Source: an uncultured Planctomycetales bacterium (GTDB lineage: Bacteria > Omnitrophota > Gorgyraeia > Gygaellales > Profunditerraquicolaceae). From it: a stretch of DNA of 64,000 nt. Where the stretch lies: NCBI GenBank assembly GCA_964603585.1, contig CAZRVK010000009.1, positions 7,319 to 71,318 of the forward strand, in the 5' to 3' direction. The notes under the pieces were generated by a model. The model was not told the DNA's origin. It saw only the letters and a program-made list of their open reading frames with translations, and made no database searches. Positions 1 to 64,000 of this stretch are shown piece after piece (the stretch's first letter is position 1; every line of letters begins with the position of its first letter). The position numbers were made by a program, and so were the translations under genes.

Positions 1-82
1 CTGTTAGCACAAGGCCCCTTTGCCCACAAACAAAAAAGGCAGCCGATGATATAACTCATTGACTACCTTTCTCTTCTATTTA

Positions 83-156
<74 letters not shown>

Positions 157-225
157 AATCTTTTTAGATATCAGAAACAATTGAGATGTATTATACCACA
201 AATCTATCAACAACAAGAACTTTAT

Positions 226-507
226 TTACTCTTTATCCCTGGGGATGATCTTAACCGGGATCTCGCCTTTACGCACAATTCCCATGCGCTCACGCGCGAT
301 CCTTTCCTGATAAACCGGGTCATTCTCAATTAAATGCGATTCCTGGCTTAAAAGGGCATTTTCAATATTCAAACGCTTGATCTTTGCTTCCAGATCACGG
401 TTTCTCTCACGTAAATCCTGCAGTTTGGCATAACCGGGCAGGAATATAAAAAACATAAGGACAGAAATCCCAAAGAGCCAAAAAGCTTTCTTAAACTTCT
501 TTAACAT
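226..507 (-). CDS. ftsB: septum formation initiator FtsB/DivIC-like (93 aa)
   Basis: N-terminal TM helix followed by a coiled coil, and a conserved DPxYxExxAR..G tail. It lies directly downstream of eno. Confidence 0.6.
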   Translation of the reverse strand: MLKKFKKAFWLFGISVLMFFIFLPGYAKLQDLRERNRDLEAKIKRLNIENALLSQESHLIENDPVYQERIARERMGIVRKGEIPVKIIPRDKE

Positions 508-515
508 ACGCCCAG

Positions 516-1793
<1,278 letters not shown>

Positions 1794-1963
1794 TTATATT
1801 ATTATGTGAATTTATATCAACGTAAGGCTATATTATACACATCCGCCTATTGAGGTCAAATGATTTTTTACCACTTAAACGCGATTTACACCCGGCCTCA
1901 TAAAACGATTGACTAATATTTAGAGGTATGTTATCTTGCATATATATTAATAAGGAGCGACCT

Positions 1964-3646
1964 GTGAATTTTAAGAAAATAAGATTTTTCTGGAAATTAT
2001 ATTGGCTTAGGATATTAGGCATTGCCGGGGTTTCCGGATTAGCCATCTCCCTGGTGATCCTGGTGGTAAACGGGATGCGGGCATGGAATGAATCCGAATC
2101 TTTTTTACGGCAATCCAATATGGCCATGATCCCCCTGCAGTTATACCTGCAGATAGTAATGGCTTTGATCTTCGGCTTTGTTTATACTTTCCTGATGTAC
2201 TGGCTGTATTTCAAAAAAGGCGCATCCTCATTTTCACAAACCAGCAAGAAATCCATCTCCGGCCAGGAATTAGGCATTACCTGGAATGATGTGATCGGAA
2301 TGGATGAAGCAAAACAGGAAGCACTGGAAGTAGTGAAACTGATCACCGACCGCGCAGAATTACAGCGTATCGGCGGAAAGATCCTAAGGGGAATACTTAT
2401 GTTAGGCCCTCCGGGATGCGGAAAGACCTACCTGGCTAAAGCCATTGCTTGCGAGGCAAAAATGCCTTTTATCTCCATGTCCGGATCAGAGTTTGTTGAA
2501 ATGTTTGTCGGAGTAGGAGCAGGCCGCATTAGAAGCCTGTTTAAAAAAGCCCGTCAGCTGGCGGAATTAGAAGGCGGATGTATTATATTTATTGACGAGA
2601 TCGACGCCGTAGGCGCACAAAGGTCCACTGAATCGGGTTTGAGCGGACAAACCGAGACCAATACTACCTTAAACCAACTTTTAGTGGAAATGGACGGGTT
2701 AAAAGAAAAAGAATTGAATGTGGTAATTATCGGCGCAACCAATATGCCGGAATATTTTCTTGATGCGGCATTGTTAAGACCCGGGAGGTTTGACCGCAAG
2801 ATTTATGTAGATAAACCCAGCCTCGAAGACCGGCAAAAACTATTCGCCTATTATCTTAAGAAAGTAAAATATGACACCGAAAGCATGAAAATCGAACGCT
2901 TAGCCCGGATCACCGTAGGTAATAGCCCTGCGGATATTGCCAATATTATCCGTGAAGCCGCCTTGATCACTGTACGGCACAATAAACCCCTAATCACCAT
3001 GAAGGATATTGACGATGCCCGGGAAAGAATCGCCCTGGGGATTAAGCGCCGGATCAAAATGACGGAAAAAGCAAAATTGCAGGTCGCCTATCATGAAGCC
3101 GGACATGCCATGGTTACATATTTACTTGTCCCCAGCAAAGACGTTTTTAAGATCACCATCACTCCACGCGGGCATACCGGCGGCGCCACCTGGGTACCGG
3201 AAAAAGAAGAAATTCTTATTCAAGACCAACAACAGCTTTTAAATGACATAAAAATATCGGTGGGCTCGTATGCCGCAGAAAAATTAAAATTAGGGTTCAC
3301 CACTTCCGGAGTAGGCGGTGATTTTGCCACCGCCTTATATACCGCGCATAATATGGTTTGGCGCATTGGTATGGGCAAATCCGGGCTGATCGGTGATTTC
3401 CATGCCCTTGATTTTTACCGCCGTGTAGGCGGTATGCCGCTTATTTCCGAAGAAACAAAAGCCAAACTGGATAATGACGTCCAGGAAATAATGCAAACCT
3501 GCCTCAAAGAAGTTACCGAGCTCCTAAAAAAAGAAGACCTTCTCCTGGAACGCCTGGCGCAAGAACTGGTTAAGAAAGAAGAGCTTAATTACGATGAGAT
3601 TGAAGCCATCTTTAAGGAATTCGGCAAAGAGCGGCCTGTTTCTTAA
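1964..3646 (+). CDS. ftsH: ATP-dependent zinc metalloprotease FtsH-like (short periplasmic loop)
   Basis: Two N-terminal TM helices, an AAA+ module with Walker A GPPGCGKT, and the zinc motif HEAGHA. The ORF track starts at 1928, but an AGGAG Shine-Dalgarno at 1953-1957 precedes a GTG at 1964. The periplasmic loop is only about 20 aa, against about 70 in canonical FtsH. Confidence 0.8.
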
Positions 3647-4493
3647 CCTGTTATTAGTATTAAGTTTGATCTGTGGATGCTCCACATCTACCGCCCCTAC
3701 CTTTACCTTAGACAAGATCACCACCAGTATCGAAGATATCTGTAAAAAAGAATACGGGATGAATGTATCCTCAAGAATGGTTGGAGAAACGCTGTGGGTA
3801 TACCTGCCCCTTAATAACATCCTGGAAAAAAAAGACCCGCCAACCAAAGTTACCGACATATTTGAGATAAGGGACTTAACCGAAGAATTTAGAGATAAAA
3901 CCTTCCGGCTGGAATATTCCGTAATGAGTATCCCGCCAAAAGAAACCCTTGATGATTCTCAAATAACTAAAGACGCCTCGGACAAGATCGGCAACCTTTG
4001 GAAGGTTATCCGCCGGATAATTTTCAGCCTTGAGCATGCCGAGAATTCCGAGCCTAAATTCTACTGTGTAGTTGCCGCAGACATCAAAAAAGGATTTGAA
4101 ATAAAACTGGTTGTCTATTACCTCGACCTCAAAAAAGTTTCTTACGGCCTAATATCCAGCGAGGAGTATCAACACCGAACCATTCAAGATATCAATATCG
4201 ATCCGGCTATAATCGGCGACCGTCAAGGAGCTTACCTGCAATATCAGGATATCTCATTGAAAGAGTTTATCGCCAAGCAAATAATCAGCCGGATCAAGCT
4301 TAAATTCCAGAAACCCGAGGTAACCAAACATGCCGATATCGGAAAAGAAATCTTAAAGATAGTGGTCAATGTCTTTAATATTTATAAATTCGAGGGTTTT
4401 GAGAACGTAGAATTAGACGGCAAGGAGCAACAACTAAAGATACTGCTTAATAAAGCGGCGATACAAGAAAAGGCTAAAGAGTACGGATTTTAA
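3594..4493 (+). CDS. hypothetical lipoprotein/secreted protein
   Basis: Signal peptide with a Cys-containing lipobox-like LICGCS. No recognisable catalytic motifs. The start is uncertain because it overlaps the ftsH end by 53 nt. Confidence 0.45.
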   Translation: MRLKPSLRNSAKSGLFLNLLLVLSLICGCSTSTAPTFTLDKITTSIEDICKKEYGMNVSSRMVGETLWVYLPLNNILEKKDPPTKVTDIFEIRDLTEEFRDKTFRLEYSVMSIPPKETLDDSQITKDASDKIGNLWKVIRRIIFSLEHAENSEPKFYCVVAADIKKGFEIKLVVYYLDLKKVSYGLISSEEYQHRTIQDINIDPAIIGDRQGAYLQYQDISLKEFIAKQIISRIKLKFQKPEVTKHADIGKEILKIVVNVFNIYKFEGFENVELDGKEQQLKILLNKAAIQEKAKEYGF

Positions 4494-5082
4494 CCTTTCT
4501 TCCTTCCTGTTTCAATTTACCACGGATACACATCTGTATCGCCTGCGGATAAATCCTGTGTTCTATTTTATGGATTTTTGCTTCCAGGGTCTCTAAGGTA
4601 TCCTCTTCTTCTATCTTTATTGCTTGTTGTAAAATAATCGGCCCGTGATCCATCTCTTCATCCACAAAATGCACGGTTACGCCAGTTACTTTTGCGCCAT
4701 AATCAAAGGCGTCTTTTATCCCCCTGGATCCTTTAAATGCAGGCAAAAGCGCAGGATGAATATTCAATATCCTGTTTTTAAACCGGGCAACAAAATCCGG
4801 GCTAAGCATACGCATAAAACCGGCCAAAACAATTAGATCGATATCCTCCGCCTCTAAAGAAGTAATGATCTGGGATTCGAAGTCTTTCTTTGAGGAAAAA
4901 TCTTCTCTTCTTACCAAGGCTACTTTTATCCCTGCTTTTTGCGCATGCAAAATTGCACCTGCCTGCGGGTTATCGCATACAAGAAGCGCTAATTTAGCAG
5001 AGATCTTTTTCTGTTTGACCGCCTTAATAATGGCAACAAGGTTACTTCCCCAACCAGAGGCAAAAACCGCTATCTTCATCAT
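4474..5082 (-). CDS. purN: phosphoribosylglycinamide formyltransferase
   Basis: 202 aa with a GSNL motif and HPALLP. Typical PurN length. Confidence 0.85.
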   Translation of the reverse strand: MMKIAVFASGWGSNLVAIIKAVKQKKISAKLALLVCDNPQAGAILHAQKAGIKVALVRREDFSSKKDFESQIITSLEAEDIDLIVLAGFMRMLSPDFVARFKNRILNIHPALLPAFKGSRGIKDAFDYGAKVTGVTVHFVDEEMDHGPIILQQAIKIEEEDTLETLEAKIHKIEHRIYPQAIQMCIRGKLKQEGRKVKIRTL

Positions 5083-5903
5083 TTGCTCTCCAATTTATTC
5101 ACCCAGCCTTTATTCTCTTTTTTAGCGATAGCATTTACCGGGCAAACCTTAAAGCACTCCCCATGATCCTTGCAAAGCCCATAATCTATTACTGCCAGGT
5201 TATCCACTAATTTTATCGCTGAAACCGGGCACGCCTTAACGCATTTGCCACAGGTAATACATCCGACAGAACAAACTTCCATTACCTTCTTTCCGGAATA
5301 AAGCGATTTACAACGGATATTATACCCCTTACCTATCTCAACCAGGGTAAAAAGTTTCTTAGGGCAAGCCGAAACACATTTTCCACAAGCAGTGCATTTA
5401 TCCTCACTGACTCGAGGCAGGCCGTCTGTACTCATAGTGATCGCGCCAAACGGACAAACCTTAACACAGCTGCCATAGCCAATACAACCATAGATACATT
5501 CTTTTGGCCCGGCCATGATAAGGTTAGCGGCCAGGCAGTCTTTGATCCCGGAATAGCTGTATTTATCCTTTACCCGTTTACTGCCGCCATGGCAATGTAA
5601 TACTGCTACCTTCCGGGATGCAGTATTCAATTCTACTCCCAGGATCTTTGCAATTTCTGCTCTTTGCGATACGGGAGTAACCACGCACTTATCCACCGTC
5701 GTAGCCCCCTGGACAAGCGCCTCGGCAAAACCAAGGCATCCCGGATAACCGCAAGAGCCGCAGTTTGCCCCGGCAAGCAAGGCATAGACCTTCTCTATCC
5801 GCGGGTCGCTATGGACAGATAATTTCTTGGCCGCCCAGGCAAGGCCCGCCCCAAAGATCACCCCTAATCCGGTCAAAGCTAAAACAGGTATGAGAATGCT
5901 CAT
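5079..5903 (-). CDS. rnfB: Rnf complex subunit B (polyferredoxin)
   Basis: N-terminal TM helix, a CGSCGYPGC motif and several 4Fe-4S CxxCxxCxxxCP motifs. Confidence 0.85.
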   Translation of the reverse strand: MSILIPVLALTGLGVIFGAGLAWAAKKLSVHSDPRIEKVYALLAGANCGSCGYPGCLGFAEALVQGATTVDKCVVTPVSQRAEIAKILGVELNTASRKVAVLHCHGGSKRVKDKYSYSGIKDCLAANLIMAGPKECIYGCIGYGSCVKVCPFGAITMSTDGLPRVSEDKCTACGKCVSACPKKLFTLVEIGKGYNIRCKSLYSGKKVMEVCSVGCITCGKCVKACPVSAIKLVDNLAVIDYGLCKDHGECFKVCPVNAIAKKENKGWVNKLESK

Positions 5904-6508
5904 AATGAAAACCCGTTAAACCCCATAAACGCTAAACTCATCAAAGCCGCGACAATAAAAGCCAGAGGCACGCCCTCTAAAGCCTTGGGCGCATCAGATA
6001 ACTCCAGGCGCTCTCTTATCCCCGACATTAAGACCATCGCTAACAAAAACCCCGCCCCGGCAAATAGCCCCTGCACCGTACTCAAAATAAAACCGCCATG
6101 GATACTTTTACCCTGAATAAAGAAAGTCTCGGAATTTAAAACCGCCACCCCCAGGACCGCACAGTTTACCGTGATCAAAGGAAGATAAATCCCGAATGAC
6201 CGGTATAAAACCGGTGCGGTTTTACGAATAACCATTTCCACTAATTGGACAAAACTGGCGATCACTAAAATAAAAGAAATCGTCCGCAAATATGTAATAT
6301 CAAAAGGTATCAGTAAATACTGGTAGATCAACCAGGTAATCATACTGGACATGGTAGTGACAAAGGTAACGGCCAGCCCCATGGAAAGCGCGGGTTTAGT
6401 TTCTTTGGAAACTCCCACGAAGGCGCACAAACCCAGGAATTTAGAAAGAATGAAATTGTTGATAAAAACCATGGAGATCATGATCGATATAAATTTACTT
6501 GCATCCAT
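5900..6508 (-). CDS. rnfA: Rnf complex subunit A
   Basis: 202-aa polytopic protein with an NNFILSKFLGLCAFVGVSK signature. Confidence 0.85.
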   Translation of the reverse strand: MDASKFISIMISMVFINNFILSKFLGLCAFVGVSKETKPALSMGLAVTFVTTMSSMITWLIYQYLLIPFDITYLRTISFILVIASFVQLVEMVIRKTAPVLYRSFGIYLPLITVNCAVLGVAVLNSETFFIQGKSIHGGFILSTVQGLFAGAGFLLAMVLMSGIRERLELSDAPKALEGVPLAFIVAALMSLAFMGFNGFSL

Positions 6509-7130
6509 CGCATCCCACCTTTGTTATTTCTTTGTTGGTTTTACATTTAATATGCCAGCAATTAACCGCACCGATCAACAACCCAAGGGTCAAAAGCGCA
6601 CCCGGAGCAAGAATAAACATAGTTACCGGCTCCAACCCTTTAAAGATCTTTATGCCAAACAAACTCCCCGCCCCCACTACCTCCCGGATAAAAGCGATCA
6701 GGCAAAGGGCAATGGTAAAACCCGTACCCATCCCTAAAGCATCGAATATGGACTCCAGCACACCGTGTTTACTGGCAAATGCCTCCGCCCGGCCCAAAAC
6801 AATGCAGTTAACCACAATTAAAGGGACATATATCCCTAAGGCAAGGTTCAAAGCCGGAAAATAAGCCTTCATCATCATTTCATTGATTGTGACAAAGGTA
6901 GCAATGATCACGATAAAACAGGGGATCCTTATCTGGTTCGGGATTAAATTACGCACTAAAGAAATTATAATATTTGACCCCAGAAGCACAAAGGTCGCCG
7001 CTACCCCCATGCCAATGGCATTAGTCACGGATGTTGATACCGCTAACGTCGGGCATAAACCCAGGACTAAAGCAAAGGTTGGGTTCTCTAAGATTATCCC
7101 TTTAGTAAATTCCTTGATCAACTTTTTCAT
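6495..7130 (-). CDS. rnfE: Rnf complex subunit E
   Basis: 211-aa RnfA/E-family protein with NPTFALVLGLCPTLAVS. Confidence 0.85.
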   Translation of the reverse strand: MKKLIKEFTKGIILENPTFALVLGLCPTLAVSTSVTNAIGMGVAATFVLLGSNIIISLVRNLIPNQIRIPCFIVIIATFVTINEMMMKAYFPALNLALGIYVPLIVVNCIVLGRAEAFASKHGVLESIFDALGMGTGFTIALCLIAFIREVVGAGSLFGIKIFKGLEPVTMFILAPGALLTLGLLIGAVNCWHIKCKTNKEITKVGCDGCK

Positions 7131-8083
7131 TTAACCTCTCCATATCTTATCGGCTTGATGTAGCGGTCAATCAAAGGTACCGCCGCATTCATCATAAGGA
7201 TAGAATAAGATACCCCTTCCGGATACCCGCCAAAACGGCGGATAACAAAAGTCAATATTCCACAACCCAGGCCGAATATTAACTGCCCGGTCTTAGTGAG
7301 CGGAGTAGTAACATAATCGGTGGCCATAAAAAATGCTCCCAACACCAGGCCTCCGGATAAAATACTGAAAATAAAATCCCCTTTGAACGTCCCGGCACTG
7401 CTAAAGATCCAGCTTAAGGTGCCTACGGTCAAAATAAAACTAACCGGCGTCTGCCACCAAATATAACCTTTCCATAGCAAATATACGGCACCGATCAATA
7501 AGGCAACGATACAAACTTCTCCTAAACAGCCTGAACGTTTTCCCAAAAAGAGATCCCAGTATGATAACCCCATCTGCACTAAATTATCCGCTTTAGCTTC
7601 TTTAAGCATCATTAAAGGAGTAGCACTGGCCACGGCATCCGGAGCAAACGGACGGATAAATTCCGTCATATGTTTTGGCCAGGAGGCTAAAAGGAACGCA
7701 CGCGCGGCAAGAGCTGGATTAAAGATATTCTTGCCTAAACCGCCAAAAGCAAGTTTAGCGATAGTAATGGCAAAAACCCCTCCGATAACCGGTATCCAAA
7801 ACGGCACCGAAGAAGAAAGATTATACGCCAAAAGCAAACCGGTAAGGACAGCGGATCCGTCATTAATGGTTATCTTCTTATGGCTTAACTTTTCAATAAG
7901 CGCCTCGGTAATAACACAGGTAAAAACCGAAATGAGCATGATCTTTAAGGCCGAAAACCCGAAGATCAATACCCCGGCAATCCCGGCGGGAATAAGCGCC
8001 AATAATACCATCCACATCGCCTTGGCAGAAGATTCCCTGCTGTGGATGTGCGGCGAAGTACTGACAACAAACCTATTTTGCAT
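7127..8083 (-). CDS. rnfD: Rnf complex subunit D
   Basis: 318-aa membrane protein with an N-terminal TSPH motif and a GKNIFNPALAARAF motif (NqrB/RnfD family). Confidence 0.85.
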   Translation of the reverse strand: MQNRFVVSTSPHIHSRESSAKAMWMVLLALIPAGIAGVLIFGFSALKIMLISVFTCVITEALIEKLSHKKITINDGSAVLTGLLLAYNLSSSVPFWIPVIGGVFAITIAKLAFGGLGKNIFNPALAARAFLLASWPKHMTEFIRPFAPDAVASATPLMMLKEAKADNLVQMGLSYWDLFLGKRSGCLGEVCIVALLIGAVYLLWKGYIWWQTPVSFILTVGTLSWIFSSAGTFKGDFIFSILSGGLVLGAFFMATDYVTTPLTKTGQLIFGLGCGILTFVIRRFGGYPEGVSYSILMMNAAVPLIDRYIKPIRYGEVK

Positions 8084-8609
8084 TCTTTATCTCCTCAAGC
8101 AGTTTGGGCTTTAATTGAGAGATGATTTCCTTTAAACCATTTACGGCCGCGGTTGAAGAAATAGTCGCCCCGGCAATCGGAATAATCTTATCCATTGAAT
8201 CCAGTGTCTTTCCTGCAAATTGAGATAAGAACTCATTCTCGGTTATCCTAACCCCAAGGCCGGGGGTCTCATTTTGTGATAATACCCTGGCATTAACAAT
8301 TTCCAGTTTAAGATTTAATCCCGCCATGACCTCGATTTCCGAAGAATACCCTTTAGCCTTTGATTTCACCACAAATCCCGATATCTTATCGTCCTTATTA
8401 TAAGCCGTATAATAAACTGCCTTCTCCTTATCTAAATAAGGTTCGAACCTTGCCGCTTCAGGCAAGACTTTTCTCAATGCCGCCTGCTCATTTTCTTGGG
8501 CCTGTTTTATGATCTGCGGCTGGGTAACCGCATTGACTACCGCCAAAACCCCTCCCGACAAACAACAGATTATCCCCAGAACAACCCCATACCTGAACAT
8601 CTCATTCAT
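8073..8609 (-). CDS. rnfG: Rnf complex subunit G (FMN-binding)
   Basis: 178 aa with one TM helix, ETPGLG and the GATISS FMN-attachment motif. Confidence 0.8.
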   Translation of the reverse strand: MNEMFRYGVVLGIICCLSGGVLAVVNAVTQPQIIKQAQENEQAALRKVLPEAARFEPYLDKEKAVYYTAYNKDDKISGFVVKSKAKGYSSEIEVMAGLNLKLEIVNARVLSQNETPGLGVRITENEFLSQFAGKTLDSMDKIIPIAGATISSTAAVNGLKEIISQLKPKLLEEIKNAK

Positions 8610-8620
8610 CGCATTATCCT

Positions 8621-9892
8621 TTATTTGGGAGATTTGAGTTTAGCATACTTGATAGACTGAACAATATTCCTTTTTTGCGGGCAAAGATAGTTGCATAAAC
8701 CGCACTCCATACATTCCAAACATCCGTATGCCTTCGCCAAACCCCATTTTTCTTTTTCCGAAGCCAAAGAGATCAAACAAGGTTCCAAGCCTAAAGGGCA
8801 ATTTTCTACACACCTGGCGCATTTTAAACAGACAGGCTGCTCTCCTAAAGCTGGCTCGGATTCAGATAAACAGATTATCCCATTAGTGCTTTTTATTACC
8901 GGAGTATCCAAAGTATATTGAGCCAACCCCATCATTGGGCCACCAAAGATCACCTTTTGTGGATGCTTAATGAACGGCCCGCAAAACTCCAATAATTCCT
9001 TTGCTGTAGTGCCAATACGCACTAAAAGGTTCTCTGGTGTTTTAAGGCAATCTCCGCTTACCGTAACTACCCTTTCATACAAAGGTTTGCCCAAATAAAC
9101 TGCTTCATAAATCGCATTTATCGTCGCGACATTCTGCACTACAACCCCTAAATCAAAAGGGAGTTTGCCCGAGGGAACCTGGCACTTCAACACTTCTTGG
9201 ATCAACTGTTTCTCCCCTCCTTGAGGGTATTGCGCCTTCAACACCTTTAGCGAAAAATTATTTTTAGGGAGCCTTTTCCTGAAAGCCTCTATCGCCTCCG
9301 GTTTATTCTCCTCAATGGCAATATAAACATGCTTGACCCCAGTGCATTTTACCACTAAATCTATCCCGGCAAATATCTCTTGCGTTCTTTCAATCATCAA
9401 CCGGTCATCTGAAGTTAAATAAGGCTCGCATTCTGCGCCATTGACAATCAAAACTTCAACCGGCTTTGGAGGATCGAGCTTTATATGTGTCGGGAATGCC
9501 GCCCCTCCCATTCCCACGATCCCAGATTCAAATATGATATTACGGACCTGAATTGCGGTTAATTGATCTATTGGGTCAAATCTCTCCTTAGGCATAAGCC
9601 GGTCGGCCCCGTCATTTTCGATCACAATTGCCTGGCACTTGCCTAACGAAGGATGCGGACACTCCTGGATCGCCAAAACCTTGCCGGATACTGAAGCATG
9701 GATAGGCGACCAAACATGCCCCTGGCCAACAGCAATCTTTTGCCCTAAAAACACATTATCGCCGGATTTGACCTGGGGAGTGCAGATCTTGCCTAAATGC
9801 TGGCTTAAAGGGATATAGGCTAAAGCAGGAAGAGGCGCTTTCTTTATAGGCTTATGCTCGGTTTGAGATTTATGCTCAACTAATTTAAACAT
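8621..9892 (-). CDS. rnfC: Rnf complex subunit C
   Basis: 423 aa with an NADH-binding fold and two C-terminal 4Fe-4S motifs (CLKCARCVENCP, CLECMECGLCNYLCP). Confidence 0.85.
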   Translation of the reverse strand: MFKLVEHKSQTEHKPIKKAPLPALAYIPLSQHLGKICTPQVKSGDNVFLGQKIAVGQGHVWSPIHASVSGKVLAIQECPHPSLGKCQAIVIENDGADRLMPKERFDPIDQLTAIQVRNIIFESGIVGMGGAAFPTHIKLDPPKPVEVLIVNGAECEPYLTSDDRLMIERTQEIFAGIDLVVKCTGVKHVYIAIEENKPEAIEAFRKRLPKNNFSLKVLKAQYPQGGEKQLIQEVLKCQVPSGKLPFDLGVVVQNVATINAIYEAVYLGKPLYERVVTVSGDCLKTPENLLVRIGTTAKELLEFCGPFIKHPQKVIFGGPMMGLAQYTLDTPVIKSTNGIICLSESEPALGEQPVCLKCARCVENCPLGLEPCLISLASEKEKWGLAKAYGCLECMECGLCNYLCPQKRNIVQSIKYAKLKSPK

Positions 9893-11132
9893 TTATTCTG
9901 CGGTTAAAAATGAAGTTTACGATCCCTACAACGCTGAATATACAACCCACCACTACTAAAATCGAGACCCGGGATATTCGTTCAGCAAGCATACTACTTA
10001 CAAACATAAACAATAAAAACCCCAGATGCATTACTATCTCCAGGGAACTAAAAACCTTTCCCCTCATCTCGGTATCGCTGGAATTATGAATAATGGTATT
10101 AGAAGCGATCATAATCGGAGAAACCAGGAGCCCTAACGCAGAAGAAAGCATTGCCGCGATCAAAAATGAAGGGTATCGATTCAGCGTAAGAGCAAATACC
10201 ACTATCATTATACCACTTAAGAAAAGAGAAATAAATATTATCTTGTATTGTGAAAACTTCTGGCCGAACCGCCCATAAGCCAAAGACCCCAGGAATAACC
10301 CTATCCCCAAGAACATCACCAACAGCCCAAGGTCCTTAGTAGCGGAGTGCAGGGTGTTCTGCACAAAAACGATCAACACCACATAAATCGCCCCCAAGGC
10401 CGACCATAAAATAAAGGTGATCCCGGAGGTAAAACGGATATCTTTATTATTTATAAAATACTGCACTCCCTCTTTAATCTCCTGCAAGACCGATTTTCTG
10501 ATCAGCTCGACGATCTGCTTTCCTACATTCTTAAAGCTTACGGAAGAAACGGGTTTCTTGGCGATACAAAAAATGAGTGTCGCAGAGACTAAAAAGCTTA
10601 TTCCATCAAGGATAAACCCGAACTGCGCCCCCAGCCACTGCACCAATACCCCGCTGATCCCAAACCCCAGGATCGCCGCGATCATCCCGGTAATATTAAC
10701 CAGTGAATTGGCCAAAAGAAGGTCTTTCTTATCCACCAGGTCAGGAATGATCGCCAGCTTTGCCGGAACAAAAAACCTGCCGATAGAAAATATGATAAAA
10801 ACAATAATATAAATCGGCACCAGGCTTTTAGAGTAAAAAAGGCACAGCGGAATAATTAATACGAGAATTGCCCGAAGGAAATCACAGATATACATCGTGC
10901 GCCTTCTATCCCAGCGGTCCACATACACCCCGGCGATCGGCCCGATGAGAAACACCGGAATGATCGTAAATGACAGGATTTTAGCGATCTCCATTGCCGA
11001 ACCAGGGGCCCGATGATAAACAAAAGCGATCAAAGCCATCTGGTCAAGCCGGTCACCCAATTGCGAGATGATCTGGCCGATCCAAAGCAGGAGGAAATTA
11101 CGATTCCTTAGGACTTCATGGAATTTTGCCAT
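9885..11132 (-). CDS. MFS transporter
   Basis: 415 aa with about 12 TM helices and MFS-like loops. Confidence 0.7.
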   Translation of the reverse strand: MAKFHEVLRNRNFLLLWIGQIISQLGDRLDQMALIAFVYHRAPGSAMEIAKILSFTIIPVFLIGPIAGVYVDRWDRRRTMYICDFLRAILVLIIPLCLFYSKSLVPIYIIVFIIFSIGRFFVPAKLAIIPDLVDKKDLLLANSLVNITGMIAAILGFGISGVLVQWLGAQFGFILDGISFLVSATLIFCIAKKPVSSVSFKNVGKQIVELIRKSVLQEIKEGVQYFINNKDIRFTSGITFILWSALGAIYVVLIVFVQNTLHSATKDLGLLVMFLGIGLFLGSLAYGRFGQKFSQYKIIFISLFLSGIMIVVFALTLNRYPSFLIAAMLSSALGLLVSPIMIASNTIIHNSSDTEMRGKVFSSLEIVMHLGFLLFMFVSSMLAERISRVSILVVVGCIFSVVGIVNFIFNRRINV

Positions 11133-11144
11133 ATAAAAAATAAA

Positions 11145-11217
11145 AGCCGATGAGAGGGATCGAACCTCCGACCTTGACTTTACGAAAGTCCTGCTCTACC
11201 AACTGAGCTACATCGGC
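11145..11217 (-). tRNA. tRNA-Thr (anticodon CGU)
   Basis: The reverse complement GCCGATGTAGCTCAGTTGGTAGAGCAGGACTTTCGTAAAGTCAAGGTCGGAGGTTCGATCCCTCTCATCGGCT folds as a cloverleaf with anticodon loop TTCGTAA. Confidence 0.75.
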
Positions 11218-11232
11218 ATAAATACCTTACCA

Positions 11233-11238
11233 ATTATA
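11233..11238 (-). promoter_or_regulatory. putative extended -10 (TGgTATAAT) for tRNA-Thr
   Basis: On the minus strand GTTGGTATAATTGG sits about 9 nt upstream of the tRNA 5' end. The -35 is weak. Confidence 0.35.
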
Positions 11239-11312
11239 CCAACTTTTTAGAAAAAATAAAGCAGATTAAACCAAGTTCTGTGAAAAATTATTATAAAGGT
11301 ATTGACAAGAAC

Positions 11313-11340
11313 CCCGGTTATGTTATAATTTTTTTGTTAT
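11313..11340 (+). promoter_or_regulatory. sigma70-type promoter of cspA (TTGACA, 16 nt spacer, TGtTATAAT)
   Basis: Consensus -35 TTGACA at 11313-11318 and extended -10 TGTTATAAT ending at 11340. This leaves a 5' UTR of about 105 nt, typical of cold-shock genes. Confidence 0.7.
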
Positions 11341-11451
11341 TAACAAGCGTGAACAGGAGTAAAGCTATCAAAGACAAGAAGCCGTAAAGCAGACCGTTAT
11401 TGAAAGATGCTTTGCGGTTTTTTTTGTCAAGAAAGGAGCGGAAGGCAACAA

Positions 11452-11652
11452 ATGGCTAAAGGCAAAGTAAAGTGGTTCAGCAATCAAAAAGGTTACGGTT
11501 TTATCACTGGCGAGGATGCTAAAGATGTATTTGTACATTACAGCGCAATTACCGGTGAGGGTTACAAAACTTTAAATGAGGGTGACGAAGTCGAATTTGA
11601 AGTCACTCAAGGGCCAAAAGGCGAACAGGCAACTAACGTCAAAAAAGCCTAA
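11452..11652 (+). CDS. cspA: cold-shock protein (CspA family)
   Basis: [18 protein letters not shown] carries the RNP1 and RNP2 motifs. The true start is Met16 of the tracked ORF, preceded by a GGAG-type Shine-Dalgarno. Confidence 0.9.
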
Positions 11653-11672
11653 AACCCAATCTTAAAAAAATA

Positions 11673-11709
11673 CCCCGTATGGATTTAACTCCATGCGGGG
11701 TTTTTATTT
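11673..11709. terminator. bidirectional rho-independent terminator
   Basis: CCCCGTATGG..CCATGCGGGG stem followed by TTTTTATTT, between convergent cspA and paralog 1. Confidence 0.65.
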
Positions 11710-13348
11710 ATGGCGCGCTTCTTACGAAACGGGCGCCAAACCAGCTTGTACGCCCCGTTCCCGGATTGTCAGCCCGGTAAGAAATAAACCCGGTCGAGGT
11801 AGGGCTTTCCCAGCTGTTCCCGCGGAAACCGCGATTACCCGGAGGATCATAATAAACGCTATTATAAGCTCCCCCCGCATACCCGGGCCAATCAGTATTA
11901 TTGGCATAACCAGAAGTGGTTAAACTGCCGTCACCATGCGTGCCTTCAAAAGCCCGGTCAGTAGAATTACCGACCGTAACTGAACGTTCATAGACATTGC
12001 CGGCTAACTCCATATTACCATAATAACCTGCACCGGATTCCGCCCGGGTAGAATTTGCAGTAGCAAGAATTCCCGACCGCACAGGTCCACTGCCACCGTC
12101 GCCGCCGTCAAACCCTGTGAAACCTTCATTAGACATTATAACATTTGCCCCGGGATTAGCTATCGTCTCCGTACCATCCTCACTGCCAGAAATAGAAGTT
12201 GCTATAACAAGACTGCCCGTGCCATCTACTGTATCGCCTCGAAAAGCAGCATCTGGGCCGCGGGAGGCCTTTTCAAACTCCAGTTCGGTCATCGGCCGCA
12301 ATCCCGCCCAATCCGCATAAGCACAAAGATCCATCCAAGAGAGATAATTGCATGCCCTGTTCGGCCGGGTGGTCGCAGCATCCCCGCTTGACCAGGAAAT
12401 AGTATTACGATTAACTACGCTATCGCTGTTTTTACCGTTTACCCCGGTAAGATCACGGGCAGACTTTTGAGTAGCGGTTAAGCTGTTAAAGAAATCCACC
12501 CACTGGCCTTCAGTCACTTCATATTTCATCAAGTAAAATGCATTATACCCGGTAGGGAAATTAGCATTGTCAATACTTCCATCATTATTGGTATCCAAAC
12601 CAGACCATACCCCTGAACCGCCAATACCAATCCCTGTATTGATAAGCTGTGAATCATCTCCGAATCCGGAAGCAACACGTATATTCCTGGTTAAAGAAGT
12701 GCCGATCACTACTCCGGAATTACTTGTCCCGGAATGAAAAGCTCCTTGACTCTCACCATCCCCATCGCCATCACCAAGATAAAAACTGCCAGCCGGGATA
12801 TACACCATCTCTATTGCATAAACTTTTACGCGCGCGGAAGTGTCCGCAGATAAACCATTCTGGCCCCAGTTCCATTTTAACCCCACAAAAGCCGCGCTCA
12901 CTTGTCCGGCTCCCGCGCTATTTCTCTGAATAAACGCCCCCATCCCACGGATATTTCCGCCAACCGTACTCGTGCCAACCTTTACTTCATAAGGAGGATC
13001 ACAAGTATGATCCGAACCGGTGGTGGACAGATATGCATGATGCCAGGTACTGCCGGAGTCAGTGGAATATTTCGCGAATACCCAGACTGCATCATAATTG
13101 ACCTCATTGCGCCAGGAATTATTCCAGGAAAGTTCAAAACCTATCCTGGCAGTTTGATTAACACTATCTTGATCACTTATAAAAATCGCACCACTATCGA
13201 TGGTGAGGTTATTGGCAAAACTTTGCCCAAAAGGAAGGGAACAAAAAATCAAAGCTATCCCCATCAGAATAATATACAATTTATAAATTTGTTTTAACGC
13301 ACTCATTAAACTCATAAGTTTTGTACTTATACTCCCTTCCACGATCAT
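11708..13348 (-). CDS. secreted FGE-sulfatase (SUMF1/DUF323) C-type-lectin-fold domain protein, paralog 1
   Basis: Sec signal peptide (cleavage about SFA/NN) and an N-terminal beta-rich domain. The FGE-type domain runs from IEMVYIPAGSFYLGDG through RPMTELEFEKASRG and GNMELAGNVYE to RGNSW and GARFVRSAP at the C-terminus. It is very rich in Ser, Thr, Gly and Asn. Confidence 0.7.
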   Translation of the reverse strand: MIVEGSISTKLMSLMSALKQIYKLYIILMGIALIFCSLPFGQSFANNLTIDSGAIFISDQDSVNQTARIGFELSWNNSWRNEVNYDAVWVFAKYSTDSGSTWHHAYLSTTGSDHTCDPPYEVKVGTSTVGGNIRGMGAFIQRNSAGAGQVSAAFVGLKWNWGQNGLSADTSARVKVYAIEMVYIPAGSFYLGDGDGDGESQGAFHSGTSNSGVVIGTSLTRNIRVASGFGDDSQLINTGIGIGGSGVWSGLDTNNDGSIDNANFPTGYNAFYLMKYEVTEGQWVDFFNSLTATQKSARDLTGVNGKNSDSVVNRNTISWSSGDAATTRPNRACNYLSWMDLCAYADWAGLRPMTELEFEKASRGPDAAFRGDTVDGTGSLVIATSISGSEDGTETIANPGANVIMSNEGFTGFDGGDGGSGPVRSGILATANSTRAESGAGYYGNMELAGNVYERSVTVGNSTDRAFEGTHGDGSLTTSGYANNTDWPGYAGGAYNSVYYDPPGNRGFRGNSWESPTSTGFISYRADNPGTGRTSWFGARFVRSAP

Positions 13349-13417
13349 TTAGCAAAACCATACGGAGGAATTATCAGATCAAGAAATATGTACGGGTTAA
13401 ATCATGCAAAATCTTTA

Positions 13418-15097
13418 TTACGGATAACTTCTAACAAACCGGCCGCCCAACCACTGCGGCGAAGGAGTCACAGCTTTTCCATCCTCCGAACCAGGATAAA
13501 AACGAGTAGAAAGGCCGGTCAAATAAAAAACTCCTCCGGTCGATGTCCATAAACTCGTTTCTCCACTACCCCCGCGATCGCCTCCTGAAAGATCACTGGC
13601 AACGCCACTGCCGCTTACATACCCCGGCCAATCAGTATTCGTACCATATCCATTGGTAGTTAAACTGCCGTCTCCATGCGTGCCTTCAAAAGCCCGGTTA
13701 GTGGTGTTACCCACACTGACTGACCGCTCGTATACATTGCCGGCTAACTCCATATTCCCGTAATAACCTGCTCCGGCAACTGCCCGGGTAGAATTAGAAA
13801 CAGAAAATATTCCTGCACGCAATGGCCCAGTGCCGCCATCTCCGCCGCTGTAAACCGCAGGAGAAAAACCTCCCGCCAGCTGATAAACAGCAAACACCGC
13901 ATCACCTCCGCCGCTGACGGTTTCCGTGCCGTTCTCACTGCCGGAAATCGTCTGTGCAGAAGTTACAGCCGTCGTGCCAAAGACCGTCTGATTAGCCAAG
14001 GTACTGCTGGCTCCCCGGGAAGCTTTTTCAAATTCCAGTTCGGTCATCGGCCGCAACCCTGCCCAGTCCGCATAAGCGCAAAGGTCTGCCCAGGAAAGAT
14101 AATTGCATACCCTGTCTGAACGGGTAGTAGTGGCCGAACCCGATCCCGGCCAGGCAATGGTATTACGATAAACCGTGCTCTGGCTATTCTTGCCGTTAAT
14201 ACCGGTTATATCCCTGGCAGATTTCTGTGCGTCGGTTAAACTATTAAAGAAATCCACCCATTGCCCTTCTGTAATTTCATACTTCATCATATAAAACGGA
14301 TTATACCCCGTAGGAAAACTGGCATTATCGATCGTTCCGTCATTATTGGTGTCTAGGCCTGACCAAACGCCTGATCCACCGATACCAATACCTGAATCAG
14401 TTAATTGGGAATCATCACCTGGTGCCGTCCGCTCAACACTTATATTCCTGGTTAAAGATGTCCCGATTAACGCAGGGGTTGTAGAGCTTAAAGTACAAAA
14501 AGCCCCCGGGCTTGCCCCATCGCCAATATAGAATCCCCCTGCCGGGACATAAACCATTTCTATAGCATAAACTTTTACGCGCGCGGAAGTAGTGGCGGAT
14601 AAACCGTTCTGGCCCCAGTTCCATTTTAACCCCACGAAAGCCGCGCTCACTTGTCCGGCTCCCGCGCTATTTCTCTGAATAAACGCCCCAATCCCGCGGG
14701 TATTTCCGCCAACCGTACTCGTGCCAACCTTTACTTCATAAGGAGGATCACAAGTATGATCCGAACCGGTGGTGGACAGATATGCATGATGCCAGGTACT
14801 GCCGGAGTCAGTGGAATATTTCGCGAATACCCAGACTGCATCATAATTGACCTCATTGCGCCAGGAATTATTCCAGGAAAGTTCAAAACCTATCCTGGCA
14901 GTTTGATTAACACTATCTTGATCATCTATAATAACCGCGCCACTATCGATGGTGAGGTTATTGGCAAAACTTTGCCCCAAAGGAAGAAAGCAAAAAATCA
15001 AAGCTGTTCCACCCAGGATAAAACGCAACTTATAAATTTGTTTTAGCGCATTCATTAAACTCATAAGTTTTGTACTTATACTCCCTTCCACAATCAT
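13418..15097 (-). CDS. secreted FGE-sulfatase-domain protein, paralog 2
   Basis: The 5' part (about 400 nt) and the upstream intergenic region are nearly identical to paralog 1. The C-terminal 60-70 aa diverges, including indels. Confidence 0.7.
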   Translation of the reverse strand: MIVEGSISTKLMSLMNALKQIYKLRFILGGTALIFCFLPLGQSFANNLTIDSGAVIIDDQDSVNQTARIGFELSWNNSWRNEVNYDAVWVFAKYSTDSGSTWHHAYLSTTGSDHTCDPPYEVKVGTSTVGGNTRGIGAFIQRNSAGAGQVSAAFVGLKWNWGQNGLSATTSARVKVYAIEMVYVPAGGFYIGDGASPGAFCTLSSTTPALIGTSLTRNISVERTAPGDDSQLTDSGIGIGGSGVWSGLDTNNDGTIDNASFPTGYNPFYMMKYEITEGQWVDFFNSLTDAQKSARDITGINGKNSQSTVYRNTIAWPGSGSATTTRSDRVCNYLSWADLCAYADWAGLRPMTELEFEKASRGASSTLANQTVFGTTAVTSAQTISGSENGTETVSGGGDAVFAVYQLAGGFSPAVYSGGDGGTGPLRAGIFSVSNSTRAVAGAGYYGNMELAGNVYERSVSVGNTTNRAFEGTHGDGSLTTNGYGTNTDWPGYVSGSGVASDLSGGDRGGSGETSLWTSTGGVFYLTGLSTRFYPGSEDGKAVTPSPQWLGGRFVRSYP

Positions 15098-15166
15098 TTA
15101 GCAAAACCATACGGAGGAATTATCGAGTCAGGAAATATGTGCAGGTTTAATTATGGAAAATCTTTA

Positions 15167-16807
15167 TTAAGGATAACTTCTGACAAAACGGGCGCCATAC
15201 CAGGCTTCTTCCGGAGCATAATCACCCTCATCCGCAGAATTAATATATTTACGTGTAGAAAGCCCGCTCTGTAATCTATAATCCGGGGTTGAAGTATACA
15301 GAAGATTACTCCCACTTCCACCCCGTAATCCAGTAGTAATACTGCCCGTAACGCCACTGCCGCTTACATACCCCGGCCAATCAGTATTCGTACCATATCC
15401 ATTGGTAGTTAAACTGCCGTCTCCATGCGTGCCCTGAAAAGCCCGGTTAGTGGTGTTACCGACACTGACTGACCGCTCGTATACATTGCCGGCTAACTCC
15501 ATATTCCCGTAGTAGCCTGCTCCGGCAACTGCCCGGGTAGAATTAGAAACAGAAAATATCCCAGCGCGCAATGGCCCGATGCCTCCATCGCCGCCATAAA
15601 AAGTTACGGAATAACACCTTTCTCCGCTAATACAAGTAGCAAAAAGGGCGTTGCCTACACCACTGATAGTTTCAGTACCGTTCTCACTGCCGGAAATCGT
15701 CTGTGCAACCGTAATATCACTGCCGGAAACTGTTTGGCCAGCCGAATAAGTACTTGGACCGCGGGAAGCTTTTTCAAATTCCAGTTCGGTCATCGGCCGC
15801 AATCCTGCCCAGTCCGCATAGGCACAAAGATCCGCCCAGGAAAGATAATTGCATACCCTATCAGGACGGGTAGTAGTGGCATTGCCCGATCCCGGCCAGG
15901 CAATGGTATTACGATAAACCGTACTCTGGCTGTTCTTGCCGTTAATACCGGTTATATCCCTGACAGATTTCTGTGCGTCGGTTAAACTATTAAAAAAATC
16001 CACCCATTGCCCTTCGGTCACTTCATACTTCATCATATAGAATGGATTATACCCAGTGGGAAAACTGGCATTATCGATCGTTCCGTCATTATTGGTGTCC
16101 AAACCTGACCAAACGCCGGAACCGCCCACACCAATACCTGAAGTATCTAATTGAGAATCATCCCCTGGAGCTGCCTGTTCAACAATTATATCCCTGGTTA
16201 AAGATGTCCCGATTAACGCAGGGGTGGTAGAACCTAATTTACAAAAAGCCCCCGGGCTTGATCCATCTCCAATATAAAAACTTGCGGCCGGGATATACAC
16301 CATTTCAATAGCATAAACTTTCACGCGCGCGGAAGTAGTAGCGGATAAACCGTTCTGGCCCCAATTCCACCTTAAACCGACAAAAACACTGTTGATTGTT
16401 CCCGTTCCGGCAGCATTTCTTTGAACAAATACCCCCATCCCGCGGGTATTTCCACCAACGGTGCTTGTGCCAACCTTAACTTCGAGAGGATAATCACAAT
16501 CATGATCCGAGTTGGTAGTAGAAAGATAAGCATGATGCCAGGTGTTCCCTGAATCAGTAGAGTATTTTACGAAAACCCAGGCGGCATCATAATTGATCTC
16601 ATTACGCCAGGAATTGTCCCAGGTAATTTCAAAACCCACTCTGGCAGTTTGATTGGCTGTATCTTGTTCATCTATACTAACGTAAGAACTCTCTATTATA
16701 AGATTATTGGCAAAAGCCTGATTAGAAAGAACAACCCAGAAAATAAAGATTGCTCCAAACAAGACACACCGGTGCCTGGATCGCCATTTAGCTGTAGTCA
16801 TAAGCAA
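15167..16807 (-). CDS. secreted FGE-sulfatase-domain protein, paralog 3
   Basis: Same architecture with a different signal peptide. It has its own promoter. Confidence 0.7.
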   Translation of the reverse strand: MLMTTAKWRSRHRCVLFGAIFIFWVVLSNQAFANNLIIESSYVSIDEQDTANQTARVGFEITWDNSWRNEINYDAAWVFVKYSTDSGNTWHHAYLSTTNSDHDCDYPLEVKVGTSTVGGNTRGMGVFVQRNAAGTGTINSVFVGLRWNWGQNGLSATTSARVKVYAIEMVYIPAASFYIGDGSSPGAFCKLGSTTPALIGTSLTRDIIVEQAAPGDDSQLDTSGIGVGGSGVWSGLDTNNDGTIDNASFPTGYNPFYMMKYEVTEGQWVDFFNSLTDAQKSVRDITGINGKNSQSTVYRNTIAWPGSGNATTTRPDRVCNYLSWADLCAYADWAGLRPMTELEFEKASRGPSTYSAGQTVSGSDITVAQTISGSENGTETISGVGNALFATCISGERCYSVTFYGGDGGIGPLRAGIFSVSNSTRAVAGAGYYGNMELAGNVYERSVSVGNTTNRAFQGTHGDGSLTTNGYGTNTDWPGYVSGSGVTGSITTGLRGGSGSNLLYTSTPDYRLQSGLSTRKYINSADEGDYAPEEAWYGARFVRSYP

Positions 16808-16835
16808 GCATATTGAAATGCGTGTATTATCTATA

Positions 16836-16863
16836 AGTATAAACTTACCTCTTAATTTGTCAA
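16836..16863 (-). promoter_or_regulatory. sigma70-type promoter for paralog 3 (TTGACA, 16 nt spacer, TATACT)
   Basis: On the minus strand: ATTGACAAATTAAGAGGTAAGTTTATACTTATAG. Confidence 0.5.
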
Positions 16864-16880
16864 TATTAATAGATAAAATC

Positions 16881-18605
16881 TTACTGCGAAAGATCCTCTA
16901 AGATCTGGGGCAAATCTCCCTGCTTAATCAATTTCTTAAAGTATAGTTTTTTGGCGATATTGGCTCTTTTTTTTACGATTCTTTCTGAACGGTCCCAAAC
17001 AGTAAACTGCCTGGGATTAGGCAGTATCACTGCCAAACGGATCGCCTCGGGCATGGTTAAATCCGATGCCGGCTTATTAAAATAAACCTGCGCAGCAGAT
17101 CCTGCCCCATAGATCCCATTCCCCCACTCCACAATATTCAGATAAAGCTCGAGAATTCGGTTTTTTGATAAGGATCTTTCCAACTTATACGCAATAATCA
17201 TCCCCCGTATTTTCCGAATGATACTTTTTGACGGGTTAAGAAATAGGTTTTTTGCCAACTGTTCGGTGATCGTTGAAGCACCTGAAGTAATTTTTTTCTC
17301 TGAAACCACCCTCCTTAACGCCCAATCAAAACTCTCCCAATCAAACCCTCTGTGATCAAAAAAATTACGATCCTCGGCAACAACCACCGCATCAACCAGG
17401 TTCTGGGATATCTGGCTTAAAGGTGTATATTGCCACTGGATAAGATATGGCTTATCCAGATTGGCTGCTTCATTATTGCGGATACGCATCAAAGCAGTCT
17501 CTGAAGGATTCCTCTCTTTCAACCAGGAAATATCCGGAGTGAAAAACCAGAACAATAATGACATAAAAACAATAACAGCAAATAAACAAGCTATCCCCAT
17601 TAACACTTTTCTTCGTAAGATTTTTAATGAATACTTTTCATCTGCACCGCTTGCGCTTGCGTTAACCCCCATAATAAAACCGCACAACAGGCAAAAAAAC
17701 ATATAAAAATTGCTCTTATAAAGTAATGCCCCCCGGTTCAACTCAATTAAAATCACGGCAAGAATCAATATACCGGCAAGTAAAGCTTGTTTTTTATTAT
17801 CCTGCGTGATCCGGATAAACCCTGAAATACCGCGTTTAAATAACGCAGATACCAGGACAATAAATCCTGATAGCCCGATCAAACCGGTTTCTATCAATAA
17901 GCTAAGGTACATATTATTCATTGCAGATTTAGACACCCATCCGCGTTTAAAAGGATAATATTGATCGAAAACATACCCGTACCTGTCCAGCCCCACCCCT
18001 ACAAAAGGATAATCTTTGAATATCTCCAAAGACATCTCCATCTGCAGGGGTCGGTACGGATAAAAAATATCCCGGTTAAACACTCCCGGGAAGAAATGAC
18101 TTATTGCTATTGCCATCAATAATACGACGGAGGAAATAATGAAGCTTTTATACCGCTTATTCGCCAAAAGATAAACCAGCACCGCAGTGATCAGTATCAA
18201 AACCATCTGCTTGCCGATAAAAGCGGCTAACCCTCCGGAGAGCAAGAAAACCTTAATGGCAAGACGTCTATCTTCATCTGAAAAGGACAAAGATTTACCG
18301 ATGTAAAAAAGAAAGAACATGTTCGTAGATAGGTCAAGGTATATGCCTAAGGCCAGGTCTTTTCTTGACACCGGAAAAAGGCAGGCGCAAAGGCCTATTA
18401 TGAATAACCACACCGGCCAATCAGACAACGTAACCAAGCCCGGCGCTTCTTTTTTGGCAGGCAATAAATAACAAAAAAAAGCAAGTAAGAATAACTTTAC
18501 CAAGAGCACATATTCTTTTTGCACTTGTAAAGGAACAAAGAAAATCAAAATAAAAAGGGAACTGATAAAAAAAAGGTTTTTAGGTATATTTATCTTTATC
18601 GGCAT
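16881..18605 (-). CDS. polytopic membrane domain (O-antigen-ligase/Wzy-like, unverified) fused to a GT51 peptidoglycan transglycosylase (MtgA-like) domain
   Basis: About 10 TM helices in the first 340 aa. The C-terminal domain carries GT51 motifs: EDRNFFDHRGFD, GASTITEQLAKN, RKIRGMIIAYKLE, and a GxG motif. Confidence 0.65.
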   Translation of the reverse strand: MPIKINIPKNLFFISSLFILIFFVPLQVQKEYVLLVKLFLLAFFCYLLPAKKEAPGLVTLSDWPVWLFIIGLCACLFPVSRKDLALGIYLDLSTNMFFLFYIGKSLSFSDEDRRLAIKVFLLSGGLAAFIGKQMVLILITAVLVYLLANKRYKSFIISSVVLLMAIAISHFFPGVFNRDIFYPYRPLQMEMSLEIFKDYPFVGVGLDRYGYVFDQYYPFKRGWVSKSAMNNMYLSLLIETGLIGLSGFIVLVSALFKRGISGFIRITQDNKKQALLAGILILAVILIELNRGALLYKSNFYMFFCLLCGFIMGVNASASGADEKYSLKILRRKVLMGIACLFAVIVFMSLLFWFFTPDISWLKERNPSETALMRIRNNEAANLDKPYLIQWQYTPLSQISQNLVDAVVVAEDRNFFDHRGFDWESFDWALRRVVSEKKITSGASTITEQLAKNLFLNPSKSIIRKIRGMIIAYKLERSLSKNRILELYLNIVEWGNGIYGAGSAAQVYFNKPASDLTMPEAIRLAVILPNPRQFTVWDRSERIVKKRANIAKKLYFKKLIKQGDLPQILEDLSQ

Positions 18606-20329
18606 TGTTTTATACTAAGCTCCAGCAACTTTATCCCCAATGTACGCTCATCGCCATTGCCGGGTTTTTTTATGATAGGCGCCTCAAAAGTGATATTATT
18701 GATCTGGTTGAACCTAATCATCCCTGCGTCAAATACCAGGGATTGCCTTTTTGAGCGATTTCCAACTGTCAAGTTGCCAATCAATCGATTATTCAGAAAA
18801 ACACTGACAACCTGGTTTACCAAGGATTCAGCGTGAATAACCAGGGCATACTCCCTGCAATCATCTTCTTTATCTTTAAGCCTCAATAAAAGCACGGATC
18901 TTTTTGCCAGGCTCCAGCGGTATCTGGCATTCGGCCATGACCAGCCCTCGACAAATATCGCCTGGCTGTAACCATCAAGCCCTATCCGTTCATTCATTTT
19001 GTATTCCCGCATTGTTTTCTTTAACTGCGGATAATAACTCTGGTAATTACCGCCCAACCTCGTGCCGCGTAAAAACTGGATATCCTGCAAATTCCAGGCC
19101 CTCTCCTGGTTATAGTTAATATCATTTGGCTCCCAGTTCCATTTCCATACCTCCCAATCAGTCGCCCCGCGGTAATGCACAAAGAAACTGAATGCCAAAA
19201 ACAGCCAAAAAATTAGTCCCGCCAACATCCGCTTTTTATTTTTCCGGCTGAATATTAAAGGGATAACCGGGATAATGAAATAAATAAAAAAAGGAATTAT
19301 ATCCGAAATATAACGCGAGCCAAAAGATGCGCCGGCACACCAATAAGGGATAAGGGAAGCCGCCAGCCAATACAGAAGCATCGTTATCAGCACAAAATAA
19401 TCCAAACGTCCAAACTTAGCGCTTTTTATTTTCAGATAAATCCCCAGAATAGAAAATAAGAGTATGGGGGAAAAAATAAATATCCCCCGGGAAGGGCTGA
19501 CCAAATGGCCAAGCAGCCTCACAAAAAAACCCGCATCGACCCCGGTTTTTCTATAAAGATAATACTTCGGCAGGATCGCTCCATATATATTCAAGTTATG
19601 GATAAAAAACAAGCCGATAATTACCGTCAGCCAAAAGAAATAATACAACGCGTATTTCCGGTAAGAGAACAAGATAAATATCGAGAAAATACCGATGACG
19701 ATAATGTTCGTTGGCCTGACTAAATAGGAAAAGGCCAGGGTGATCCCCGCAAATTGCGCTAAGTACGGTTTTTTGCGCGCTAACACAAATAGGTACAAAG
19801 TTAAAGCCAAAAACAGCATTGACGGCCCGTGCTGCCATAAGGCCCGCGTGCCGATCGACCAGGCAGAGGTACAGAAACTAAAAATAAAAGTAACCAGCAA
19901 TGCCTGGATCTTATTGATAAATTGGCTCGCCAAAAGGTAAATTAAAGCCGCGCATAAAGCAATAATGCATGATGCAATCAGGCGCTCTATCTGTTCATAA
20001 TATTCGGTAAGGTCAAGATCCCAGAAACGATTGAAGATATAAACAAATGGCACAGCAACCAGAGATACCCCAAGAGGGAATATCGTATAGAAATGTCCCC
20101 GGGAGTTTATAATAGTCCAGCCGCCGTGGGTTCGAGAAAGGATTGTGGAGTAATCGATGTATTCATCCAGGTCGGTATTGCCTTCTTTAAGGAGGCTAGT
20201 TGCGGTATGTATTGTCCAGCTGGAATCCCAGGCAGTTGTAATAGGTAATCTTGCATTAATCAATGTTACGCATATGCTGATTGCCAGGGCGATAACAAGA
20301 TTACTGGTAACAAGCCTCTTAATTGTCAT
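18596..20329 (-). CDS. GT-C fold membrane glycosyltransferase (ArnT/PMT-like, family uncertain)
   Basis: About 11 TM helices plus a C-terminal extracytoplasmic domain. The ORF track begins at TTG 20368, but an ATG at 20329 (MTIKRLVTS...) sits 6 nt after a TGGTATAAT element. This suggests a leaderless start. Confidence 0.55.
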   Translation of the reverse strand: MTIKRLVTSNLVIALAISICVTLINARLPITTAWDSSWTIHTATSLLKEGNTDLDEYIDYSTILSRTHGGWTIINSRGHFYTIFPLGVSLVAVPFVYIFNRFWDLDLTEYYEQIERLIASCIIALCAALIYLLASQFINKIQALLVTFIFSFCTSAWSIGTRALWQHGPSMLFLALTLYLFVLARKKPYLAQFAGITLAFSYLVRPTNIIVIGIFSIFILFSYRKYALYYFFWLTVIIGLFFIHNLNIYGAILPKYYLYRKTGVDAGFFVRLLGHLVSPSRGIFIFSPILLFSILGIYLKIKSAKFGRLDYFVLITMLLYWLAASLIPYWCAGASFGSRYISDIIPFFIYFIIPVIPLIFSRKNKKRMLAGLIFWLFLAFSFFVHYRGATDWEVWKWNWEPNDINYNQERAWNLQDIQFLRGTRLGGNYQSYYPQLKKTMREYKMNERIGLDGYSQAIFVEGWSWPNARYRWSLAKRSVLLLRLKDKEDDCREYALVIHAESLVNQVVSVFLNNRLIGNLTVGNRSKRQSLVFDAGMIRFNQINNITFEAPIIKKPGNGDERTLGIKLLELSIKQCR

Positions 20330-20335
20330 TTTTAG

Positions 20336-20364
20336 ATTATACCACCCTGGCTTAACCTTGATAA
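20336..20364 (-). promoter_or_regulatory. promoter with TTATCA, 17 nt spacer and extended -10 TGGTATAAT; likely leaderless mRNA
   Basis: On the minus strand TTATCAAGGTTAAGCCAGGGTGGTATAATCTAAAAATG, so the ATG lies at about +1. Confidence 0.5.
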
Positions 20365-20594
20365 GCAATTTATAGCAATAAGGGTTTAAACATCTCTAAT
20401 ACCGCTTCAAGCATAAAAAAACTGAACGGTTAAGTCCAGGCGGGGAAAATACTACCCTAAAAGTGGTTAATGGCAGTTCAACTCCCAAGGCCTTTTTTAA
20501 ATATCCGGCTGTAACAAAAAACCAACAGGCTCAAAATAAATACCCAAGAGATAATCATGAACATCCCGCCGCTAAATGTCATCTGGCCCCCCGC

Positions 20595-21806
20595 TTATAA
20601 ATAAACAACATCGTCCTTATAAAATAACGAAAGAAACAGCAGGATATAGTCACGTAAATGCCTGGTGATGAGAAAATTGTTCCGGATATGTTCCTTGCCG
20701 TTGTCTCCCAGTTTTTGGGCATACGCCGGGCTGTTTAAAAGTTGTTTTAAGCCAAAGGATGCCCCCGGGACCGAATGGCACAACAATCCGGAATATTTGT
20801 GTTTGATCTGCAGGGGGATCCCCCCTACATTAGAGGCAATCACCGGTTTTGCTTTCCATAAAGCTTCCGCCACCGTCAGACCAAACCCTTCGCGAAGGGA
20901 TTTTTGCATGATGATCGTGGAAGCCCGCTGCAGCGCATTAATTTCTATGTCATTTTGAGAAAGAAGCAAAATATGGATATCTTCGTCTTTATCGGCGCGT
21001 TCTTTTACCTCGGCAAAGACTTGAGCCCCTTCCGGGTCATCCACTGCACCCCCTCCGGCTAAAACCAGCCGGCAATCAACATATTTCTTTACTTCCGCAT
21101 ATGCCTCAATGACACCTAAAGGATCCTTTAAACGGTCAAAACGGGATATTTGCGTAATAATAGGTTTATCTTTGGGGATCTTGTATTTACGCAGTACCGC
21201 ATCAATTATTTCCTGCGGCAATTCTTTATTTTTATCACTTAAAGGGTCAATCGAAGGAGAGATCAAAAATTGCCTTATCGGTAGTTTTCTTGAAAAAGAA
21301 GGCGCAGAAAATACAGCCGAATCATATTGGACTATGAAATCCATTAAGAAATCCCAAACCTTCTTATTGGGATTGGACACATCAATATGGCAGCGCCACA
21401 GCCATTTATTGGCGCCTTTCTTCTTGACCATGGCGATCGGTTGCGGGTCATGCACAAATACAATATCCCCGTATATATTCAATTCTTTAAGATTCTCCTG
21501 GCTTGTTTCCAGAAAAATATCAAAATCCCGGGAATTAATCGCTCCCGCCTGCCCGTGAAGCAGGTTATGGAACTTCTTCGTGACCTCAAAAAACTGTTCT
21601 CCCCCTTTTATCACATCCCAGCGGGTATCAATCCCCAGCTGCTGCAGCAATGGGGTCATCCGGTTAAGGATCTCGGCAACACCCCCTCCTACGGCCGTAG
21701 AATTAATATGCTGGATAGACTTTCCTTTTAGGCGGCTTGATATAAGGCGCAGATCATCTATCACGGATTGCCCCACAAGAGGGATATACTCTTCTATGTT
21801 TATCAT
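20595..21806 (-). CDS. GT4 retaining glycosyltransferase, TreT-like (trehalose glycosyltransferring synthase) candidate
   Basis: 403 aa with N-terminal INSTAVGGGVAEIL and a C-terminal E..G....EA motif (REGFGLTVAEALWKAKPV). Size and motifs resemble TreT. It sits in an operon with otsB and otsA. Confidence 0.55.
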   Translation of the reverse strand: MINIEEYIPLVGQSVIDDLRLISSRLKGKSIQHINSTAVGGGVAEILNRMTPLLQQLGIDTRWDVIKGGEQFFEVTKKFHNLLHGQAGAINSRDFDIFLETSQENLKELNIYGDIVFVHDPQPIAMVKKKGANKWLWRCHIDVSNPNKKVWDFLMDFIVQYDSAVFSAPSFSRKLPIRQFLISPSIDPLSDKNKELPQEIIDAVLRKYKIPKDKPIITQISRFDRLKDPLGVIEAYAEVKKYVDCRLVLAGGGAVDDPEGAQVFAEVKERADKDEDIHILLLSQNDIEINALQRASTIIMQKSLREGFGLTVAEALWKAKPVIASNVGGIPLQIKHKYSGLLCHSVPGASFGLKQLLNSPAYAQKLGDNGKEHIRNNFLITRHLRDYILLFLSLFYKDDVVYL

Positions 21807-21807
21807 T

Positions 21808-22479
21808 TTAACAGGATATCCTATTCTCGACGATATTAATAATCGTTGCCCTTAAATCTTCCAATGTCCTGGTGTACGGGTCAAGCCTAGATATTTCTTC
21901 AGCAGTATCTTTATCATCCAATGAATGCTCGAACCAATTCGAAAAATCATTGGTATCATGCTCTAACCTTAAACGCGACTCAAAGATATGGAAGTAAATA
22001 GAATCCACCGTGATTCTCTTTAGGATATTAACGAATTCTTCACGATCACGCGCCTCATTTGCGGTAGGGATGATAAAACTTATCGATTTTATGAAATGAA
22101 ACTCTTCACCTTCCCTGGCGAATTTAAGCTTTGCCCACTGATTATTCTTGAGATGCTCTTCAATCGTTTCGACGATCTTGTCCCTTAAGTTCCTGATGTT
22201 GGAGAACTGTATGGTATCGATACTGGCAAGCTCCTCCCCTAACCTCTCATCGCCTATGATCTTAGTTACCCAATACGCAAAATCATTGGGCGGCTCGGGA
22301 GACAAGTATTGATGCTGTAGCAAAAACCTGTGGGTGTGATGATAGATACATGAACCGGGGACACTTTTTATCAAATCTTTCAATTGCCATAGCGTGGCGG
22401 CCCTTAACCCGGTCAGCTCGGATAAATGCAGCCGCGCATAAAATCTGAATGGCTCTTTTGACTTAGATAAAGATGGCAT
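21808..22479 (-). CDS. hypothetical protein (223 aa) in the trehalose operon
   Basis: Good coding potential. No recognisable motifs. Confidence 0.5.
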   Translation of the reverse strand: MPSLSKSKEPFRFYARLHLSELTGLRAATLWQLKDLIKSVPGSCIYHHTHRFLLQHQYLSPEPPNDFAYWVTKIIGDERLGEELASIDTIQFSNIRNLRDKIVETIEEHLKNNQWAKLKFAREGEEFHFIKSISFIIPTANEARDREEFVNILKRITVDSIYFHIFESRLRLEHDTNDFSNWFEHSLDDKDTAEEISRLDPYTRTLEDLRATIINIVENRISC

Positions 22480-22481
22480 CG

Positions 22482-23273
22482 TTATCCTATCCCCAGTATT
22501 TGTTCCATGAATTTATCCACTTCTACCGCATCATTCACAAAATAATCCGCCTCTGAAACCTTGGGAGGGCCTACAAATATTGTTAAGCCTTTGTTCTTTA
22601 ATATTCGAAAACCATCCTCGTCGGTTATATCATCCCCGAGGTAAACGGGGAAGATATCATCTTTTACGGCTGAACCTTGGGGCCTGGACAAAAACCACAA
22701 TACCGCCTTGCCTTTATCCCAGTCCACCTTAGGCCTGATTTCACAGACCTTCTTACCTTCTTTAATCTCGATCTTTTTGCGCACCATAAAAGGATCTGTA
22801 ACCTCCGAGAAAATGCGCAAAAACCTTGGCATCTCTTTTGGATCCATTAAACGATAATGCACACTAATCGCCAAGCCTTTATCCTCGATCAACACCCCCT
22901 TGATCCCTGCAAGATTATTTAATATATCCTTATAAAGGTTGCGGATAACCAACCTTAATCTCGGTGAAACCTGGCTTTCAAACTTTATTCCGGGCCCTTC
23001 TATCTCTATACCATGATTACCTACATAAACAATCTCTTTTAGTCCAATAATGTTCTTTATATCTGGCAATGCCCGCCCGCTTATTACCGCTACCTTAAAA
23101 TTATTTCTTTTAGACAATTGCCTTAGCAATTCTTTTGTCTTCCCGGAGATCTCCGCCTGCTGCGGGGTCTCTGCGATCGGGGTTAAAGTCCCATCATAGT
23201 CAAAAAAGAATAAAATATGTTTGCCGTACAACTGCCCTTTTATCTGTTCCCACTGGTCGAATAAATATTGCAT
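22482..23273 (-). CDS. otsB: trehalose-6-phosphate phosphatase (HAD superfamily)
   Basis: FFDYDGTLTPIA and GDDITDE HAD motifs. Confidence 0.8.
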   Translation of the reverse strand: MQYLFDQWEQIKGQLYGKHILFFFDYDGTLTPIAETPQQAEISGKTKELLRQLSKRNNFKVAVISGRALPDIKNIIGLKEIVYVGNHGIEIEGPGIKFESQVSPRLRLVIRNLYKDILNNLAGIKGVLIEDKGLAISVHYRLMDPKEMPRFLRIFSEVTDPFMVRKKIEIKEGKKVCEIRPKVDWDKGKAVLWFLSRPQGSAVKDDIFPVYLGDDITDEDGFRILKNKGLTIFVGPPKVSEADYFVNDAVEVDKFMEQILGIG

Positions 23274-23277
23274 CCAG

Positions 23278-25515
23278 TTATACTTTCTTTAACGCCGCAA
23301 GTTCGGTAATAATATTCCCTGCCCAGCGATAAATATTGTTCTCCATGACCACCTTCTGCATCTTCTCCATCCGCCTTGTTTTTTCCTCACCCGGCAGGTC
23401 AAGGGCTGACTTTATACTGTCGGCAAACTCTTCTATCGAATAGGGATTTACTTGAACCGCATCGGTCAACTCTCTTGCTGCCCCGGTAAACTGGCTTAAA
23501 ATCAGGGCGCCCGAGAGGTCTTTTTTGGCCGCTACGTATTCCTTGGCCACAAGGTTCATCCCGTCATGAAGCGAGCTAACGATACAAAGATCGGCCATTT
23601 TATAAAACGGCTCGATTTCATCCAGTGAAAAATGCTTTTTAAGATAAATGATCGGTTTCCAGCTATGATCGGAATATTTCCAGTTTTTCTTCTCGATTAA
23701 TTCGTCGATTTCTGCCATCAGGTCATGATAACGCTTTATATGCACGCGGCTGGGGGCAGCCAGCTGGATAAAAACAAATTTCTTCTGATACTCCGGGTAC
23801 TTTTCTAAAAACCTGTCTATCGCAAGCACCCTTTCCACGATCCCTTTTGTATAGTCGATCCGATCGACCCCCAGGCCAATGATTTTTCCTTCAAGATCAA
23901 ACTCCTTCTTAATCGTATCCACCTCTTGCATTACTGCTGGATCATTTCGGCTTTGATTTAAATGCCCATTAACACTGATCGGAAAAGCCCGCACAAAAGT
24001 TTCTTTTTCGGAACGGACAATACTGAACTTCTCCAAGTCAACTCTTGATTCAAGGAGCCTGTTAGCTGTATCCAGGAAATTATTGCAATGGTTCTGCACA
24101 TGAAAACCTATTAAATCGCACCCAAGCATCCCTTCCAGGATCTCTTTGCGATAAGGGCAAATGGAAAATGCCTCTGGGGTAGGCCAAGGTATATGCCAAA
24201 ACATGGCGATCGTAACGTCGGGACGCTTCTCCTTGATCATTTTCCCAAGCAGGGTAAAATGATAATCCTGAATGAACACAAAGGCGTGTTTGGCGGGAAG
24301 CTCATCTAAAACAGAATCCGCGAACTTCTGATTCACCTTCTTATAAATCTGCCAGTCCGAATCACGAAAGATCGGCCGGGTATGTGTATTATGGCTTAAA
24401 GGCCATAACCCCTCATTGGAAAACCCGTAATAATAACCGTCCTCTTCTTCTTTATTAAGCCATACCCTTTTTAAGATATAACGTATATCTTTAGGCGGGA
24501 CACCGAGCTTGTCCTTTGAATTGACGAATTTTTTATCCACATTCCCGGACCCGTGAGCAATCCATGTGCCGCCACAAGCACATAAAACCGGGTGAAGCGC
24601 CGTAACCACCCCGCTTGCAGGCCTGATACATCTTTCTAAACCAGTTGCCTCATCAGCTATATGCATATATGGCTCACGGTTAGAAACTACAAATAACGAA
24701 TTCTCACCCAGCTTAGCCCGGACAAGGTCTTTTAATTTTACTTCCGTCCATATTTCTTCTTTTTCTATACGCACCTGTGCTTCGTCGGAGATCGAACGCC
24801 TGGCGACCCTTAAATTCAAAGCCACCTGCTCAACCTCACTGGCAAGTTTGCCTAAATCCCCCTTTTCCCTGATAGGATGTGCTTCATCGGTTTCGCCTTT
24901 CTGAAAATATTGAAACCAATCCGTGAGCCGTTTAATAGGCAAAACAAAGATCTGCCGATGCAAAAGAATGGATATCGCAAAGATCACTACTACTAAGATT
25001 ATTAACGTCGAGCTAATACGTCTCCAGAGTTCAGTTAACCTGGCAAAAACATATGAGGTATCATGTATAACCTCGATCATTCCCAAAAGCTCGCCCTCAT
25101 CATCAAGGATAGGAAGGATATAACTGTAAATCTGGTAATCCTTAAACTGCTCCATTTCCCCTCTGGGGGATTTGCCGGTCAAAACATCTTTGATATAAGG
25201 CTTATCTTTTTCTTTCCAATCGCCGAAACGTTTAGTAAGCGCGATTATATTACCGTCTTTGTCATAAATAGCGCACCCCTGTAATCTTTCCCTGGTTTCA
25301 AACTTCTCGGTAAGATAATTTGCGTTCTTGAGATCATTGGCTAAAAGCACGTGTTTTACCGATAATTCCATGCTTTCAGCGATGCTTTTGGCTTTTCGTT
25401 TCAAGTCATCAATCAGCTTCTCTTCTTCAAAACGCACCTGAAAGAAACCAAAAAGCGTAAAAGCCGCGGAAACAATAATTAAGATCGGCAGGATAAATAA
25501 AAGGACTCTTCGCAT
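23278..25515 (-). CDS. otsA: membrane sensor-HAMP domain fused to trehalose-6-phosphate synthase
   Basis: A TM helix (residues 5-25), an extracytoplasmic domain of about 140 aa, a second TM helix and a HAMP-like segment. A full OtsA GT20 domain then runs from about residue 265 to 745, including a VNPYS motif. GAGGTGG Shine-Dalgarno. Confidence 0.8.
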   Translation of the reverse strand: MRRVLLFILPILIIVSAAFTLFGFFQVRFEEEKLIDDLKRKAKSIAESMELSVKHVLLANDLKNANYLTEKFETRERLQGCAIYDKDGNIIALTKRFGDWKEKDKPYIKDVLTGKSPRGEMEQFKDYQIYSYILPILDDEGELLGMIEVIHDTSYVFARLTELWRRISSTLIILVVVIFAISILLHRQIFVLPIKRLTDWFQYFQKGETDEAHPIREKGDLGKLASEVEQVALNLRVARRSISDEAQVRIEKEEIWTEVKLKDLVRAKLGENSLFVVSNREPYMHIADEATGLERCIRPASGVVTALHPVLCACGGTWIAHGSGNVDKKFVNSKDKLGVPPKDIRYILKRVWLNKEEEDGYYYGFSNEGLWPLSHNTHTRPIFRDSDWQIYKKVNQKFADSVLDELPAKHAFVFIQDYHFTLLGKMIKEKRPDVTIAMFWHIPWPTPEAFSICPYRKEILEGMLGCDLIGFHVQNHCNNFLDTANRLLESRVDLEKFSIVRSEKETFVRAFPISVNGHLNQSRNDPAVMQEVDTIKKEFDLEGKIIGLGVDRIDYTKGIVERVLAIDRFLEKYPEYQKKFVFIQLAAPSRVHIKRYHDLMAEIDELIEKKNWKYSDHSWKPIIYLKKHFSLDEIEPFYKMADLCIVSSLHDGMNLVAKEYVAAKKDLSGALILSQFTGAARELTDAVQVNPYSIEEFADSIKSALDLPGEEKTRRMEKMQKVVMENNIYRWAGNIITELAALKKV

Positions 25516-25730
25516 TAAAATACCACCTCACATGACCAGGGGGCCCAAGGATTGTAAAAACAATGGGCCGGCACCTGAGATGACTCAGATGGCGGCCCGA
25601 CCATCTATTAATCCTCCAAGGATATTTTACGCATCCCCAGACCACTTAGATTAAATTTCTTCCTGTAATATACCACAACCCAAGCAAACTTCAACAAAAA
25701 CTTACAAACCGCAGATACCTAATAAAGTAA

Positions 25731-25795
25731 TAAAGGGGACGTTTCTATTTTTCTAAATACTATCGAAAAAACGAAAAATAGAAACGTCCCCTTTA
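25731..25795 (-). terminator. 22-bp perfect palindrome hairpin (21-nt loop)
   Basis: TAAAGGGGACGTTTCTATTTTT at 25731-25752 is perfectly complementary to 25774-25795. It lies directly 3' of the small ORF. Confidence 0.5.
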
Positions 25796-25797
25796 TT

Positions 25798-26004
25798 TCA
25801 AGAAGCAACTATTGTAGAACAAACATCGCAAGGGATTGATCCGCAAGGGGAGAATTCCGAGTCTGGACCGCTGGTAAACTCCACACCATCAGGCATTTTG
25901 CAAGAAATAAGAACCACTTCTTCCCTGCTTGCTTTTATTAGCCTTATCAACGATGGCTTTACCCAAATCTTTTTGATTTTACACTCCATGCTTTCATTAG
26001 ACAT
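25798..26004 (-). CDS. small Cys-rich protein (68 aa), leaderless
   Basis: MSNESMECKIKKIW...SPCGSIPCDVCSTIVAS begins at an ATG 7 nt after a perfect -10. It ends at the palindrome. Confidence 0.35.
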   Translation of the reverse strand: MSNESMECKIKKIWVKPSLIRLIKASREEVVLISCKMPDGVEFTSGPDSEFSPCGSIPCDVCSTIVAS

Positions 26005-26010
26005 GAAAAA

Positions 26011-26039
26011 ATTATACTTCACAAGTTTTATCCTGTCAA
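26011..26039 (-). promoter_or_regulatory. perfect consensus sigma70 promoter (TTGACA, 17 nt spacer, TATAAT)
   Basis: On the minus strand ATTGACAGGATAAAACTTGTGAAGTATAATTTTTTCATG. Confidence 0.6.
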
Positions 26040-26149
26040 TAACCCGATAAGGAGGTAATAGAAAAATGCCTGTCCCAAAAGTGACTGTCACCTTTGACAT
26101 GCCTAAATAAAACAAAAAGAGAGGGTTACAATAACCCCCTCTTTTTAAA

Positions 26150-26224
26150 TGGTGCCGAGGAAGAGAATCGAACTCCCCACGCCGGCCTTTTCAGGGCCGC
26201 GCTCTACCACTGAGCTACCTCGGC
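26150..26224 (-). tRNA. tRNA-Phe (anticodon GAA), CCA encoded
   Basis: The reverse complement GCCGAGGTAGCTCAGTGGTAGAGCGCGGCCCTGAAAAGGCCGGCGTGGGGAGTTCGATTCTCTTCCTCGGCACCA has anticodon loop CTGAAAA. Confidence 0.8.
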
Positions 26225-26262
26225 AGAATATCTATTAAAACTTGACTTGAAATATATTGCTC

Positions 26263-26982
26263 TTATAAGCCTAACAATTTTACCACAAATGGTGAAAATA
26301 TCAAATAAATTATGAATAGAATGGCCATGATCAAAGAAAATGAGAATCCCCCAGTAATCCAATAAGATACAAACAAAACCAGCAATAACCCCGCAAGAGA
26401 AACAAAAACCGCTGGAATTGACCGGCATAAGATCATTCTTACGGAATTCAGGTTTGGATACTTGATCTTCGAGATCATGAGAAAAGACAGCCCTAACATT
26501 AAGAATAAAAATCCATACTTAGGGAAATACTGGACAGAATTTAAATACAGCAAAATAAGAAAACCCAGTATCCCCCCACTCATAGTAACAGGCAAACCGA
26601 CGAAACAATTTGATAATTCTTCCTTAGGAGTAAGATTGTATCTTGCCAGGCGCAATACAGCGCAAATCAAGTAAATAGATAAAACCCCGACTACCCAAAA
26701 ATGAGATTTTTCATATATCAACGTATACCCCAATACTGACGGAGCTACGCCAAAAGATACCAGGTCCGCAAGTGAATCGAGCTCCCTGCCGAATTGGTTA
26801 GAGTGATGGTTCATCCTCGCTAATTGCCCGTCCAAACCATCGAAAAACACAGATAATAGTATCGCCCAGCTCGCAATAAAAAATTGGGATTTAAAAGAGG
26901 AAATAACAGAAAGAAACCCCAAGATAAGGTTTACCAGGCTAAAAATATTAGCCAGACGATTATAAGGCACATCATTCTTCAT
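26263..26982 (-). CDS. pssA: CDP-alcohol phosphatidyltransferase (phosphatidylserine synthase-like)
   Basis: DGLDGQLAR...GRELDSLADLVSFG matches the D-G-x2-A-R...G-x3-D-x3-D motif. Polytopic. Confidence 0.7.
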   Translation of the reverse strand: MKNDVPYNRLANIFSLVNLILGFLSVISSFKSQFFIASWAILLSVFFDGLDGQLARMNHHSNQFGRELDSLADLVSFGVAPSVLGYTLIYEKSHFWVVGVLSIYLICAVLRLARYNLTPKEELSNCFVGLPVTMSGGILGFLILLYLNSVQYFPKYGFLFLMLGLSFLMISKIKYPNLNSVRMILCRSIPAVFVSLAGLLLVLFVSYWITGGFSFSLIMAILFIIYLIFSPFVVKLLGL

Positions 26983-27073
26983 TTGATTTCTTTTTTAGAG
27001 GACGGCTTGCAGGAATAACGGGCTGAAAGAAGAATGGCGCAATACCTAAACATGAATAACAAAATACCCGGCG

Positions 27074-28633
27074 TCATTTATAAACCCTTTCCTCCCTGCG
27101 TGCCCAGGCAATCTTAACCAAAACAGCTAATAATGCAAAAATCATCACCAATCCGACCCTGGTCCATAATATAAACGGACGATTGATCTGGGATACGTTT
27201 TTCATAAGGATAATCGGCATCCATTCCTGCCAAAACCACATCCCTAAAATAAAGAACAAAAATAAAGGGGTAATGTATTTAATAATGAATTTGTATGCTC
27301 CAGGCACGCGCATATCCGCACCCTTATGTATCTCATCCCAGGCTTTTTCCATCCCGAAAACCCAGGCAAAAAGGATAGTCTCAATGGTGGCAAAAAGCAC
27401 CAGGAAAAAAGTCCCTCCCCAGAAATCAAGCTCATCCACCACTCCCCGGCCTAAGAAAAATATCCCCGGCTGGCAAAGGATAAAACTTACTATTGCGAAT
27501 ATCTTTACCGCTTTTTTACGGTTAATATTGAATTCGTCTTCTAAAAAAGCTACTGCCGGCTGCGCAAGAGAAACAGAAGAAGTGATCCCTGCCAGAAAAA
27601 GCAGGAAAAACCAAAGGAATCCGAATATCTCCGAGAAAGGCAGTTTATTCAGCACAAGCGGCATGGTCACAAACCCCAGATTAAATACCCCGGAATGAGC
27701 AATCGATTGGATATCCTGCGGACCAAAAAAAACAAAGGCGGCAGGAATAATAATACTGCTTCCCAAAATCACTTCTGCAAACTCATTAGTGCTTGAGGCG
27801 GTAAGCCCGGAAAGGACTACATCATCACCTTTAGAGAGATAACTGGCATAAGTAAGGATCACGCCAATCCCTACGCTCAAAGTAAAGAATATCTGTCCTG
27901 CGGCTTCTAACCAGACTTTCGCTGACTTTAAAGCCGAAAAATCCGGGTTCCATAAGAAACCAAAACCATTAGCAATATTCCAATCCGGTTTGAGGGGGTC
28001 CGGAGCACCCAAGGTAATAACTCTTAATAATAACACTACCCCAAAGATAAAAAGAAGCGGCATTGCCCATTTGCAAAGTTTTTCAATCCCGCCTTTAATC
28101 CCATGATAAATCACCCAGATATTTAAAACAAAGGTTATCAGAAAAAATATATATGCCGGAGCAATCCCGTTAAAATGCTGGTTCTTTTCTAAACCTTGGA
28201 AGGCGCTTAGGAAGCTTTGCATCGCTGACTGGTCAAATAATTTACCGTATTTGCCGAATAAGGCGAAAAAACTATATGCTAACGTCCAAGATTCTATATA
28301 AAGATAATATATGAATATAACCAACGGGCCGAATATCCCAATTATCCCAAAATATTTGATAAACCGGTTTTTCTTCCAAAGGTTGTGGAATATACCAGGC
28401 GCGGTTCCATGTTCAAAACCTCCGCCATAACGCCCAAGCGTCCATTCAATCCACATCAAAGGTATCCCCAAAAGAAGAAGAGAGATAAAATACGGGATCA
28501 TGAATGCTCCCCCGCCATTTGCCGCAGCTTTGGCCGGAAAACGCAAAAAGTTACCCAGCCCAATGGCAGAACCCGCCACCGCCATAATGATCCCTAAACG
28601 CGTTCCCCAGCTATCCCTTATTTTCTTAGGCAT
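27074..28633 (-). CDS. sodium:neurotransmitter symporter family (SNF) transporter
   Basis: 519 aa with N-terminal GTRLGIIMAVAGSAIGLGNFLRFP and 11-12 TM helices. Confidence 0.8.
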   Translation of the reverse strand: MPKKIRDSWGTRLGIIMAVAGSAIGLGNFLRFPAKAAANGGGAFMIPYFISLLLLGIPLMWIEWTLGRYGGGFEHGTAPGIFHNLWKKNRFIKYFGIIGIFGPLVIFIYYLYIESWTLAYSFFALFGKYGKLFDQSAMQSFLSAFQGLEKNQHFNGIAPAYIFFLITFVLNIWVIYHGIKGGIEKLCKWAMPLLFIFGVVLLLRVITLGAPDPLKPDWNIANGFGFLWNPDFSALKSAKVWLEAAGQIFFTLSVGIGVILTYASYLSKGDDVVLSGLTASSTNEFAEVILGSSIIIPAAFVFFGPQDIQSIAHSGVFNLGFVTMPLVLNKLPFSEIFGFLWFFLLFLAGITSSVSLAQPAVAFLEDEFNINRKKAVKIFAIVSFILCQPGIFFLGRGVVDELDFWGGTFFLVLFATIETILFAWVFGMEKAWDEIHKGADMRVPGAYKFIIKYITPLFLFFILGMWFWQEWMPIILMKNVSQINRPFILWTRVGLVMIFALLAVLVKIAWARREERVYK

Positions 28634-28941
28634 TAGAACTTTTTACCGTGCCGATAAGCACGCGTTTTATTATACTCGATCTTCTTTAAAAGCGCGCCTT
28701 CCAAGTCTATTTCTCTTGCCCCGCAATAATCAAAGATCCGGATACAACAATCAGCGAGCTCTTCAGCAACATTCTCCTTGGTGCCATGGTTACGCATTGC
28801 CTCCAAAGCCTCCGATAATTCTGAATGCATTAAAGCGATTAACTCTCCGTCATTACGCGCCTCGATCCACCACCCCTTTTCTTTCGCAATGCTGTGGCAG
28901 ACCTCGATCAATTTATTGATGGAGTTATTATTCCCTGGCAT
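28633..28941 (-). CDS. MazG-like nucleotide pyrophosphohydrolase domain protein
   Basis: 102 aa with the small all-alpha EExxE/D motifs (ELSEALEA, EELADC). Confidence 0.6.
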   Translation of the reverse strand: MPGNNNSINKLIEVCHSIAKEKGWWIEARNDGELIALMHSELSEALEAMRNHGTKENVAEELADCCIRIFDYCGAREIDLEGALLKKIEYNKTRAYRHGKKF

Positions 28942-29366
28942 TATGGGGTCCTTTCTTTTTCAGTAAGTGCATTTTCTATAAACGGAAAAATCTTCTTTGA
29001 CATCTCCTCGACGGCATAAGTGCTGGGAGAGGCTAACTCTACCTTGGTATTATTTGCATCGATCTCTGTCAGAAATACCCCTACCGGAGTAGTATCAGAT
29101 TCTGAAACATAAAAAGCAATCAGTCTCTGGCTAAGATCCTCTCTATATATATACGCCTTGATATCTTTTAATGCCTCCCGCACCTTATTATCGCAAGCCT
29201 GGTAATCACAATTAAAAGTCTTAGACAAAGACCTGCTCCGGGCATCTTCGATCTGCTTGGTAGAAACACCCAGAAACCCACGGGTCGTCTCTTTAAGCAT
29301 CGCACATCCAGAGAATAAGAATAAAATTAGAACCCAGTAAAAAGCATGAAGCATTTTCCTTGGCAT
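28941..29366 (-). CDS. lipoprotein, unknown function
   Basis: Signal peptide with an LFSGC lipobox. Confidence 0.55.
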   Translation of the reverse strand: MPRKMLHAFYWVLILFLFSGCAMLKETTRGFLGVSTKQIEDARSRSLSKTFNCDYQACDNKVREALKDIKAYIYREDLSQRLIAFYVSESDTTPVGVFLTEIDANNTKVELASPSTYAVEEMSKKIFPFIENALTEKERTP

Positions 29367-29381
29367 ATTCCCTCCGTTAGA

Positions 29382-31400
29382 TTAATCATTGATCATTTTA
29401 AATATCTTGTCCAGATTACTACGCGCCTCGGCTTCTCCCCGCAAGAAAAATTCCTTGGCCCGGCCTAACTCCAGCCAATGCATACCTTGGGTATCCGGAT
29501 GTAAGACGACATCCGCCAACAACGCCTCTTTCTGTGCTAATTCTGACTGCATCATTTCAAAACTGCTGAAGATCGAATCCAGGATATTCGTCTTGAATTG
29601 ATCTTTTAAATACGAACGTAAATCAAACCATCTCCTCTTCTTTACTGCCGCATAGGTATCGGCAAGCTGTTTTTCTAAAGATCTGCGGTATTTAATCACA
29701 TCCTCTTTGGAAGGGGTAACATTGACCGCAATGATCTTTTTAACCCCCATGGAGATCAACGGCTCCGTGGGTAACGGATGCACTACACCTCCGTCAAAAA
29801 GCAGTTCACCTTTAAACCTAAAGGGCCAAAATACACCCGGCATCGAACAGCTTGCCATGATCGCATCCAATAAAAGGCCTTTTTCTATGACCCGCGGCTC
29901 TTTTTTCTTTATATCACTGGCGATGATCTTTAGGGGAAGCCTTGTATCATAAAAAGTCTTATGCCCAAAATATTTCTTTAAAAGATTATAAAGTTTATTG
30001 CCTTTTATAAAGCCTATTACAGGGAACGTCAAATCAACCAAACTCCAGACATAACGGGGATCATGGAACTCCTGGGTGATCGACAATATCTCATCCGCGG
30101 ATTTTCCTATTGCCCAGAGGCTGGCGATCAATGAACCCATGCTTGTTCCGGTGATGACATCAATAGGGATATGTTCTTCCTCAATCACCTTTAAAACACC
30201 GATATGGCAGAACCCATATGCAAACCCCACGCCCAAAGCCAGGCCTACCAAAGCATCCCCTTCCTGCCGGGAAATCCTCCTAATCACCCGGGAATACTCA
30301 CAACCCGGGTCATCAATGATCATCCGGTCCCCGGTCTTAAACTCCACCTTGGGCAGAGTGGCAAAGATACTATACCCCAATATCTCTACCTGTTCATCAG
30401 GGGATACCTTTGCAAATTTATATTCATTGATTATAACCTTGATCTTCGATTCCTGAAAATTAAAATCATCTTTAAGCCTTTCGATCAAACTACGGGTGCG
30501 CTTCAAATCCACAGGCTCCGGGCTGGTTAGGGTATGGATAGAATCTGATTGATTGAGGACATGAAAAACAAAATGATCCATTGAAGACGGCAAATCAAGA
30601 ATAATATAGTTATAATCATTTACCAGCAAAGTAAAGATTTCCACCAGCCTGCGCACACAGGATGCATCTTCAATGTTGTAAGTAAAAAATGCTACATCAA
30701 TACCAAATTTATCTTTAATAATAAAGTCTTGGATCCGGCCAAGGTTTTCAGAATCAAGGCTCAAATCGAATACCCCGTAATCCCCGGTAATGTCCAGCCG
30801 TTTCGGTAAACTATGAAGCCTGTCCTTGGGGCAAACATCCAGGATAATCAACCGCTTCCTTGTCTCATGCTGCAGGCTAAACGCCAAATTAAGGGCATAA
30901 ATGGACTTACCGGCCTGCGAATAAGAACTAAAAACCGAGATCACCTTGCTTTCAAAAACAATTTTTTGATGTATATCCTTGTTTTTGAGCCTGCGGGAAA
31001 GAGTATGGCTGAAATGAATAGCCAGCGACGGTATTTTCTCAAGAATAAGCTTAAAATCGTCTTTGTTAATCACTAAAATAGTGCAGTCATTAACCGCCCG
31101 CGCGGTAACTGAATGGGTTTCTCCGGTCAAAAGAGAGATGATCCCAAAATACTTGCCATGATGGAGATATTCCAATACAGTTTCATTGCCTTTTGAATCA
31201 TGGGTAAAAACAGAGACCCTCCCGGAGACAATACAATAAAATGCAGCTCCGGGGGAACCTTCCTCATAAATAACCTCGCCTTTCTTGAAATTGGCAATAC
31301 CCGATCTTTCCTTTATGTAATCGATGTCTTTTCCCTTAAGCCCGGAGAATAAAGGGATTTCCTGGAATATTAAATCTTTATTGATCGGGTCCATGTTCAC
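29382..31400 (-). CDS. cNMP-binding domain :: degenerate ParA/MinD-like domain :: patatin-like phospholipase (NTE-like)
   Basis: Residues 15-130 form a cyclic-nucleotide-binding fold. Residues 150-370 form a ParA-like fold with altered Walker A (SSYSQAGKS). Residues 385-580 are a patatin domain with GVGFAYG, the GTSMG serine motif and a DGG Asp. Confidence 0.7.
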   Translation of the reverse strand: MNMDPINKDLIFQEIPLFSGLKGKDIDYIKERSGIANFKKGEVIYEEGSPGAAFYCIVSGRVSVFTHDSKGNETVLEYLHHGKYFGIISLLTGETHSVTARAVNDCTILVINKDDFKLILEKIPSLAIHFSHTLSRRLKNKDIHQKIVFESKVISVFSSYSQAGKSIYALNLAFSLQHETRKRLIILDVCPKDRLHSLPKRLDITGDYGVFDLSLDSENLGRIQDFIIKDKFGIDVAFFTYNIEDASCVRRLVEIFTLLVNDYNYIILDLPSSMDHFVFHVLNQSDSIHTLTSPEPVDLKRTRSLIERLKDDFNFQESKIKVIINEYKFAKVSPDEQVEILGYSIFATLPKVEFKTGDRMIIDDPGCEYSRVIRRISRQEGDALVGLALGVGFAYGFCHIGVLKVIEEEHIPIDVITGTSMGSLIASLWAIGKSADEILSITQEFHDPRYVWSLVDLTFPVIGFIKGNKLYNLLKKYFGHKTFYDTRLPLKIIASDIKKKEPRVIEKGLLLDAIMASCSMPGVFWPFRFKGELLFDGGVVHPLPTEPLISMGVKKIIAVNVTPSKEDVIKYRRSLEKQLADTYAAVKKRRWFDLRSYLKDQFKTNILDSIFSSFEMMQSELAQKEALLADVVLHPDTQGMHWLELGRAKEFFLRGEAEARSNLDKIFKMIND

Positions 31401-31405
31401 TTAAA

Positions 31406-32626
31406 TTACTCCAGAGTACCGTTCTTACAAACCAGTGCAAAACGCCTGGCGCTTTCTCTAATCTTGCGCTGATAAGTGTTATAATCCACATCCACAAGCC
31501 CAAACCGAGGGCCAAACCCTTTATCCCATTCAAAATTATCCATTAAAGACCAGTAGATATACCCGGAAACCTTTACCCCTGCTTGCATCGCACGATGCAG
31601 GCTAAAAAGATGCGCGCGAATAAACTCCCAGCGCAAATTATCATCTGCCGTGCAAATCCCGTTTTCCGTAATAATTACCGGCAGATTATACCGTTTTACT
31701 TTTAAAAGCGTATCATACAACCCTTCGGGATAAATATCCCAATTTAACGAATTCTTTTTTAAGGGATGGTGATTTTTCTGGCACTCGTCTAAAAGCAAGT
31801 TCATAAACCTGGGTTTTTGCACCTCCACCAAGCTGCGCGTATAATAATTGATCCCGATAAAATCAATCGCTTTATGCCGGTAAACCTCATCCAGGAACAA
31901 TGTATTATAAAGCTTATCCCTCAAATAGACAGCAAATTTATCCCGCAGGCGGTCAGTGCAGGGAACAAATGCCTGCATGTTCTTGGCAAAACTAATATAA
32001 GGAGCCGGCAAATTAGATTTTCTGTAAATATCCTTTATCGCATAATACGCCTTAACATGGGCGTTTTTAAAAGTCGCTCCTATCTTCCATGCCTTACAAA
32101 GAGATCTCTCCTGGGGAGGCCAATCCCCAAGGATATAGCCATGATAAACATACACCATCGGCTCATTAATTGTGATCCAGTAACGAGCCTGCCCGCTTAA
32201 AGCCTGCACAATATGCTTTACATACCGCAAGAAAGACTCACAGGCATCACGCCTAAGCCAACCGCCAGAATGGGCAAGCCAAAGGGGGATGGTAAAATGA
32301 TTCAAGGTGACCAAAGGCTCAATTCCCCGGGACTTTAACTGACCAATGACATTTACATAATGCTGTGTTTCTTCAGCAGAAAATTCCCCCTCTTTTGGTT
32401 CAACACGGCTCCATTCAATAGAAAGCCGATGCGCATTATGCCCCAATTGCCCCAACAAATCAAAATCCTGCGGATATAATTCATAATGCCGGCAGGCAGA
32501 CCCGGAGGTATGGGCCAACCCAACCCGCTTCTCCCATTCCCACCAATCAGCGTTAGAATTATTCCCTTCGACTTGATAACTGGAAGTAGCTGACCCCCAA
32601 AGAAAATTTCCAGGAAATTCAATCAT
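31406..32626 (-). CDS. bglA: GH1 beta-glucosidase
   Basis: LWGSATSSYQVEG at the N-terminus, ITENG nucleophile and NEP acid/base motifs. Confidence 0.85.
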   Translation of the reverse strand: MIEFPGNFLWGSATSSYQVEGNNSNADWWEWEKRVGLAHTSGSACRHYELYPQDFDLLGQLGHNAHRLSIEWSRVEPKEGEFSAEETQHYVNVIGQLKSRGIEPLVTLNHFTIPLWLAHSGGWLRRDACESFLRYVKHIVQALSGQARYWITINEPMVYVYHGYILGDWPPQERSLCKAWKIGATFKNAHVKAYYAIKDIYRKSNLPAPYISFAKNMQAFVPCTDRLRDKFAVYLRDKLYNTLFLDEVYRHKAIDFIGINYYTRSLVEVQKPRFMNLLLDECQKNHHPLKKNSLNWDIYPEGLYDTLLKVKRYNLPVIITENGICTADDNLRWEFIRAHLFSLHRAMQAGVKVSGYIYWSLMDNFEWDKGFGPRFGLVDVDYNTYQRKIRESARRFALVCKNGTLE

Positions 32627-32631
32627 GATTG

Positions 32632-33030
32632 TTAAGATTGTGTTTGGATGAAAAGATTTTCTTTCTTGAAACCTTTGTATATCCGGTATGATAAGAAATA
32701 AAAATACCCCCGCACCGGATTAGTTAGAATATCTACAATCAAATGCTGGGTAAGCCCCAGCATAAAAGCAATCCATATTACTGATAAATGCATGGACAAT
32801 ACAGCCATCCAAAGGACCAGGATAAGCTCGATAGAATGAAAGAATATAAAAACAAACCGGAATTGTCGTAAAACAAACCATTGATAAACCTTAGGGAAGT
32901 TAAAAGTAAACCCGCGCTGCAGATAATAATCAAGCATATGGTCTGCGTCTATTAAAGTCCCGGCAGCAAGAGCCGCATAAAAAGCTCCCCACGACTTAGA
33001 AATAAAATAGATTATAGAGCTTATACCCAA
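32632..33030 (-). CDS. DUF457/YdjM-like membrane-bound metal-dependent hydrolase (putative)
   Basis: 132 aa with 4 TM helices and His/Asp motifs DADHMLDY and HLIVDIL. It is the first gene after the riboswitch. Confidence 0.5.
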   Translation of the reverse strand: MGISSIIYFISKSWGAFYAALAAGTLIDADHMLDYYLQRGFTFNFPKVYQWFVLRQFRFVFIFFHSIELILVLWMAVLSMHLSVIWIAFMLGLTQHLIVDILTNPVRGYFYFLSYRIYKGFKKENLFIQTQS

Positions 33031-33114
33031 TGAATAGATAAAATGCCCGCTAACTCTGATATTTTTCCTCCAGAATTATTATCCTTTACTCATTATATCA
33101 CCTGAAAATAAAAA

Positions 33115-33141
33115 ATCCCAACAAAATATGTTGGGATTTTT
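33115..33141 (-). terminator. intrinsic terminator (9-bp stem ATCCCAACA/TGTTGGGAT, U-tract), riboswitch expression platform
   Basis: Perfect stem with a 5-nt loop, flanked by A-tract and T-tract. About 90 nt upstream of the DUF457 start. Confidence 0.6.
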
Positions 33142-33160
33142 AAAGCAAAAAAATAAGACG

Positions 33161-33341
33161 GCCGATAAAGGCAATGGCCACACACCCACGCCATCTCCTT
33201 CGGCAACCCAGCTGCCATAACAGCTAACCCGCTAAAACCGCTGGCCAGAAAACCCACAACCAGCACCAGCAAAAACGAGCATCACTGCCTTAGGCCTGTA
33301 GCTTTGCGCCCCCCGGTTTCCCGAGGTTTGCCTTTATCGGC
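33161..33341 (-). promoter_or_regulatory. c-di-GMP-I (GEMM) riboswitch aptamer with extended P3
   Basis: Minus-strand RNA: AGCCGAUAAAGGCAAACC UCGG-GAAA-CCGG GGGGCGCAAAGCUACAGGCCUAAGG ... GCUGGGUUGCCGAAGG ... UUGCCUUUAUCGGC. GGCAAACC, the GNRA tetraloop hairpin, GGGRCGCAAAGC, GGCCUAA and GGGUUxCCGA appear in the order and spacing of the V. cholerae Vc2 aptamer. P1 is closed by a 14-bp helix (33161-33174 with 33328-33341). Confidence 0.65.
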
Positions 33342-33385
33342 TAAGTTAAGTATATACCAAGATTACACTGATTTCAAGTAAAGCC

Positions 33386-33880
33386 TTAACGTTTCTTTGC
33401 CGGGCTTTTCTCTACCGCTTCTGTGGCTACGGGTGCCGGATTAAGATGCGTACTTAAAACTGCCCAGGTCTTTGGCCCCACCTTGCCATCTACTTGCAAA
33501 TTGTTGGCCTTTTGGAAAGCTTCAATCGCCTGTTTTGTCTTGGGACCGCTCTTACCATCGATGTTTCCTGTATAAAATCCAGCGTTCTTTAATGCCGTCT
33601 GAATTTCATTGACACTGGGCTTATACGGGCCTGATGGTGGAAGCATTTCTAATTTTGGCTCTGTCGCTGATACCGCAGGAATGCTTTCCGGTACAACCTG
33701 GGGTTTTACTTCAACCCCTTTCATTTCCGGAGATGCTTGAGTCTGATTACCAATAGTGCTTAAAGCCTCGATCGACATGGGCTCCTGCATCTCTTCTAAA
33801 GGCTGCTGCTTTTTGCCACATCCTGCCAGATGCATAACCACAACCAAACCTAAAGCTATAAATACCGCTTTCTTCATCAA
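33386..33880 (-). CDS. lipoprotein with C-terminal peptidoglycan-binding (PG_binding_1) domain
   Basis: LAGC lipobox. The C-terminus LKNAGFYTGNIDGKSGPKTKQAIEAFQKANNLQVDGKVGPKTW is a PG-binding repeat. Confidence 0.65.
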   Translation of the reverse strand: MMKKAVFIALGLVVVMHLAGCGKKQQPLEEMQEPMSIEALSTIGNQTQASPEMKGVEVKPQVVPESIPAVSATEPKLEMLPPSGPYKPSVNEIQTALKNAGFYTGNIDGKSGPKTKQAIEAFQKANNLQVDGKVGPKTWAVLSTHLNPAPVATEAVEKSPAKKR

Positions 33881-33966
33881 AACACTCCTTTCTTAAGATT
33901 AGTATAATTGATTTTTATTGTATTACTTATTCAGGAAAAAGCAAATAAAAATTATGCCTTTGTTCC

Positions 33967-35163
33967 TTATAATTTACTTAACTCCGGATACCTTAAATTT
34001 ATCCCAACAAAAAAAACCGCGCAGGCCAAACCGCTGATAAAAACAGCTGCTGGCGCACCGATCCATTGAGTAAGGCTGCCGGCAATAAGATTGCCAAATG
34101 GCATTACTCCGGCAAAAGTAAACATGAACGCACTCATTACCCGGCCACGAAAACTATCCTGGACCAAGGTTTGCAGCAACGTATTTATTAAACTTACGGC
34201 AGTAACTGATGACCATCCGACGAATACCAAGCTTATTGAAGAAAGCAGGTACATATGGGATGAAGCAAATACTAATTGCGAAATAGAAAATACTGCCGTA
34301 GCAATAAAAAGCAATTTGCCTTTGTATTTAAAATCTCCCATCCGGGCAAGTATTAAGGCCGCCGCTAAAGCACCCGCCCCGGCAGAGGACATTAACACAC
34401 CCAGCCCCTTTACTCCTACCTGAAGGATATCTTTGGCAAAAACCGGCATCAATATCACATAAGAAATCCCGAACAAGCTGGTAAGCCCCACCATGGAAAT
34501 TAAAATCATGATCTGCCGGTTACTGCGAATAAATATTAATCCGGCCAGCAGATCTTTCATAAAATGGTCCTTTGTCCCGGGATGAACCGCGCCAGGAAGA
34601 TGTATCGCTAAAAGTGCAACGATTACCGCCAGGAAACTTATGCCATTTAAATAAAAACATCCGCTCATTTCTATACTCGCTATAAGAATCCCCGCTAACG
34701 CCGGCCCAATGATGCGCGCGGAATTAAAAGCCGCGGAATTCAAAGCAATCGCATTCATTAAATGCGCCTTACCCACCAACTCCACCACCATTGCCTGCCG
34801 GGTCGGGCCGTCAAAAGCCATGACTATCCCGTTGAGTACAGCAATAACCATAATTTGAAAAGGAGTGATCACTCTTAATTGGGTCAATACCGCCAGGACA
34901 AAAGCCAAGGTCATAAAAGCGCTTTGCGTAACAAGAAGTATGTTCCTCTTATTTACTCTGTCTGCGACTACACCCCCAAATAAAGAAAGAATAAATACCG
35001 GGATAGTGCTTAAAAAACCCACTAATCCTAAAAGGAATGCTGAATTAGTCAGTTCAAAAACCAGCCAGCTCTGGGCAACTGATTGCACCCAGGTCCCGAT
35101 CAGTGAAAAGAACATCCCAAACCAATAAATCCGGAAATCTTTTATTTTAAGAGAGGAAAACAT
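33967..35163 (-). CDS. MFS transporter
   Basis: 398 aa with 12 TM helices. Confidence 0.7.
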   Translation of the reverse strand: MFSSLKIKDFRIYWFGMFFSLIGTWVQSVAQSWLVFELTNSAFLLGLVGFLSTIPVFILSLFGGVVADRVNKRNILLVTQSAFMTLAFVLAVLTQLRVITPFQIMVIAVLNGIVMAFDGPTRQAMVVELVGKAHLMNAIALNSAAFNSARIIGPALAGILIASIEMSGCFYLNGISFLAVIVALLAIHLPGAVHPGTKDHFMKDLLAGLIFIRSNRQIMILISMVGLTSLFGISYVILMPVFAKDILQVGVKGLGVLMSSAGAGALAAALILARMGDFKYKGKLLFIATAVFSISQLVFASSHMYLLSSISLVFVGWSSVTAVSLINTLLQTLVQDSFRGRVMSAFMFTFAGVMPFGNLIAGSLTQWIGAPAAVFISGLACAVFFVGINLRYPELSKL

Positions 35164-35203
35164 CGGTATTTTTTAGTTGATTTGCTACTCTTCAAACTGG
35201 CCT

Positions 35204-36394
35204 TTACATGAATTTCCTTGCAGCACGGACAATGGAATCATCTCCGAATTTGCATCTGATCTTATCCACAGCCTTATGAATATTTTCTTTTTTAATTTCC
35301 AATTTCTCTGGGAAAAACCCCGGGTCTGAATCTATCGCGGACAAATCAGAAGCTTTGACCCCAACTAACCGGATATCCTGGCCGGATGATATAAAATCAT
35401 GATATAACTGCTTAACCCGGAGGTTTAAGATATCCACAAGATTAGTCCCGCCGGTAACCGTAACTGAACGGGTATAAGTCTGGAAATTCTTTAACCGGAT
35501 CTTTAAGGTGATCGTCCGACATTTTTTCCCTTCCCGGCGTAAACGCATAGATACCTTTTCGCACAAATACATTAAAACACTCTCAACCTTCTCATGGTCC
35601 GAAGTATCCTCTGCAAATGTAACCTCGTTGCTGATCGATTTAGCCGCTTGCTTTGCCTGAACCTCGCTTTCATCCCTGCCATTAGCTAACTCCCAAAGAT
35701 AAGCCCCATTCTTACCCAATAACCCGATCAATTCCCTCACATCACGGCGGGCTAAATCTCCAATAGAATGGATCCCTCTTTCATTTAAACGCTGTTGCGA
35801 TTTCTTCCCCACACCCCAGATCTTCGAAACATCCAAAGGCCAAAGAAACTCCAGGACCCTGCCATTTTCGACTTCTACCAGCCCATCCGGCTTCTTAAGA
35901 TCAGAGGCGATCTTTGCTGCCATTTTTATCGGAGCCAGGCCAATAGACGCAGTAAGCCCGGTAACATCTCTTATCCTGGATTTTATGACTGAACAGGCAT
36001 TATAAGCAGAATCAGCAAAAAGCTGGTATGTTTGACTTATATCTAAAAATGCTTCATCGATGCTTACCGGTTCAACAAGCGGAGTAAAATTATTGAGTAT
36101 CCTATAAATCTGTTCTGAAACACCGCAATATTTATCCATATCCACAGGTAAAAACACTCCTTCAGGGCATTTCTGGTATGCAAGAGAAATAGGCATTGCA
36201 GAATGTATACCAAACTGCCTGGCCTCATAAGAACAGGTGGAAACCACCCCGCGGCCGTAGCCGGCCTTTGGGTCTGATCCGACTATTACCGGCCTTGACT
36301 CAAGAGAAGGATCATCCCTTTGCTCTATAGCGGCAAAGAATGCATCCATATCGATATGAACAATATACCGGCTGTTAAGAAGGTCTTTAGTCAT
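35204..36394 (-). CDS. dinB: DNA polymerase IV (Y-family)
   Basis: IVHIDMDAFFAAIEQRDDP at the N-terminus and SIDEAFLD motifs. Confidence 0.85.
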   Translation of the reverse strand: MTKDLLNSRYIVHIDMDAFFAAIEQRDDPSLESRPVIVGSDPKAGYGRGVVSTCSYEARQFGIHSAMPISLAYQKCPEGVFLPVDMDKYCGVSEQIYRILNNFTPLVEPVSIDEAFLDISQTYQLFADSAYNACSVIKSRIRDVTGLTASIGLAPIKMAAKIASDLKKPDGLVEVENGRVLEFLWPLDVSKIWGVGKKSQQRLNERGIHSIGDLARRDVRELIGLLGKNGAYLWELANGRDESEVQAKQAAKSISNEVTFAEDTSDHEKVESVLMYLCEKVSMRLRREGKKCRTITLKIRLKNFQTYTRSVTVTGGTNLVDILNLRVKQLYHDFISSGQDIRLVGVKASDLSAIDSDPGFFPEKLEIKKENIHKAVDKIRCKFGDDSIVRAARKFM

Positions 36395-36409
36395 CTGCCA
36401 ATGATAACA

Positions 36410-36458
36410 AAGGGCCCGATCTTATACAACATTAAATTAATTATAAGATCGGGCCCTT
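36410..36458 (-). terminator. 17-bp perfect inverted repeat hairpin downstream of gpmA
   Basis: AAGGGCCCGATCTTATA (15-nt loop) TATAAGATCGGGCCCTT, followed by T-rich sequence on the minus strand. Confidence 0.5.
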
Positions 36459-36468
36459 AGGGATTCTT

Positions 36469-37215
36469 TTATTTGGTCTTTCCCTGATTAGCCACCTGAT
36501 CCATCGCCTTTTTCACCTCTAACGGGTCACCTAAATAATAATGCTTGATCGGCTTTAAATCATCGTCTAATTCATAAACCAGAGGCATCCCTGTCGGGAT
36601 ATTCAACTTTACGATTTCAGCATCCGAGATATTATCCAGGTATTTCACCAATGCCCTTAGGCTGTTGCCATGCGCGGCAATTATCAGGCGTTTGCCGGAT
36701 TTTAGCGCAGGGGCAATAGTTTCATGCCAATAGGGCAGGAACCTGGCCACTGTATCCTTTAGGCATTCCGTGAGCGGCAGGTCACTCTTATTAAGCGCGC
36801 TATAGCGGGGATCAAACCCCGGATACCGGGGATCGGTCTCGGTCAAGGCAGAAGGACGTATATCATAACTTCGTCTCCAGATCAAAACCTGATCTTCTCC
36901 GTATTGGGATGCCGTTTCGGATTTATTCAAACCCTGTAAAGCCCCATAATGCCTCTCATTCAATCTCCAGGTATTGTAAACCGGTATCCACATCAGATCC
37001 ATCTCATCCAAAACAACCCATAAGGTCCTGATTGCCCGTTTTAATACCGAGGTATAGGCGGCATCGAAAATAAACCCTTCCTTCTTTAAAACCTCTCCGG
37101 CAGCCTTGGCCTCCTGAAGGCCTCGAGGCGAAAGATCAACATCCGTCCATCCGGTAAACCGGTTTTCTTTATTCCAGGCACTTTCACCGTGTCGCAAAAG
37201 AACGATCTTTTTCAT
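36469..37215 (-). CDS. gpmA: 2,3-bisphosphoglycerate-dependent phosphoglycerate mutase
   Basis: RHGESAWN and the histidine phosphatase signature. 248 aa. Confidence 0.85.
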
Positions 37216-37308
37216 TTATTTGTCTCCTCTCAATCAATCAGTAAAGATTATATATTACTATTTCCTATACCGGTATTTTAAAACGATTTACCCAGAAAGG
37301 ATTTATTT

Positions 37309-39798
37309 CTATGGTGCGGGTGGGCTCCCTCCGAGAACAGGAACATTCCAAATATCTTTGGCATACTCACCAATCGTCCTGTCACTAGAGAATTTCCCGG
37401 ATTTTGCCACATTAATAATGGATTTCTCGATCCATTCCTGCTTGTTGGCATAAAGCTGGGTTGCATCCTCCTGGGTCCTGCAATAAGCATCGAAATCAGC
37501 ACAAATAAAATAGGTATCGCTATAAAGTAAATTATCCACGATCGGTTTAAACAGATTATAATCCATAGGAGAAAAGAAATTAGCCTGAATGAGCTGAATG
37601 ATCTCCTTTAAAACAGTAGAGCGTCCGATATACTCCTGCGGGTTATACCCGCTTCTTTGCATACTGCGGATATTCTCCACATTCAGTCCGAAAATAAATA
37701 TATTCTCTCGGCCCACCTCTTCAACCATCTCGACATTAGCCCCGTCTAAAGTGCCGATCGTCAACGCCCCGTTCATCATGAATTTCATACATCCAGTACC
37801 GGAGGCTTCAGCGCCTGCGGCGGATATCTGTTCAGAAAGATCGCTTGCCGGGAATATCTTTTCTGCAAGAGAAACCTGATAATTCTCCAGGAATACCAGC
37901 TTCATCCGGTCATTGGCCACCTTATCATTATTTATCACATCGGCTATACTGTTAATGAACTTAATGATCAATTTCGCCATAAAATAACTCGGCGCAGCCT
38001 TACCGGCAATAATAAAAGTCCGCGGGATAAAATTGGCCTTGGGATTCTTTTTTAATCTAAGATAATGCGAAATAATATAAAGTGCGAATAATAACTGACG
38101 CTTATACTCATGGATACGTTTAACCTGGACATCGAACATAGATTCAGGATCAACTACCACCCCGGTAGTTTTATAAATATAACTGGCCAGCACTTTCTTA
38201 TTCTCGACTTTAACCTTATACCATTTATCCCGAAAAGAATCATACCCCTTAAAAGCCATCAGTTTTTCCAGTTCATAAAGGTCGGTGATCCATTTCTTAC
38301 CGATCACCTCGCTAATCAGGTTAGAAAGCCCCGGGTTAGCCTTTTGCAGCCACCGGCGCTGTGTAATCCCGTTAGTTTTATTATTAAACCTTTCGGGGAA
38401 AAACTCATAAAAATCACGGAAGAGCTCGGATTTTAAAAGATTGGTATGCAGTTGAGAAACGCCGTTTACGGAATGCGACCCGATGATCGAAAGAAAGGCC
38501 ATCCGCACTCTTTTAGGGTTACCTTCATCAATAATGGACATACGGCGCAAACGGTCATTATCTCCCGGGAACCTGATCGCTACACTTTTTAAGAAACGCA
38601 TATTGATCTCAAAAATGATCTGCATATGCCTGGGAAGCAGGTTTTCCATCACTGGGATAGGCCAGCTTTCTAACGCTTCCGGCATAACAGTATGGTTTGT
38701 ATAAGCAAAAGTTTTTACTGTAATATCCCAAGCCAAGTCCCAATCAAGGTTCTCTTCATCAATTAATATGCGCATCAACTCTACGATCGCAAGCGAAGGA
38801 TGGGTATCATTCAGCTGGATCACCACCTTGTCGGGGAAATTCCGGAAATCGGAATTTTCCATTTTGAAACGGCGGATAATATCAGCAATAGAGGCCGCCG
38901 TAAAAAAATACTCCTGTTTAAGCCTAAGTTCCCGACCACGGATCACTTCATCGCTGGGATAGAGGACTTTAGAGATATTTTCAGAAAATATTTTATTATA
39001 AGCGGCCCGTTCATAGTCCCCTTCATTAAAATATTTCAGATCAAATTCCTCACTGCTCAAAGCCGACCATAAACGCAAGGTGTTCACCACATTAGTCTTG
39101 TATCCGGAAATAGGGATATCGTAAGGTTTAGCTAACACCTCTTCAGTATCCACCCATTTGGCCCGTAATTTACCTTTGGAATCGTTAAACATATAGGTGT
39201 GCCCGTAAAATTGGACCTTTACGGTATATTCAGTACGGGCAAATTCCCAAGGACAGCCTTTACTTAACCATTCATCAGGAAACTCAACCTGGTATCCCCG
39301 AAGTATTTTTTGCTTAAATATACCGTAATCATACCTGATCCCATAACCATGAGCAGGGATACCTAAAGTAGCCATAGAATCAAGGAAACAAGCCGCCAAC
39401 CTCCCTAAACCGCCGTTTCCAAGCCCGGCATCGGCTTCGCATTCACGGATATCCTCAAGATCAAAACCCAAATCCGACATCGCCTGGGTCACTTCATTTT
39501 CCAACCCCAGATTAAACATATTCGTCCCGAATAAACGGCCGATCAGGAATTCAAGGGATAAATAATATACCCGCTTTACATTATCTTTATGATAATTCTG
39601 TTGAGTAACTATCCAGCGTTCGATCAAACGATCACGGACAACTATAGCTAAGGCAATAAAATCATCATTTAAGGTGGCGGTATACTGGTCTTTGGCAAGG
39701 GCGTATTCACGATTAGTCAGGAATGACCTTTTAATCCCTTCTGTAGTCATATCCTTATGAATACTCAACCAAATGGTATCAACTTTATTCTTAGCCAT
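37309..39798 (-). CDS. glgP: glycogen/alpha-glucan phosphorylase
   Basis: 829 aa with the PLP site EASGTGCMKFMMNGALTIGTLDGANVE. Confidence 0.9.
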   Translation of the reverse strand: MAKNKVDTIWLSIHKDMTTEGIKRSFLTNREYALAKDQYTATLNDDFIALAIVVRDRLIERWIVTQQNYHKDNVKRVYYLSLEFLIGRLFGTNMFNLGLENEVTQAMSDLGFDLEDIRECEADAGLGNGGLGRLAACFLDSMATLGIPAHGYGIRYDYGIFKQKILRGYQVEFPDEWLSKGCPWEFARTEYTVKVQFYGHTYMFNDSKGKLRAKWVDTEEVLAKPYDIPISGYKTNVVNTLRLWSALSSEEFDLKYFNEGDYERAAYNKIFSENISKVLYPSDEVIRGRELRLKQEYFFTAASIADIIRRFKMENSDFRNFPDKVVIQLNDTHPSLAIVELMRILIDEENLDWDLAWDITVKTFAYTNHTVMPEALESWPIPVMENLLPRHMQIIFEINMRFLKSVAIRFPGDNDRLRRMSIIDEGNPKRVRMAFLSIIGSHSVNGVSQLHTNLLKSELFRDFYEFFPERFNNKTNGITQRRWLQKANPGLSNLISEVIGKKWITDLYELEKLMAFKGYDSFRDKWYKVKVENKKVLASYIYKTTGVVVDPESMFDVQVKRIHEYKRQLLFALYIISHYLRLKKNPKANFIPRTFIIAGKAAPSYFMAKLIIKFINSIADVINNDKVANDRMKLVFLENYQVSLAEKIFPASDLSEQISAAGAEASGTGCMKFMMNGALTIGTLDGANVEMVEEVGRENIFIFGLNVENIRSMQRSGYNPQEYIGRSTVLKEIIQLIQANFFSPMDYNLFKPIVDNLLYSDTYFICADFDAYCRTQEDATQLYANKQEWIEKSIINVAKSGKFSSDRTIGEYAKDIWNVPVLGGSPPAP

Positions 39799-39812
39799 AT
39801 TTATCTTTGGGG

Positions 39813-40253
39813 TTATAAGCAGCTGTAATATGCGTAGATCACATCGCGCCGGCCGACAATTCCGACTATAAAATCACCTTCCACAACCGGAAGAGTATGA
39901 ATATTCTTATCTCGCATCAGACTGATTATTTCATGAAGGGTGGTTTCGCGATTAATGGTAGAAACATTCCTGGTCATAACATCTTTGACTAAAGTTGCCT
40001 CATTCAAAGCAGGAGACTCTCCTGCCACCGATTTCTCCATGACCTTGAACAGGTCAGTAACTGTAATGATCCCGGCTATTTTACCTATTGAAGAGACAAC
40101 CGGCGAGCCACTGATCCTCAAACGCATCATCTGATGCGCCACGCCAAGCAAAGGATCATCCTCCTTAACAGTGACCGCAAAAGGGGTCATAATATTCGTG
40201 GCTTTGATTTGTTTTATCTTTTCCGTAATATCTATTTTACTCTGGCTATCCAT
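39813..40253 (-). CDS. CBS-pair domain protein
   Basis: 146 aa with two CBS motifs. Confidence 0.7.
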   Translation of the reverse strand: MDSQSKIDITEKIKQIKATNIMTPFAVTVKEDDPLLGVAHQMMRLRISGSPVVSSIGKIAGIITVTDLFKVMEKSVAGESPALNEATLVKDVMTRNVSTINRETTLHEIISLMRDKNIHTLPVVEGDFIVGIVGRRDVIYAYYSCL

Positions 40254-40380
40254 AGCTCTCCTCTTTTACAACATCATTTCCCGATCATTCACTGAAGAAT
40301 AAAATATCTATTTTATTTTATCATTAAACAATCTGCTGTTCAATTTAAATATATAAAATAATTACGTGCGGAACAAGCCT

Positions 40381-41514
40381 TTACGTAAGCCACTTAGGAG
40401 AGCCTTCTCCTATAAAATTGCTTAAGAAAACCGGGAAATCCGCTTCCACTAAGCGCATATCATAGAAATCATTAGCCCCGGCCTTTTGCCACCGGTTCTT
40501 CATCTCCCGAAGCACCGCTATATTATCGCGTTCTGCTCCCTGGACCCGCCAGTTACAATACATAATGATCAAAACATCTTTGTTCTTAATGGTACGTATC
40601 TTGGCAATAAAATCCGCCGGATTGCTTTTTACTCCCGTTAAATATACAACAACGATCTTATATTTAGATGCCTTTGCATGCTCAAATACAGCCTCTTCAT
40701 CGCGGGCAAGATGCACTTCATAACGATATGACCGCAGAGCATCAGTAATCCGGTCAGAAACGGTATCATCAGAAAGGACCAGGGCCTTATCTTTAAGCAA
40801 ATACCGGATCTTATCTACCATTTCCTTGCCGTCAAAAGGCTTGGATACAAATTCATCTACATCGGAAGCCGCAAAAATATCCCGCATCATAGACCGGGCG
40901 GTAAGGACAATAACCGGTATATTGGCATAAAGCGGATCTTTTTTAATGGTTTTATAAAACTCAAATCCATCCATCACCGGCATTAAGACATCCAAAACGA
41001 TTAGATCAGGATTCTCACTCTTAACCTTATCTAACCCCTCCCTGCCGTTAGAAGCGATAACTACATCAAAATCACTCGCCCGCAGCCTCATCCCCAGCAG
41101 CTCGGTGATCGCCGGCTCATCATCAATCAACAATACCTTCTTGGCTAAGGCATCACCGATATGTTTCCTGACTTTAGCGATCAGCTCTGCGGCCTCAAAA
41201 GGCTTGATAATATAATCTTTAACACCCTCGATCTGCAGCACCTTGACCATACGCTGATGTGCGGTAAGGACAATGACCGGGATTGCGCGAGTTGAAACAT
41301 CCTCTTTGATCCTGGAGACAAAATTATACCCGTCGATCTTAGGCATCATAATATCCAACAGGATCAAATCAGGCTTAATGTTCTTGGCCTTTTCCAGTCC
41401 GTCCTCTCCGTCAAAGGAACCGATAACCTCATAACCTTTCGCTTCCAGACGCAGACGCACCAATTCTACCATATCCTCTTCATCATCGATAACCAAGACC
41501 TTTTTGGGCATCAT
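40381..41514 (-). CDS. response regulator with two receiver domains plus a third degenerate receiver-like domain, no output domain
   Basis: REC1 covers residues 5-120 (DD...D...K) and REC2 residues 127-245. The C-terminal 130 aa is REC-like but lacks the phospho-Asp context. Confidence 0.7.
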   Translation of the reverse strand: MMPKKVLVIDDEEDMVELVRLRLEAKGYEVIGSFDGEDGLEKAKNIKPDLILLDIMMPKIDGYNFVSRIKEDVSTRAIPVIVLTAHQRMVKVLQIEGVKDYIIKPFEAAELIAKVRKHIGDALAKKVLLIDDEPAITELLGMRLRASDFDVVIASNGREGLDKVKSENPDLIVLDVLMPVMDGFEFYKTIKKDPLYANIPVIVLTARSMMRDIFAASDVDEFVSKPFDGKEMVDKIRYLLKDKALVLSDDTVSDRITDALRSYRYEVHLARDEEAVFEHAKASKYKIVVVYLTGVKSNPADFIAKIRTIKNKDVLIIMYCNWRVQGAERDNIAVLREMKNRWQKAGANDFYDMRLVEADFPVFLSNFIGEGSPKWLT

Positions 41515-41584
41515 ACCCCCTGTATGTTAAGATTTTACCCTGAAAGCAATGGTTTGGCAAGACAAAAACAAAAAAGGAGCTGGA

Positions 41585-42832
41585 TCAATACTGCTTTTTC
41601 CCACGATAAAAAGCATCCAGTGCAGCAGGAAAAGGGGATAAAACCCTCTCTACTACACCTTGCAGCAGAGATATGCAAATACCGTAATTCGTGACGGCGA
41701 CCCCGGAATCTTTCGCCTTTTGCATCCTAAACAGCATCTCTCTGCGGTTCAACATACATCCGCCGCAATGAACAACCAGTTTATATTCCCGCAGGTTCTC
41801 CGGATAATCATGACCGGAACAAATATCAACTTCCAGATCAACCCCGGCATACTGCCTTAACCAACGGGGTATCTTTATACGCCCAATATCATCTTCTATG
41901 GCGTGATGACTGCAGGCTTCAGCAATCAAAACTTTATCATTGGCTTTTAATCTGTCGATCACCGCGGCACCCCTCGCCGCTTCTATCAAGTCGCCTTTAA
42001 AACGGGAGAAAAGAATGGAAAATGTAGTGCATAAGATATCTTTCGGAGTGTCCGCCACCATCTTTAATACCACCTGCGAATCACATACTACCAGGTCCGG
42101 AGGCGACTTCAATCTTGCCAGTAAATGCGCATACTCACGCTCCTTAACTACCAAAGCCGCGGCATCATTATCCAGGGCATCACGTATGGTTTGCACTTGC
42201 GGCAGGATCAGACGACCTCGAGGCGCCTCCAGATCAATGGGAACAATTAAAACTGCAAGCCCCCCGCAAGGAAGCAAATCACCAACCAAAGGCGAAGGAT
42301 TCAAGAATTCATCAGGACAAACAGCCAAAAGATGCTGTTTTAGGATATTGATATAAGTATCCCGTTCAGACAGATTGATGCTGGAGCAGGCAAAATAATG
42401 CGCGCTTTTAGATGCAAGATGTTTGACAAATCCATCCGTAAGGGCCCCCAAGTCACTTTTATTAACAACAATGATCACCGGGATTTCTTTCTTTACTGCC
42501 TCACCAAGTATATTATCCTCATACTCATTCCAAACCCCTGGCTCGGTTAAAAGCATGATTATATCTGAACGCTCAAAGACCTTCTTGGTCTTTTTAAGCC
42601 TAAGAGAGGATAGCAATGATTTATCATCCAGGCCTGCGGTATCTAAAAAAACCACCGGACCTAAAGGTAAAAGTTCCATGGTTTTTTCTACCACATCGGT
42701 TGTGGTTCCTGCAACCGGAGAAATGATCGCTACATCCTGGCCCGCTACCATATTCAAGAAACTGGATTTCCCGACGTTCGTACGGCCGAATAAACCGATA
42801 TGCAATCGTAGTGATTTAGGAGTTTTTTCCAT
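41585..42832 (-). CDS. hydF: [FeFe] hydrogenase maturase GTPase HydF
   Basis: G1 motif GRTNVGKSS, a GTPase domain and a C-terminal CxH...C cluster domain. Confidence 0.8.
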   Translation of the reverse strand: MEKTPKSLRLHIGLFGRTNVGKSSFLNMVAGQDVAIISPVAGTTTDVVEKTMELLPLGPVVFLDTAGLDDKSLLSSLRLKKTKKVFERSDIIMLLTEPGVWNEYEDNILGEAVKKEIPVIIVVNKSDLGALTDGFVKHLASKSAHYFACSSINLSERDTYINILKQHLLAVCPDEFLNPSPLVGDLLPCGGLAVLIVPIDLEAPRGRLILPQVQTIRDALDNDAAALVVKEREYAHLLARLKSPPDLVVCDSQVVLKMVADTPKDILCTTFSILFSRFKGDLIEAARGAAVIDRLKANDKVLIAEACSHHAIEDDIGRIKIPRWLRQYAGVDLEVDICSGHDYPENLREYKLVVHCGGCMLNRREMLFRMQKAKDSGVAVTNYGICISLLQGVVERVLSPFPAALDAFYRGKKQY

Positions 42833-42920
42833 AAATATAGTCCCTTTGCTGTTGTTAGGGTCACCATCCTGGCCCTAGTCCCAAAACCACAACTTACCTT
42901 AAACCTTTAAACAAATTCAA

Positions 42921-43979
42921 CTAAGCCAGATCACTAAATAAACTATCTCCCCGCGAATAATCAAGCTCCCTGCCTATAGAGTTTACTTTCTTCTTCAAGC
43001 AGCCAAGACAGGTACGCGACTCTTCACTGATACATCTTTTGCCGGGATAAATCTCATAGAGGGCTTTGTATTTCAAAGGCGTAAAGTTCGGCATCAAAAC
43101 ATTGGCGCCGATCTTTAAACCATCAACGCGGTAATCCTCCTCCTGACTGCCTAATGCAGTAGTTGCCGGAAGATGCGGATATTTTGTCACAATGCGTGTT
43201 AACGCCAAGGTTTTTAAGGTAAGGCGCGTATCTCCCCTGGATTGCGAAGACAATTTAGTCCTCTGATGGGGGATAAACGGCCCGATACCGATCATATCAA
43301 AGTTATTCTGCTTAAAGAAAATGATGTCTCCGGCAATATGCTTCAGACTTTGGCCCTTTAAACCAATGATATTGCCTGAACCAACCTGATATCCCAATTC
43401 TCTCAACTGGCGTAAACATCTTAGCCGGTTTGGGAAACTCATCCCCGGATGAAGCGATTCATATAACTTCCGGTCCGAAGTCTCTATTTTTAATAAATAC
43501 CGGTCAGCTCCGGCCCGGCGCCATACTTTATATTCTCTAAGCGTTCTTTCCCCCAGGCAAAGCGTTATCGCAATACTAAACTTGGCCTTTATTTCTTGAA
43601 TAATCCCGGCAAACCAGAGATAATCCAGAGCATCATCCTCCCCTGACTGCAGAACTACAGTTTTTATGCCGGCTGCGGACAATCGCGCGATACTTCCCAG
43701 GATCTCTTTGCTGGTTAAACGGTACCTTTGTAAATTGCGGTTATTCCGATTAAGGCCGCAATATAAACAGGCATTCCGGCAAAAGCTTGAGAACTCGACG
43801 ATACCTCTTAACAAAACGCCCGGACCAGCAAATTCAGCTCTAACCTCATCGGCAAAACAAAAAAGCTTGCACAATGCAGCATCGTTCTTTAAGGAAAGCA
43901 GATACTCGAGATCTTTACTATCGGGGATATCTGCGTCATAGATCCTTTTTAAAATCAGGTCCGTTTTAGACAAACTCAT
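42921..43979 (-). CDS. hydE: [FeFe] hydrogenase maturase HydE (radical SAM)
   Basis: CRNACLYC radical-SAM motif, 352 aa, biotin-synthase-like. Confidence 0.8.
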   Translation of the reverse strand: MSLSKTDLILKRIYDADIPDSKDLEYLLSLKNDAALCKLFCFADEVRAEFAGPGVLLRGIVEFSSFCRNACLYCGLNRNNRNLQRYRLTSKEILGSIARLSAAGIKTVVLQSGEDDALDYLWFAGIIQEIKAKFSIAITLCLGERTLREYKVWRRAGADRYLLKIETSDRKLYESLHPGMSFPNRLRCLRQLRELGYQVGSGNIIGLKGQSLKHIAGDIIFFKQNNFDMIGIGPFIPHQRTKLSSQSRGDTRLTLKTLALTRIVTKYPHLPATTALGSQEEDYRVDGLKIGANVLMPNFTPLKYKALYEIYPGKRCISEESRTCLGCLKKKVNSIGRELDYSRGDSLFSDLA

Positions 43980-45357
43980 CCCTCATCCCATTATCAATAT
44001 CGGCAAAAAATCTTGGCAGTTGATCAATGATATCCTTGTCCAGCTGCTGTTTAAGCTGGTCAATTAACTGATACCCATCCCTTTTGACCTTTGGAGAAGC
44101 AAAATCATCAAGGTATTCTTTTAAGGTAATTATAGCGTTAAGGCTGCATTTGCCTTTAATCGTCCCGGGTTTCGCTAAGTTCATAAACGCCTCTCCGGTC
44201 CTTTCCTTGCGGTAACAGGCCGCGCAAAAACTAGGGATAAACCTTTTTTCGATCAAAGATCCCACAACATCATCCAGGGTACGCTGATCTCCTAAAGTAA
44301 ATTGGATATCGGTATCTTGATTATTGTCTGCAGAGGAATACCCCCCGGGCGAGGTCCTAGACTCCGCGCTTATCTGCGATACGCCTAAAGAGAATAAGGC
44401 ATCACGCATTTGCGCATTCTCACGAGTAGAAAGGATTAATCCGGTATAAGGCACTGCCAGCCGGATGACCGCAACTAATTTCTTAAAATCATCGTCGTTG
44501 ACCTTATAAGGCATATCCCGGGTGAATTCGACTCCTTCTGCCGGCTCAATGCGCGGGACCGAGATCGTATGCGGGCCAACATTAAAGGTATTCTCCAGAT
44601 GCTCTACATGCATCAGCATCGCCAGCGTATCGAACTTCCAATCGTACAAACCATATAATACACCGATGCCTACATCATCTATACCGGCATGAAATGCCCG
44701 GTTTACCGCATCCAGTCGGTTATCCGGGTCGCTTTTAGGGCCTTTAGGATGCAGCCGGCGGTAAGTTTGTTCATGATAAGTCTCCTGAAATATCTGATAG
44801 GTCCCAATCCCGGAAGATTTCAATTGTTTAAAATCTTCGGTACTAAGAGGCGCACAATTTATATTCACTCTTTTGATCTTATGTACTCCCACGCCTGCGG
44901 CATAAACCGCCCTTACCGCAGCAGTATAATAATCTACATTTCTCAAGCCTCCTGGTGCAGATTCTCCGGCAACAACCAGTATCCTTTTATGCCCGCGCCT
45001 AAGGAGCCACTCTACCTGCTTCTTTATCTCATCAGGGCTAAGCGCTTTTCTTTTGGTAACCGGGTTATCGAATTTAAAAGCACAGTAAAGGCAATTATTT
45101 GAACAAAAGTTACTGATATAAAGCGGAGCAAAAAGCACCACCCTGCGGCCATAAATTGTATCTTTGACATAAGAAGCCGCGGAAAAGATCTTATTTAATA
45201 AGCCCGGATCGCTGACATTTAGAAGTATGGCGGTTTCCTTTAGTGTTAACCGGCATAAGGATCTTGATTTATTTAAGATCTTTTCCACCTCCACGAAAGG
45301 GACCTGCCGGGTATCATCTAAAAGGCTAAAGATCTTTTTATCATCAATATATTTCAT
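43966..45357 (-). CDS. hydG: [FeFe] hydrogenase maturase HydG (radical SAM tyrosine lyase)
   Basis: CSNNCLYCAF and the C-terminal Cys motif CAACYRKE. 463 aa. Confidence 0.8.
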   Translation of the reverse strand: MKYIDDKKIFSLLDDTRQVPFVEVEKILNKSRSLCRLTLKETAILLNVSDPGLLNKIFSAASYVKDTIYGRRVVLFAPLYISNFCSNNCLYCAFKFDNPVTKRKALSPDEIKKQVEWLLRRGHKRILVVAGESAPGGLRNVDYYTAAVRAVYAAGVGVHKIKRVNINCAPLSTEDFKQLKSSGIGTYQIFQETYHEQTYRRLHPKGPKSDPDNRLDAVNRAFHAGIDDVGIGVLYGLYDWKFDTLAMLMHVEHLENTFNVGPHTISVPRIEPAEGVEFTRDMPYKVNDDDFKKLVAVIRLAVPYTGLILSTRENAQMRDALFSLGVSQISAESRTSPGGYSSADNNQDTDIQFTLGDQRTLDDVVGSLIEKRFIPSFCAACYRKERTGEAFMNLAKPGTIKGKCSLNAIITLKEYLDDFASPKVKRDGYQLIDQLKQQLDKDIIDQLPRFFADIDNGMRDEFV

Positions 45358-46754
45358 GCCCCCTCCGGATCGTTAGATTTGGACTGCTTATATCCCAAAG
45401 ACATCAGGTTCTCAACGGATAAAACCTGTTTTACTAAATCATCCCCCAGCTTTTTTCCTAAGAACTCCTGGATATTCTCATTCTTGGTTTGAGCAAATTC
45501 CTTTAATATTTTACTTGCCTGGTCATAACCGATATGCGGCAGAAAAGCGGTAATGATCACCGGGCTTTTCTTAAAATACTCCTGGCATTTTTCTTCGTCC
45601 GCGCTTATCGCATACACATGGGTTTTAAACATTGCGCAGGTATTAATCAAAAGATCGAGCGACTCTAAGATTCCTTGTGCCAAAAGCGGCATAAATTCAT
45701 TGATCTGTAAAGTGCTACGGGATGCGGCTTCAAAAACCATTCCGCAATTGGCATTAACTTTAAGCCCCGCCTGAATTACCGACTCCAGGACAACCGGATT
45801 GACTTTCCCGGGCATGATCGAAGATCCTGCCTGCAAGACAGGTAACTTTATTTCGCCCAAGGCATGCAAAATACGCAGGTCATTCGCAATTTTAATCAAG
45901 TTGCCGGCATGCGCATTAAGAATACCGCAAACCTCTACAAAAGCATCACTATTGGCGGTCTGATCCACAGTATTTTCTCCCCGCGACAACCCTATCCCGG
46001 TGAGTTCCCGTAATTTTTCAATTACCAGAAAAATATAACTGCGCGGACTGGCCAACCCGGTTCCGACCGCTGTCCCGCCCATATTGACTACCCTTAAACG
46101 CTCTTGGCACTTAAACACCCTCCAACGGTCGCGGGCAACCGCCTCGGAATAAGCACTGAATTCCGCGCCCATCGATAATGGAACCGCCTCCTGTAATTCT
46201 GTACGGCCGATTTTAACTATCCGGGCAAATTCATTTTCTTTCTTTTGAAAGGCATCCTGCAGGCCAGTGATCATTTCGCTTAATTCTCTTAACGCAAGCA
46301 TAACTGCGATCTTTAATGCTGTCGGATAAACATCGTTAGTCGACTGATGCAGGTTAACATCCTCTAAGGGATGGACTAAACGATCATCACCGATTTTTCC
46401 CCCTAATAATTCTATAGCACGATTAGCAATCACTTCATTGACATTCATATTCGTGGAAGTTCCTGCCCCGCCCTGAAGGGCGTCCAGCGGGAACTGGCCA
46501 TCTAATTTACCTGCGATAACCTCATCACAGGCAGAGATGATGGCGGAAGCTTTATCTTTTTCCAAAAAACCCAACTCTAAATTACTTAAAGCCGCGGCTT
46601 TTTTTACCTTAGCCATTGACTTAATTAAACGCGGGCTTACTTTAGATCCGCTTAAAGTAAAATTATCTTTGGCCCGCTGTGTATGTATCCCCCAATAAAT
46701 ATCCCGGGGGATCTTCTTTTCGCCTAAAAGGTCTTTTTCGATCCTGTATTCCAT
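45354..46754 (-). CDS. aspA: aspartate ammonia-lyase/fumarase class II family protein
   Basis: GSSIMPGKVNP signature, 466 aa. This family is commonly linked to hydEFG clusters. Confidence 0.75.
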   Translation of the reverse strand: MEYRIEKDLLGEKKIPRDIYWGIHTQRAKDNFTLSGSKVSPRLIKSMAKVKKAAALSNLELGFLEKDKASAIISACDEVIAGKLDGQFPLDALQGGAGTSTNMNVNEVIANRAIELLGGKIGDDRLVHPLEDVNLHQSTNDVYPTALKIAVMLALRELSEMITGLQDAFQKKENEFARIVKIGRTELQEAVPLSMGAEFSAYSEAVARDRWRVFKCQERLRVVNMGGTAVGTGLASPRSYIFLVIEKLRELTGIGLSRGENTVDQTANSDAFVEVCGILNAHAGNLIKIANDLRILHALGEIKLPVLQAGSSIMPGKVNPVVLESVIQAGLKVNANCGMVFEAASRSTLQINEFMPLLAQGILESLDLLINTCAMFKTHVYAISADEEKCQEYFKKSPVIITAFLPHIGYDQASKILKEFAQTKNENIQEFLGKKLGDDLVKQVLSVENLMSLGYKQSKSNDPEGA

Positions 46755-46756
46755 AT

Positions 46757-47008
46757 TTACTTTCCTTTGCTAAGGGCGGACTTTACTGACACCCCCTCTA
46801 ACAAGCCCAATTTGCCGGTAAATGAACCTACCTCATCTGTCGTCGCATCCACGATCAAAACAATGACACTACAGGATTTCTTGGCATAAGGCAGACCCAT
46901 TCTGGCCACGACTAACTCACCAAACTCGGAAATGATATTATTCACGCCCAATGCCGAGCGCTTCCTGTTTTCAATAATGATCCCCACAAAGCCCAGTCTT
47001 TTTTCCAT
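46757..47008 (-). CDS. small ACT-like 'iron-only hydrogenase system regulator' (TM1266-like)
   Basis: 83 aa, in the position conserved next to hydG and hydA in many anaerobes. Confidence 0.5.
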   Translation of the reverse strand: MEKRLGFVGIIIENRKRSALGVNNIISEFGELVVARMGLPYAKKSCSVIVLIVDATTDEVGSFTGKLGLLEGVSVKSALSKGK

Positions 47009-47148
47009 CTCGCTCGCTCCTTTATCCGGGATTTTAGCCCAAAAAAATCCCGGCTCTACTTAATCTTGCAGTAAAGTCGGGATAGTATTATTATTTTGTA
47101 TCCCCATGGTTTCAGAGTTGCCTCCTTACCGCAGGATATAACCAGCTA

Positions 47149-48900
47149 TTATTTTACGTAAATCGGCCTTGCCTTATAATGCACATGCAGGAGTTTTTCC
47201 GATCTCTCTCCCAAAGGTTTGCCCAGGAACTCATTATAAAGCCTTTTAATGTACGGGTTCTGATGGCTTGAACGAACTTCTTTTTGATCATCATCCTGAT
47301 ATAAAGCCTGTGCCCTTTTAATCCTTAGTTCATCGGTAACCATATAAGGCTGGCCTCCGCCACCTACACAACCGCCAGGACAAGCCATAACCTCAATAAA
47401 ATGATAGGGGATCTCCTGGTTATTCTTTTTTGCATCCCTTATCTTATCGATAAGATATTCAACATTGCTCAAACCATGGGCGATCGCGATCCGGATCTTC
47501 TTTCCCCCCACTTCAATCTCTGTTTCTTTAACTCCCTTTAAACCTCTTACACTCTCAAATTCGACCTTTTTTAATTCCTTGCCGGTAATGAAATAATGCG
47601 CGGTCCTTAAAGCCGCTTCCATTACCCCACCGGTAGCGCCAAAGATTACCCCAGCTCCGGCATATTCGCCCAGAATAGAATCAGATTCTTCATCGGGCAG
47701 ATTGTCGAAATCTATTCCCGCCTGCTTGATCATACGCACTAATTCCCGTGTCGACAAAACCACATCAATATCCTGAAAACCAGATGCCGACATTTCTTCG
47801 TTCCTGGTAATCTCATACTTTTTAGAAGTACACGGCATGATCGAAACCATATATATCTTGGCCGGATCGATTTTATTCTTTTCGGCATAATAAGTCTTGG
47901 AAAGCACCCCTAAGATCTCATGCGGTGATTTACAGGAAGAAAAATGTTCGATCATATCCCCATGGAACTTCTCCATAAAATCAACCCACGAAGGGCAACA
48001 TGTAGTAATTAACGGCAGCGGCCGTTTACCCGACAACAATCTTCCTTCAAATTCACTGGCCTCTTCCATGATCGTAACATCGGCGGCAAAAGATGTATCG
48101 AAAACTGCCTTAAACCCTAAGCGCCGCAGCAATGCATACAGCTTTTTAGTAAAATTCTTGCCTACGTAGCCAAATGCCTCTCCGATAGAGACCCTTACTG
48201 CTGGAGCGATCTGAACCACACAATATTTATCTGTATCCTGCAAGGCTTTCCAGGCTAACGCCGTATGGTCCTGTTCAACGAAAGCTCCTGTTGGGCAATG
48301 GGCCGAACACTGGCCGCAACGCACACAAGGAGAATCTGCCAACTGGATATCCCCGGCAGGAGAGATCCTGGTCTTAATACCTCTTTCCAAGAATGACAAC
48401 GCCCAAACATCCTGGCATTCCTGGCAGACATAAACACACCTGCCGCAAAGGATACATTTCTTAGGGTCAAGATCAACCGCCCGGGTAGAAGTATCGATCG
48501 GCAGATCTCTTAAGAACTGCGGGAATGATTCTTCTTTAATCCCGAACTCGGCAGTAAGTTTTTGCAATTCACACTCATTATTCCTGCCGCATTTAAGGCA
48601 GTCATTGGGATGATTGGATAAAATCAATTCAATAACCGTTCTTCTTATCTCGACGATCTCCGGGTCATGGGTAATGATATCCATCCCCTCATCCAAAGGC
48701 GTACAGCAGGCACGCAGCATCTTATGCGTACCCCTTAATTTAACGATACAAATACCGCAGGATGCCGAAGCAGGCAGATCCGGATGTTTGCACAACGTAG
48801 GGATCTTTATCTGCACCTGCTTAGCCGCTTCCAGAATAGTCGTTCCGGCTTCCACCCTCAAGAGAATACCGTTTATCTTTGCTTGGATTATTTTAGCCAT
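47149..48900 (-). CDS. hndD: [FeFe] hydrogenase catalytic subunit HndD-like
   Basis: N-terminal 2Fe-2S and 4Fe-4S domains. H-cluster motifs are intact: L1 TTCCPSW, L2 MPCTSKKYE, L3 EVMACPGGCVGGGGQP. Confidence 0.85.
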   Translation of the reverse strand: MAKIIQAKINGILLRVEAGTTILEAAKQVQIKIPTLCKHPDLPASASCGICIVKLRGTHKMLRACCTPLDEGMDIITHDPEIVEIRRTVIELILSNHPNDCLKCGRNNECELQKLTAEFGIKEESFPQFLRDLPIDTSTRAVDLDPKKCILCGRCVYVCQECQDVWALSFLERGIKTRISPAGDIQLADSPCVRCGQCSAHCPTGAFVEQDHTALAWKALQDTDKYCVVQIAPAVRVSIGEAFGYVGKNFTKKLYALLRRLGFKAVFDTSFAADVTIMEEASEFEGRLLSGKRPLPLITTCCPSWVDFMEKFHGDMIEHFSSCKSPHEILGVLSKTYYAEKNKIDPAKIYMVSIMPCTSKKYEITRNEEMSASGFQDIDVVLSTRELVRMIKQAGIDFDNLPDEESDSILGEYAGAGVIFGATGGVMEAALRTAHYFITGKELKKVEFESVRGLKGVKETEIEVGGKKIRIAIAHGLSNVEYLIDKIRDAKKNNQEIPYHFIEVMACPGGCVGGGGQPYMVTDELRIKRAQALYQDDDQKEVRSSHQNPYIKRLYNEFLGKPLGERSEKLLHVHYKARPIYVK

Positions 48901-48903
48901 TTT

Positions 48904-50643
48904 TTATTTTTTAAGCACTGCTTTAAATTTACAGACATCCCAACACCGGCCGCATTTTATACATTTATCCTGAATGATACTATACCCTGATTCTTTATCC
49001 CCGATAATTGCCTGGACCGGGCAATTATTAAAACAGATCCCGCAACGTTTGCATTTATCCTCAATTATTTCAAACACCACCAGGCTGCGGCATTTTCCTG
49101 CCGGGCACCGCTTATTCACGATATGCTCGGTATATTCCTGTTCAAAATACTTCAGGGTAGAAAGCACCGGGTTCGATGCCGTTTGGCCTAACCCGCATAA
49201 TGAAGCTTTCTGCATCGCCTGGGCAATCCGTCTTAATTGCCCCAGATCTTCCGGACGGCCTTTACCTTCCGATATTTTTTTAAGGTATCCGAGCATTTGA
49301 AAACCGCCGATACGGCAAGGCGCGCATTTCCCACAGGACTCTTCCACGCAAAATCCCAGATAAAATTTAGGGATATCCACCATACAATCGTCTTCGTCGA
49401 TCACGATCATTCCGCCTGAACCCATGATCGAACCTAATTTCTGTAAATTCTCATAATCGACCGGGGTATCCAGCAATTCATTGGGAATGACCCCTCCGGA
49501 AGGCCCGCCGGTTTGTACGGCCTTGATCGGCTTGCCGGATAATGTCCCGCCGCAGATATCCGATACGATCTGCCTTAAGGTAGCCCCCATGGCAATCTCA
49601 ACCAGACCGGAATTTTTGACCTTGCCGGTAACCGCAAAAACTTTGGTGCCTTTTGAAGTAGGCGTACCAACCTGCGTCAACCACTTACCGCCTTTATGGA
49701 CAATTGCCGGGATATTAGCTAAAGTCTCTACATTATTGATCACCGTCGGCTTTCCCCATAACCCTTTTACTGAAGGATACGGAGGGCGGGGATGCGGAGT
49801 CCCCCTTTTGCCTTCGATCGAAGAAATTAAGGCGGTTTCCTCGCCGCAAACAAACGCACCGGCACCTAATCGGATATCTATGTCGAGGCTAAAAGGAGTG
49901 CCAAGGATATTCTTGCCTAATAAACCATAATCATACGCCTGCTGGATAGCTTTATTGATCCTTTCAACCGCCAAAGGATACTCGGCGCGGATATAAAAAT
50001 ACCCCTGGGAAGCGCCGATAGCAAAAGCCGCGATGATCAAGCCCTCGATAACCGCATGCGGATCACCTTCTAAAATGCTCCTGTCCATATACGCACCCGG
50101 GTCACCTTCATCAGCATTACAAATGACAAATTTTTCTTTCGAATCAACTTCCCGGGCAAAATTCCATTTCATCCAGGTAGGATACCCGGCACCGCCTCTG
50201 CCGCGGATACCGCTGACCTTTATCTCTTCGATCAGTTTTTGCGGACCTAACTCAACAAGGGCTTTCTTTAAACCCAGATACCCGCCACAGGAAATATACT
50301 CTTCGATACTCTCCGGATTGATCTTACCGCAATTACGCAAAACGATCCGGTGTTGTTTGACCTTAGGAGTAAAAACCAAATCCTGAATGACCTTGTTTTC
50401 ATTCAGGGAATCGACTATTCTTTTAATATCGGAATCCGCGACATTGGCATAAACCAGTTTATCCGGAAGTATTTTGACCACCAGCCCCCGGTCATAAACA
50501 CCGATATCGGCTACTCTGACCACCTGGAACTGCGCATGCAGGTTAGCCTCTCTAAGATAATCAAGCAGGCGGGTATAGAACTCCCTGGTCTTATCTTCTC
50601 TTTTTGCATCCGTATCTTTTACTAAAATAACCTTGGCATACAT
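48904..50643 (-). CDS. hndC: NuoF-like NAD(P)H-binding flavoprotein subunit HndC
   Basis: FMN/NADH site GGAGYPTWMKW, CGKCAPCRIG and two C-terminal 4Fe-4S motifs. Confidence 0.85.
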   Translation of the reverse strand: MYAKVILVKDTDAKREDKTREFYTRLLDYLREANLHAQFQVVRVADIGVYDRGLVVKILPDKLVYANVADSDIKRIVDSLNENKVIQDLVFTPKVKQHRIVLRNCGKINPESIEEYISCGGYLGLKKALVELGPQKLIEEIKVSGIRGRGGAGYPTWMKWNFAREVDSKEKFVICNADEGDPGAYMDRSILEGDPHAVIEGLIIAAFAIGASQGYFYIRAEYPLAVERINKAIQQAYDYGLLGKNILGTPFSLDIDIRLGAGAFVCGEETALISSIEGKRGTPHPRPPYPSVKGLWGKPTVINNVETLANIPAIVHKGGKWLTQVGTPTSKGTKVFAVTGKVKNSGLVEIAMGATLRQIVSDICGGTLSGKPIKAVQTGGPSGGVIPNELLDTPVDYENLQKLGSIMGSGGMIVIDEDDCMVDIPKFYLGFCVEESCGKCAPCRIGGFQMLGYLKKISEGKGRPEDLGQLRRIAQAMQKASLCGLGQTASNPVLSTLKYFEQEYTEHIVNKRCPAGKCRSLVVFEIIEDKCKRCGICFNNCPVQAIIGDKESGYSIIQDKCIKCGRCWDVCKFKAVLKK

Positions 50644-50662
50644 AAGTTACTTATCTCCGTTA

Positions 50663-51010
50663 TCAATCCAAAAGCTCAAAGATACAATCGTTAACCAGCA
50701 TCTTAGAAATTACATGCTTTTCCAGTATTTTAGTCGCAACATCTTTATTTACCGCGCCATAAGTTACTGCCGGCATACCGTCAACTCTTACCTCTACTAA
50801 CGGCTCGGCATAACAGGCCCCGGCGCAACCACATTTCTTGATCTCAATCTGCAGGTTCCTCTTTTTAACCTCATCAACGAAGAAGTTAAAAACTTCCTCT
50901 GCTCCGGCAGCGATACCGCAGCTGCTCATACCGACCTTAATCCAATCCTTGGGCTTATCAGAAAGCCCCTGGCTCATTTTTTCCAAATCATCCGGGGTCA
51001 ATTTATTCAT
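50663..51010 (-). CDS. hndB: thioredoxin-like [2Fe-2S] protein HndB
   Basis: 115 aa with GMSSCGIAAGAEE...CGCAGACYAEPLV. Confidence 0.7.
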   Translation of the reverse strand: MNKLTPDDLEKMSQGLSDKPKDWIKVGMSSCGIAAGAEEVFNFFVDEVKKRNLQIEIKKCGCAGACYAEPLVEVRVDGMPAVTYGAVNKDVATKILEKHVISKMLVNDCIFELLD

Positions 51011-51016
51011 CGCCAG

Positions 51017-51490
51017 TTATTCCTCTTTTATATATTTCGATAAGATATCCGCGATCTCATTTTTCTTTACCTTGCCATACACCTTGTCATCGATCATGAC
51101 AACCGGCGCTAACCCGCAGCATCCTAAACAGCGGACAACATCCAAGTAAAAAAGCCCATCCTTGGTTGTCTGGCCTTCCTTAATGCCCAGTATATTCTTT
51201 ATTTCATCAAGGATAACTTCAGCGCCCCGCAAATAACAGGCAGTTCCCATACATAAAGCAATCCGATGTTTACCGGGGGGGGTTAATTTAAAAAAATTAT
51301 AAAAAGTAATTACTTCATAAATCCTGGCTAAAGGGACATCAAGCATTTTGGAAAGCTGCAGTGAGGCCTCGCGCGGGACATAACCGTAGTGGTTCTCCAA
51401 TTCATGTAAAATCATGATCAGATTACCCGGCTTATCCTTCCACTTCTTTACCAAACCCGTAATCTCTTTTAATACCTCTTCCTTAACCAT
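51017..51490 (-). CDS. hndA: NuoE-like [2Fe-2S] subunit HndA
   Basis: 157 aa with the CxxxxC...CxxxC NuoE fold (CMGTACYLRG...CLGCCGLAPV). Confidence 0.8.
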   Translation of the reverse strand: MVKEEVLKEITGLVKKWKDKPGNLIMILHELENHYGYVPREASLQLSKMLDVPLARIYEVITFYNFFKLTPPGKHRIALCMGTACYLRGAEVILDEIKNILGIKEGQTTKDGLFYLDVVRCLGCCGLAPVVMIDDKVYGKVKKNEIADILSKYIKEE

Positions 51491-51648
51491 CTTATTTACT
51501 CCCAGGATTTACTTCAGCTTATGATAAATACCTGTTTTTAGAAGCGTTTCCGATAGCAAATATTTCTGCGGGGGATACTTTTGCAGGGATTTGACTTAAT
51601 AGAAACAATACAAATACGCCCTAAAAATCAGCGTTTACACGCAATCCG

Positions 51649-51676
51649 AATATACCATAGTTATCTCCATTGTCAA
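51649..51676 (-). promoter_or_regulatory. sigma70-type promoter for hndABCD (TTGACA, 16 nt spacer, TATATT)
   Basis: On the minus strand TTCTTGACAATGGAGATAACTATGGTATATTCGG, leaving a leader of about 150 nt. Confidence 0.5.
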
Positions 51677-51711
51677 GAAAATTTTCAACAATGCGCGCCT
51701 TTAAACCTGAT

Positions 51712-53538
51712 TTAAGATTTTTTCGCCCCGGATGAAGAATAGTGGGTATGAAGAAGTTCATGGCTCAAATGGCCGCACGGCCCATCGGTAAAGAATTCTT
51801 TATATATCGCCTTGACAGAAGGGTTATCATGAGATTTCCTGTAAACAAGACCTTCATCTTCTTTATATACGGAATCTTTACGCCGCTCTTTGGCCGCTGC
51901 CGCATCATCTGCGATCGGTTGGCCTCCGCCGCCCAGGCATCCTCCCGGGCAGGTCATAATCTCTATAAAATGATAATCGTCCAATTCCCCCTTAGCAAGC
52001 AATTCCATGATCTGGCGTGCGCTGCCGATAGTATGGCCTACCATCAACTTGAGTGTCACTCCCTCAAGGAATTTCCATTGCCCGACGGCTTTCTGTATCG
52101 GGATCTCAACCCTGCGTAAATAGGAAAACCCGCGGACCGGGACAATGTTCAACTTATCAAACGGCACTTCACTGCCGGTTATGACCTCATAAACAGTGCG
52201 CAAAGCGGCTTCCATGACGCCGCCGGTCGCTCCAAAAATAGTCCCCGCTCCGGTCGACACACCCAGAGGATCATCAAAACTATCTTCCTTAAGAAGTCCG
52301 AAATTAACCCCTGACTCTTTTATCATCCTGGCGACTTCGCGGGTGGTCAAAACATAATCGACATCAGGAAAAGCCTCGTTGTCTTTGAGTTTCATCTTCT
52401 CCTGCCAGTATTTAAAAGCATTTATCATCTCCGGCCTTTTGGCTTCATATTTCTTGGCGGTACAAGGCATGATGGAAACTACAATGAGGTCGCGCGGATC
52501 AATATTCATCTTCTCGGCATAATAGGTTTTAGTCACCGCGCCAAACATCTGCTGCGGGGATTTACAGGTAGAAATATGCGGGACGGCCTTTGGATAAAAC
52601 AATTCGGCAAACCTGATCCATCCAGGAGAGCATGACGTGATCATCGGAAGTCTGCCTTTTGATCTTAGCCTGGCCAGGAGTTCATGGCCTTCCTCGATAA
52701 TCGTAAGATCCGCAGTGAATTGAGTGTCAAACACCTTTAAAAAACCGAGTTTACGTAACGCCCCCACCATCTTGCCGGTGACCAGGCTTCCGGGCTCCAT
52801 ACCGAATTCTTCACCGAGAGCTACCCGGACTGCAGGGGCCGTTTGGACCACAACCTTTTTTTTGGGGTCGCCTATCGCCTTCCAAACATCCTCAATCGAA
52901 TCCTTCTCTACAATTGCTCCGGTCGGGCAAACAAGAAGGCACTGGCCGCAATTAATACATGTGGAACTGGCCAAACCTTTATCGAAGAAAGTGGAAACCC
53001 GTGTGCGTTTACCTCTGCCGGTCAGATTAATTGCGTTGACCGACTGAACATTCGCACATACCCCAATACACCGTTCGCATAATATGCACTTATTGGGGTC
53101 TCTTGACAAAGACAAGCTTGTCAGGTCCTTATTCACCTGGAATGACTCTTGTTTGGCAAACCGGATATCTTTGACCCCCATATCAAAAGCAAGACGGCGC
53201 AGATGGCAATTCTGGTTACGCTCACAAGTCAAACAATCAGCCGGATGGGACGCTAAAAGCAGTTCAATACTAAGCCTCCTGGCCTGGCGAACCCTTTCGG
53301 AATTAGTATATATTTCCATATGCTCGCTTACTTTACTGACACATGAACGTAACAGAGTTTTAGCCCCTTTAACCTCGACTAAACACACAGAACAGGCACC
53401 TTCTTCATTGACACCTTCCAAATAACAAAGAGTCGGGATTTCAATACCGATATCCTTACAGGCCTTTAATATAGTAACCCCTTCCGGACAATCGTAATAT
53501 TCCCCGTTGATTTTTACGCTGACAAGCTTCTGTTCCAT
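51712..53538 (-). CDS. hydA: [FeFe] hydrogenase-like catalytic subunit with variant L1 motif
   Basis: N-terminal Fe-S domains. L2 (MPCTAKKYE) and L3 (EIMTCPGGCLGGGGQP) are intact, but L1 reads TSCSPGW where TSCCPxW is expected. Confidence 0.75.
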   Translation of the reverse strand: MEQKLVSVKINGEYYDCPEGVTILKACKDIGIEIPTLCYLEGVNEEGACSVCLVEVKGAKTLLRSCVSKVSEHMEIYTNSERVRQARRLSIELLLASHPADCLTCERNQNCHLRRLAFDMGVKDIRFAKQESFQVNKDLTSLSLSRDPNKCILCERCIGVCANVQSVNAINLTGRGKRTRVSTFFDKGLASSTCINCGQCLLVCPTGAIVEKDSIEDVWKAIGDPKKKVVVQTAPAVRVALGEEFGMEPGSLVTGKMVGALRKLGFLKVFDTQFTADLTIIEEGHELLARLRSKGRLPMITSCSPGWIRFAELFYPKAVPHISTCKSPQQMFGAVTKTYYAEKMNIDPRDLIVVSIMPCTAKKYEAKRPEMINAFKYWQEKMKLKDNEAFPDVDYVLTTREVARMIKESGVNFGLLKEDSFDDPLGVSTGAGTIFGATGGVMEAALRTVYEVITGSEVPFDKLNIVPVRGFSYLRRVEIPIQKAVGQWKFLEGVTLKLMVGHTIGSARQIMELLAKGELDDYHFIEIMTCPGGCLGGGGQPIADDAAAAKERRKDSVYKEDEGLVYRKSHDNPSVKAIYKEFFTDGPCGHLSHELLHTHYSSSGAKKS

Positions 53539-53562
53539 AAAAATGCCCCTTTAATGTCCTGC

Positions 53563-56500
53563 TTATTTTATGTCACACCGCAGGCAACGCCTGATCTCGG
53601 TATACACCTGTTTCTGGGTCAAACCAAGATTGATTTCCTTAAAATTATTGACCCGGCGATTGATTTTTAATTTATCCATTGCCTGATGCGGCTCTTTTTC
53701 AACCGTAAGCGGCAGGCTCATACTATACTTAAAAACAGGCACCAACTTCTCAAAACGCCTCTTGTCTGACATTAATGCCATATCGATCTTTTCGGAAAAC
53801 CTTCTTCCCCAACTCATCGCCTCTACAGCGGTAGCCGGACCGGTAACAAGATCGCCCCCGGCAAAAATCTTGGGATTCCGAGTTTTAAGCGTATTGCGGT
53901 CAACAACCAACGCGCCATATTTATCCAACTCGACACCAAAATCCCGCAAAAAATCCGCATCTACTTTCTCCCCAATAGCCGTCATAACGGTATCGCAAGG
54001 GATCTCATATGTTTCAGAGGTAGATATCGGTTTACGCCGTCCGGTAAGATCATACTCACCCGGGACCATTTTCATGACATCCAACGCCACAACATGGCCT
54101 TTTTCATCTCCAATAATAGCCTTGGGATTGGCAAAGAATACAAAATTGACCCCTTCCTTGAACGCCTCGGCTATCTCTTCCTTATTTGCCGGCATATCTT
54201 CCTGCGAACGCCGATAAACAATGGTCGCCTTTGAACCTAACCTCCATACACTGCGCGCCGCATCAATGGCGACATTGCCCGCGCCTATTATAACCACGTG
54301 ATTGCCGATCTTCGGTTTCTTTCCAAATGCCAATTCTTCCAGGAAATGCACTCCGGACCAAACCCCTTTTAAGGTTTCACCAGGGATATTCAAGGGCATC
54401 TCTTTATATGCCCCGGTAGCCAGAAAAACAGCATCGGATGTTTTTTCTATTGCCCGCAGTTTTTTAGAATCAATTTTAGAGTTAAAAATAAACTTGGCGC
54501 CGCACCGTTTGATAAACTCTATCTCTTTTGCGAGTACCCCCCGGGGAAGGCGGTATTGCGGGATACCATAGCGTAATATCCCTCCTGCCTCGGGATTCTT
54601 TTCATAAACACTAACACAATGGCCCAGCCGGGACAAATAATACGCGGCCATCAATCCTGCTGGTCCGGCACCAATAATAGCAATCTTTTTCCCCGTAGGA
54701 GGAAAACGCTCTTTAAGTATCTTCTTATAAACAGCTTCCTGGGCCTTATTTTTGTATACTGTATCGGCGATGTACCGATGCACCTCTCCCTGGGCAACAG
54801 GAGAATCGATATCCTCCCTCCTGCACCTTAACTTGCAATGAAAATGACATATCCTGCCCGTACTGGCCGGGAGAGGGTTATCACGCAGAGATAATTCAAA
54901 AGCATCCTTGAGCCTTTTGGCCTTAGTCAGTGCCATAAACCCGGAAATGTTCATATGTAATGGACAACTATTCTCACAGGGAGAAACAAATAAACTCTGG
55001 CAAACGCCGGATTCACAACGTTTATCCTTGGCGTGTGATTCGTATTCATCCAGGAAATATTTAATTGTGGTTAACACCGGATTCGGACCGGTCTGGCCCA
55101 GCCCGCAAAGAGCACTATCTTTGATAAATGACCCCAGGGATTTAAGCTCATCTAAATACCCTGAAGAGGCCTTGCCTTCTGTAATTGCATTCAGGTTTTC
55201 TAAAATATGATGTAAGCCTTCCCGGCAGGGAGTACACTTACCGCATGACTCGGAATTTGTAAATTCCACAAAATAGCGCGCTACATCCACCATACAGTTA
55301 TCATCGTCCATGACAACCATCCCGCCGCTTCCCATGATCGCGCCAAGTGAATTTAAAGACTCATAATCGACCGGCGTATTGAAAAGCTCAACCGGGATAC
55401 AGCCTCCTGAAGGGCCACCCGTCTGAACCGCCTTGACCGCGCGATGCGTACCTGTTCCCTCGCCGATATTATAAATGATCGTTTGGATAGGCGAGCCAAG
55501 CGGCATTTCGACAAGTCCAGTATTCTTGATCTTACCAACCAGAGAGAACACTTTCGTCCCCGGGCTTGTTTTTGTACCTGTCTGCAGAAAGAAATCCGCT
55601 CCTTTATGAATAATCACCGGGATATTACACCAGGTCTCCACATTATTGATTGTCGTCGGCTTATCCCATATCCCTTTCTGTGCCGGAAACGGCGGCCTCG
55701 GACGCGGACGTCCCGATTTACCCTCGATAGAACGTATTAACGCGGTTTCTTCCCCGCAGACAAAAGCACCGGCACCTTCAACCATATGCAGATCAAAGTT
55801 AAAATCAGTGCCAAATATTTTCTCCCCTAAGAAACCGCTCTCGGTGGCTTGTTTAATCGCAAGTTTCAGCCTTTCGACAGCCAAAGGATACTCTGCGCGT
55901 ATATAAATAACCCCTTTGGAAGCTCCAGTCGCATAAGCACCTATCAACATCCCTTCAAGAAGCATATGCGGGTCTGATTCGATCTCATTACGGTTCATAT
56001 ATGCCCCGGGATCTCCTTCATCGGCATTACAAACAATATACTTCTCTTTTGCCTCAACTTTAGCCATCAACCCCCATTTAACACCGGTAGGAAAACCCGC
56101 TCCCCCACGGCCGCGCAACTTTGACCGGCTGACTTCATCAATCACCTGCGAAGGAGTAACACCATGCATAACCTTATACAAAGATGAATACCCTCCTACC
56201 CCTATATACTCCTCAATATCCTCCGGGTTAATAAGGCCGCAATCCCTTAAAACGATCTTCTTCTGCCATTTGAAAAACGGTATGTCACTCCAATTAGGCA
56301 GATCATCGAACCCATGCCCGTAAAACACCCTGCCCGTCAGATGATCCCACTCCTCTATCTTGCACAAGGCTTTATCCAAGAATATCTCCCCGTCAAGGAT
56401 ACGTTCGATTATCTTTGCCACATCCTTAGGCTGGACCTTTTGCAGAATAACAAGGGGCTTATGCGGCAGAATGATATTAACCAGCGGTTCGCGCGCGCAG

Positions 56501-56724
56501 AAACCAAAACATCCGGTTTTTACCAAATGCGCCTTCGATTTCTTTTTCCGTAAAATCGAATCAAAAGAATTATAGAGTTCATCGGCACCGTTACCAATCC
56601 CGCAGGTATCCATGCCGATCGCGATCCTGGGTTCAGCCGGCATTATTTTCCGTAAGCCTTTTTCCTTTACTTGATTAAGCTGATCAAGATTTCTTATTAG
56701 CACCGCTGGCCCCTTTTCTATCAA
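53563..56724 (-). CDS. fusion: HndB-like Trx domain + NuoF-like flavoprotein + GltD/NfnB-like NADPH:FAD oxidoreductase (1053 aa)
   Basis: N-terminal GMDTCGIGNGADE..CFGFCAREPLV, then NuoF motifs (GGAGFPTGVKW, CGKCTPCREG). The C-terminal 400 aa has GltD-type Cys motifs, GAGPAGL (FAD) and IIGAGNVAIDAA (NADPH). A start at GTG 56703 or ATG 56643 is possible. Confidence 0.8.
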   Translation of the reverse strand: MIEKGPAVLIRNLDQLNQVKEKGLRKIMPAEPRIAIGMDTCGIGNGADELYNSFDSILRKKKSKAHLVKTGCFGFCAREPLVNIILPHKPLVILQKVQPKDVAKIIERILDGEIFLDKALCKIEEWDHLTGRVFYGHGFDDLPNWSDIPFFKWQKKIVLRDCGLINPEDIEEYIGVGGYSSLYKVMHGVTPSQVIDEVSRSKLRGRGGAGFPTGVKWGLMAKVEAKEKYIVCNADEGDPGAYMNRNEIESDPHMLLEGMLIGAYATGASKGVIYIRAEYPLAVERLKLAIKQATESGFLGEKIFGTDFNFDLHMVEGAGAFVCGEETALIRSIEGKSGRPRPRPPFPAQKGIWDKPTTINNVETWCNIPVIIHKGADFFLQTGTKTSPGTKVFSLVGKIKNTGLVEMPLGSPIQTIIYNIGEGTGTHRAVKAVQTGGPSGGCIPVELFNTPVDYESLNSLGAIMGSGGMVVMDDDNCMVDVARYFVEFTNSESCGKCTPCREGLHHILENLNAITEGKASSGYLDELKSLGSFIKDSALCGLGQTGPNPVLTTIKYFLDEYESHAKDKRCESGVCQSLFVSPCENSCPLHMNISGFMALTKAKRLKDAFELSLRDNPLPASTGRICHFHCKLRCRREDIDSPVAQGEVHRYIADTVYKNKAQEAVYKKILKERFPPTGKKIAIIGAGPAGLMAAYYLSRLGHCVSVYEKNPEAGGILRYGIPQYRLPRGVLAKEIEFIKRCGAKFIFNSKIDSKKLRAIEKTSDAVFLATGAYKEMPLNIPGETLKGVWSGVHFLEELAFGKKPKIGNHVVIIGAGNVAIDAARSVWRLGSKATIVYRRSQEDMPANKEEIAEAFKEGVNFVFFANPKAIIGDEKGHVVALDVMKMVPGEYDLTGRRKPISTSETYEIPCDTVMTAIGEKVDADFLRDFGVELDKYGALVVDRNTLKTRNPKIFAGGDLVTGPATAVEAMSWGRRFSEKIDMALMSDKRRFEKLVPVFKYSMSLPLTVEKEPHQAMDKLKINRRVNNFKEINLGLTQKQVYTEIRRCLRCDIK

Positions 56725-57223
56725 CCTGTTTTATCAACCGTTTTATTTTCGCTTCAGTCATGTGGCTGTATATCTTACCGTCTATATCGATTACGGGGGC
56801 AAGTGCACATTGTCCGAAACAAGCAACGGTTCTAATGGTAAATTTATTATCGGCAGTAGTCAAAAAGATCTTTTCATTCTCTTTGAGATTTTCTTCTTTA
56901 AACCCTAAAGTAAGCGCCAATGAACGCAGGAGATCCTTTGAACCCCTGGTATGGCATGCCGTTCCGCGGCAGACAATTATGGAATGCTCTCCTTGCGGTT
57001 TCAGGTTAAAGAAAGAATAGAATGTTGCCACGCTATATACCTGAACAAGCGGCAAACCCAGATTCTCGGCAATATAGGCCAAGACTTCCTCGGGCAAATA
57101 ATTGTGCTGATTAAGCTTTTGCGCCTCCTCCATGACACTAAGCAGCTCACCCGGCTTTCCCTTATATGCCAGGATCATTTTATCGAGCGCCTTGAAATCA
57201 GAGCCTTTGGTTTTTGCCTTCAC
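56684..57223 (-). CDS. NuoE-like [2Fe-2S] subunit (second copy)
   Basis: 179 aa with the NuoE fold CRGTACHTRG...CFGQCALAPV. GTG start with an AAGGGGGG Shine-Dalgarno. Confidence 0.8.
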   Translation of the reverse strand: MKAKTKGSDFKALDKMILAYKGKPGELLSVMEEAQKLNQHNYLPEEVLAYIAENLGLPLVQVYSVATFYSFFNLKPQGEHSIIVCRGTACHTRGSKDLLRSLALTLGFKEENLKENEKIFLTTADNKFTIRTVACFGQCALAPVIDIDGKIYSHMTEAKIKRLIKQVDRKGASGANKKS

Positions 57224-57270
57224 AATCCCCCCTTAAAACACTTTATTTTACGCCTTTAAATGGCATCACG

Positions 57271-57298
57271 CAATATAAGTAGTATAGCAAAACATAAC
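57271..57298 (-). promoter_or_regulatory. sigma70-type promoter for the second hydrogenase operon (TTGATA, 16 nt spacer, TATACT)
   Basis: On the minus strand TTGATAAGGAGTTATGTTTTGCTATACT. Confidence 0.5.
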
Positions 57299-57361
57299 TC
57301 CTTATCAAGCAAATTAACGCTTCAGGAGATACAAATCAAATCCCAATAGGATAAGAGAGCT

Positions 57362-57787
57362 TTACTTCTTCTCTAAATATTTGATCAACACCGACCAGGT
57401 CTTTGACCCCACGACACCGTCAGCGTTGATCCCATTTGCCTGCTGAAACTTGCGGATCGCATCTTTTGTATTAGGCCCGATCTGTCCGTCGATTGCCCCA
57501 TCATAAAAATTAGCGTTCTTTAACGCAGTTTGTATCTCTGCGCCATTGGGCATACGGATATTTTCTTCCTGCAAGGAGCGCACTGTCGACTCTAACTGCT
57601 CCAGTTTGGCCCTTAAGGCCGCGTTCTCATTGCGGAGGTTATTTAATTCAGCCGAACGCTCAAGAATAACCTTGTCTTTACCTCTGGTTTGTGATTCCAA
57701 ATTGCTGTATTCCGTTGCAGTTACACACCCGGACAAAAATAATAATGACATGGCCATTAAAACACGAAGCATTTTATCCCTCCTCAA
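57362..57787 (-). CDS. coiled-coil lipoprotein with PG_binding_1 domain
   Basis: LSGC lipobox, heptad coiled coil and PG-binding repeat. A paralog of the C-terminus of the gene at 33386-33880. Confidence 0.6.
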   Translation of the reverse strand: MRRDKMLRVLMAMSLLFLSGCVTATEYSNLESQTRGKDKVILERSAELNNLRNENAALRAKLEQLESTVRSLQEENIRMPNGAEIQTALKNANFYDGAIDGQIGPNTKDAIRKFQQANGINADGVVGSKTWSVLIKYLEKK

Positions 57788-57798
57788 AAGATTTAAAC

Positions 57799-58659
57799 CT
57801 ATTTGGATTTTACGATTATTTTTATCTTCTGCCCGCTATAAATCGTAGTCCCTGTTATATTATTCCAATCGCTTATCTGTTCTACACTGGCACCAAAACG
57901 TTTAGCTAAACCGCACAAAGTATCTTTTGGCTTAACTACATAATATAAAACTTCACCCTTCCTGCCGGATGCCTTTAACGATTTTCCATTTCGATTCAAA
58001 GGCAGATATCCTTTTAAAAGCGGTTTGGCACAATTGATCGGAAGGGCAAAATTTATATTCTGCCCCTGGGTATTTGTGGCAGTAGTAATTGCGATCACCT
58101 CCCCTTTAAGATTGAACAAAGAACCCCCGCTTGAACCACTCGAAAGCGGGACACTGACCTGGAACACCTTAAATCCCTCGTTTGTATCTCTTAGCGAACT
58201 AACCAGGCCGTCGGATACAGTATTCTCAAGGCCAATAGGGTTACCGATGGCAACAACTTTCTGCCCGACTTTTACCTGATTGCTATCCCCAAGGCTAACT
58301 GGCTTAAGGCCTTTGGCGTCTATTTTTATGATCGCAATATCTTTACGCGGGTCGATTTTCAGTATCTGCACATTATTATACTCTTTTTTATTCTTTAACC
58401 TGACCGCGATCTTTTTAGATTTATGAATAATATGCAGATTGGTGACGATCACGCCATCGGAAGTAACAATAAAACCGCTCCCCAAAGATGAGCCGCCTTT
58501 ATCCCGCATCGCCCCGATCAAAACCACGGATTCTGACTGCCGATTGTAAATACTGGAAGCGGAATATTCCGGTTTAACCGAGGCATAAGCCTCCGGGGAT
58601 AAATAAACCAGAAGAAATGCGGATATGATCGCTCTTACATATAGTCTCATTTTATCCAA
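57799..58659 (-). CDS. trypsin-like serine protease (S1C/DegP-like, no PDZ) with C-terminal LysM
   Basis: Signal peptide. His, Asp and Ser triad motifs (TNLHII, DIAIIKI, GSSGGSLF). LysM motif DTLCGLAKRFGASVEQISDWN. Confidence 0.7.
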   Translation of the reverse strand: MDKMRLYVRAIISAFLLVYLSPEAYASVKPEYSASSIYNRQSESVVLIGAMRDKGGSSLGSGFIVTSDGVIVTNLHIIHKSKKIAVRLKNKKEYNNVQILKIDPRKDIAIIKIDAKGLKPVSLGDSNQVKVGQKVVAIGNPIGLENTVSDGLVSSLRDTNEGFKVFQVSVPLSSGSSGGSLFNLKGEVIAITTATNTQGQNINFALPINCAKPLLKGYLPLNRNGKSLKASGRKGEVLYYVVKPKDTLCGLAKRFGASVEQISDWNNITGTTIYSGQKIKIIVKSK

Positions 58660-58726
58660 TTATACCGCGCCACTCTGCCTTAAACAAGAAAAAACCACGC
58701 CTTTATCCCCAAAGGCAGGAGGATGA

Positions 58727-58758
58727 CAAAAAAAGGCCGTTTCTAAAAAGAAACGGCC
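58727..58758 (-). terminator. rho-independent terminator
   Basis: GGCCGTTTC (6-nt loop) GAAACGGCC, followed by a U7 tract on the minus strand. Confidence 0.6.
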
Positions 58759-58780
58759 GAAAACAAGTTCTATATTATTT

Positions 58781-59227
58781 TTATACCTTAGATAACCTTT
58801 CCCGCACCAAATCACTTACTAACCTTCCATCTGCCTTACCGGAGATCCTGGCATTTATTTCCTTCATTACTTTACCCATATCCTTAGCGCCACAAGCAGA
58901 TATCGCAACAACCACATCCTCAATAACCTTTTTGATCTCATCCGCAGAAAGTTCTTCAGGCAGATAAGGCTTAAGCAGCTCCAATTCCTGTTTTTCTTTT
59001 TCTGCCATCTCCAACCTTCCGCCTTGGGTAAACTGTTCAATGGAATCCTGGCGCTGTTTGATCTGTTTTTTAATCAAGGAAACCACTTCGCTATCATCCA
59101 AATTGTTCTTCTTCTTTGCCACAGCAAGATTAGTGATCTCTGCCCGCAATAGACGCAATACCGAAACCTTTAGCGCATCCTGATTTTTCATAGCTTGTTT
59201 ATAATCATTAAAGATATTCTCTTCCAG
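58781..59227 (-). CDS. yqeY: GatB/YqeY domain protein
   Basis: YqeY-like sequence. The internal Met start (MLEENIFNDYKQAMKN) is preferred over the tracked start. Confidence 0.65.
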   Translation of the reverse strand: MEENIFNDYKQAMKNQDALKVSVLRLLRAEITNLAVAKKKNNLDDSEVVSLIKKQIKQRQDSIEQFTQGGRLEMAEKEKQELELLKPYLPEELSADEIKKVIEDVVVAISACGAKDMGKVMKEINARISGKADGRLVSDLVRERLSKV

Positions 59228-59244
59228 CATGAAACCTCTCCTTC

Positions 59245-60144
59245 TTACAGACAAATATATTTCTTAAAGATCTTTAACCGGCGATCCAGGTCTTTCAATC
59301 TTAAGCGGCTGGTCTTATCCATCCCGAACCCTTCCACATTGAAAGAAGCAGCGATCGTACCATAAGCCAGAGCATTCTTGATATTGCCCCGGCAAATCCT
59401 GCCGGAACGCGCTAAATACCCCATAAATCCACCGGCAAAGGTATCTCCGGCGCCAGTCGGGTCGATCACATCATCCGTAGGGAATGCCGGCAGGGAGAAA
59501 ATAAATTCCCGGCTGTAAAAAAGCACTCCGTGCTCGCCTTTTTTGATCAAGATCATCTCTGGCCCCAATGCCCGGAGTTTTTTAGCGGCACGCAGTAAAT
59601 TATTTTCCCCGGAAAGAGCCCTGGCTTCCTGATCGTTAGCCACATAGATATTCACATCTTTAAGCAAACGCAATAAGGAAGCGCGTTTGCTGTGTATCCA
59701 GAAATTCATACTGTCTAAACCGACAAAAATAGGCTTCTGCATATTCTTTAACAACTGCCGCTGAATATCCGGGTCAACATTAGCCAAGAATATATACTTT
59801 ATCTTCTTTTGCTCTTGGGCAACATGGGGGGTAAAAGCAGAAAGCACTCCCAATTGGGTATTTAAGGTAAGCGCGGTATTCAGGTCCCCCTCATATTTAC
59901 CCTCCCATTTAAAAGTCTTCCCCTTGGAGTGCAGCAAAGAGGTCAGGATAATGCCTTTTTGGTGCAGAAAATCAATATGTCTGCGCGGAAAATCCTCTCC
60001 CACTACCGCCACCAGATTGACATCGGTAAAAAGACGGGCGGACATGGCAAAATGCGCAGCAGACCCTCCGAGCATTTCTTTACGCAGGCCAAAAGGAGTT
60101 TTTACCGAATCCAAAGCTACTGTACCCAAAACCAATATACTCAT
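59245..60144 (-). CDS. PfkB-family carbohydrate/nucleoside kinase
   Basis: DPTGAGDTFAGGF motif. Start set at MSILVLGTV, which has a GAGGTGA Shine-Dalgarno. Confidence 0.65.
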   Translation of the reverse strand: MSILVLGTVALDSVKTPFGLRKEMLGGSAAHFAMSARLFTDVNLVAVVGEDFPRRHIDFLHQKGIILTSLLHSKGKTFKWEGKYEGDLNTALTLNTQLGVLSAFTPHVAQEQKKIKYIFLANVDPDIQRQLLKNMQKPIFVGLDSMNFWIHSKRASLLRLLKDVNIYVANDQEARALSGENNLLRAAKKLRALGPEMILIKKGEHGVLFYSREFIFSLPAFPTDDVIDPTGAGDTFAGGFMGYLARSGRICRGNIKNALAYGTIAASFNVEGFGMDKTSRLRLKDLDRRLKIFKKYICL

Positions 60145-60170
60145 TATCACCTCTCTATGCCTAAAAAGGT

Positions 60171-60914
60171 TTATTTTACAAACAATAAAGTAAGGACAGC
60201 CACAATTATACAATAATAACCGAAATAATACAACTTCGCCCGGTGTAAAACCAGTTTTAATGCCCAGAGTGCAAAAAGCCCGGTTAACAAACTGGCCAGA
60301 AACCCGGCAATAAGATCCGCGGAAGAGGTTTTGACTGCAAAATTCATTTTCTTCGCTTCCAGCAAAGCTGCTCCGAAAATTACCGGGATCGAAACTAAGA
60401 ATGACAACTTAAAACTAGTTTTGATATCGATCCCTCTAAATAAAAGCGCAGAAATTGTCGATCCTGAACGGGAAATCCCCGGGATGACTGCGATCCCCTG
60501 AACAATCCCAAGGATAAAAGCATCTAATAACCCAAATGATTCCTTTTTGCCCTGCATGAATCTCCTAGTTGAAATAAGCAGGATCCCGGTAATCATTAAA
60601 GACCATGCTACCTTGCCTGGGCAGTTAAAAAGGCTTTCAAAGAAATCATTGCCGGCAAACCCAATGGCTGCCGTGATTATAGTAACAAGAGCCAGCATTA
60701 AAACCAGCCGAAAATTACGCAAGGCCTCCAATATATCCTTAAAGAAGAATATAACTACAGAAAACCCTGTGCCTAAATGCAGGATGATGGTTAGAGCCAA
60801 CCCCCCCTCCTTAATCCCTAAAATATGCTCTAAGATCACCAGATGCCCGGAGCTGCTTACCGGCAGGAATTCAGTCACCCCTTGAACTATACCCAGAATA
60901 ACATATTTAAGCAT
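60171..60914 (-). CDS. uppP: undecaprenyl-diphosphatase
   Basis: VQGVTEFLPVSSSGH, 8 TM helices and a PGISRSG motif. Confidence 0.8.
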   Translation of the reverse strand: MLKYVILGIVQGVTEFLPVSSSGHLVILEHILGIKEGGLALTIILHLGTGFSVVIFFFKDILEALRNFRLVLMLALVTIITAAIGFAGNDFFESLFNCPGKVAWSLMITGILLISTRRFMQGKKESFGLLDAFILGIVQGIAVIPGISRSGSTISALLFRGIDIKTSFKLSFLVSIPVIFGAALLEAKKMNFAVKTSSADLIAGFLASLLTGLFALWALKLVLHRAKLYYFGYYCIIVAVLTLLFVK

Positions 60915-60915
60915 T

Positions 60916-61542
60916 TCAAGGGTTCCTTTCTGTGAATTCATTCATATGCTGCGGTAATCCGGCTTCGAAATGCAGGTTTTTCTTAGTTAATGGATGGATG
61001 AATTCTATTTCTTTTGCGTGCAAACATAATTTCTTTGCCCTGACTTTAAAATCGCGCCGGAAAGCGAACTTATCCTCTCCCATCAGCGGATGACCAATAC
61101 CAGCGAAGTGTATCCGGATCTGGTTGGTCCTTCCGGTCAAAAGGATGATCTCAACAACAGTATAATCCTTTTTTGTTTCCAATACTTTATAAACAGTGTG
61201 TGCAAAAACACCTTCGATGGGGCTTTTGATCTGGCTTTGCCCAGGATTAACCACGCCATGGACAAACGCAATATACTTTTTCTTAATTTGCCTTGATTTA
61301 AAAAGATCCATCATCCGCTTTTGCCATGATTTTCCTTTAGCATAAATAATCAGCCCCGAAGTGTCCCGATCAAGGCGATGACAGGGATGAAGCCGATATA
61401 ATGCGCCTTTCTCCTTTAAATCATTGTTTAGGATACTGGTCAAAGTACGTGTTTCATTCTTTGGGGTAGGAATAACGAGTAACCCTGCGGGCTTATTGAC
61501 AACCACCAACTGTTCATCCTCATAAACAACAGGGATATTCAT
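60916..61542 (-). CDS. RluA-family pseudouridine synthase
   Basis: HRLDRDTSGLIIYAKG catalytic Asp motif. Confidence 0.75.
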   Translation of the reverse strand: MNIPVVYEDEQLVVVNKPAGLLVIPTPKNETRTLTSILNNDLKEKGALYRLHPCHRLDRDTSGLIIYAKGKSWQKRMMDLFKSRQIKKKYIAFVHGVVNPGQSQIKSPIEGVFAHTVYKVLETKKDYTVVEIILLTGRTNQIRIHFAGIGHPLMGEDKFAFRRDFKVRAKKLCLHAKEIEFIHPLTKKNLHFEAGLPQHMNEFTERNP

Positions 61543-62460
61543 CTAAACTATATTCAACATAAGATCGATGGCATTCTTGGCGCGGATGCGTATTTGATCA
61601 CTGACTCTGACCTCTTCCCGCAGCTCCTCTAACGCCCAAAGCACTTTTTCCTGTGTAGTGCGTTTCATATTCGGGCAAACCGCGGCTTCGGATGCAGGAT
61701 AAAACTCCTTATCCGGAAAGTCTTTTTTTAACCTGTAGATCAGCCCGATCTCGGTTGCGACGATAATCTCCTTGGCTTGAGTTTCTTTGGCAAATTTACA
61801 CATCTGGCTGGTAGAAAGCACTTCGTCAGCCAAATCCAAGACCGCAGGCAGGCATTCCGGATGCGCAATCACCAAGGCGCGCGGATGGAACTTTTTCTCC
61901 CGCAGGATATCCTCGGGAAGTATTTTAACGTGCGTGGGACAAAAACCTTTCCAAGAAACAATCTTTCTCCCTGATTTCTTTGAAACATAATGGGCTAAAT
62001 ATTTATCCGGGATAAAAATAACCTCTTTTTTATCTTTGAAATAATTCACCACAGCCACGGCATTTGTAGAAGTACAGCAAACATCCAGCTCCGCTTTAAC
62101 CGCAGCGGGAGTATTCACGTAACCAACCACAACCGCATTGGGGTGTTTTGCGCGAAGCTCACGCACATCCTCGGGCTTGATCATATTGGCCATCGGGCAA
62201 GCGGCAAAAGGATCCGGCATAATGATCTTTTTATCCGGGCAGATGATCGAAGCCGTTTCTGCCATAAAATACACTCCGCAAAAAACAATCACCCGGGCGT
62301 CTGTCTTACTGGCCTTACGCGCAAGTTCCAGTGAATCACCGTGAAAATCTGCGACATCCTGGACCTCGGGAAGCTGGTAATTATGCGCCAGGATCACTGC
62401 CTGGCGGGCTTTCTTTAGTTCCTTTATCTTTTTTTCTATTTCCGCAAACGGTTTTAGCAT
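61543..62460 (-). CDS. nadA: quinolinate synthase A
   Basis: 305 aa, NadA family with conserved Cys ligands. Confidence 0.8.
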   Translation of the reverse strand: MLKPFAEIEKKIKELKKARQAVILAHNYQLPEVQDVADFHGDSLELARKASKTDARVIVFCGVYFMAETASIICPDKKIIMPDPFAACPMANMIKPEDVRELRAKHPNAVVVGYVNTPAAVKAELDVCCTSTNAVAVVNYFKDKKEVIFIPDKYLAHYVSKKSGRKIVSWKGFCPTHVKILPEDILREKKFHPRALVIAHPECLPAVLDLADEVLSTSQMCKFAKETQAKEIIVATEIGLIYRLKKDFPDKEFYPASEAAVCPNMKRTTQEKVLWALEELREEVRVSDQIRIRAKNAIDLMLNIV

Positions 62461-62461
62461 T

Positions 62462-63526
62462 TTAATCCAACACTCTTTCTATGATCCCGCCGCCTACAAC
62501 AATATCTCCATCATAAAACACTGCCGATTGTCCTGGAGTAATGGCAAACTGGGGTTTTTGGAAAACAACTTTGAGTTTACTGCTATAAGGAGAAATCAAA
62601 GCTTTTTCTTCTTTATGATTATACCTAATCTTTACCTGTAAAACAACCTTCTTTTTTATTACGGAAGAAACAAAGTGCGTTTTTCCTACCATAAACTGCC
62701 TGGCACAGGCATCATCCCTTTTACCAACCGTTATCCGGTTCCTCCTGGCATCGATATTAGTAACATACAGAGGATAACCGGCCGCGATTCCTAAACCACC
62801 TCTCTGGCCGAGAGTATAATAAGGAATGCCCTGATGCCTGCCCATAAGTTTCCCGGTTTTATCCACCACCTCGCCCGGGCCCGCGCTTACATGACAGTGT
62901 TCTCGCAAGAATTCCCGGTAAGACATCTTCGGGATAAAACAAATCTCCTGGCTATCTACCTTATCCGATACCGGCAAAGCAAATTTTCGCGCCAAGGCGC
63001 GAACCTCTTCTTTGGAATAATCCCCTAAAGGGAAAATAAGGTGCTTAAGCTGACGCTGCCCCAGGCGGTATAAGAAATACGACTGGTCTTTACGCAAGTC
63101 ATTGGCTTTATGCAGAAAATATCTTTTCTGCCGGGAAACTTTTGCATAATGGCCTGTTGCCATAAAAAGCGCGCCCAAGGCAATAGATTTTTTCAGGAGC
63201 GCATCAAACTTTACATACTGGTTGCATCTTACACAAGGGTTAGGTGTTCTGCCTCCTAGATACTGGAGGCAAAAATCCTTGATCACGCGTTCCTCTAACA
63301 CCTTTTGCATGTTCACGACATAATGTTTGATCCCGATCTTATGTGCCACCCTTTGGGCATCCTCGATTCCCTGAAGGCCGCAACAACTGGGCTTTCTACC
63401 AGCTGATTCTGCCAGATTAAAACACATCGTCAGCCCAATGACTTCATACCCGGCATCTTTTAACAAACAGGCTGCGACCGAGGAATCAACGCCGCCGCTC
63501 ATCGCCACAACAACACGGTCTTTCAT
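62462..63526 (-). CDS. mnmA: tRNA-specific 2-thiouridylase
   Basis: PP-loop VAMSGGVDSSVAA, 354 aa. Confidence 0.85.
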   Translation of the reverse strand: MKDRVVVAMSGGVDSSVAACLLKDAGYEVIGLTMCFNLAESAGRKPSCCGLQGIEDAQRVAHKIGIKHYVVNMQKVLEERVIKDFCLQYLGGRTPNPCVRCNQYVKFDALLKKSIALGALFMATGHYAKVSRQKRYFLHKANDLRKDQSYFLYRLGQRQLKHLIFPLGDYSKEEVRALARKFALPVSDKVDSQEICFIPKMSYREFLREHCHVSAGPGEVVDKTGKLMGRHQGIPYYTLGQRGGLGIAAGYPLYVTNIDARRNRITVGKRDDACARQFMVGKTHFVSSVIKKKVVLQVKIRYNHKEEKALISPYSSKLKVVFQKPQFAITPGQSAVFYDGDIVVGGGIIERVLD

Positions 63527-63531
63527 TGGGA

Positions 63532-64000
63532 TTATTTTGCTACCTCTACAGGATTGGTTCTGCCTGGGTTTATTAAACTATATTCGCGCATTAACAGGAT
63601 ATACCCAAAAGCTCCCGTACCCTTTATTCTCACCGGGATCCTGCGCTTATCTGCAGTAACCCAAATCTCGAATTTATCCGGCTGGCTGTCAAAACGGTAA
63701 ACCTCGAATTCTCCGGCGGGAACTTTTATTTTTTCCAAACCGGACAACCGGATAACAAAGTCTGCAGTAGGAAGCTGTACCGACAAACTCCATCCCGGCT
63801 CAATATCCGAGTAACGCCGCAGATAAAACGGCAATAAGATCGCATTATGGATAACATCGCTTTTCTGGATATGCATCAACTCCGATTTATCTCCGACAAC
63901 TTTTGTAATCGAAAGACGGTGGTTCTTCTGGTCATAATCTTCTGTGATCTGCTCATTTTTATTCCAGCCGGTTACCCGGCGAACAACCTTTATGGGGAGG
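63532..64000 (-). CDS. hypothetical protein, possibly 5'-truncated by the window edge
   Basis: The reading frame is open with no stop to 64000, and the upstream in-frame residues look like coding sequence. Alternatively it is complete, starting at ATG 63876, which has a GGAG 3 nt upstream. Confidence 0.4.
   Translation of the reverse strand, partial: LPIKVVRRVTGWNKNEQITEDYDQKNHRLSITKVVGDKSELMHIQKSDVIHNAILLPFYLRRYSDIEPGWSLSVQLPTADFVIRLSGLEKIKVPAGEFEVYRFDSQPDKFEIWVTADKRRIPVRIKGTGAFGYILLMREYSLINPGRTNPVEVAK

What the first reader, a model, noticed from the sequence alone, without database searches (positions are those of the whole stretch)
25731..26039. Self-contained mini transcription unit: perfect sigma70 consensus promoter, leaderless 68-aa Cys-rich ORF, 22-bp perfect palindrome
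On the minus strand TTGACA, a 17-nt spacer and TATAAT are followed 7 nt later by ATG. The ORF is MSNESMECKIKKIW...SPCGSIPCDVCSTIVAS, with four Cys in a possible zinc-ribbon-like spacing. It ends 2 nt before a 22-bp perfect inverted repeat. A perfect consensus promoter is rare and implies very strong expression. The product could be a small zinc-binding regulator or peptide, or the unit could encode an sRNA instead.
Basis: seen in the sequence. Interest (0 to 1): 0.55.

Follow-up and report, generated by a model that had tools for sequence, protein, structure and literature searches.

The report
Stand-alone RiPP precursor peptide gene
The mini transcription unit is real and encodes a stand-alone precursor peptide of a large, uncurated family of ribosomal natural products that is normally encoded beside three radical-SAM enzymes and a PqqD-type peptide-binding protein; it shows no sign of being a zinc-finger regulator or a small RNA.

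Summary
On the minus strand, TTGACA-17-TATAAT (26039..26011) places the 7th base after the -10 on the A of an ATG (26004). A 68-aa ORF follows (to 25798). Directly after it comes a perfect 25-bp inverted repeat with a 19-nt loop (25797..25729).

The ORF is coding: a syntenic relative at 91% DNA identity gives dN/dS 0.20 (p 3e-5). An exhaustive profile search places it in a family of about 60-aa peptides with the consensus KKxWxKPxLIVLVRxxPEExVLxxCK..GP..C....C..C.....S. More than 1,600 members were found, none with a Pfam or NCBIfam model.

In relatives the gene usually sits inside a conserved cluster: radical-SAM/ScmC fusion, radical-SAM/SPASM, peptide(s), PqqD (RRE), S26-like peptidase, radical-SAM/SPASM, ABC exporter. 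Some Omnitrophota fuse PqqD to the peptide.

The window copy is an orphan, with no maturase gene in 64 kb. A contig that is probably from the same genome carries three more paralogues.

The hairpin arms and a stretch upstream of the promoter are copies of repeats dispersed through the lineage. AlphaFold gives no compact fold, so a zinc ribbon has no support.

Best reading: a strongly expressed, leaderless, self-terminated precursor gene, matured in trans. It is a new variant of a known kind and of moderate interest.

The parts
26150..26224 (-). tRNA-Phe(GAA), the upstream neighbour. It sets the 5' boundary of the unit.
   Evidence: ARAGORN; Rfam tRNA, 64.3 bits.
26113..26147 (-). Intrinsic-terminator-like hairpin plus T-run after tRNA-Phe. 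It insulates the unit from upstream transcription.
   Evidence: Terminator scan, 16 pairs, 3-nt loop, TTTTATTT tail; inverted repeat I3. Conserved in L001.
26066..26091 (-). Copy of a dispersed REP-like element, GTGACAGTCAC-TTTTGGGACAGGCAT, about 27 nt upstream of the -35.
   Evidence: The 22-nt core occurs exactly in 13 metagenome stretches in unrelated intergenic contexts, often as a full palindrome. None of those stretches encodes a family peptide.
26011..26039 (-). Sigma-70-type promoter with perfect consensus, TTGACA-17 nt-TATAAT.
   Evidence: 12/12 match. Only such match in the window, 0.02 expected. Both hexamers, the spacing and the distance to the ATG are conserved in L001.
26004..26004 (-). 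Predicted transcription start, the A of the ATG (7th base after the -10). This would make the mRNA leaderless.
   Evidence: Geometry read from the sequence. No Shine-Dalgarno before Met1 or Met6. Inferred; no transcript data.
25798..26004 (-). 68-aa precursor peptide gene, stop included. Leader is roughly aa 1-36 (26004..25897) with W14-x-K-P17-x-L19 and E29-x-V-L32-x-x-C35-K36. Core is roughly aa 37-68 (25896..25801) with G46-P47, C54, C59, C62 and C-terminal S68.
   Evidence: ORF. dN/dS 0.20 against L001. Family profile hits. Invariant columns. The leader/core split is an inference from the conservation pattern.
25729..25797 (-). Terminator-like hairpin: two perfect 25-nt arms and a 19-nt loop, followed by the U-rich tail UUUAUUACUUUAUU. 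Each arm is a copy of the dispersed motif AATAAAGGGGACGTTTCTATTTT.
   Evidence: Inverted repeat I1. RNA fold -44.9 kcal/mol, z -7.3. The motif recurs after genes in L077, L078, L079 and L001, and as paired variants in L019, L070 and L072.

Best explanation
The unit is a stand-alone ('orphan') gene for a precursor peptide of a ribosomally synthesised and post-translationally modified peptide (RiPP).

Shown:
- The ORF is under purifying selection.
- It carries every invariant residue of a large peptide family.
- Family members are normally encoded inside a conserved cluster: a radical-SAM enzyme fused to a ScmC-type domain, a second radical-SAM/SPASM enzyme, one to five precursor genes, a discrete PqqD-type RRE, an S26/S24-like peptidase (sometimes fused to a GNAT), a third radical-SAM/SPASM enzyme, an ABC exporter and often an NTP_transf_5 protein.

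Inferred mechanism:
1. RNA polymerase with the housekeeping sigma factor starts at the A of the ATG from a perfect consensus promoter, giving an abundant leaderless mRNA.
2. The 25-bp hairpin, built from two copies of a lineage-wide repeat, ends and stabilises the roughly 280-nt transcript.
3. The N-terminal leader (KKIWVKPSLIRL...EEVVLISCK) is bound by the PqqD-type RRE of a maturase cluster encoded elsewhere in the genome.
4. The radical-SAM/SPASM enzymes modify the Cys-bearing core, most plausibly through Cys-derived cross-links.
5. The peptidase removes the leader and the ABC transporter exports the product.

The function of the product (toxin or signal) is unknown.
For: Coding and conserved:
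- A syntenic orthologue on L001 (91% DNA identity) has a peptide 87% identical.
- dN/dS is 0.20 in frame, against 1.52 and 0.72 out of frame. Fisher p = 2.8e-5. This is lower than the neighbouring pssA-like gene, at 0.32.

Family:
- An exhaustive HMMER search of 1.84 billion representatives gave 61 hits at E <= 1e-3, nearly all 55-70 aa and aligned end to end.
- The alignment shows invariant W, P, E, L, C-K, C and C.
- A family profile finds 1,650 proteins at E <= 1e-3, all 'hypothetical' and without Pfam domains.

Context:
- Clusters in L002-L005 were seen directly.
- In 56 loci from species-representative genomes, 57 peptide genes lie within 6 kb of radical-SAM, PqqD, S26 or ScmC homologues.
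- In-frame PqqD-linker-peptide fusions occur in an Omnitrophota MAG.
- Members give weak hits to lasso-peptide leader models.

Orphans are normal in this family:
- Eight other clear orphans were found. Some lie in MAGs that also hold a cluster, for example L017 with L026 and L036, or L055 with L051.

Same organism:
- Logan contigs of run SRR15237810 are 100% identical to the window.
- A 29-kb contig of that run (L077) has tetranucleotide r = 0.956 with the window, equal to the window against itself.
- It carries three more paralogues and exact copies of the hairpin-arm motif.

The cluster enzyme is very common in Omnitrophota: at least 120 clusters at 67% identity or more.

Expression signals:
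- Perfect promoter, conserved in L001.
- The only other perfect promoter in the window drives a cold-shock gene.
- No Shine-Dalgarno here, whereas most family genes have one.
Against: - No maturase, PqqD or related radical-SAM/SPASM gene is in the 64-kb window. I could not reach the rest of the genome, so maturation in trans is inferred, not shown.
- L077 ends at the repeat, before any maturase gene.
- The window peptide is a divergent member, about 45% identical to its nearest non-orthologous relatives.
- No transcript, proteomic or chemical data exist. The start site, the leaderless state, the leader/core boundary and the kind of modification are all inferences.
- The hairpin has a long 19-nt loop and was not called by the terminator scan.
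Confidence: 0.75

Rival explanations
1. A small Cys-rich protein that works unmodified, for example a zinc- or metal-binding or disulfide-stabilised regulator. The orphan copies would have been recruited for a role independent of the radical-SAM pathway.
For: - Four conserved Cys.
- No maturase gene in the window.
- Orphans in other genomes sit beside PAS/sigma-54, LuxR and histidine-kinase regulators.
- Strong stand-alone expression signals.
Against: - Only one CxxC, so there are no paired knuckles.
- AlphaFold with a 52-sequence alignment gives pLDDT 64 and pTM 0.22, with no compact fold. Confidence peaks in the leader motif.
- No solved-structure relatives.
- The C-terminal half is hypervariable apart from the Cys, GP and terminal Ser. 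This is typical of RiPP cores, not of a folded domain.
- The full leader motif used by cluster-encoded members is retained.
Confidence: 0.1
2. An evolutionary relic: a precursor gene left behind after loss or relocation of its cluster, still transcribed but without function.
For: - Orphan position between a tRNA gene and an unrelated operon, flanked by dispersed repeats.
- A paralogue in the related sample carries an in-frame TAG at the invariant Trp codon, so decay does occur in this family.
Against: - The ORF is intact with all invariant residues.
- dN/dS is 0.20, lower than the neighbouring housekeeping gene.
- The promoter hexamers, their spacing and the ATG distance are conserved in L001.
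- Further intact paralogues are probably present in the same genome.
Confidence: 0.08
3. The transcript acts mainly as a small RNA, or as a dual-function RNA, and the ORF is incidental.
For: - Short, self-terminated transcript of about 280 nt from a very strong promoter.
- The last 40 nt of the ORF and the first hairpin arm are nearly identical between the window and L001.
- The whole-transcript fold has z = -4.8, driven by the hairpin.
Against: - The substitution pattern is codon-phased and in frame.
- Amino-acid-level conservation extends across phyla and into archaea, with no nucleotide conservation.
- No Rfam family reaches threshold; only generic long-hairpin matches appear.
Confidence: 0.03

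Closest known systems
SynChlorMet (SCM) cassette of NCBIfam/TIGRFAMs (ScmC TIGR04249, ScmD TIGR04248, ScmE TIGR04250, ScmF TIGR04251)
   Same: The clusters that house this peptide family combine several PqqE-like radical-SAM/SPASM proteins, a discrete PqqD homologue and a ScmC-type domain (precomputed PF27840). ScmE, ScmF and ScmD are among the hits, ScmE ranking first for the third radical-SAM enzyme and ScmF second or third for the other two.
   Different: All scores are far below the equivalog cut-offs: 56-98 bits against 400 for ScmE and ScmF, and 37.7 against 100 for ScmD. Here ScmC is fused to a radical-SAM domain, there are three radical-SAM enzymes, and a peptidase and an exporter are present. 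No curated model matches the peptide. I found no paper on the cassette.
Sactipeptide and ranthipeptide systems (for example SCIFF, subtilosin/AlbA, SkfA/SkfB, StsB)
   Same: A Cys-containing precursor with an N-terminal leader, radical-SAM/SPASM maturases, RRE-dependent recognition, and a peptidase and ABC exporter in the cluster. StsB, AlbA and PapB models and the SkfB structure are among the weak hits.
   Different: No match to any curated sacti- or ranthipeptide precursor or maturase model at its cut-off. The RRE is a separate protein rather than fused to the enzyme. There are three radical-SAM enzymes and a ScmC domain. The chemistry is unknown.
PqqA/PqqD/PqqE (PQQ biosynthesis)
   Same: A small peptide bound by PqqD and modified by a radical-SAM/SPASM enzyme. 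PqqD and PqqE are among the best sequence and structure matches. That the leader W-x-K-P-x-L resembles the W-K-K-P start of PqqA is my recollection, not tested here.
   Different: The core has no Glu/Tyr pair in the PqqA arrangement, there are no pqqB or pqqC genes, the core is hypervariable, and an exporter is present.
Prochlorosins (ProcA precursors and ProcM), from my own knowledge
   Same: Many diverse precursor genes per genome share a conserved leader and have hypervariable cores. Several are encoded far from the single modifying system and are processed in trans. Here there are up to five precursors per locus and multiple loci per MAG.
   Different: Different leader family and different enzymology (class II lanthipeptide synthetase against radical-SAM enzymes). 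Processing in trans is not demonstrated here.
Lasso peptide precursors
   Same: A few family members give weak hits to lasso-leader models (NF033534 E 0.0012, NF033524 E 0.06). The cluster PqqD also hits lasso PqqD chaperone models. [quoted passage not shown]
   Different: No lasso cyclase or B2 transglutaminase protease in any cluster examined.

Membership tests
Uncurated precursor-peptide family of radical-SAM-ScmC/PqqD (SCM-like) RiPP clusters | Full-length profile similarity to the roughly 60-aa family | tested here: met
   A two-sequence profile of the window peptide and its orthologue retrieves 61 family proteins at E <= 1e-3 from 1.84 billion. The family HMM scores the window ORF at 79 bits, though the window sequence is part of that HMM.
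Uncurated precursor-peptide family of radical-SAM-ScmC/PqqD (SCM-like) RiPP clusters | Invariant residues W, P, E, L, C-K, C, C, plus the nearly invariant third core Cys and C-terminal Ser | tested here: met
   W14, P17, E29, L32, C35, K36, C54, C62, C59 and S68 are all present.
Uncurated precursor-peptide family of radical-SAM-ScmC/PqqD (SCM-like) RiPP clusters | Gene adjacent to radical-SAM/SPASM, PqqD and peptidase genes | tested here: not met
   No homologue of any cluster protein in the 64-kb window. This is typical but not universal: 57 adjacent, 8 other clear orphans, 16 undetermined.
Uncurated precursor-peptide family of radical-SAM-ScmC/PqqD (SCM-like) RiPP clusters | Leader bound by the RRE and core modified by the radical-SAM enzymes | not testable with these tools
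   Indirect support only: natural PqqD-peptide fusions.
SynChlorMet cassette (TIGR04248-TIGR04251) | Radical-SAM proteins reach the ScmE or ScmF equivalog cut-off (400 bits); PqqD reaches the ScmD cut-off (100 bits) | tested here: not met
   56-98 bits for ScmE and ScmF, and 37.7 bits for ScmD, in clusters of L003, L019, L025, L031 and L040.
SynChlorMet cassette (TIGR04248-TIGR04251) | ScmC domain present in the cluster | tested here: inconclusive
   Precomputed PF27840 hits on the first radical-SAM protein. My own hmmscan against the local Pfam copy returned only Radical_SAM.
Zinc-ribbon small protein | Two Cys/His knuckles (CxxC ... CxxC) and a confident compact fold | tested here: not met
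   Only C59-x2-C62 forms a CxxC (sequence). AlphaFold pLDDT 64, pTM 0.22. No Pfam or NCBIfam hit for the window peptide. Among 52 family members, one gave a single weak hit (E 0.069) to the zinc-ribbon model NF047363.
Sactipeptide / ranthipeptide (SCIFF and relatives) | Match to a curated precursor or maturase model | tested here: not met
   No precursor model hit. StsB, AlbA and PapB models are hit far below their cut-offs.
Sactipeptide / ranthipeptide (SCIFF and relatives) | Cys-to-carbon thioether cross-links in the product | not testable with these tools
   Needs mass spectrometry or NMR of the product.
Lasso peptide | Asn-synthetase-like cyclase and B2 protease in the cluster | tested here: not met
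   Absent from all clusters examined. Only weak leader-model hits.
Leaderless mRNA from a sigma-70 promoter | Consensus -35 and -10 with 17-nt spacing; start codon at the expected +1; no Shine-Dalgarno | tested here: met
   12/12 match. The A of the ATG is the 7th base after the -10. No Shine-Dalgarno.
Leaderless mRNA from a sigma-70 promoter | Mapped 5' end at the AUG | not testable with these tools
   No transcriptome data available.
Intrinsic (Rho-independent) terminator | G+C-containing stem followed directly by a U-tract | tested here: inconclusive
   25-bp stem with a GGGGACG/CGUCCCC core, then UUUAUUACUUUAUU. The 19-nt loop is atypical, and the scan, which allows loops of 3-8, did not call it.
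REP-like dispersed extragenic repeats | The same short sequence in many unrelated intergenic sites of related genomes, singly or as inverted pairs | tested here: met
   Upstream element: 13 metagenome stretches. Hairpin-arm motif: exact copies in L077, L078 and L079, one mismatch in L001, and 19 variant copies in L019, L070 and L072, several of them paired.

The most novel reading that the evidence does not exclude
The peptide belongs to a so far undescribed RiPP class: three radical-SAM enzymes, a ScmC domain and a discrete RRE. Its precursors would form hypervariable libraries on a fixed four-Cys/GP/C-terminal-Ser scaffold. The class is extremely common in Omnitrophota and is found in at least ten bacterial phyla and in methanogenic archaea. 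Orphan copies such as this one, on constitutive leaderless high-output promoters or beside PAS/sigma-54/LuxR regulators in other lineages, would supply secreted cross-linked peptides used as signals or weapons by these uncultivated, partly host-dependent bacteria. The chemistry could be new.
Probability: 0.3. Interest if true: 0.7.

Novelty: new variant of a known kind. Interest (0 to 1): 0.5.

Why it matters
The general kind, a radical-SAM-modified RiPP with an RRE, is well known. This peptide family and its three-enzyme cluster have no curated Pfam or NCBIfam model, no solved structure, and no paper that I could find.

The family has more than 1,600 members. It spans Omnitrophota, Chloroflexota, Desulfobacterota-type lineages, Planctomycetota, Actinomycetota, Acidobacteriota, Bacillota and methanogens.

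Identifying the precursor gives a concrete substrate for heterologous reconstitution of an uncharacterised radical-SAM pathway in uncultivated phyla.

It also shows that automated annotation misses these genes. The window's own peptide is absent from the protein collection, although its neighbours are present. In that collection the close relative's gene starts at an ATG 32 codons upstream of Met1, well upstream of the promoter.

For the window itself, the result replaces 'odd Cys-rich mini-gene' with a testable assignment.

Tried and rejected
1. Pfam and NCBIfam scans of the peptide gave no hits. A scan of 52 members gave only weak lasso-leader and SSH-motif hits.
2. The first genome-collection scan, with the two-sequence alignment, found nothing; the tool used N-terminal patterns. 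The 52-sequence alignment was too diverse for the tool. A 15-sequence subset worked.
3. I looked for the window's own NCBI contig, and so the rest of the genome. Look-ups returned only short Logan contigs of SRR15237810 or nothing. The presence of a maturase cluster in this genome therefore stays unverified.
4. I spent the single metagenome scan on the conserved 22-mer upstream of the promoter, hoping for more copies of the unit. It turned out to be a dispersed repeat with no peptide nearby. That is informative but gave no further orthologues.
5. A homology search with the L019 radical-SAM-ScmC enzyme, meant to find the copy from the same sample, returned too many near-equidistant Omnitrophota hits to pick one with the look-ups left.
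6. The closest subfamily members, P0003 and P0006, lie on contigs under 2 kb and give no cluster context.
7. Integration-island idea (unit next to a tRNA): no repeat of the tRNA 3' end. The arrangement is shared with L001. No relatives on viral contigs.
8. Integron attC or CRISPR idea for the repeated motif: rejected. Single copies are about 23 nt without a partner, spacing is irregular, and the motif occurs in unrelated intergenic sites.
10. Literature searches for SynChlorMet, ScmC-F, the TIGR and PF accessions, and radical-SAM RiPPs in Omnitrophota, Syntrophobacter or Smithella found nothing specific.
Full report
**1. What is in the sequence**

All features lie on the minus strand.

- tRNA-Phe (26224..26150) is followed by its own terminator-like hairpin (26147..26113).
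- The promoter is TTGACA (26039..26034), 17 nt, TATAAT (26016..26011).
- Six bases later comes the ATG at 26004, so its A is the 7th base after the -10. That is where a sigma-70-type promoter normally starts transcription.
- The 12/12 match is the only one with a 17-nt spacer in the window. Shuffles give a mean of 0.02, and 2 of 100 reach one match.
- Immediately after the stop, two perfect 25-nt arms (25797..25773 and 25753..25729) enclose a 19-nt loop. As RNA this folds at -44.9 kcal/mol, z = -7.3, and is followed by UUUAUUACUUUAUU.
- Downstream, the next operon has its own promoter-like site (25694..25667) and an nhaA-I riboswitch (25644..25587).

Three corrections apply. The peptide has five Cys, not four. 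The 'palindrome' is a hairpin with a loop, not a contiguous palindrome. It starts directly at the stop codon.

**2. Is the ORF a gene?**

A word-indexed search found one close relative, P0001 (87% identity). It lies on a 1.8-kb JGI contig, L001, which is syntenic: SNF symporter, pssA-like gene, tRNA-Phe, peptide.

- Over 204 nt there are 24 differences, 13 of them at third codon positions.
- dN/dS is 0.20 in frame, against 1.52 and 0.72 in the other two frames.
- Fisher p is 2.8e-5, and the ratio is lower than for the neighbouring pssA-like gene, 0.32.
- The promoter hexamers, their spacing and the distance to the ATG are unchanged in L001.

The sRNA alternative is unlikely. Rfam gives nothing at gathering thresholds and only generic long-hairpin matches below them.

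**3. The family**

An exhaustive HMMER search of 1.84 billion representatives with the two-sequence profile found 61 proteins at E <= 1e-3. Nearly all are 55-70 aa and match end to end.

Their alignment gives the consensus KKxWxKPxLIVLVRxxPEExVLxxCK..GP..C....C..C.....S.

- Invariant: W14, P17, E29, L32, C35, K36, C54, C62.
- Nearly invariant: L19, L22, V31, P47, C59 and the C-terminal Ser.
- The window peptide has all of them. Cys8 is not conserved.

A family profile retrieves 1,650 proteins at E <= 1e-3. None has a Pfam domain and all are 'hypothetical'. The window peptide has no Pfam hit, neither it nor 52 members has a real NCBIfam hit, and a few members hit lasso-leader models weakly. There is no solved-structure relative.

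AlphaFold on the 52-sequence alignment gives pLDDT 64 and pTM 0.22, with no compact fold. The best confidence falls in residues 11-20, the W-x-K-P-x-L stretch. This argues against a zinc ribbon. It fits a precursor peptide that becomes ordered only when bound.

**4. Genomic context of the family**

Three long contigs show the peptide gene between radical-SAM genes and a PqqD gene.

A scan of one genome per species gave 56 loci. They come from Chloroflexota, Planctomycetota, several 'delta-proteobacterial' lineages, Actinomycetes, Omnitrophota, Acidobacteriota, Aminicenantes, Bacillota, Coprothermobacterota and methanogenic archaea.

Searching all loci with the cluster proteins of L002 and L003 shows a recurring order:

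1. Radical-SAM fused to a ScmC-type domain.
2. Radical-SAM/SPASM.
3. One to five peptide genes.
4. PqqD.
5. S26/S24-like peptidase, sometimes with a GNAT domain.
6. Radical-SAM/SPASM.
7. ABC exporter.
8. Often an NTP_transf_5 protein.

The counts across these loci are:

| Class | Peptide genes |
|---|---|
| Within 6 kb of a cluster gene | 57 |
| Clear orphans (at least 5 kb clear on both sides), excluding the window | 8 |
| Flanks too short to decide | 16 |

Some MAGs hold both a cluster and orphans (L017 with L026 and L036; L055 with L051), and several hold many loci.

In one Omnitrophota MAG the PqqD domain is fused in frame to a family peptide through a Lys/Glu-rich linker. This is a Rosetta-stone argument that the PqqD protein and the peptide interact. 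RRE-Finder states that a PqqD-like protein near enzymes and transporters strongly indicates an RRE-dependent RiPP cluster, and that the leader binds the RRE as a beta-strand (PMC7470986).

The family is therefore a RiPP precursor family. It has no relatives on viral contigs.

**5. Relation to known systems**

The radical-SAM enzymes hit ScmE and ScmF of the SynChlorMet cassette, mycofactocin, PqqE, NirJ/AhbD and StsB-type models. All scores are 56-118 bits, against cut-offs of 265-850. The PqqD hits ScmD at 37.7 bits against 100.

The closest solved enzymes are PqqE and SkfB, at E 1e-7 to 3e-6.

The clusters are therefore SCM-like in architecture but are not members of any curated family. I found no paper on the cassette or on this family. 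Absence from the searchable library is not proof that none exists.

**6. The window copy and its genome**

No cluster protein has a homologue in the 64-kb window. The CxxxCxxC proteins seen at 42921-45357 gave no hit to the cluster enzymes.

Exact look-ups show that the window's neighbours are in the protein collection, on an 84-kb NCBI contig. The peptide itself is not there.

Logan contigs of run SRR15237810 are 100% and 99.97% identical to the window.

The nearest non-orthologous relative, P0002, lies on a 29-kb contig of the same run, L077.

- Its tetranucleotide correlation with the window is 0.956, the same as window pieces against each other.
- It carries three family peptides in a row. 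The contig breaks at the repeat before anything further is seen.
- The organism is therefore probably an Omnitrophota bacterium with at least four precursors. The nearest named loci by composition are Omnitrophota.
- The radical-SAM-ScmC enzyme is very common in that phylum, with at least 120 clusters at 67% identity or more.

A maturase cluster in this genome is likely but not shown.

**7. Expression signals**

Most family genes have an ordinary Shine-Dalgarno 4-11 nt before the start. The window and L001 copies have none, before either Met1 or Met6, and instead have the promoter abutting the ATG. The leaderless arrangement is thus specific to this lineage.

The window's only other perfect consensus promoter (11302+, 16-nt spacer) drives a cspA-like cold-shock gene through a long 5' UTR. 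This suggests that perfect consensus marks highly expressed genes in this organism. High expression of the peptide is an inference.

**8. The flanking repeats**

The 22-mer upstream of the promoter (26087..26066), with the GTGACAGTCAC palindrome, occurs exactly in 13 metagenome stretches in unrelated intergenic places. It is often part of a full palindrome, and none of those stretches has a family peptide.

The hairpin arm AATAAAGGGGACGTTTCTATTTT shows the following pattern:

- It recurs as single, same-sense copies in L077, L078 and L079, usually within a few tens of bases after the stop codon of a gene. Two of the L079 copies and the L001 copy directly follow or overlap the stop.
- The variant GGGGACGGTTCTATTTT is scattered through the Omnitrophota contigs L019, L070 and L072, often as inverted pairs.

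Both flanks are therefore REP-like dispersed repeats. Here, a pair of them forms the 3' hairpin.

In L001 only the first arm is present. It is followed by another copy of the upstream element and a diverged promoter-like TTAACA, so that relative may carry a second unit.

**9. Verdict**

The unit is an orphan, probably leaderless and highly expressed precursor gene of an uncurated radical-SAM/RRE RiPP family.

- The family assignment is strong.
- Maturation in trans, the type of modification (Cys-derived cross-links are the obvious guess) and the product's role remain inferences.

It is a new variant of a known kind. Interest is moderate for the window feature and higher for the family it reveals.

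Noticed in passing
window 25587-25644 (-), with genes 25515-20595 (-): An nhaA-I (Na+-sensing) riboswitch, RF03057 at 45.6 bits, precedes an operon of four genes: a sCache-domain/GT20 trehalose-6-phosphate synthase, trehalose phosphatase, DUF5752 and a TreT-type trehalose synthase. This would link sodium sensing to compatible-solute synthesis.
   Followed up: partly
window 33199-33342 (-): A c-di-GMP-I riboswitch (73 bits) lies upstream of a 132-aa gene (33030..32632) and a GH1 glycosidase (32626..31406).
   Followed up: no
window 11302-11330 (+) and 11454-11652 (+): A second perfect sigma-70 consensus promoter (TTGACA-16-TATAAT) drives a cspA-like cold-shock protein gene through a 5' UTR of about 120 nt.
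   Followed up: partly
window 26066-26091 (-); L064-L076: The REP-like element GTGACAGTCAC-TTTTGGGACAGGCAT is found exactly in 13 metagenome stretches (JGI and Hainich groundwater). It is often a full palindrome, carries extra GTGACAGTCAC copies, and several times lies 20-35 nt upstream of a TTGACA promoter-like site.
   Followed up: partly
L077 8756, 9231, 9960; L078 256, 985, 1265; L079 430, 713; L019, L070, L072: The 23-nt hairpin-arm motif is perfectly conserved after or between genes whose peptide products are only about 45% identical. In the window's lineage it clusters around the precursor array. In L072 the variant occurs about 10 times in 14.7 kb without any peptide. Its function (terminator half, RNA or protein binding site, or mobile repeat) is open.
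   Followed up: partly
L053 9500-10168; L058 186-848; probably L059, L062, L063 (cut at contig start): In Omnitrophota MAG CSMAG_2044 the PqqD/RRE domain is fused in frame, through a Lys/Glu-rich repeat linker, to a family precursor peptide. At least five such loci occur in this one MAG.
   Followed up: partly
L020, L021, L022, L026, L027, L036; L034, L035; L048: Orphan precursors in other phyla form a subfamily with a conserved short core (CKN..AAGP..KKKCNRGP.GC). They sit next to hybrid histidine kinase/response regulators, PAS-LuxR or PAS-sigma-54 activators, or between efflux components (OEP, HlyD, ABC). This hints at a signalling role.
   Followed up: partly
L079 about 762-920: The third precursor-like ORF of the array in the related sample has an in-frame TAG exactly at the invariant Trp codon (K-R-*-K-Q-P). 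It is a pseudogene, a sequencing variant or a recoding event.
   Followed up: no
L077 9187-9214 and 9300-9653: Inside the paralogue array, another perfect TTGACA-16-TATAAT promoter precedes a 117-aa protein with a hydrophobic N-terminal stretch and no Pfam hit. The gene is conserved in the related sample, L079.
   Followed up: no
window 11708-20368 (-): Five tandem genes of about 550-590 aa. At least two share almost identical N-termini (MIVEGSISTKLMSLM...) and identical upstream sequence, which points to recent tandem duplication.
   Followed up: no
window 25798-26115 (-); L001 1392-1694: Gene callers mis-start or miss this gene. The relative's gene is called from an ATG 32 codons upstream of Met1, which lies upstream of the promoter in the tRNA-peptide spacer. 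The window's own peptide is absent from the protein collection, although its neighbours are present.
   Followed up: yes

Follow-up and report, generated by a model that had tools for sequence, protein, structure and literature searches.

A conserved c-di-GMP-I riboswitch cassette with a helix that encloses the aptamer, located ahead of a GH1/patatin operon in Candidatus Omnitrophota

Genes and features of the locus

The locus lies in a 64-kb window (the whole stretch of DNA that was analysed) and all features described here are found on its minus strand (Table 1). A gene for a PG_binding_1 protein is followed by a gap of 355 nt, measured from the stop of this ORF at 33386 to the first canonical start (TTG, 33030) of the next ORF, which is the length that an earlier note on this DNA had given for the region upstream of the first operon gene. 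This gap contains a predicted promoter P1, a riboswitch aptamer, a hairpin with U-tract (T2) and a second predicted promoter P2 that precedes an operon of three genes. Every sequence feature that the earlier note had listed was recovered at its position on the minus strand.

Table 1. Coordinates of genes, promoters and RNA elements in the window
Feature	Position	Strand	Basis or content
PG_binding_1 protein gene, upstream	33386-33880	(-)	Pfam PG_binding_1, 76.3 bits
Promoter P1 of the riboswitch unit (predicted)	33349-33377	(-)	consensus scan, 10/12 match
c-di-GMP-I (GEMM-I) aptamer	33199-33342	(-)	Rfam RF01051, 73.1 bits
5' switching strand GCCGAUAAAGGCAA	33328-33341	(-)	P1 5' strand GCCG + junction AUAAA + G20-G21-C22 + AA
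5' element AAAGGCAAACC	33335-33325	(-)	read from sequence
P2 (P1a) hairpin CCUCGG-GAAA-CCGGGG	33311-33326	(-)	GNRA tetraloop 33320-33317; sequence and Rfam alignment
GGGGCGCAAAGCUACAGGCCUAAG, directly 3' of P2 hairpin		(-)	read from sequence
P3 (P1b) arm	33205-33303	(-)	11-nt receptor CCUAAG 33294-33289 / UAUGG 33219-33215
Extra segment of P3, ~65 nt, irregular extended hairpin	~33288-33220	(-)	Rfam insertion and fold
GCUGGGUUGCCGAAGG	33212-33197	(-)	read from sequence
Purine-rich linker GGAGAUGGCGUGGGUGUGUGGCCA, ~25 nt	33175-33198	(-)	candidate alternative partner of distal CCUUU
Distal switching strand UUGCCUUUAUCGGC	33161-33174	(-)	perfect complement of 33341-33328
U-rich tract CGUCUUAUUUUUUU after closing helix	33147-33160	(-)	with the helix, proposed terminator T1 (putative function)
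Hairpin T2, AAAAAUCCCAAC-AUAUUUU-GUUGGGAUUUUU + U-tract	33105-33141	(-)	terminator scan
Promoter P2 of the operon (predicted)	33092-33121	(-)	scan, 10/12 match plus TG
YdjM-like (DUF457-like) membrane protein gene	32632-33071	(-)	Pfam YdjM (PF04307), 19.2 bits, cut-off 29
GH1 glycoside hydrolase gene	31406-32626	(-)	Pfam Glyco_hydro_1, 290.9 bits
cNMP-binding + ParA-like (weak) + patatin phospholipase gene	29382-31400	(-)	Pfam cNMP_binding 82.7 bits, Patatin 100 bits, AAA_31 21 bits (weak)

The assignments made earlier for the second and third gene of the operon, namely GH1 and cNMP_binding plus Patatin, are supported by Pfam, but the call of the first ORF as DUF457 is weak and lies below the cut-off. 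The N-terminal SGH motif and the D.DH motif of this ORF resemble those of E. coli YdjM. It has a Shine-Dalgarno sequence (SD; GGAGG, 33071-33067), a probable non-canonical start codon ATC at 33060 and a stop at 32632, and a collinear homolog with the same SD-ATC arrangement occurs in one relative (L110). It is best named "YdjM-like" and is, as judged from comparison, a real conserved gene, representing a variable insert that is found only in the window and in L110. The public gene calls of the contig do not contain it. Relatives of GH1 are encoded in Ca. Omnitrophota MAGs with at most 63% identity, and in the related loci examined the cNMP-patatin gene follows GH1; these two genes are the conserved partners of the cassette. 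A motif scan for GGDEF, EAL, HD-GYP and PilZ gave nothing convincing in the 64-kb window, the size of which makes such a scan uninformative.

On the upstream side, relatives also have the PG-binding gene ahead of the cassette or of a bare T2/P2 block. In the window, promoter P1 follows the stop codon of this gene with no terminator in between, therefore the PG_binding_1 mRNA probably also runs into the riboswitch. Promoter P1 is composed of a -35 box TTGAAA (33377-33372), a 17-nt spacer and a -10 box TATACT (33354-33349), with a putative start at ~33342, exactly 7 nt past the -10 box; the promoter ends 7 nt ahead of the first paired base. The layout cTTGAAA-17-TATACT-7 nt-(A)GCCGAU is present in 24/24 member leaders inspected (a set that does not include L154). 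All promoters and start sites given here are consensus predictions.

For comparison 25 related loci from Ca. Omnitrophota MAGs and metagenome contigs were used. A metagenome scan with the 16-mer of the 5' end matched 120 stretches, 12 of which are real members. In the GH1 locus of Velamenicoccus (L019) no cassette motifs were found in the screens, and an additional leader in L112 gave nothing at E <= 1 in the Rfam search.

The c-di-GMP-I aptamer

Positions 33342-33199 match RF01051, the Rfam family of c-di-GMP-I riboswitches, with 73.1 bits at a gathering score of 35 (E = 2e-12); the match spans model positions 1-87, is untruncated and has one 60-nt insertion in the loop of P3. By its sequence this region is a bona fide c-di-GMP-I (GEMM-I) aptamer for which binding of c-di-GMP is predicted, and the identity with canonical tetraloop and receptor that had been proposed from inspection is thus confirmed. 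The model alignment puts the ligand-contact positions G20, A47 and C92 at 33332, 33305 and 33203, respectively, and their core neighbours G21, C22 and G45/C46 at 33331, 33330 and 33307/33306. Ligand contacts of Vc2 include G20 and C92, and its helix P1 forms upon ligand binding (PMC11705072).

In the homolog alignment (n = 23) the G of column 11 and the A of column 25 are invariant and column 59 is C in at least 90% of the sequences. The c-GAMP riboswitches (GEMM-Ib) of Geobacter carry A at position 20. This class was rejected for the cassette, as position 20 is G in the window and in 22/22 aligned homologs. The homologs also support the aptamer by covariation: the ten pairs at the base of P3 are 99.6% paired with three of them changed on both sides (23 homologs), and G21-C46 as well as Y22-G45 are paired in 100% (U.G 16 and C-G 7 in the latter). 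The stems of P2 differ in sequence among loci and keep their pairing. Gathering-score GEMM-I matches were obtained in 14/16 member loci scanned; the later CM scan missed L043 and L049, and L154 was outside both scans.

Like Vc2 from V. cholerae, the RF01051 type, the aptamer has two hairpins, P2 with a GAAA tetraloop and P3 with the CCUAAG/UAUGG receptor, G20, A47 and C92 are in place, and the proximal helix P1 is short (CG/CG). In contrast with Vc2 it possesses ~65 extra nt in P3, and it begins at the predicted 5' end of the transcript. The long P3 had been regarded as its unusual trait. The insertion is real (60 nt according to Rfam) but it is not a defining peculiarity, as the length of related aptamers varies between 92 and 213 nt and insertions occur in P2, in P3 or in neither; it is one among many variable, dispensable insertions. 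The P3 arm folds with -33.1 kcal/mol, and the insert alone reaches z ~ -2.3 against mononucleotide shuffles. For the 246-nt region as a whole the fold has -101.3 kcal/mol, compared with -78.8 +/- 4.2 for shuffles (z = -5.4). Since Rfam detects it, the aptamer as such is ordinary. The novelty lies in the conserved architecture that surrounds it, in a phylum (Ca. Omnitrophota) that is uncultivated and has hardly been studied, and in particular in a further difference from Vc2: the 5' strand of helix P1 has a second, longer partner located 25 nt past the aptamer, which also covers the junction and G20-C22.

The closing helix and the putative terminator T1

The register of the 5' switching strand was derived from the Rfam alignment and the Vc2 contacts (PMC11705072). 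In the MFE fold this strand (33341-33328) pairs with the distal switching strand (33174-33161), which includes CCUUUAUCGGC on the minus strand. By chance, a stretch of 200 nt would contain a perfect 14-mer complement with a frequency of ~1e-6 (200 x 4^-14). A closing helix of 11-14 bp is found in 25/25 related loci, with conservation of positions 2-12 being partly circular because the conserved 5' motif was itself used in part to retrieve the members, and 11/11 complementarity was a requirement for locating the distal strand. In the alignment both flanks of the distal strand vary, the strand itself being invariant, and 96.7% of the closing-helix cells are paired compared with 20-48% in slid registers. 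An unrelated high-GC GEMM-I locus with an identical 5' motif (L099) is without a closing helix. All changes in the helix core are wobble-compatible (A-U to G.U, U-A to U.G), and true double-sided covariation is confined to the terminal pair, which is A:U, U:A, G:C, U.G or G.U among loci. Covariation of position 22 with its distal partner (C:G 7, U:A 5, U.G 8, mismatch 5) was also considered and rejected, being indistinguishable from independent assortment.

This 14-bp helix had been interpreted as the P1 helix that closes the aptamer. It does exist, as the 25 loci demonstrate, but its role is a different one. Since it takes up the junction and G20-C22, nucleotides that ligand binding requires to be free, it is a competitor of the ligand-bound fold instead of the aptamer P1. 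Columns 12-13 are part of the closing-helix strand, yet they pair with G45/C46 in 100% of the sequences. The closing helix is a conserved competitor helix that is mutually exclusive with the bound aptamer.

A candidate for the alternative partner of the distal strand is the purine-rich linker, with its 5' GAAGG (33201-33197) overlapping the aptamer tail. When folds were constrained to the bound state, the distal CCUUU paired with AAGG(U) of the linker in nearly all linker-bearing homologs, and the energy gap was 6-17 kcal/mol in one fold set, calculated with nearest-neighbour energies that leave tertiary contacts and the ligand outside the model. The bound-constrained fold of the window itself is non-canonical. 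These folds suggest that ligand binding hands the distal CCUUU over to the linker. In L190 the linker is absent and therefore it is not essential. A small ORF in this SD-like linker was rejected: the window and L001 do not share candidate frames, the frame in which the distal strand is read varies as well, and there is no conserved peptide.

The closing helix is followed by a U-run with a mean of 6.1 U per 10 nt in the 25 loci. The tract is good in ~15/25 loci and poor in ~8/25 (L020, L029, L110, L112, L128, L156, L190, L193), and for this reason the idea that the helix with its U-run, i.e. T1, acts as terminator in all loci was rejected. The U7 run of the window begins 7 nt past the helix, which is suboptimal. 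The strongest runs (U6, U4CU6 and U6) are found in L092, L102 and L122, which are without the CCCAAC-type hairpin. We know of no documented precedent for a terminator stem with a 150-nt aptamer as its "loop".

In the ligand-free state the transcript would pair its first 12-14 nt with 33174-33161, and the long helix together with the U-run would constitute T1. If c-di-GMP is caught during transcription of the 25-nt linker, the junction and G20-C22 would be locked in the bound core, and with the distal CCUUU paired to GAAGG of the linker the helix beside the U-run would shrink to <=6 bp, so that RNA polymerase would pass. At T1 the switch would therefore be of the ON type. Two characterised GEMM-I platforms, pilM of Geobacter (c-GAMP, ON) and Cd1 of C. 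difficile (c-di-GMP, OFF), switch via the 3' strand "A" and downstream T/H strands (PMC9262584). The cassette would share with them the kinetic, co-transcriptional contest between a ligand-stabilised aptamer and a terminator; with pilM it would also share that the two structures exclude each other and that the ligand prevents the terminator. In contrast with both, the element exchanged here would be the 5' strand "P" with junction and G20-C22, and the terminator stem would in consequence enclose the entire aptamer; position 20 is a G, as in c-di-GMP switches, instead of the A found in c-GAMP switches. Two traits stand out: a competing helix that originates from the first nucleotides of the transcript and encloses the whole aptamer, and an exchange that would use the 5' strand instead of the 3' strand of the characterised GEMM-I platforms. 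The design space of riboswitch platforms would be wider if T1 is indeed a terminator relieved by its ligand.

Hairpin T2, promoter P2 and possible functions of the cassette

The hairpin behind T1 (33141-33111) comprises 13 pairs including the A/U extension according to the terminator scan. The earlier note had placed the expression platform of the riboswitch here (33115-33141). A hairpin with U-tract is real, but it is not a platform specific for the riboswitch. For the window and 21 homologs, MFE folds computed freely and with the bound-state constraint show T2 unchanged, and in none of these 22 sequences does the aptamer or the closing helix form an alternative pairing with it. An antiterminator against T2, looked for in the linker, the 3' strand of the aptamer GCUGGGUU and the U-run by eye and in the free and bound folds, was rejected since nothing is conserved; the best candidate was a 4-bp UGGG/CCCA pairing that is not conserved either. 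In four relatives (L038, L042, L045, L078), which have no GEMM match, the T2/P2 block directly follows the stop codon of the PG-binding gene, and these loci also share the TGnTATAAT box and the GH1 start. The arms of T2 covary (L031/L033, L190, L193), and in cassette-bearing loci compensatory changes are kept in T2 and promoter P2 is intact. T2 looks like a riboswitch-independent terminator or insulator, and in relatives the T2/P2 block predates the riboswitch and is independent of it.

Promoter P2 has its -35 box TTGGGA (33121-33116) within the 3' arm of T2, an 18-nt spacer, an extended -10 box TGaTATAAT (33100-33092) and a predicted start at ~33085. The sequence GTTGGGATTTTTTATTTTnnGGTGnTATAAT of this promoter is invariant in the window and six loci and near-invariant in five further loci. 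In relatives the ATG of GH1 follows the TGnTATAAT box after 7-10 nt and has no SD, and their GH1 mRNA is predicted to be leaderless. Reading GGTGnTATAAT as an SD was rejected, because TG and TATAAT alone are universal and a distance of 7-10 nt to the ATG fits a start site. An insulator terminator fused to the promoter of a leaderless gene, with a riboswitch cassette upstream of both, is another standout of this arrangement.

Control of the operon by c-di-GMP, as originally proposed, is not established, as the operon has its own conserved promoter after T2; because T2 looks like an insulator and promoter P2 is independent, riboswitch control is indirect or unproven. The proposal corresponds to a classical attenuator, in which the 14-bp helix would be P1, T2 would be controlled by the ligand and the operon would be expressed by read-through from the riboswitch promoter. 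It is true that both the aptamer and the hairpin exist and have the orientation of the operon, that the cassette lies ahead of GH1-patatin in many genomes, and that each of three independent contexts (the GH1 locus, L051 and L102) has a gene starting on the same strand within ~150 nt downstream. Nevertheless, besides the missing alternative pairing with T2 and the overlap of the helix with G20-C22, the occurrence of T2, TGnTATAAT and the GH1 start without any riboswitch speaks against it. Compensatory changes in T2 together with retention of promoter P2 in cassette loci argue for selected termination. Moreover, read-through RNA of relatives would present the GH1 start as an internal AUG without SD. 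In sum we regard this attenuator as highly improbable.

T2 that is both conserved and unregulated would be what is required if the cassette acted by promoter interference. T1 would then gate polymerases coming from the strong promoter P1, ~65 bp before the start of P2, and those that read into T2 would occlude or dislodge polymerase at promoter P2, as the T2 release site lies inside its spacer; high c-di-GMP would lower the mRNA of the leaderless or short-leader operon. The tandem consensus-like promoters with T2 embedded in P2 fit this picture, and for a leaderless gene that has no 5' UTR interference from upstream is a rare route by which it could be coupled to an RNA sensor. On the other hand a switchable T1 is needed, which fails at poor U-runs, and the overlap of T2 with P2 is also found without the cassette and may reflect compact intergenic regions; a literature search revealed no precedent and the whole reading is inferential. 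That a leaderless or UTR-less operon is put under c-di-GMP control by such occlusion, with a terminator stem from the 5' end enclosing the aptamer, is in our opinion quite unlikely, and this applies to promoter interference in general as well.

Alternatively the product could be the riboswitch RNA itself, either as a stand-alone transcript from promoter P1 to T1/T2 (~190-240 nt) or as the 3' UTR of the PG-binding mRNA, or both, with the operon being unregulated in cis. The 5' end of such a transcript would be paired next to its 3' U-tail. By changing the conformation of this RNA, c-di-GMP would affect how stable it is, how far it is available as a sink for c-di-GMP, or how exposed its purine-rich linker is. 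The cassette has its own promoter, and every leader read keeps a distance of exactly 7 nt between the -10 box and the first paired base, a constancy that suggests selection for a precise 5' end; the closing helix joins this end to the region before the terminator. A terminator always lies behind, albeit with varying sequence (L047, L051, L092), the next gene keeps an intact independent promoter, and the upstream gene is not separated from the cassette by a terminator. A precedent is Vc2, for which a stabilising role at the 3' end of an upstream small RNA has been described (bioRxiv 10.1101/617340); both systems have an upstream gene without terminator before the riboswitch, but here the cassette has a conserved promoter of its own. 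Against a stand-alone RNA it must be said that there is no conserved single-stranded seed (the linker is variable and in L190 absent) and no known trans target, and that co-orientation with a close downstream gene in the three contexts, admittedly a small sample, suggests a role in cis. We consider this explanation unlikely.

An even chance is given by us to a self-contained cassette with T1 as a ligand-weakened terminator that encloses the whole aptamer and T2 as a constitutive insulator. This model builds on the identity of the aptamer, the conservation of the closing helix with its overlap with the ligand core and the independence of the T2/P2 block from the riboswitch, and it would further involve the predicted start sites, termination at T1, its relief by the ligand and kinetic control. 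The cassette would consist of a sigma-70-type promoter, the aptamer, the purine-rich linker, the distal strand and the U-run in this order, inserted between the PG-binding-protein gene and a pre-existing T2/P2 block that drives the YdjM-like/GH1/cNMP-patatin operon. About 40 nt past T1 the polymerase would meet T2, which is unresponsive and overlaps the extended -10 promoter of the operon. Output of the operon would hence be indirect, i.e. masked, leaky or interfering, and not a simple attenuation via 33141-33111. By position alone, c-di-GMP signalling is linked in this way to a conserved pair of GH1 and cyclic-nucleotide-binding patatin in Omnitrophota, a phylum that includes predatory or parasitic ultrasmall cells.

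The self-contained cassette can be compared with Bc1 from Bacillus thuringiensis, where c-di-GMP unfolds T1 and an intact T2 masks the response (PMC11218506). In both cases a GEMM-I aptamer is followed by two elements of hairpin and U-run a few tens of nt apart, for the present locus according to folds and comparison. In contrast with the local hairpin of Bc1, T1 would be a long-range helix around the whole aptamer, and T2, which in relatives demonstrably predates the riboswitch, overlaps with an independent promoter, whereas Bc1 is part of a normal 5' UTR with ribosome binding site. If T1 is relieved by the ligand, this would be the second natural case, after Bc1, of a responsive first terminator combined with an unresponsive second one, and would bring up the purpose of such insulated switches.

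The terminal complements of 11-14 bp could also be taken for inverted repeats of a MITE-like element; this was rejected, as the conserved promoter lies outside of them and the GEMM core itself makes up the 5' repeat. In the bound state of L003, L011 and L092 a compact local hairpin still abuts the U-run, and according to these folds termination might be constitutive or even ligand-favoured in the three loci.

The aptamer and the stem that encloses it

The c-di-GMP-I covariance model (Rfam RF01051) matches the minus strand at 33342-33199 with 73.1 bits (gathering score 35; E 2e-12), covering all 87 model positions; the only insertion, of 60 nt, lies in the loop that caps the second hairpin. All features from which the earlier note had read a GEMM-I aptamer were found again when this strand was re-read, and the score bears the assignment out. 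Judged from its sequence, the aptamer is a genuine c-di-GMP-I member, i.e. a new representative of a known, Rfam-detectable class. Motif screens of 80 GH1 loci and a scan of metagenomes for the 16-mer conserved at the 5' side detected the same element in 25 loci, the window counted. The GEMM-I gathering score was reached in 14 of the 16 member loci scanned (L043 and L049 were missed by the later covariance-model scan, and L154 lay outside both scans).

Features of the element and of the adjoining genes in the window
Feature	Position	Strand	Basis
GAAA tetraloop	33320-33317	-	sequence/model alignment
Canonical 11-nt tetraloop receptor	CCUAAG 33294-33289 / UAUGG 33219-33215	-	sequence/model alignment
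Ligand-contacting positions	G20 = 33332, A47 = 33305, C92 = 33203	-	alignment to model
T2 hairpin with U-tract	33141-33111	-	terminator scan
P2 promoter (extended -10), overlapping T2	-35 33121-33116, TG 33100-33099, -10 33097-33092	-	consensus scan
PG_binding_1 protein gene, upstream	stop 33386	-	Pfam
YdjM-like ORF, downstream		-	19.2 bits, weak, under Pfam cut-off
GH1 and cNMP-binding/patatin ORFs, downstream		-	both solid Pfam matches

The minimum free energy fold of the region (-101.3 kcal/mol, z = -5.4 against shuffles) is dominated by a 14-nt complement. This perfect helix (33341-33328 with 33174-33161) exists as the earlier note described it, but it is not the aptamer's P1. In the register of the model GCCG (33341-33338) forms the P1 5' strand and AUAAA (33337-33333) the junction, followed by GGC as G20-G21-C22, and the canonical 3' partner of P1 is the CG immediately after C92. 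In Vc2 the two guanines of the ligand touch C92 and G20, and on binding P1 is built from nucleotides that directly precede the junction and directly follow C92 (PMC11705072). Since in the 14-bp helix a strand 25 nt past the aptamer takes up the junction as well as G20, G21 and C22, this helix and the bound core are mutually exclusive.

This closing helix is found with 11-14 bp in 25/25 loci, and its distal strand CCUUUAUCGGC is invariant between two highly variable flanks. In the trimmed alignment 96.7% of its cells are paired compared with 20-48% in slid registers, and every change in the core is wobble-compatible, the conservation of inner positions being partly circular because members were retrieved partly via the 5' motif and the distal strand was located by requiring 11/11 pairs. 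The outermost pair is A:U, U:A, G:C, U.G or G.U. The distal partner is absent from L099, an unrelated high-GC GEMM-I locus sharing the 5' motif by chance. Aptamer pairs that compete with the closing helix are kept as well in the homolog alignment (G21-C46 and Y22-G45, both 100%), and the base of P3 is 99.6% paired with three compensatory pairs.

Free folds were compared with folds on which the bound core was imposed by keeping the junction, G20, A47-49 and C92 unpaired and forcing the pairs G21-C46 and Y22-G45. Under constraint, in nearly all linker-bearing members the distal CCUUU leaves the 5' AAAGG and pairs instead with an AAGG(U) motif of the linker, which is rich in purines; all that remains beside the downstream sequence is a GCCG(AU)/(AU)CGGC helix of 3-6 bp. 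For the window, whose own constrained fold is non-canonical, we infer the strand exchange from the homologs and from the complementarity of GAAGG and CCUUU. Free and constrained folds differ by 6-17 kcal/mol. This gap is of the same order as the GEMM-I ligand-binding energy, which we estimate from published pM-nM affinities, and suggests that the ligand is captured kinetically and co-transcriptionally while the linker is synthesised. Because the linker is wholly absent from L190, the essential element is the competition of the 5' strand with the distal strand. The characterised GEMM-I platforms Cd1 and pilM switch via the 3' aptamer strand (PMC9262584), whereas here the 5' strand is exchanged, so that the whole aptamer lies inside the competing stem.

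Promoters, terminators and the proposed switch

A cassette promoter, cTTGAAA-17-TATACT with varying spacer sequence, precedes the element in 24/24 leaders printed. As exactly 7 nt part its -10 box and the first paired nucleotide in all of them, transcription is predicted to start at the end of the closing helix (about 33342). No terminator was read in the sequence between the PG-binding stop codon and this promoter, thus the upstream PG-binding mRNA also enters the element.

The 10 nt past the closing helix contain a mean of 6.1 U (our own mean over the table of loci), and the U-run is strongest in L092, L102 and L122, the three loci that have no CCCAAC-type hairpin nearby, which supports the closing helix plus U-run as a terminator (T1). 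This rule is not universal, since the U-run is good in about 15 loci and poor in about 8, and in L003, L011 and L092 a second, local copy of GCCGAU lets the bound state form a compact hairpin. In the ligand-free RNA the 5' end would pair with the distal strand and, with the U-run behind it, form closed T1; c-di-GMP captured during linker synthesis would prevent closure and weaken T1, making the switch ON-type at this point. Polymerases past T1 would travel about 40 nt to T2, on this reading a constitutive hairpin lying within the promoter (P2) of the operon itself. Nearest among known systems is Bc1 of B. thuringiensis, where according to SHAPE-MaP c-di-GMP unfolds T1 while T2 stays intact and the response is masked (PMC11218506).

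The earlier note had taken T2 as the expression platform, i.e. as a ligand-controlled terminator feeding the operon. This is unlikely, since T2 is the same in free and bound folds of every homolog folded and also occurs without a riboswitch. In four relatives (L038, L042, L045, L078), none with a GEMM match in the covariance-model scan, the same AATCCCAAC...GTTGGGATTTT hairpin, the same TGnTATAAT box and, 8-9 nt on, the GH1 ATG directly follow the PG-binding stop codon, and T2 can therefore be regarded as the terminator of the upstream gene. In cassette-bearing loci the P2 promoter is intact and the T2 arms show compensatory changes, CCCGAU/GUCGGG (L031/L033), CCCG..C/GCGGG (L190) and CCCCAAC/GUUGGGG (L193); selection on T2 termination and P2 initiation thus persists beside the riboswitch, which counts against simple read-through control. 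The suggested c-di-GMP regulon is not established, as T2 and the P2 promoter stand between riboswitch and operon, and what follows strand exchange in the T1 mechanism is likewise inferred. The final output could be a small leak through T2, occlusion of the P2 promoter by read-through polymerases, or a change in how stable or functional the cassette RNA or the upstream mRNA is, the last comparable to Vc2 with its upstream sRNA (bioRxiv 10.1101/617340).

In 13 cassette loci the ATG lies 7-10 nt past the -10 box with no room for a Shine-Dalgarno (SD) sequence, and the GH1 mRNA is probably leaderless. The same spacing to a conserved extended -10 box (TGnTATAAT), without SD, is seen for the GH1 genes of L001 (3985-4003), L003, L011, L020, L029, L031, L033, L043, L052, L038, L042 and L045, and the promoter of these probable leaderless mRNAs overlaps the terminator of the gene upstream.

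As far as our literature searches show, this conserved platform is described nowhere and is new in its 5'-strand exchange, its stem enclosing the whole aptamer, its dedicated promoter and its downstream insulator terminator fused to the promoter of a leaderless gene.

Gene neighbourhood and peripheral insertions

Relatives of the GH1 protein in the species-representative genome set come almost all from Candidatus Omnitrophota MAGs, some labelled Planctomycetales (best identity 63%); the exact protein is found on one 7.7-kb public contig only. Most members represent one orthologous locus with the order PG-binding gene, element, GH1, cNMP-patatin. Independent contexts are L051, where the element lies between an M48 peptidase gene and a 91-aa Cys-rich ORF, and L102, where a 100-aa zinc-ribbon-like ORF follows it. 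The gene directly 3' of the element varies between YdjM-like (window, L110), a PAS/GAF histidine kinase of 1133 aa (L047) and a receiver-domain protein (L049), and most loci have no extra gene before GH1; the conserved partner is therefore GH1 plus patatin, not DUF457. Of the downstream identities proposed earlier GH1 and cNMP-binding/patatin hold, but DUF457 is not a firm call.

The patatin protein (29382-31400, minus strand) begins with a cNMP-binding domain and ends with a patatin phospholipase domain, with a weak ParA/MinD-like AAA_31 region (21 bits) in addition, and its gene adjoins GH1 in the related loci examined. At 33060-33071 (minus strand) the YdjM-like gene, uncalled on the public contig, shows a strong SD (GGAGG) and, 6 nt further on, ATC in place of a canonical start codon. 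Translation from TTG 33030, the first canonical option, would cost the protein its conserved SGH motif. Its L110 homolog (minus strand, around 1244-1290) likewise shows an SD and then ATC four codons before (G/A)H, which suggests a conserved non-canonical AUC start.

The long P3 noticed earlier is a real insertion, yet no peculiarity of the window. Aptamer lengths range from 92 to 213 nt across the 25 loci (window 143), with insertions in P3 (window, L001, L049, L110 and others), in P2 as extra hairpins (L003, L011, L031, L156 and others), in both (L020, L029, L043) or in neither (L047, L052, L112, L193). The window's insert folds as an irregular hairpin of modest support (z about -2.3), unlike the P3 extension common to many other members, and is a variable, dispensable peripheral extension, unremarkable within the lineage. 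The common extension, ...ACAAAGCCRUAUYC ... GGAUAGYUMGGC..., occurs in L020, L029, L049, L092, L110, L128, L151 and L167, is lacking in the window and L001, and may be a recurrent peripheral module.

Further regulatory elements

In L092 (minus strand, 735-950) three hairpin plus U-run elements lie in series between cassette and GH1 start. One of these hairpins has its 5' arm on top of the -10 of a TTGACA-17-TACCAT promoter and can thus stop only transcripts from upstream, an insulator design. L112 (2549-2694, plus strand), L193, L156 and L151 carry a structured leader of 60-150 nt between TGnTATAAT box and GH1, with a long AU-rich and then a GC-rich hairpin. An Rfam search of L112 2530-2700 gave no match at E <= 1, and this leader may be an undescribed cis-regulatory RNA.

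A literature search for riboswitches in Omnitrophota found no description; papers in which both terms occur deal with ComFB receptor proteins. The phylum also uses conventional GEMM platforms, since a c-di-GMP-I-GGC variant in L041 (6861-6947, plus strand; 62.8 bits, gathering score 59), downstream of a GH1-patatin pair, is followed by a local terminator of the classical type and by a start codon with an SD. In the window itself an nhaA-I (Na+-sensing) riboswitch match (25587-25644, minus strand; 45.6 bits, gathering score 37) lies directly upstream of an ORF (23278-25515, minus strand) encoding 745 aa with an N-terminal Cache-like sensor region (weak matches) and a trehalose-phosphate-synthase-like Glyco_transf_20 domain (417.9 bits), which makes a link between salt and osmolytes plausible.

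Follow-up and report, generated by a model that had tools for sequence, protein, structure and literature searches.

Does the exchange of a cluster-ligating Cys in an H-cluster motif mean that a hydrogenase has lost or changed its function? A gene in the 64,000-nucleotide stretch that we analyzed (the window; contig CAZRVK010000009.1 of assembly GCA_964603585.1, from an uncultured Planctomycetales bacterium placed in the Omnitrophota) raises this question. The gene, at 51712-53538 on the minus strand, encodes a 608-aa HydA in which a first-pass annotation had noticed a Ser instead of the second Cys of motif L1. From this it had considered altered H-cluster ligation, a sensory or non-canonical hydrogenase, or a non-hydrogenase role of the Stn type in conjunction with a GltD-fused partner.

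HydA has Ser at one of the four cluster ligand positions

Searches of Pfam, NCBIfam and the PDB showed that HydA is made up of an M3-type F-domain, an H-domain and a small-subunit-like C-terminus. The Pfam models Fe_hyd_lg_C, Fe_hyd_SSU, Fer2_4 and NADH-G_4Fe-4S_3 matched; the first of them (PF02906; 3.8e-89) was covered over its whole profile (1-245), and PF02256 matched at 1.7e-20. Two NCBIfam models scored above their cutoffs, TIGR02512 (495.5 bits; cutoff, 405.95) and NF040763, "NADH-dependent [FeFe] hydrogenase, group A6" (812.7 bits; cutoff, 765). The best PDB match was A. woodii HydA1 (7q4v_A; E = 6.5e-187, 52% identity).

L1 of HydA reads LPMITSCSPGWIRF (ITSCSPGW). The segment TSCSPGW occupies aa 301-307 (52618-52638, minus strand), where Cys303 is the proton-relay Cys and Ser304 (codon TCT, 52627-52629, minus strand) takes the place of a Cys ligand of [4Fe-4S]H. 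L2 is MPCTAKKYE (aa 357-365; 52444-52470, minus strand), with Cys359 and Lys362 corresponding to Cys355 and Lys358 of CpI. L3 is EIMTCPGGCLGGGGQP (aa 526-541; 51916-51963, minus strand), with Met528, Cys530 and the bridging Cys534 corresponding to CpI Met497, Cys499 and Cys503. As the first-pass annotation had stated, both are canonical, fitting MPCxxKxxE and ExMxCxxGCxxGGGQP, respectively. When HydA was aligned with CpI, A. woodii HydA1 and T. kivui HydA1 using MAFFT, Ser304 fell into the CpI Cys300 column and Cys303 into the Cys299 column without a shift, and the published numbering of Ser301 in A. woodii and Cys299 in T. kivui (PMC10021017) was recovered. A shifted alignment to these three proteins that would restore both Cys residues was looked for and not seen, and the Ser-for-Cys exchange noticed in L1 stands.

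HydA thus has Cys at three of the four [4Fe-4S]H ligand positions (C359, C530 and C534) and Ser304 at the fourth. The proton relay and pathway are kept, with C303, E283, E286, R290 and S323 at the positions of CpI C299, E279, E282, R286 and S319, and so are the pocket residues K362, M357, M528, P235, P328, Q329 and F435 (CpI K358, M353, M497, P231, P324, Q325 and F417). All accessory F-cluster ligands are conserved in the alignment with CpI. T. kivui HydA1 (PDB 8A6T/8BEW) and C. pasteurianum CpI share the fold and the catalytic residues with the window HydA (51% and 38% identity, respectively) but possess the canonical TSCCP and four Cys ligands; CpI differs further in being monomeric and ferredoxin-dependent.

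The closest known counterpart is A. woodii HydABC(D) (PDB 7Q4V/7Q4W/8A5E), whose HydA1 is of the same domain layout and length class and contains an identical ITSCSPGW. It also shares L2, L3, the proton pathway and every accessory cluster ligand, and has NuoE- and NuoF-like genes alongside; the window HydA differs in two short loop insertions, one after L2 and one before L3. The cryo-EM map behind the Ser-ligand assignment in A. woodii HydA1 is reportedly at a resolution of roughly 3 Å. In the resulting model, Ser301 is a ligand of the [4Fe-4S] subcluster, and yet the infrared signature of the H-cluster is apparently unaffected and the complex is active and bidirectional (Katsyv et al. 2023, PMC10021017). 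Between the Ser-bearing complex of A. woodii and the Cys-bearing one of T. kivui, infrared signatures and activities are similar (PMC10021017). The suggestion of altered H-cluster ligation therefore holds in the literal sense, in that Ser occupies the C300 position, but not as a functional mark: given the normal infrared signature and the active complex of A. woodii, the Ser denotes neither a sensory nor a non-canonical enzyme. Since the active A. woodii enzyme presents the same exception, four strictly conserved Cys residues are not a requirement for membership of [FeFe]-hydrogenase group A.

The exchange has also been engineered. The C115S variant of C. reinhardtii HydA1, in which the same second Cys of TSCCP is exchanged, retained neither the [4Fe-4S] cluster nor any activity (Kertess et al. 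2017, PMC5855289). Since the natural Ser enzyme of A. woodii is active, the scaffold matters: Ser is tolerated only in a suitable one, and the proven scaffold is only 52% identical to the window HydA. A different arrangement, in which Ser304 is not a ligand, the adjacent Cys303 moves to bind the [4Fe-4S] cluster and protons take another route, seems very improbable to us. A neighboring Cys was suggested as a stand-in ligand in the C115A variant of C. reinhardtii HydA1 (Kertess et al., PMC5855289), and a Cys at the position of CpI A321 is more frequent among TSCSP sequences (86%) than otherwise (38%). This extra Cys, however, is unspecific, as the TTCCP paralog in the window has it too. Moreover, Ser301 is the assigned ligand in the A. 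woodii model, the high activity of that enzyme needs the relay Cys (PMC10021017), and Cys303 and the pathway equivalent to CpI E279/E282/R286/S319 are all invariant.

Ser prevails across a large clade of HydA proteins

Homologs in related genomes share the motif, a point that the first-pass annotation had singled out for checking. TSCSPGW is found in all 120 of the nearest database homologs, which are 58-100% identical to the window HydA, and in 85 of the 90 HydA ORFs from 80 related genome loci. The nearest named relatives are a Planctomycetales-labelled genome (L001), whose HydA is 85% identical to that of the window, and an Omnitrophota sequence (P0128). All six Ser codons are used at the C300 position (AGC, 46; AGT, 12; TCG, 13; TCT, 8; TCC, 6; TCA, 5). 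An error of sequencing or assembly, by which a Cys codon TGT was misread as TCT, would take a single base, but its probability is negligible: the same Ser recurs in the closest homologs and in independent assemblies, encoded mostly by AGC or AGT, which are not one step from TCT, and the A. woodii protein, which has been studied by experiment, has it as well. A pseudogene reading of HydA was considered and dropped.

A neighbor-joining tree, the sampling of which is biased toward the query, places the window HydA together with A. woodii HydA1 inside a TSCSP clade that is nearly monophyletic; nested within it are four TSCCP sequences, one of them as sister to TSCSP sequences of Acetivibrio. Ser occurs naturally at the second Cys site of TSCCP in about 20% of the hydrogenase sequences analyzed by Kertess et al. 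(2017, PMC5855289). A full-text literature search for the motif gave one relevant paper, on Melainabacteria. The TSCSP motif is already known and ordinary.

What, then, might the Ser be for? In NAD(P)H-linked hydrogenases of the multimeric type, it could be an adaptive tuning device that shifts the reduction potential of [4Fe-4S]H, and with it the catalytic bias, or that alters robustness; Ser would then be more than a silent substitute for Cys. This idea would refine our explanation and is compatible with it, although we regard it as rather doubtful. The strong conservation of Ser over a deep, multi-phylum clade with six codons in use speaks for tuning, as does the altered catalytic bias of C. 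reinhardtii HydA1 variants with changed [4Fe-4S] ligands (PMC5855289). On the other hand, the A. woodii and T. kivui enzymes resemble each other in infrared signature and activity (PMC10021017), and the four TSCCP sequences inside the TSCSP clade suggest that Ser and Cys can interchange. Among the H-domain columns, neither a compensating residue nor a substitute Cys co-varies with C300S, a comparison of low power with only eight Cys-type sequences. Whether or not it tunes the cluster, Ser at C300 is very probably an ancient trait, kept by selection, in a very large, multi-phylum HydA clade, and neither a defect nor a mark of a lost or sensory function.

HydA belongs to a redox operon next to a second hydrogenase and the maturases

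HydA is the last gene of a trio on the minus strand. The first encodes a 179-aa HydC/NuoE-like subunit with a thioredoxin-like [2Fe-2S] domain (56684-57223; Pfam 2Fe-2S_thioredx, 3.2e-42; also matched by NCBIfam NuoE/HoxE models) and the second a 1053-aa HydB-like fusion protein (53563-56724), to which HydA is translationally linked across a gap of 24 bp. Upstream of the trio lies a promoter-like site, TTGATA-16-TATACT with TG (57281-57308, minus strand), which is a consensus match only.

Beyond HydA, on the same strand, a second operon of the HndABCD type (47149-51490) encodes a NuoE-like protein (51017-51490), a 115-aa [2Fe-2S]-ferredoxin-like protein (50663-51010), a NuoF-like protein with a C-terminal 2x[4Fe-4S] domain identified by Pfam (48904-50643), and a paralogous HydA (47149-48900). 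The L1 motif of this paralog is indeed TTCCPSW (aa 299-305), as the first-pass annotation had read it. The 221-bp gap between the stop codon of the trio HydA and this operon contains a promoter-like site (TTGACA-16-TATATT with TG, an 11/12 consensus match only; 51649-51676, minus strand), which suggests that the second operon may be transcribed separately.

An H-cluster maturation cluster follows downstream on the minus strand (41585-47008), with genes for a TM1266-like protein (46757-47008), an aspartate ammonia-lyase-like protein (45354-46754), HydG (43966-45357), HydE (42921-43979) and HydF (41585-42832). The NCBIfam models TIGR03959, NF008909, TIGR03955, TIGR03956 and TIGR03918 each scored above cutoff. 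The H-cluster maturases are encoded in the genome, the HydG, HydE and HydF models (TIGR03955, TIGR03956 and TIGR03918) accounting for 41585-45357. A double-REC response regulator gene is located at 40381-41514.

Two HydA paralogs in tandem and the response regulator gene nearby might suggest that the trio HydA is a HydS-like sensor that regulates the adjoining Hnd-type operon. Chongdar et al. are said to have described, in 2018, HydS-type sensors (group C) as having a C-terminal PAS/signaling domain and lacking the proton-relay Cys, M353 and M497. Pfam identified no PAS or signaling domain in the window HydA, which retains C303, M357 and M528 at the corresponding positions as well as the proton pathway. 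It is also coupled translationally to NuoE/NuoF-type redox subunits, in an operon beside HydG, HydE and HydF, and two other loci (L082 and L083) contain the trio by itself, without another hydrogenase in its vicinity. We consider a sensory function highly improbable, and the proposal of a sensory or non-canonical hydrogenase falls.

The partner of HydA is a NuoF::GltD fusion

The HydB-like protein matched the Pfam models Complex1_51K, NADH_4Fe-4S, Fer4_20 and Pyr_redox_2; its length would be 1046 aa if translation started at the GTG of codon 8, as in a database copy (P0121). It consists of an N-terminal thioredoxin-like [2Fe-2S] domain, a NuoF-type FMN/NADH core with an N3-type [4Fe-4S] cluster, a His/Cys hinge of H564, C570 and C575, and a GltD/NfnL-type module with 2x[4Fe-4S], FAD and an NADPH site ("YRR"), which takes the place of the usual C-terminal ferredoxin domain. 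In PDB searches, aa 33-579 matched NfnB (9n5u_B) and HydB (7q4v_B; residues 40-542 of the 599 in the chain), and aa 580-1051 matched NfnA, StnC and NfnI-L. Whereas HydB of A. woodii, with 599 aa, has the classical form and ends in a 2x[4Fe-4S] ferredoxin domain, its proposed ferredoxin site, the fusion lacks that domain and continues from aa ~580 with a GltD/NfnL-type FAD/NADPH module of ~470 aa. The other NuoF-like protein of the window (48904-50643) does possess the ferredoxin domain. Across 119 homologs, the residues for FMN/NADH, FAD, NADPH and Fe-S binding are invariant.

Among the 80 genome loci, the order NuoE - NuoF::GltD - HydA(TSCSP) occurs 17 times in full length and about 4 times in part; in one Omnitrophota contig (L081), both operons and the maturase cluster recur together. 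Members of the fusion family are numerous in Omnitrophota, Bacteroidales and syntroph-related lineages, where their annotation is only generic. The GltD-fused partner, which the first-pass annotation had invoked together with the motif, is indeed unusual but has no tie to TSCSP: a BLAST-based table of partner classes in the 80 loci showed that TSCSP HydAs pair with the NuoF::GltD fusion, a HydB of the classical kind (~600 aa; found in A. woodii), a short NuoF of ~390 aa or a GltD-only protein. The last of these, ~650 aa long, creates A2-like contexts in two loci (L023 and L026). The rules of HydDB (PMC5037454) place a hydrogenase in A3 when its neighbor has a NuoF domain, and here the neighbors are NuoE-like and NuoF-like, with FMN/NADH motifs and an N3-type [4Fe-4S] cluster; the A2 rule, which calls for a GltD/GltA neighbor with no NuoF, does not apply, the neighbor having both NuoF and GltD.

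The building blocks of the trio recall StnABC of Sporomusa ovata (PDB 8OH5) and NfnABC/Nfn-Bfu (PDB 9N5U and 9BOV), which likewise combine NuoE-like and NuoF-like subunits, the latter of the FMN/NAD(H) type, with a GltD/NfnL-type FAD/NADP(H) module that is circularly permuted. Residues 580-1051 of the fusion correspond to StnC 102-566 and NfnA 104-503, and its C-terminal RCLRC aligns with the N-terminal RCLQC of NfnI-L. A partner bearing NuoF-type and GltD-type nucleotide sites, as StnABC/NfnABC do in combination, might mean that HydA is an electron-transfer subunit devoid of an H-cluster in an NADH/NADPH/ferredoxin transhydrogenase. In Stn and NfnABC, however, which are transhydrogenases and not hydrogenases, the GltD module resides in a NuoG-like subunit, and StnC, a GltD/NuoG-like fusion, and NfnA have no H-domain (PMC7483475; PDB chain matches). 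In the window, by contrast, it is the NuoF-like subunit that carries the module, and the place of the third subunit is taken by a complete HydA, whose H-cluster pocket and proton-pathway residues are all under conservation; the maturases adjoin the trio region both here and in L081. The Stn-like role is accordingly very improbable and is abandoned.

A HydB-type subunit with a glutamate-synthase-like domain has been described in archaeal [FeFe]/[NiFe] hybrid complexes, which are described by AlphaFold modeling alone and predicted to be bifurcating, and this domain was proposed as the ferredoxin site (Greening et al. 2024, PMC11216029). The resemblance to the window fusion is drawn from the description of this glutamate-synthase-type domain. 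Papers on the Bfu family (PMC9304861) and Hydrogenedentota (PMC11406978) and a review of multimeric hydrogenases (PMC6288185) contain no mention of a NuoF-GltD fusion, and our literature search found no biochemical characterization of the trio.

Discussion

Taken as a whole, and with high confidence, we explain HydA as an [FeFe]-hydrogenase subunit that is competent in catalysis and of the same type as A. woodii HydA1, on the basis of its motif, operon structure, residue conservation and homology, together with the activity published for a Ser-bearing homolog. The [4Fe-4S] part of its H-cluster would be held by Cys359, Cys530 and the bridging Cys534, with Ser304 as the fourth ligand. If active and assembled with its neighbors, as we infer, HydA would form the arm that converts H2 in a complex of three subunits of the NuoE/NuoF type (Bfu/HydABC-like; 56684-57223, 53563-56724 and 51712-53538), in which electrons would pass between the H-cluster, the accessory clusters of HydA and the site for FMN/NAD(H) on the NuoF-like subunit. 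Because the ferredoxin-type C-terminal domain of the NuoF-like subunit has been swapped for a GltD/NfnL-type 2x[4Fe-4S]-FAD-NADP(H) module, it is most likely that the complex connects H2 with NAD(H) as well as with NADP(H). The absence of the HydB ferredoxin domain, the proposed ferredoxin site, counts against this explanation insofar as it bears on whether the complex bifurcates.

We further propose, tentatively and at somewhat less than even probability, that NuoE - NuoF::GltD - HydA(TSCSP) represents a distinct class of Bfu-type hydrogenases, in which a permuted NfnL/GltD FAD-NADP(H) module replaces the ferredoxin-reducing arm of HydB and H2 is coupled directly to NAD(H) and NADP(H). If so, the trio might act, in habitats where H2 is low, as a dual-nucleotide redox valve that evolves H2 or, alternatively, unite hydrogenase and transhydrogenase in one built-in hybrid, perhaps with a second site for flavin-based bifurcation.

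For annotators, our results are a caution that a missing second Cys of TSCCP is no evidence for an inactive or sensory hydrogenase. Filters that demand a strict four-Cys motif would wrongly drop the Ser-type HydAs, although Ser is the rule among the NAD(P)H-linked enzymes of a large clade that spans several phyla. That Ser works in natural scaffolds, yet abolishes cluster binding in C. reinhardtii HydA1, is a puzzle already visible in the literature. The NuoF::GltD partner is a more useful lead than the motif: it may define how Omnitrophota, Bacteroidales and syntroph-related lineages link H2 to their NADPH pool.

Results

HydA carries serine at a cluster-ligand position

HydA, a 608-aa protein encoded at 51712-53538 (minus strand), has the full [FeFe]-hydrogenase domain layout in Pfam: a [2Fe-2S] domain at the N-terminus, followed by a NuoG-type region of His/Cys [4Fe-4S] type and a 2x[4Fe-4S] ferredoxin domain, then an H-domain (Fe_hyd_lg_C, 3.8e-89, full profile) and a small-subunit-like C-terminus. 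It scored 812.7 bits against NF040763 ('NADH-dependent [FeFe] hydrogenase, group A6'; cutoff 765), a cutoff also exceeded by the second HydA of the window. The H-cluster motif L1 reads TSCSPGW (aa 301-307; 52618-52638, minus), with Ser304 encoded by TCT (52627-52629, minus). Alignment with C. pasteurianum hydrogenase (CpI), A. woodii HydA1 and T. kivui HydA1 assigned Ser304 to the column of CpI Cys300 and Cys303 to that of Cys299, without a nearby gap or shift, and recovered the published numbers Ser301 (A. woodii) and Cys299 (T. kivui). The first-pass annotation was thus correct in placing Ser at the second L1 Cys position, and likewise in describing L2 (MPCTAKKYE) and L3 (EIMTCPGGCLGGGGQP) as canonical and the HydA at 47149-48900 as TTCCPSW.

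We also observed a cysteine, Cys325 (HISTCKSPQQ, about 52564-52566, minus), at the CpI-Ala321 position, beside the proton-pathway Ser319. Cys occupies this position in 86% of TSCSP HydAs versus 38% of the few TSCCP sequences, and in both the TTCCP paralog and A. woodii HydA1.

The serine motif is the majority state of its clade

TSCSPGW was present in all of the 120 best database homologs (58-100% identity) and in 85 of 90 HydA ORFs from 80 loci fetched from named genomes, whose lineages include Bacillota, Bacteroidales, Omnitrophota, Planctomycetes-labelled MAGs, Thermodesulfobacteriota, Armatimonadota and Acidobacteria. TSCSP is therefore shared by related genomes, as the check proposed earlier had asked, and is not rare but the majority state in this HydA clade. 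The Ser codons at the site were AGC (46), AGT (12), TCG (13), TCT (8), TCC (6) and TCA (5); that both Ser codon families are used shows that Ser has long been under selection. The homologs, the ORFs and the codon families together rule out sequencing error as the source of Ser.

In a neighbour-joining tree with query-biased sampling, 87 TSCSP sequences, A. woodii HydA1 among them, were nearly monophyletic. Four TSCCP sequences were nested within this clade, one of them sister to Acetivibrio sequences with TSCSP. Given the biased sampling, we read the tree only as suggesting that exchanges between Ser and Cys have occurred. A search over the H-domain columns found none that co-varied with C300S.

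One TSCSP homolog, the database protein P0083 (870 aa, 59% identity), is ~280 aa longer and has a precomputed HATPase_c (PF02518) match; its 12046-bp contig apparently also bears P0179, a homolog of the fusion described below. P0083 could represent a fusion of HydA with an ATPase domain of the histidine-kinase type, or two genes joined in gene calling.

Catalytic residues are retained

An alignment-based audit found every residue considered to be conserved: the proton-relay Cys; the equivalents of the proton-pathway residues E279/E282/R286/S319; the three remaining cluster Cys; the equivalents of Lys358, Met353, Met497, Pro231, Pro324, Gln325 and Phe417; and all accessory-cluster ligands. Pfam detected no PAS or other signalling domain in HydA. 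The absence of such a domain and the retention of the proton-relay Cys and the Met353/Met497 equivalents led us to reject a HydS-like identity, and with it the proposed sensory role. The suggested Stn-like, non-hydrogenase role fails as well, since StnC, in which GltD and NuoG parts are fused, has no H-domain (PMC7483475), unlike the window HydA with its full H-domain. The altered ligation proposed earlier stands insofar as Ser occupies the ligand position, as does A. woodii Ser301. By analogy with A. woodii HydA1, a characterised enzyme of 52% identity, we infer that HydA is an active hydrogenase with a Ser-ligated [4Fe-4S]H subcluster.

The NuoF-like partner carries a GltD module

HydA is the last gene of a trio, 24 bp after a 1053-aa NuoF-like fusion (53563-56724, minus) that follows a NuoE-like subunit (56684-57223, minus). 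The fusion start is ambiguous between TTG at 56724, which gives the longest ORF (1053 aa) and overlaps the NuoE gene by 41 nt, and GTG at codon 8 (56703), where the database copy P0121 starts (1046 aa). Residues 33-579 match HydB and NfnB chains. The match to A. woodii HydB stops at residue 542 of 599, so the fusion lacks the 2x[4Fe-4S] ferredoxin domain that forms the HydB C-terminus in classical HydABC. From about residue 580, directly after an invariant H564/C570/C575 hinge common to classical HydB, a GltD module matches NfnA (104-503), StnC (102-566) and NfnI-L. The fusion C-terminus (…RRCLRCDIK) aligns with the NfnI-L N-terminus (…RCLQCPV), which indicates a circular permutation of the module like that of StnC and NfnA; together with C583/C587, the RCLRC segment presumably makes up a full [4Fe-4S] site.

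Comparison of 119 full-length homologs showed no variation in the FMN/NADH loops, the hinge, the Cys residues of the N3-type cluster, the FAD fold, an NADPH-type GxGxxA…YRR site or either of the GltD-type [4Fe-4S] sites (C583/C587/C1047/C1050 and C626/C630/C634). This ~1045-1055-aa architecture is abundant, under source names of only 'FAD-dependent oxidoreductase' or 'NuoF'. With equal length of the longest contig as a proxy for co-location, 27 HydA clusters among the matches listed pair with a listed fusion cluster; direct inspection of loci confirmed the trio order, and the trio stands alone in loci L082 and L083.

Other TSCSP HydAs in the 80 loci were paired with a classical ~600-aa HydB, a ~390-aa short NuoF or ~650-aa GltD-only proteins, so the motif and the fusion are independent traits. 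The short NuoF-like protein (~385-405 aa), without N- or C-terminal extension, precedes many TSCSP HydAs in Bacteroidales, Omnitrophota and others (loci L004, L007, L018, L027, L031, L034, L038, L041, L048, L052, L054, L061, L062, L068, L070 and L072). The ~650-aa GltD-type partner in L023 and L026 lacks a NuoF domain (HydDB A2-like).

Genomic setting

Directly downstream of the trio lies an HndABCD-type operon (47149-51490, minus) encoding a NuoE-like protein, a [2Fe-2S]-ferredoxin-like protein of 115 aa, a NuoF of 579 aa that carries a 2x[4Fe-4S] domain at its C-terminus, and the HydA whose TTCCPSW is a minor variant of L1. Genes for HydG, HydE and HydF follow on the same strand, together with those for a TM1266-like and an aspartate ammonia-lyase-like protein; the latter gene (45354-46754, minus; NF008909, 560 bits, cutoff 510) is flanked by the TM1266-like gene and HydG. 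A 2024 study connects the ammonia-lyases found in hyd operons with synthesis of the dithiomethylamine bridge, to which they would supply nitrogen (PMC11736057). A double-REC response regulator (40381-41514) lies downstream of HydF.

The Omnitrophota locus L081 shows the whole window arrangement of trio, Hnd-type operon with TTCCPSW (L081 10917-15262), TM1266 and HydG/E/F; the HydA pair, its order and the downstream maturases are conserved at about 61% identity. Unlike the window, L081 has no ammonia-lyase gene at the corresponding place, and a Rex-like redox-sensing regulator gene (L081 4659-5297) precedes its trio instead of the LysM/peptidoglycan-binding-type gene (57362-57787) of the window. 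Of the sigma-70-like sites with an extended -10 TG, the two best matches were intergenic, upstream of the trio (57281-57308, minus) and of the Hnd-type operon (51649-51676, minus), in a window whose total of such sites did not exceed the shuffled expectation.

Discussion

On sequence grounds, the window HydA belongs to the A. woodii-type Ser-ligated HydA clade. Because its neighbour contains a NuoF domain, the HydDB rule (PMC5037454) places it in group A3, not A2. Its best PDB match is A. woodii HydA1 (7q4v_A, E=6.5e-187), with an identical ITSCSPGW, in which Ser301 stands in for one of the Cys ligands of the A1 [4Fe-4S] cluster (T. kivui Cys299; Katsyv et al. 2023, PMC10021017). The same paper saw no apparent change in the infrared signature of the H-cluster and describes the complex as active and bidirectional. 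About 20% of the hydrogenase sequences analysed by Kertess et al. (2017, PMC5855289) have Ser here, and TSCSPGW was noted in Melainabacteria trimeric hydrogenases (Di Rienzi et al. 2013, PMC3787301). The variant is thus real but ordinary, already documented structurally and spectroscopically.

We propose that H2 would be split at an H-cluster whose cubane is held by three Cys and one Ser, as shown or published for a homolog, and that electrons would run via the accessory clusters of HydA to the FMN/NAD(H) site of the NuoF-like subunit. The GltD module follows the hinge immediately, in the usual place of the mobile ferredoxin domain, and may open a second route to or from NADP(H) via two [4Fe-4S] clusters and FAD. 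Within the searchable library we found no biochemical study of a fusion-type complex; a HydB with a glutamate-synthase-type domain has been described only in models of archaeal hybrid complexes (PMC11216029). The remaining interest of this system lies in the uncharacterised NuoF::GltD partner and in a published puzzle: natural scaffolds tolerate Ser, while C. reinhardtii HydA1 does not, its engineered C115S variant losing the cluster (Kertess et al. 2017, PMC5855289).
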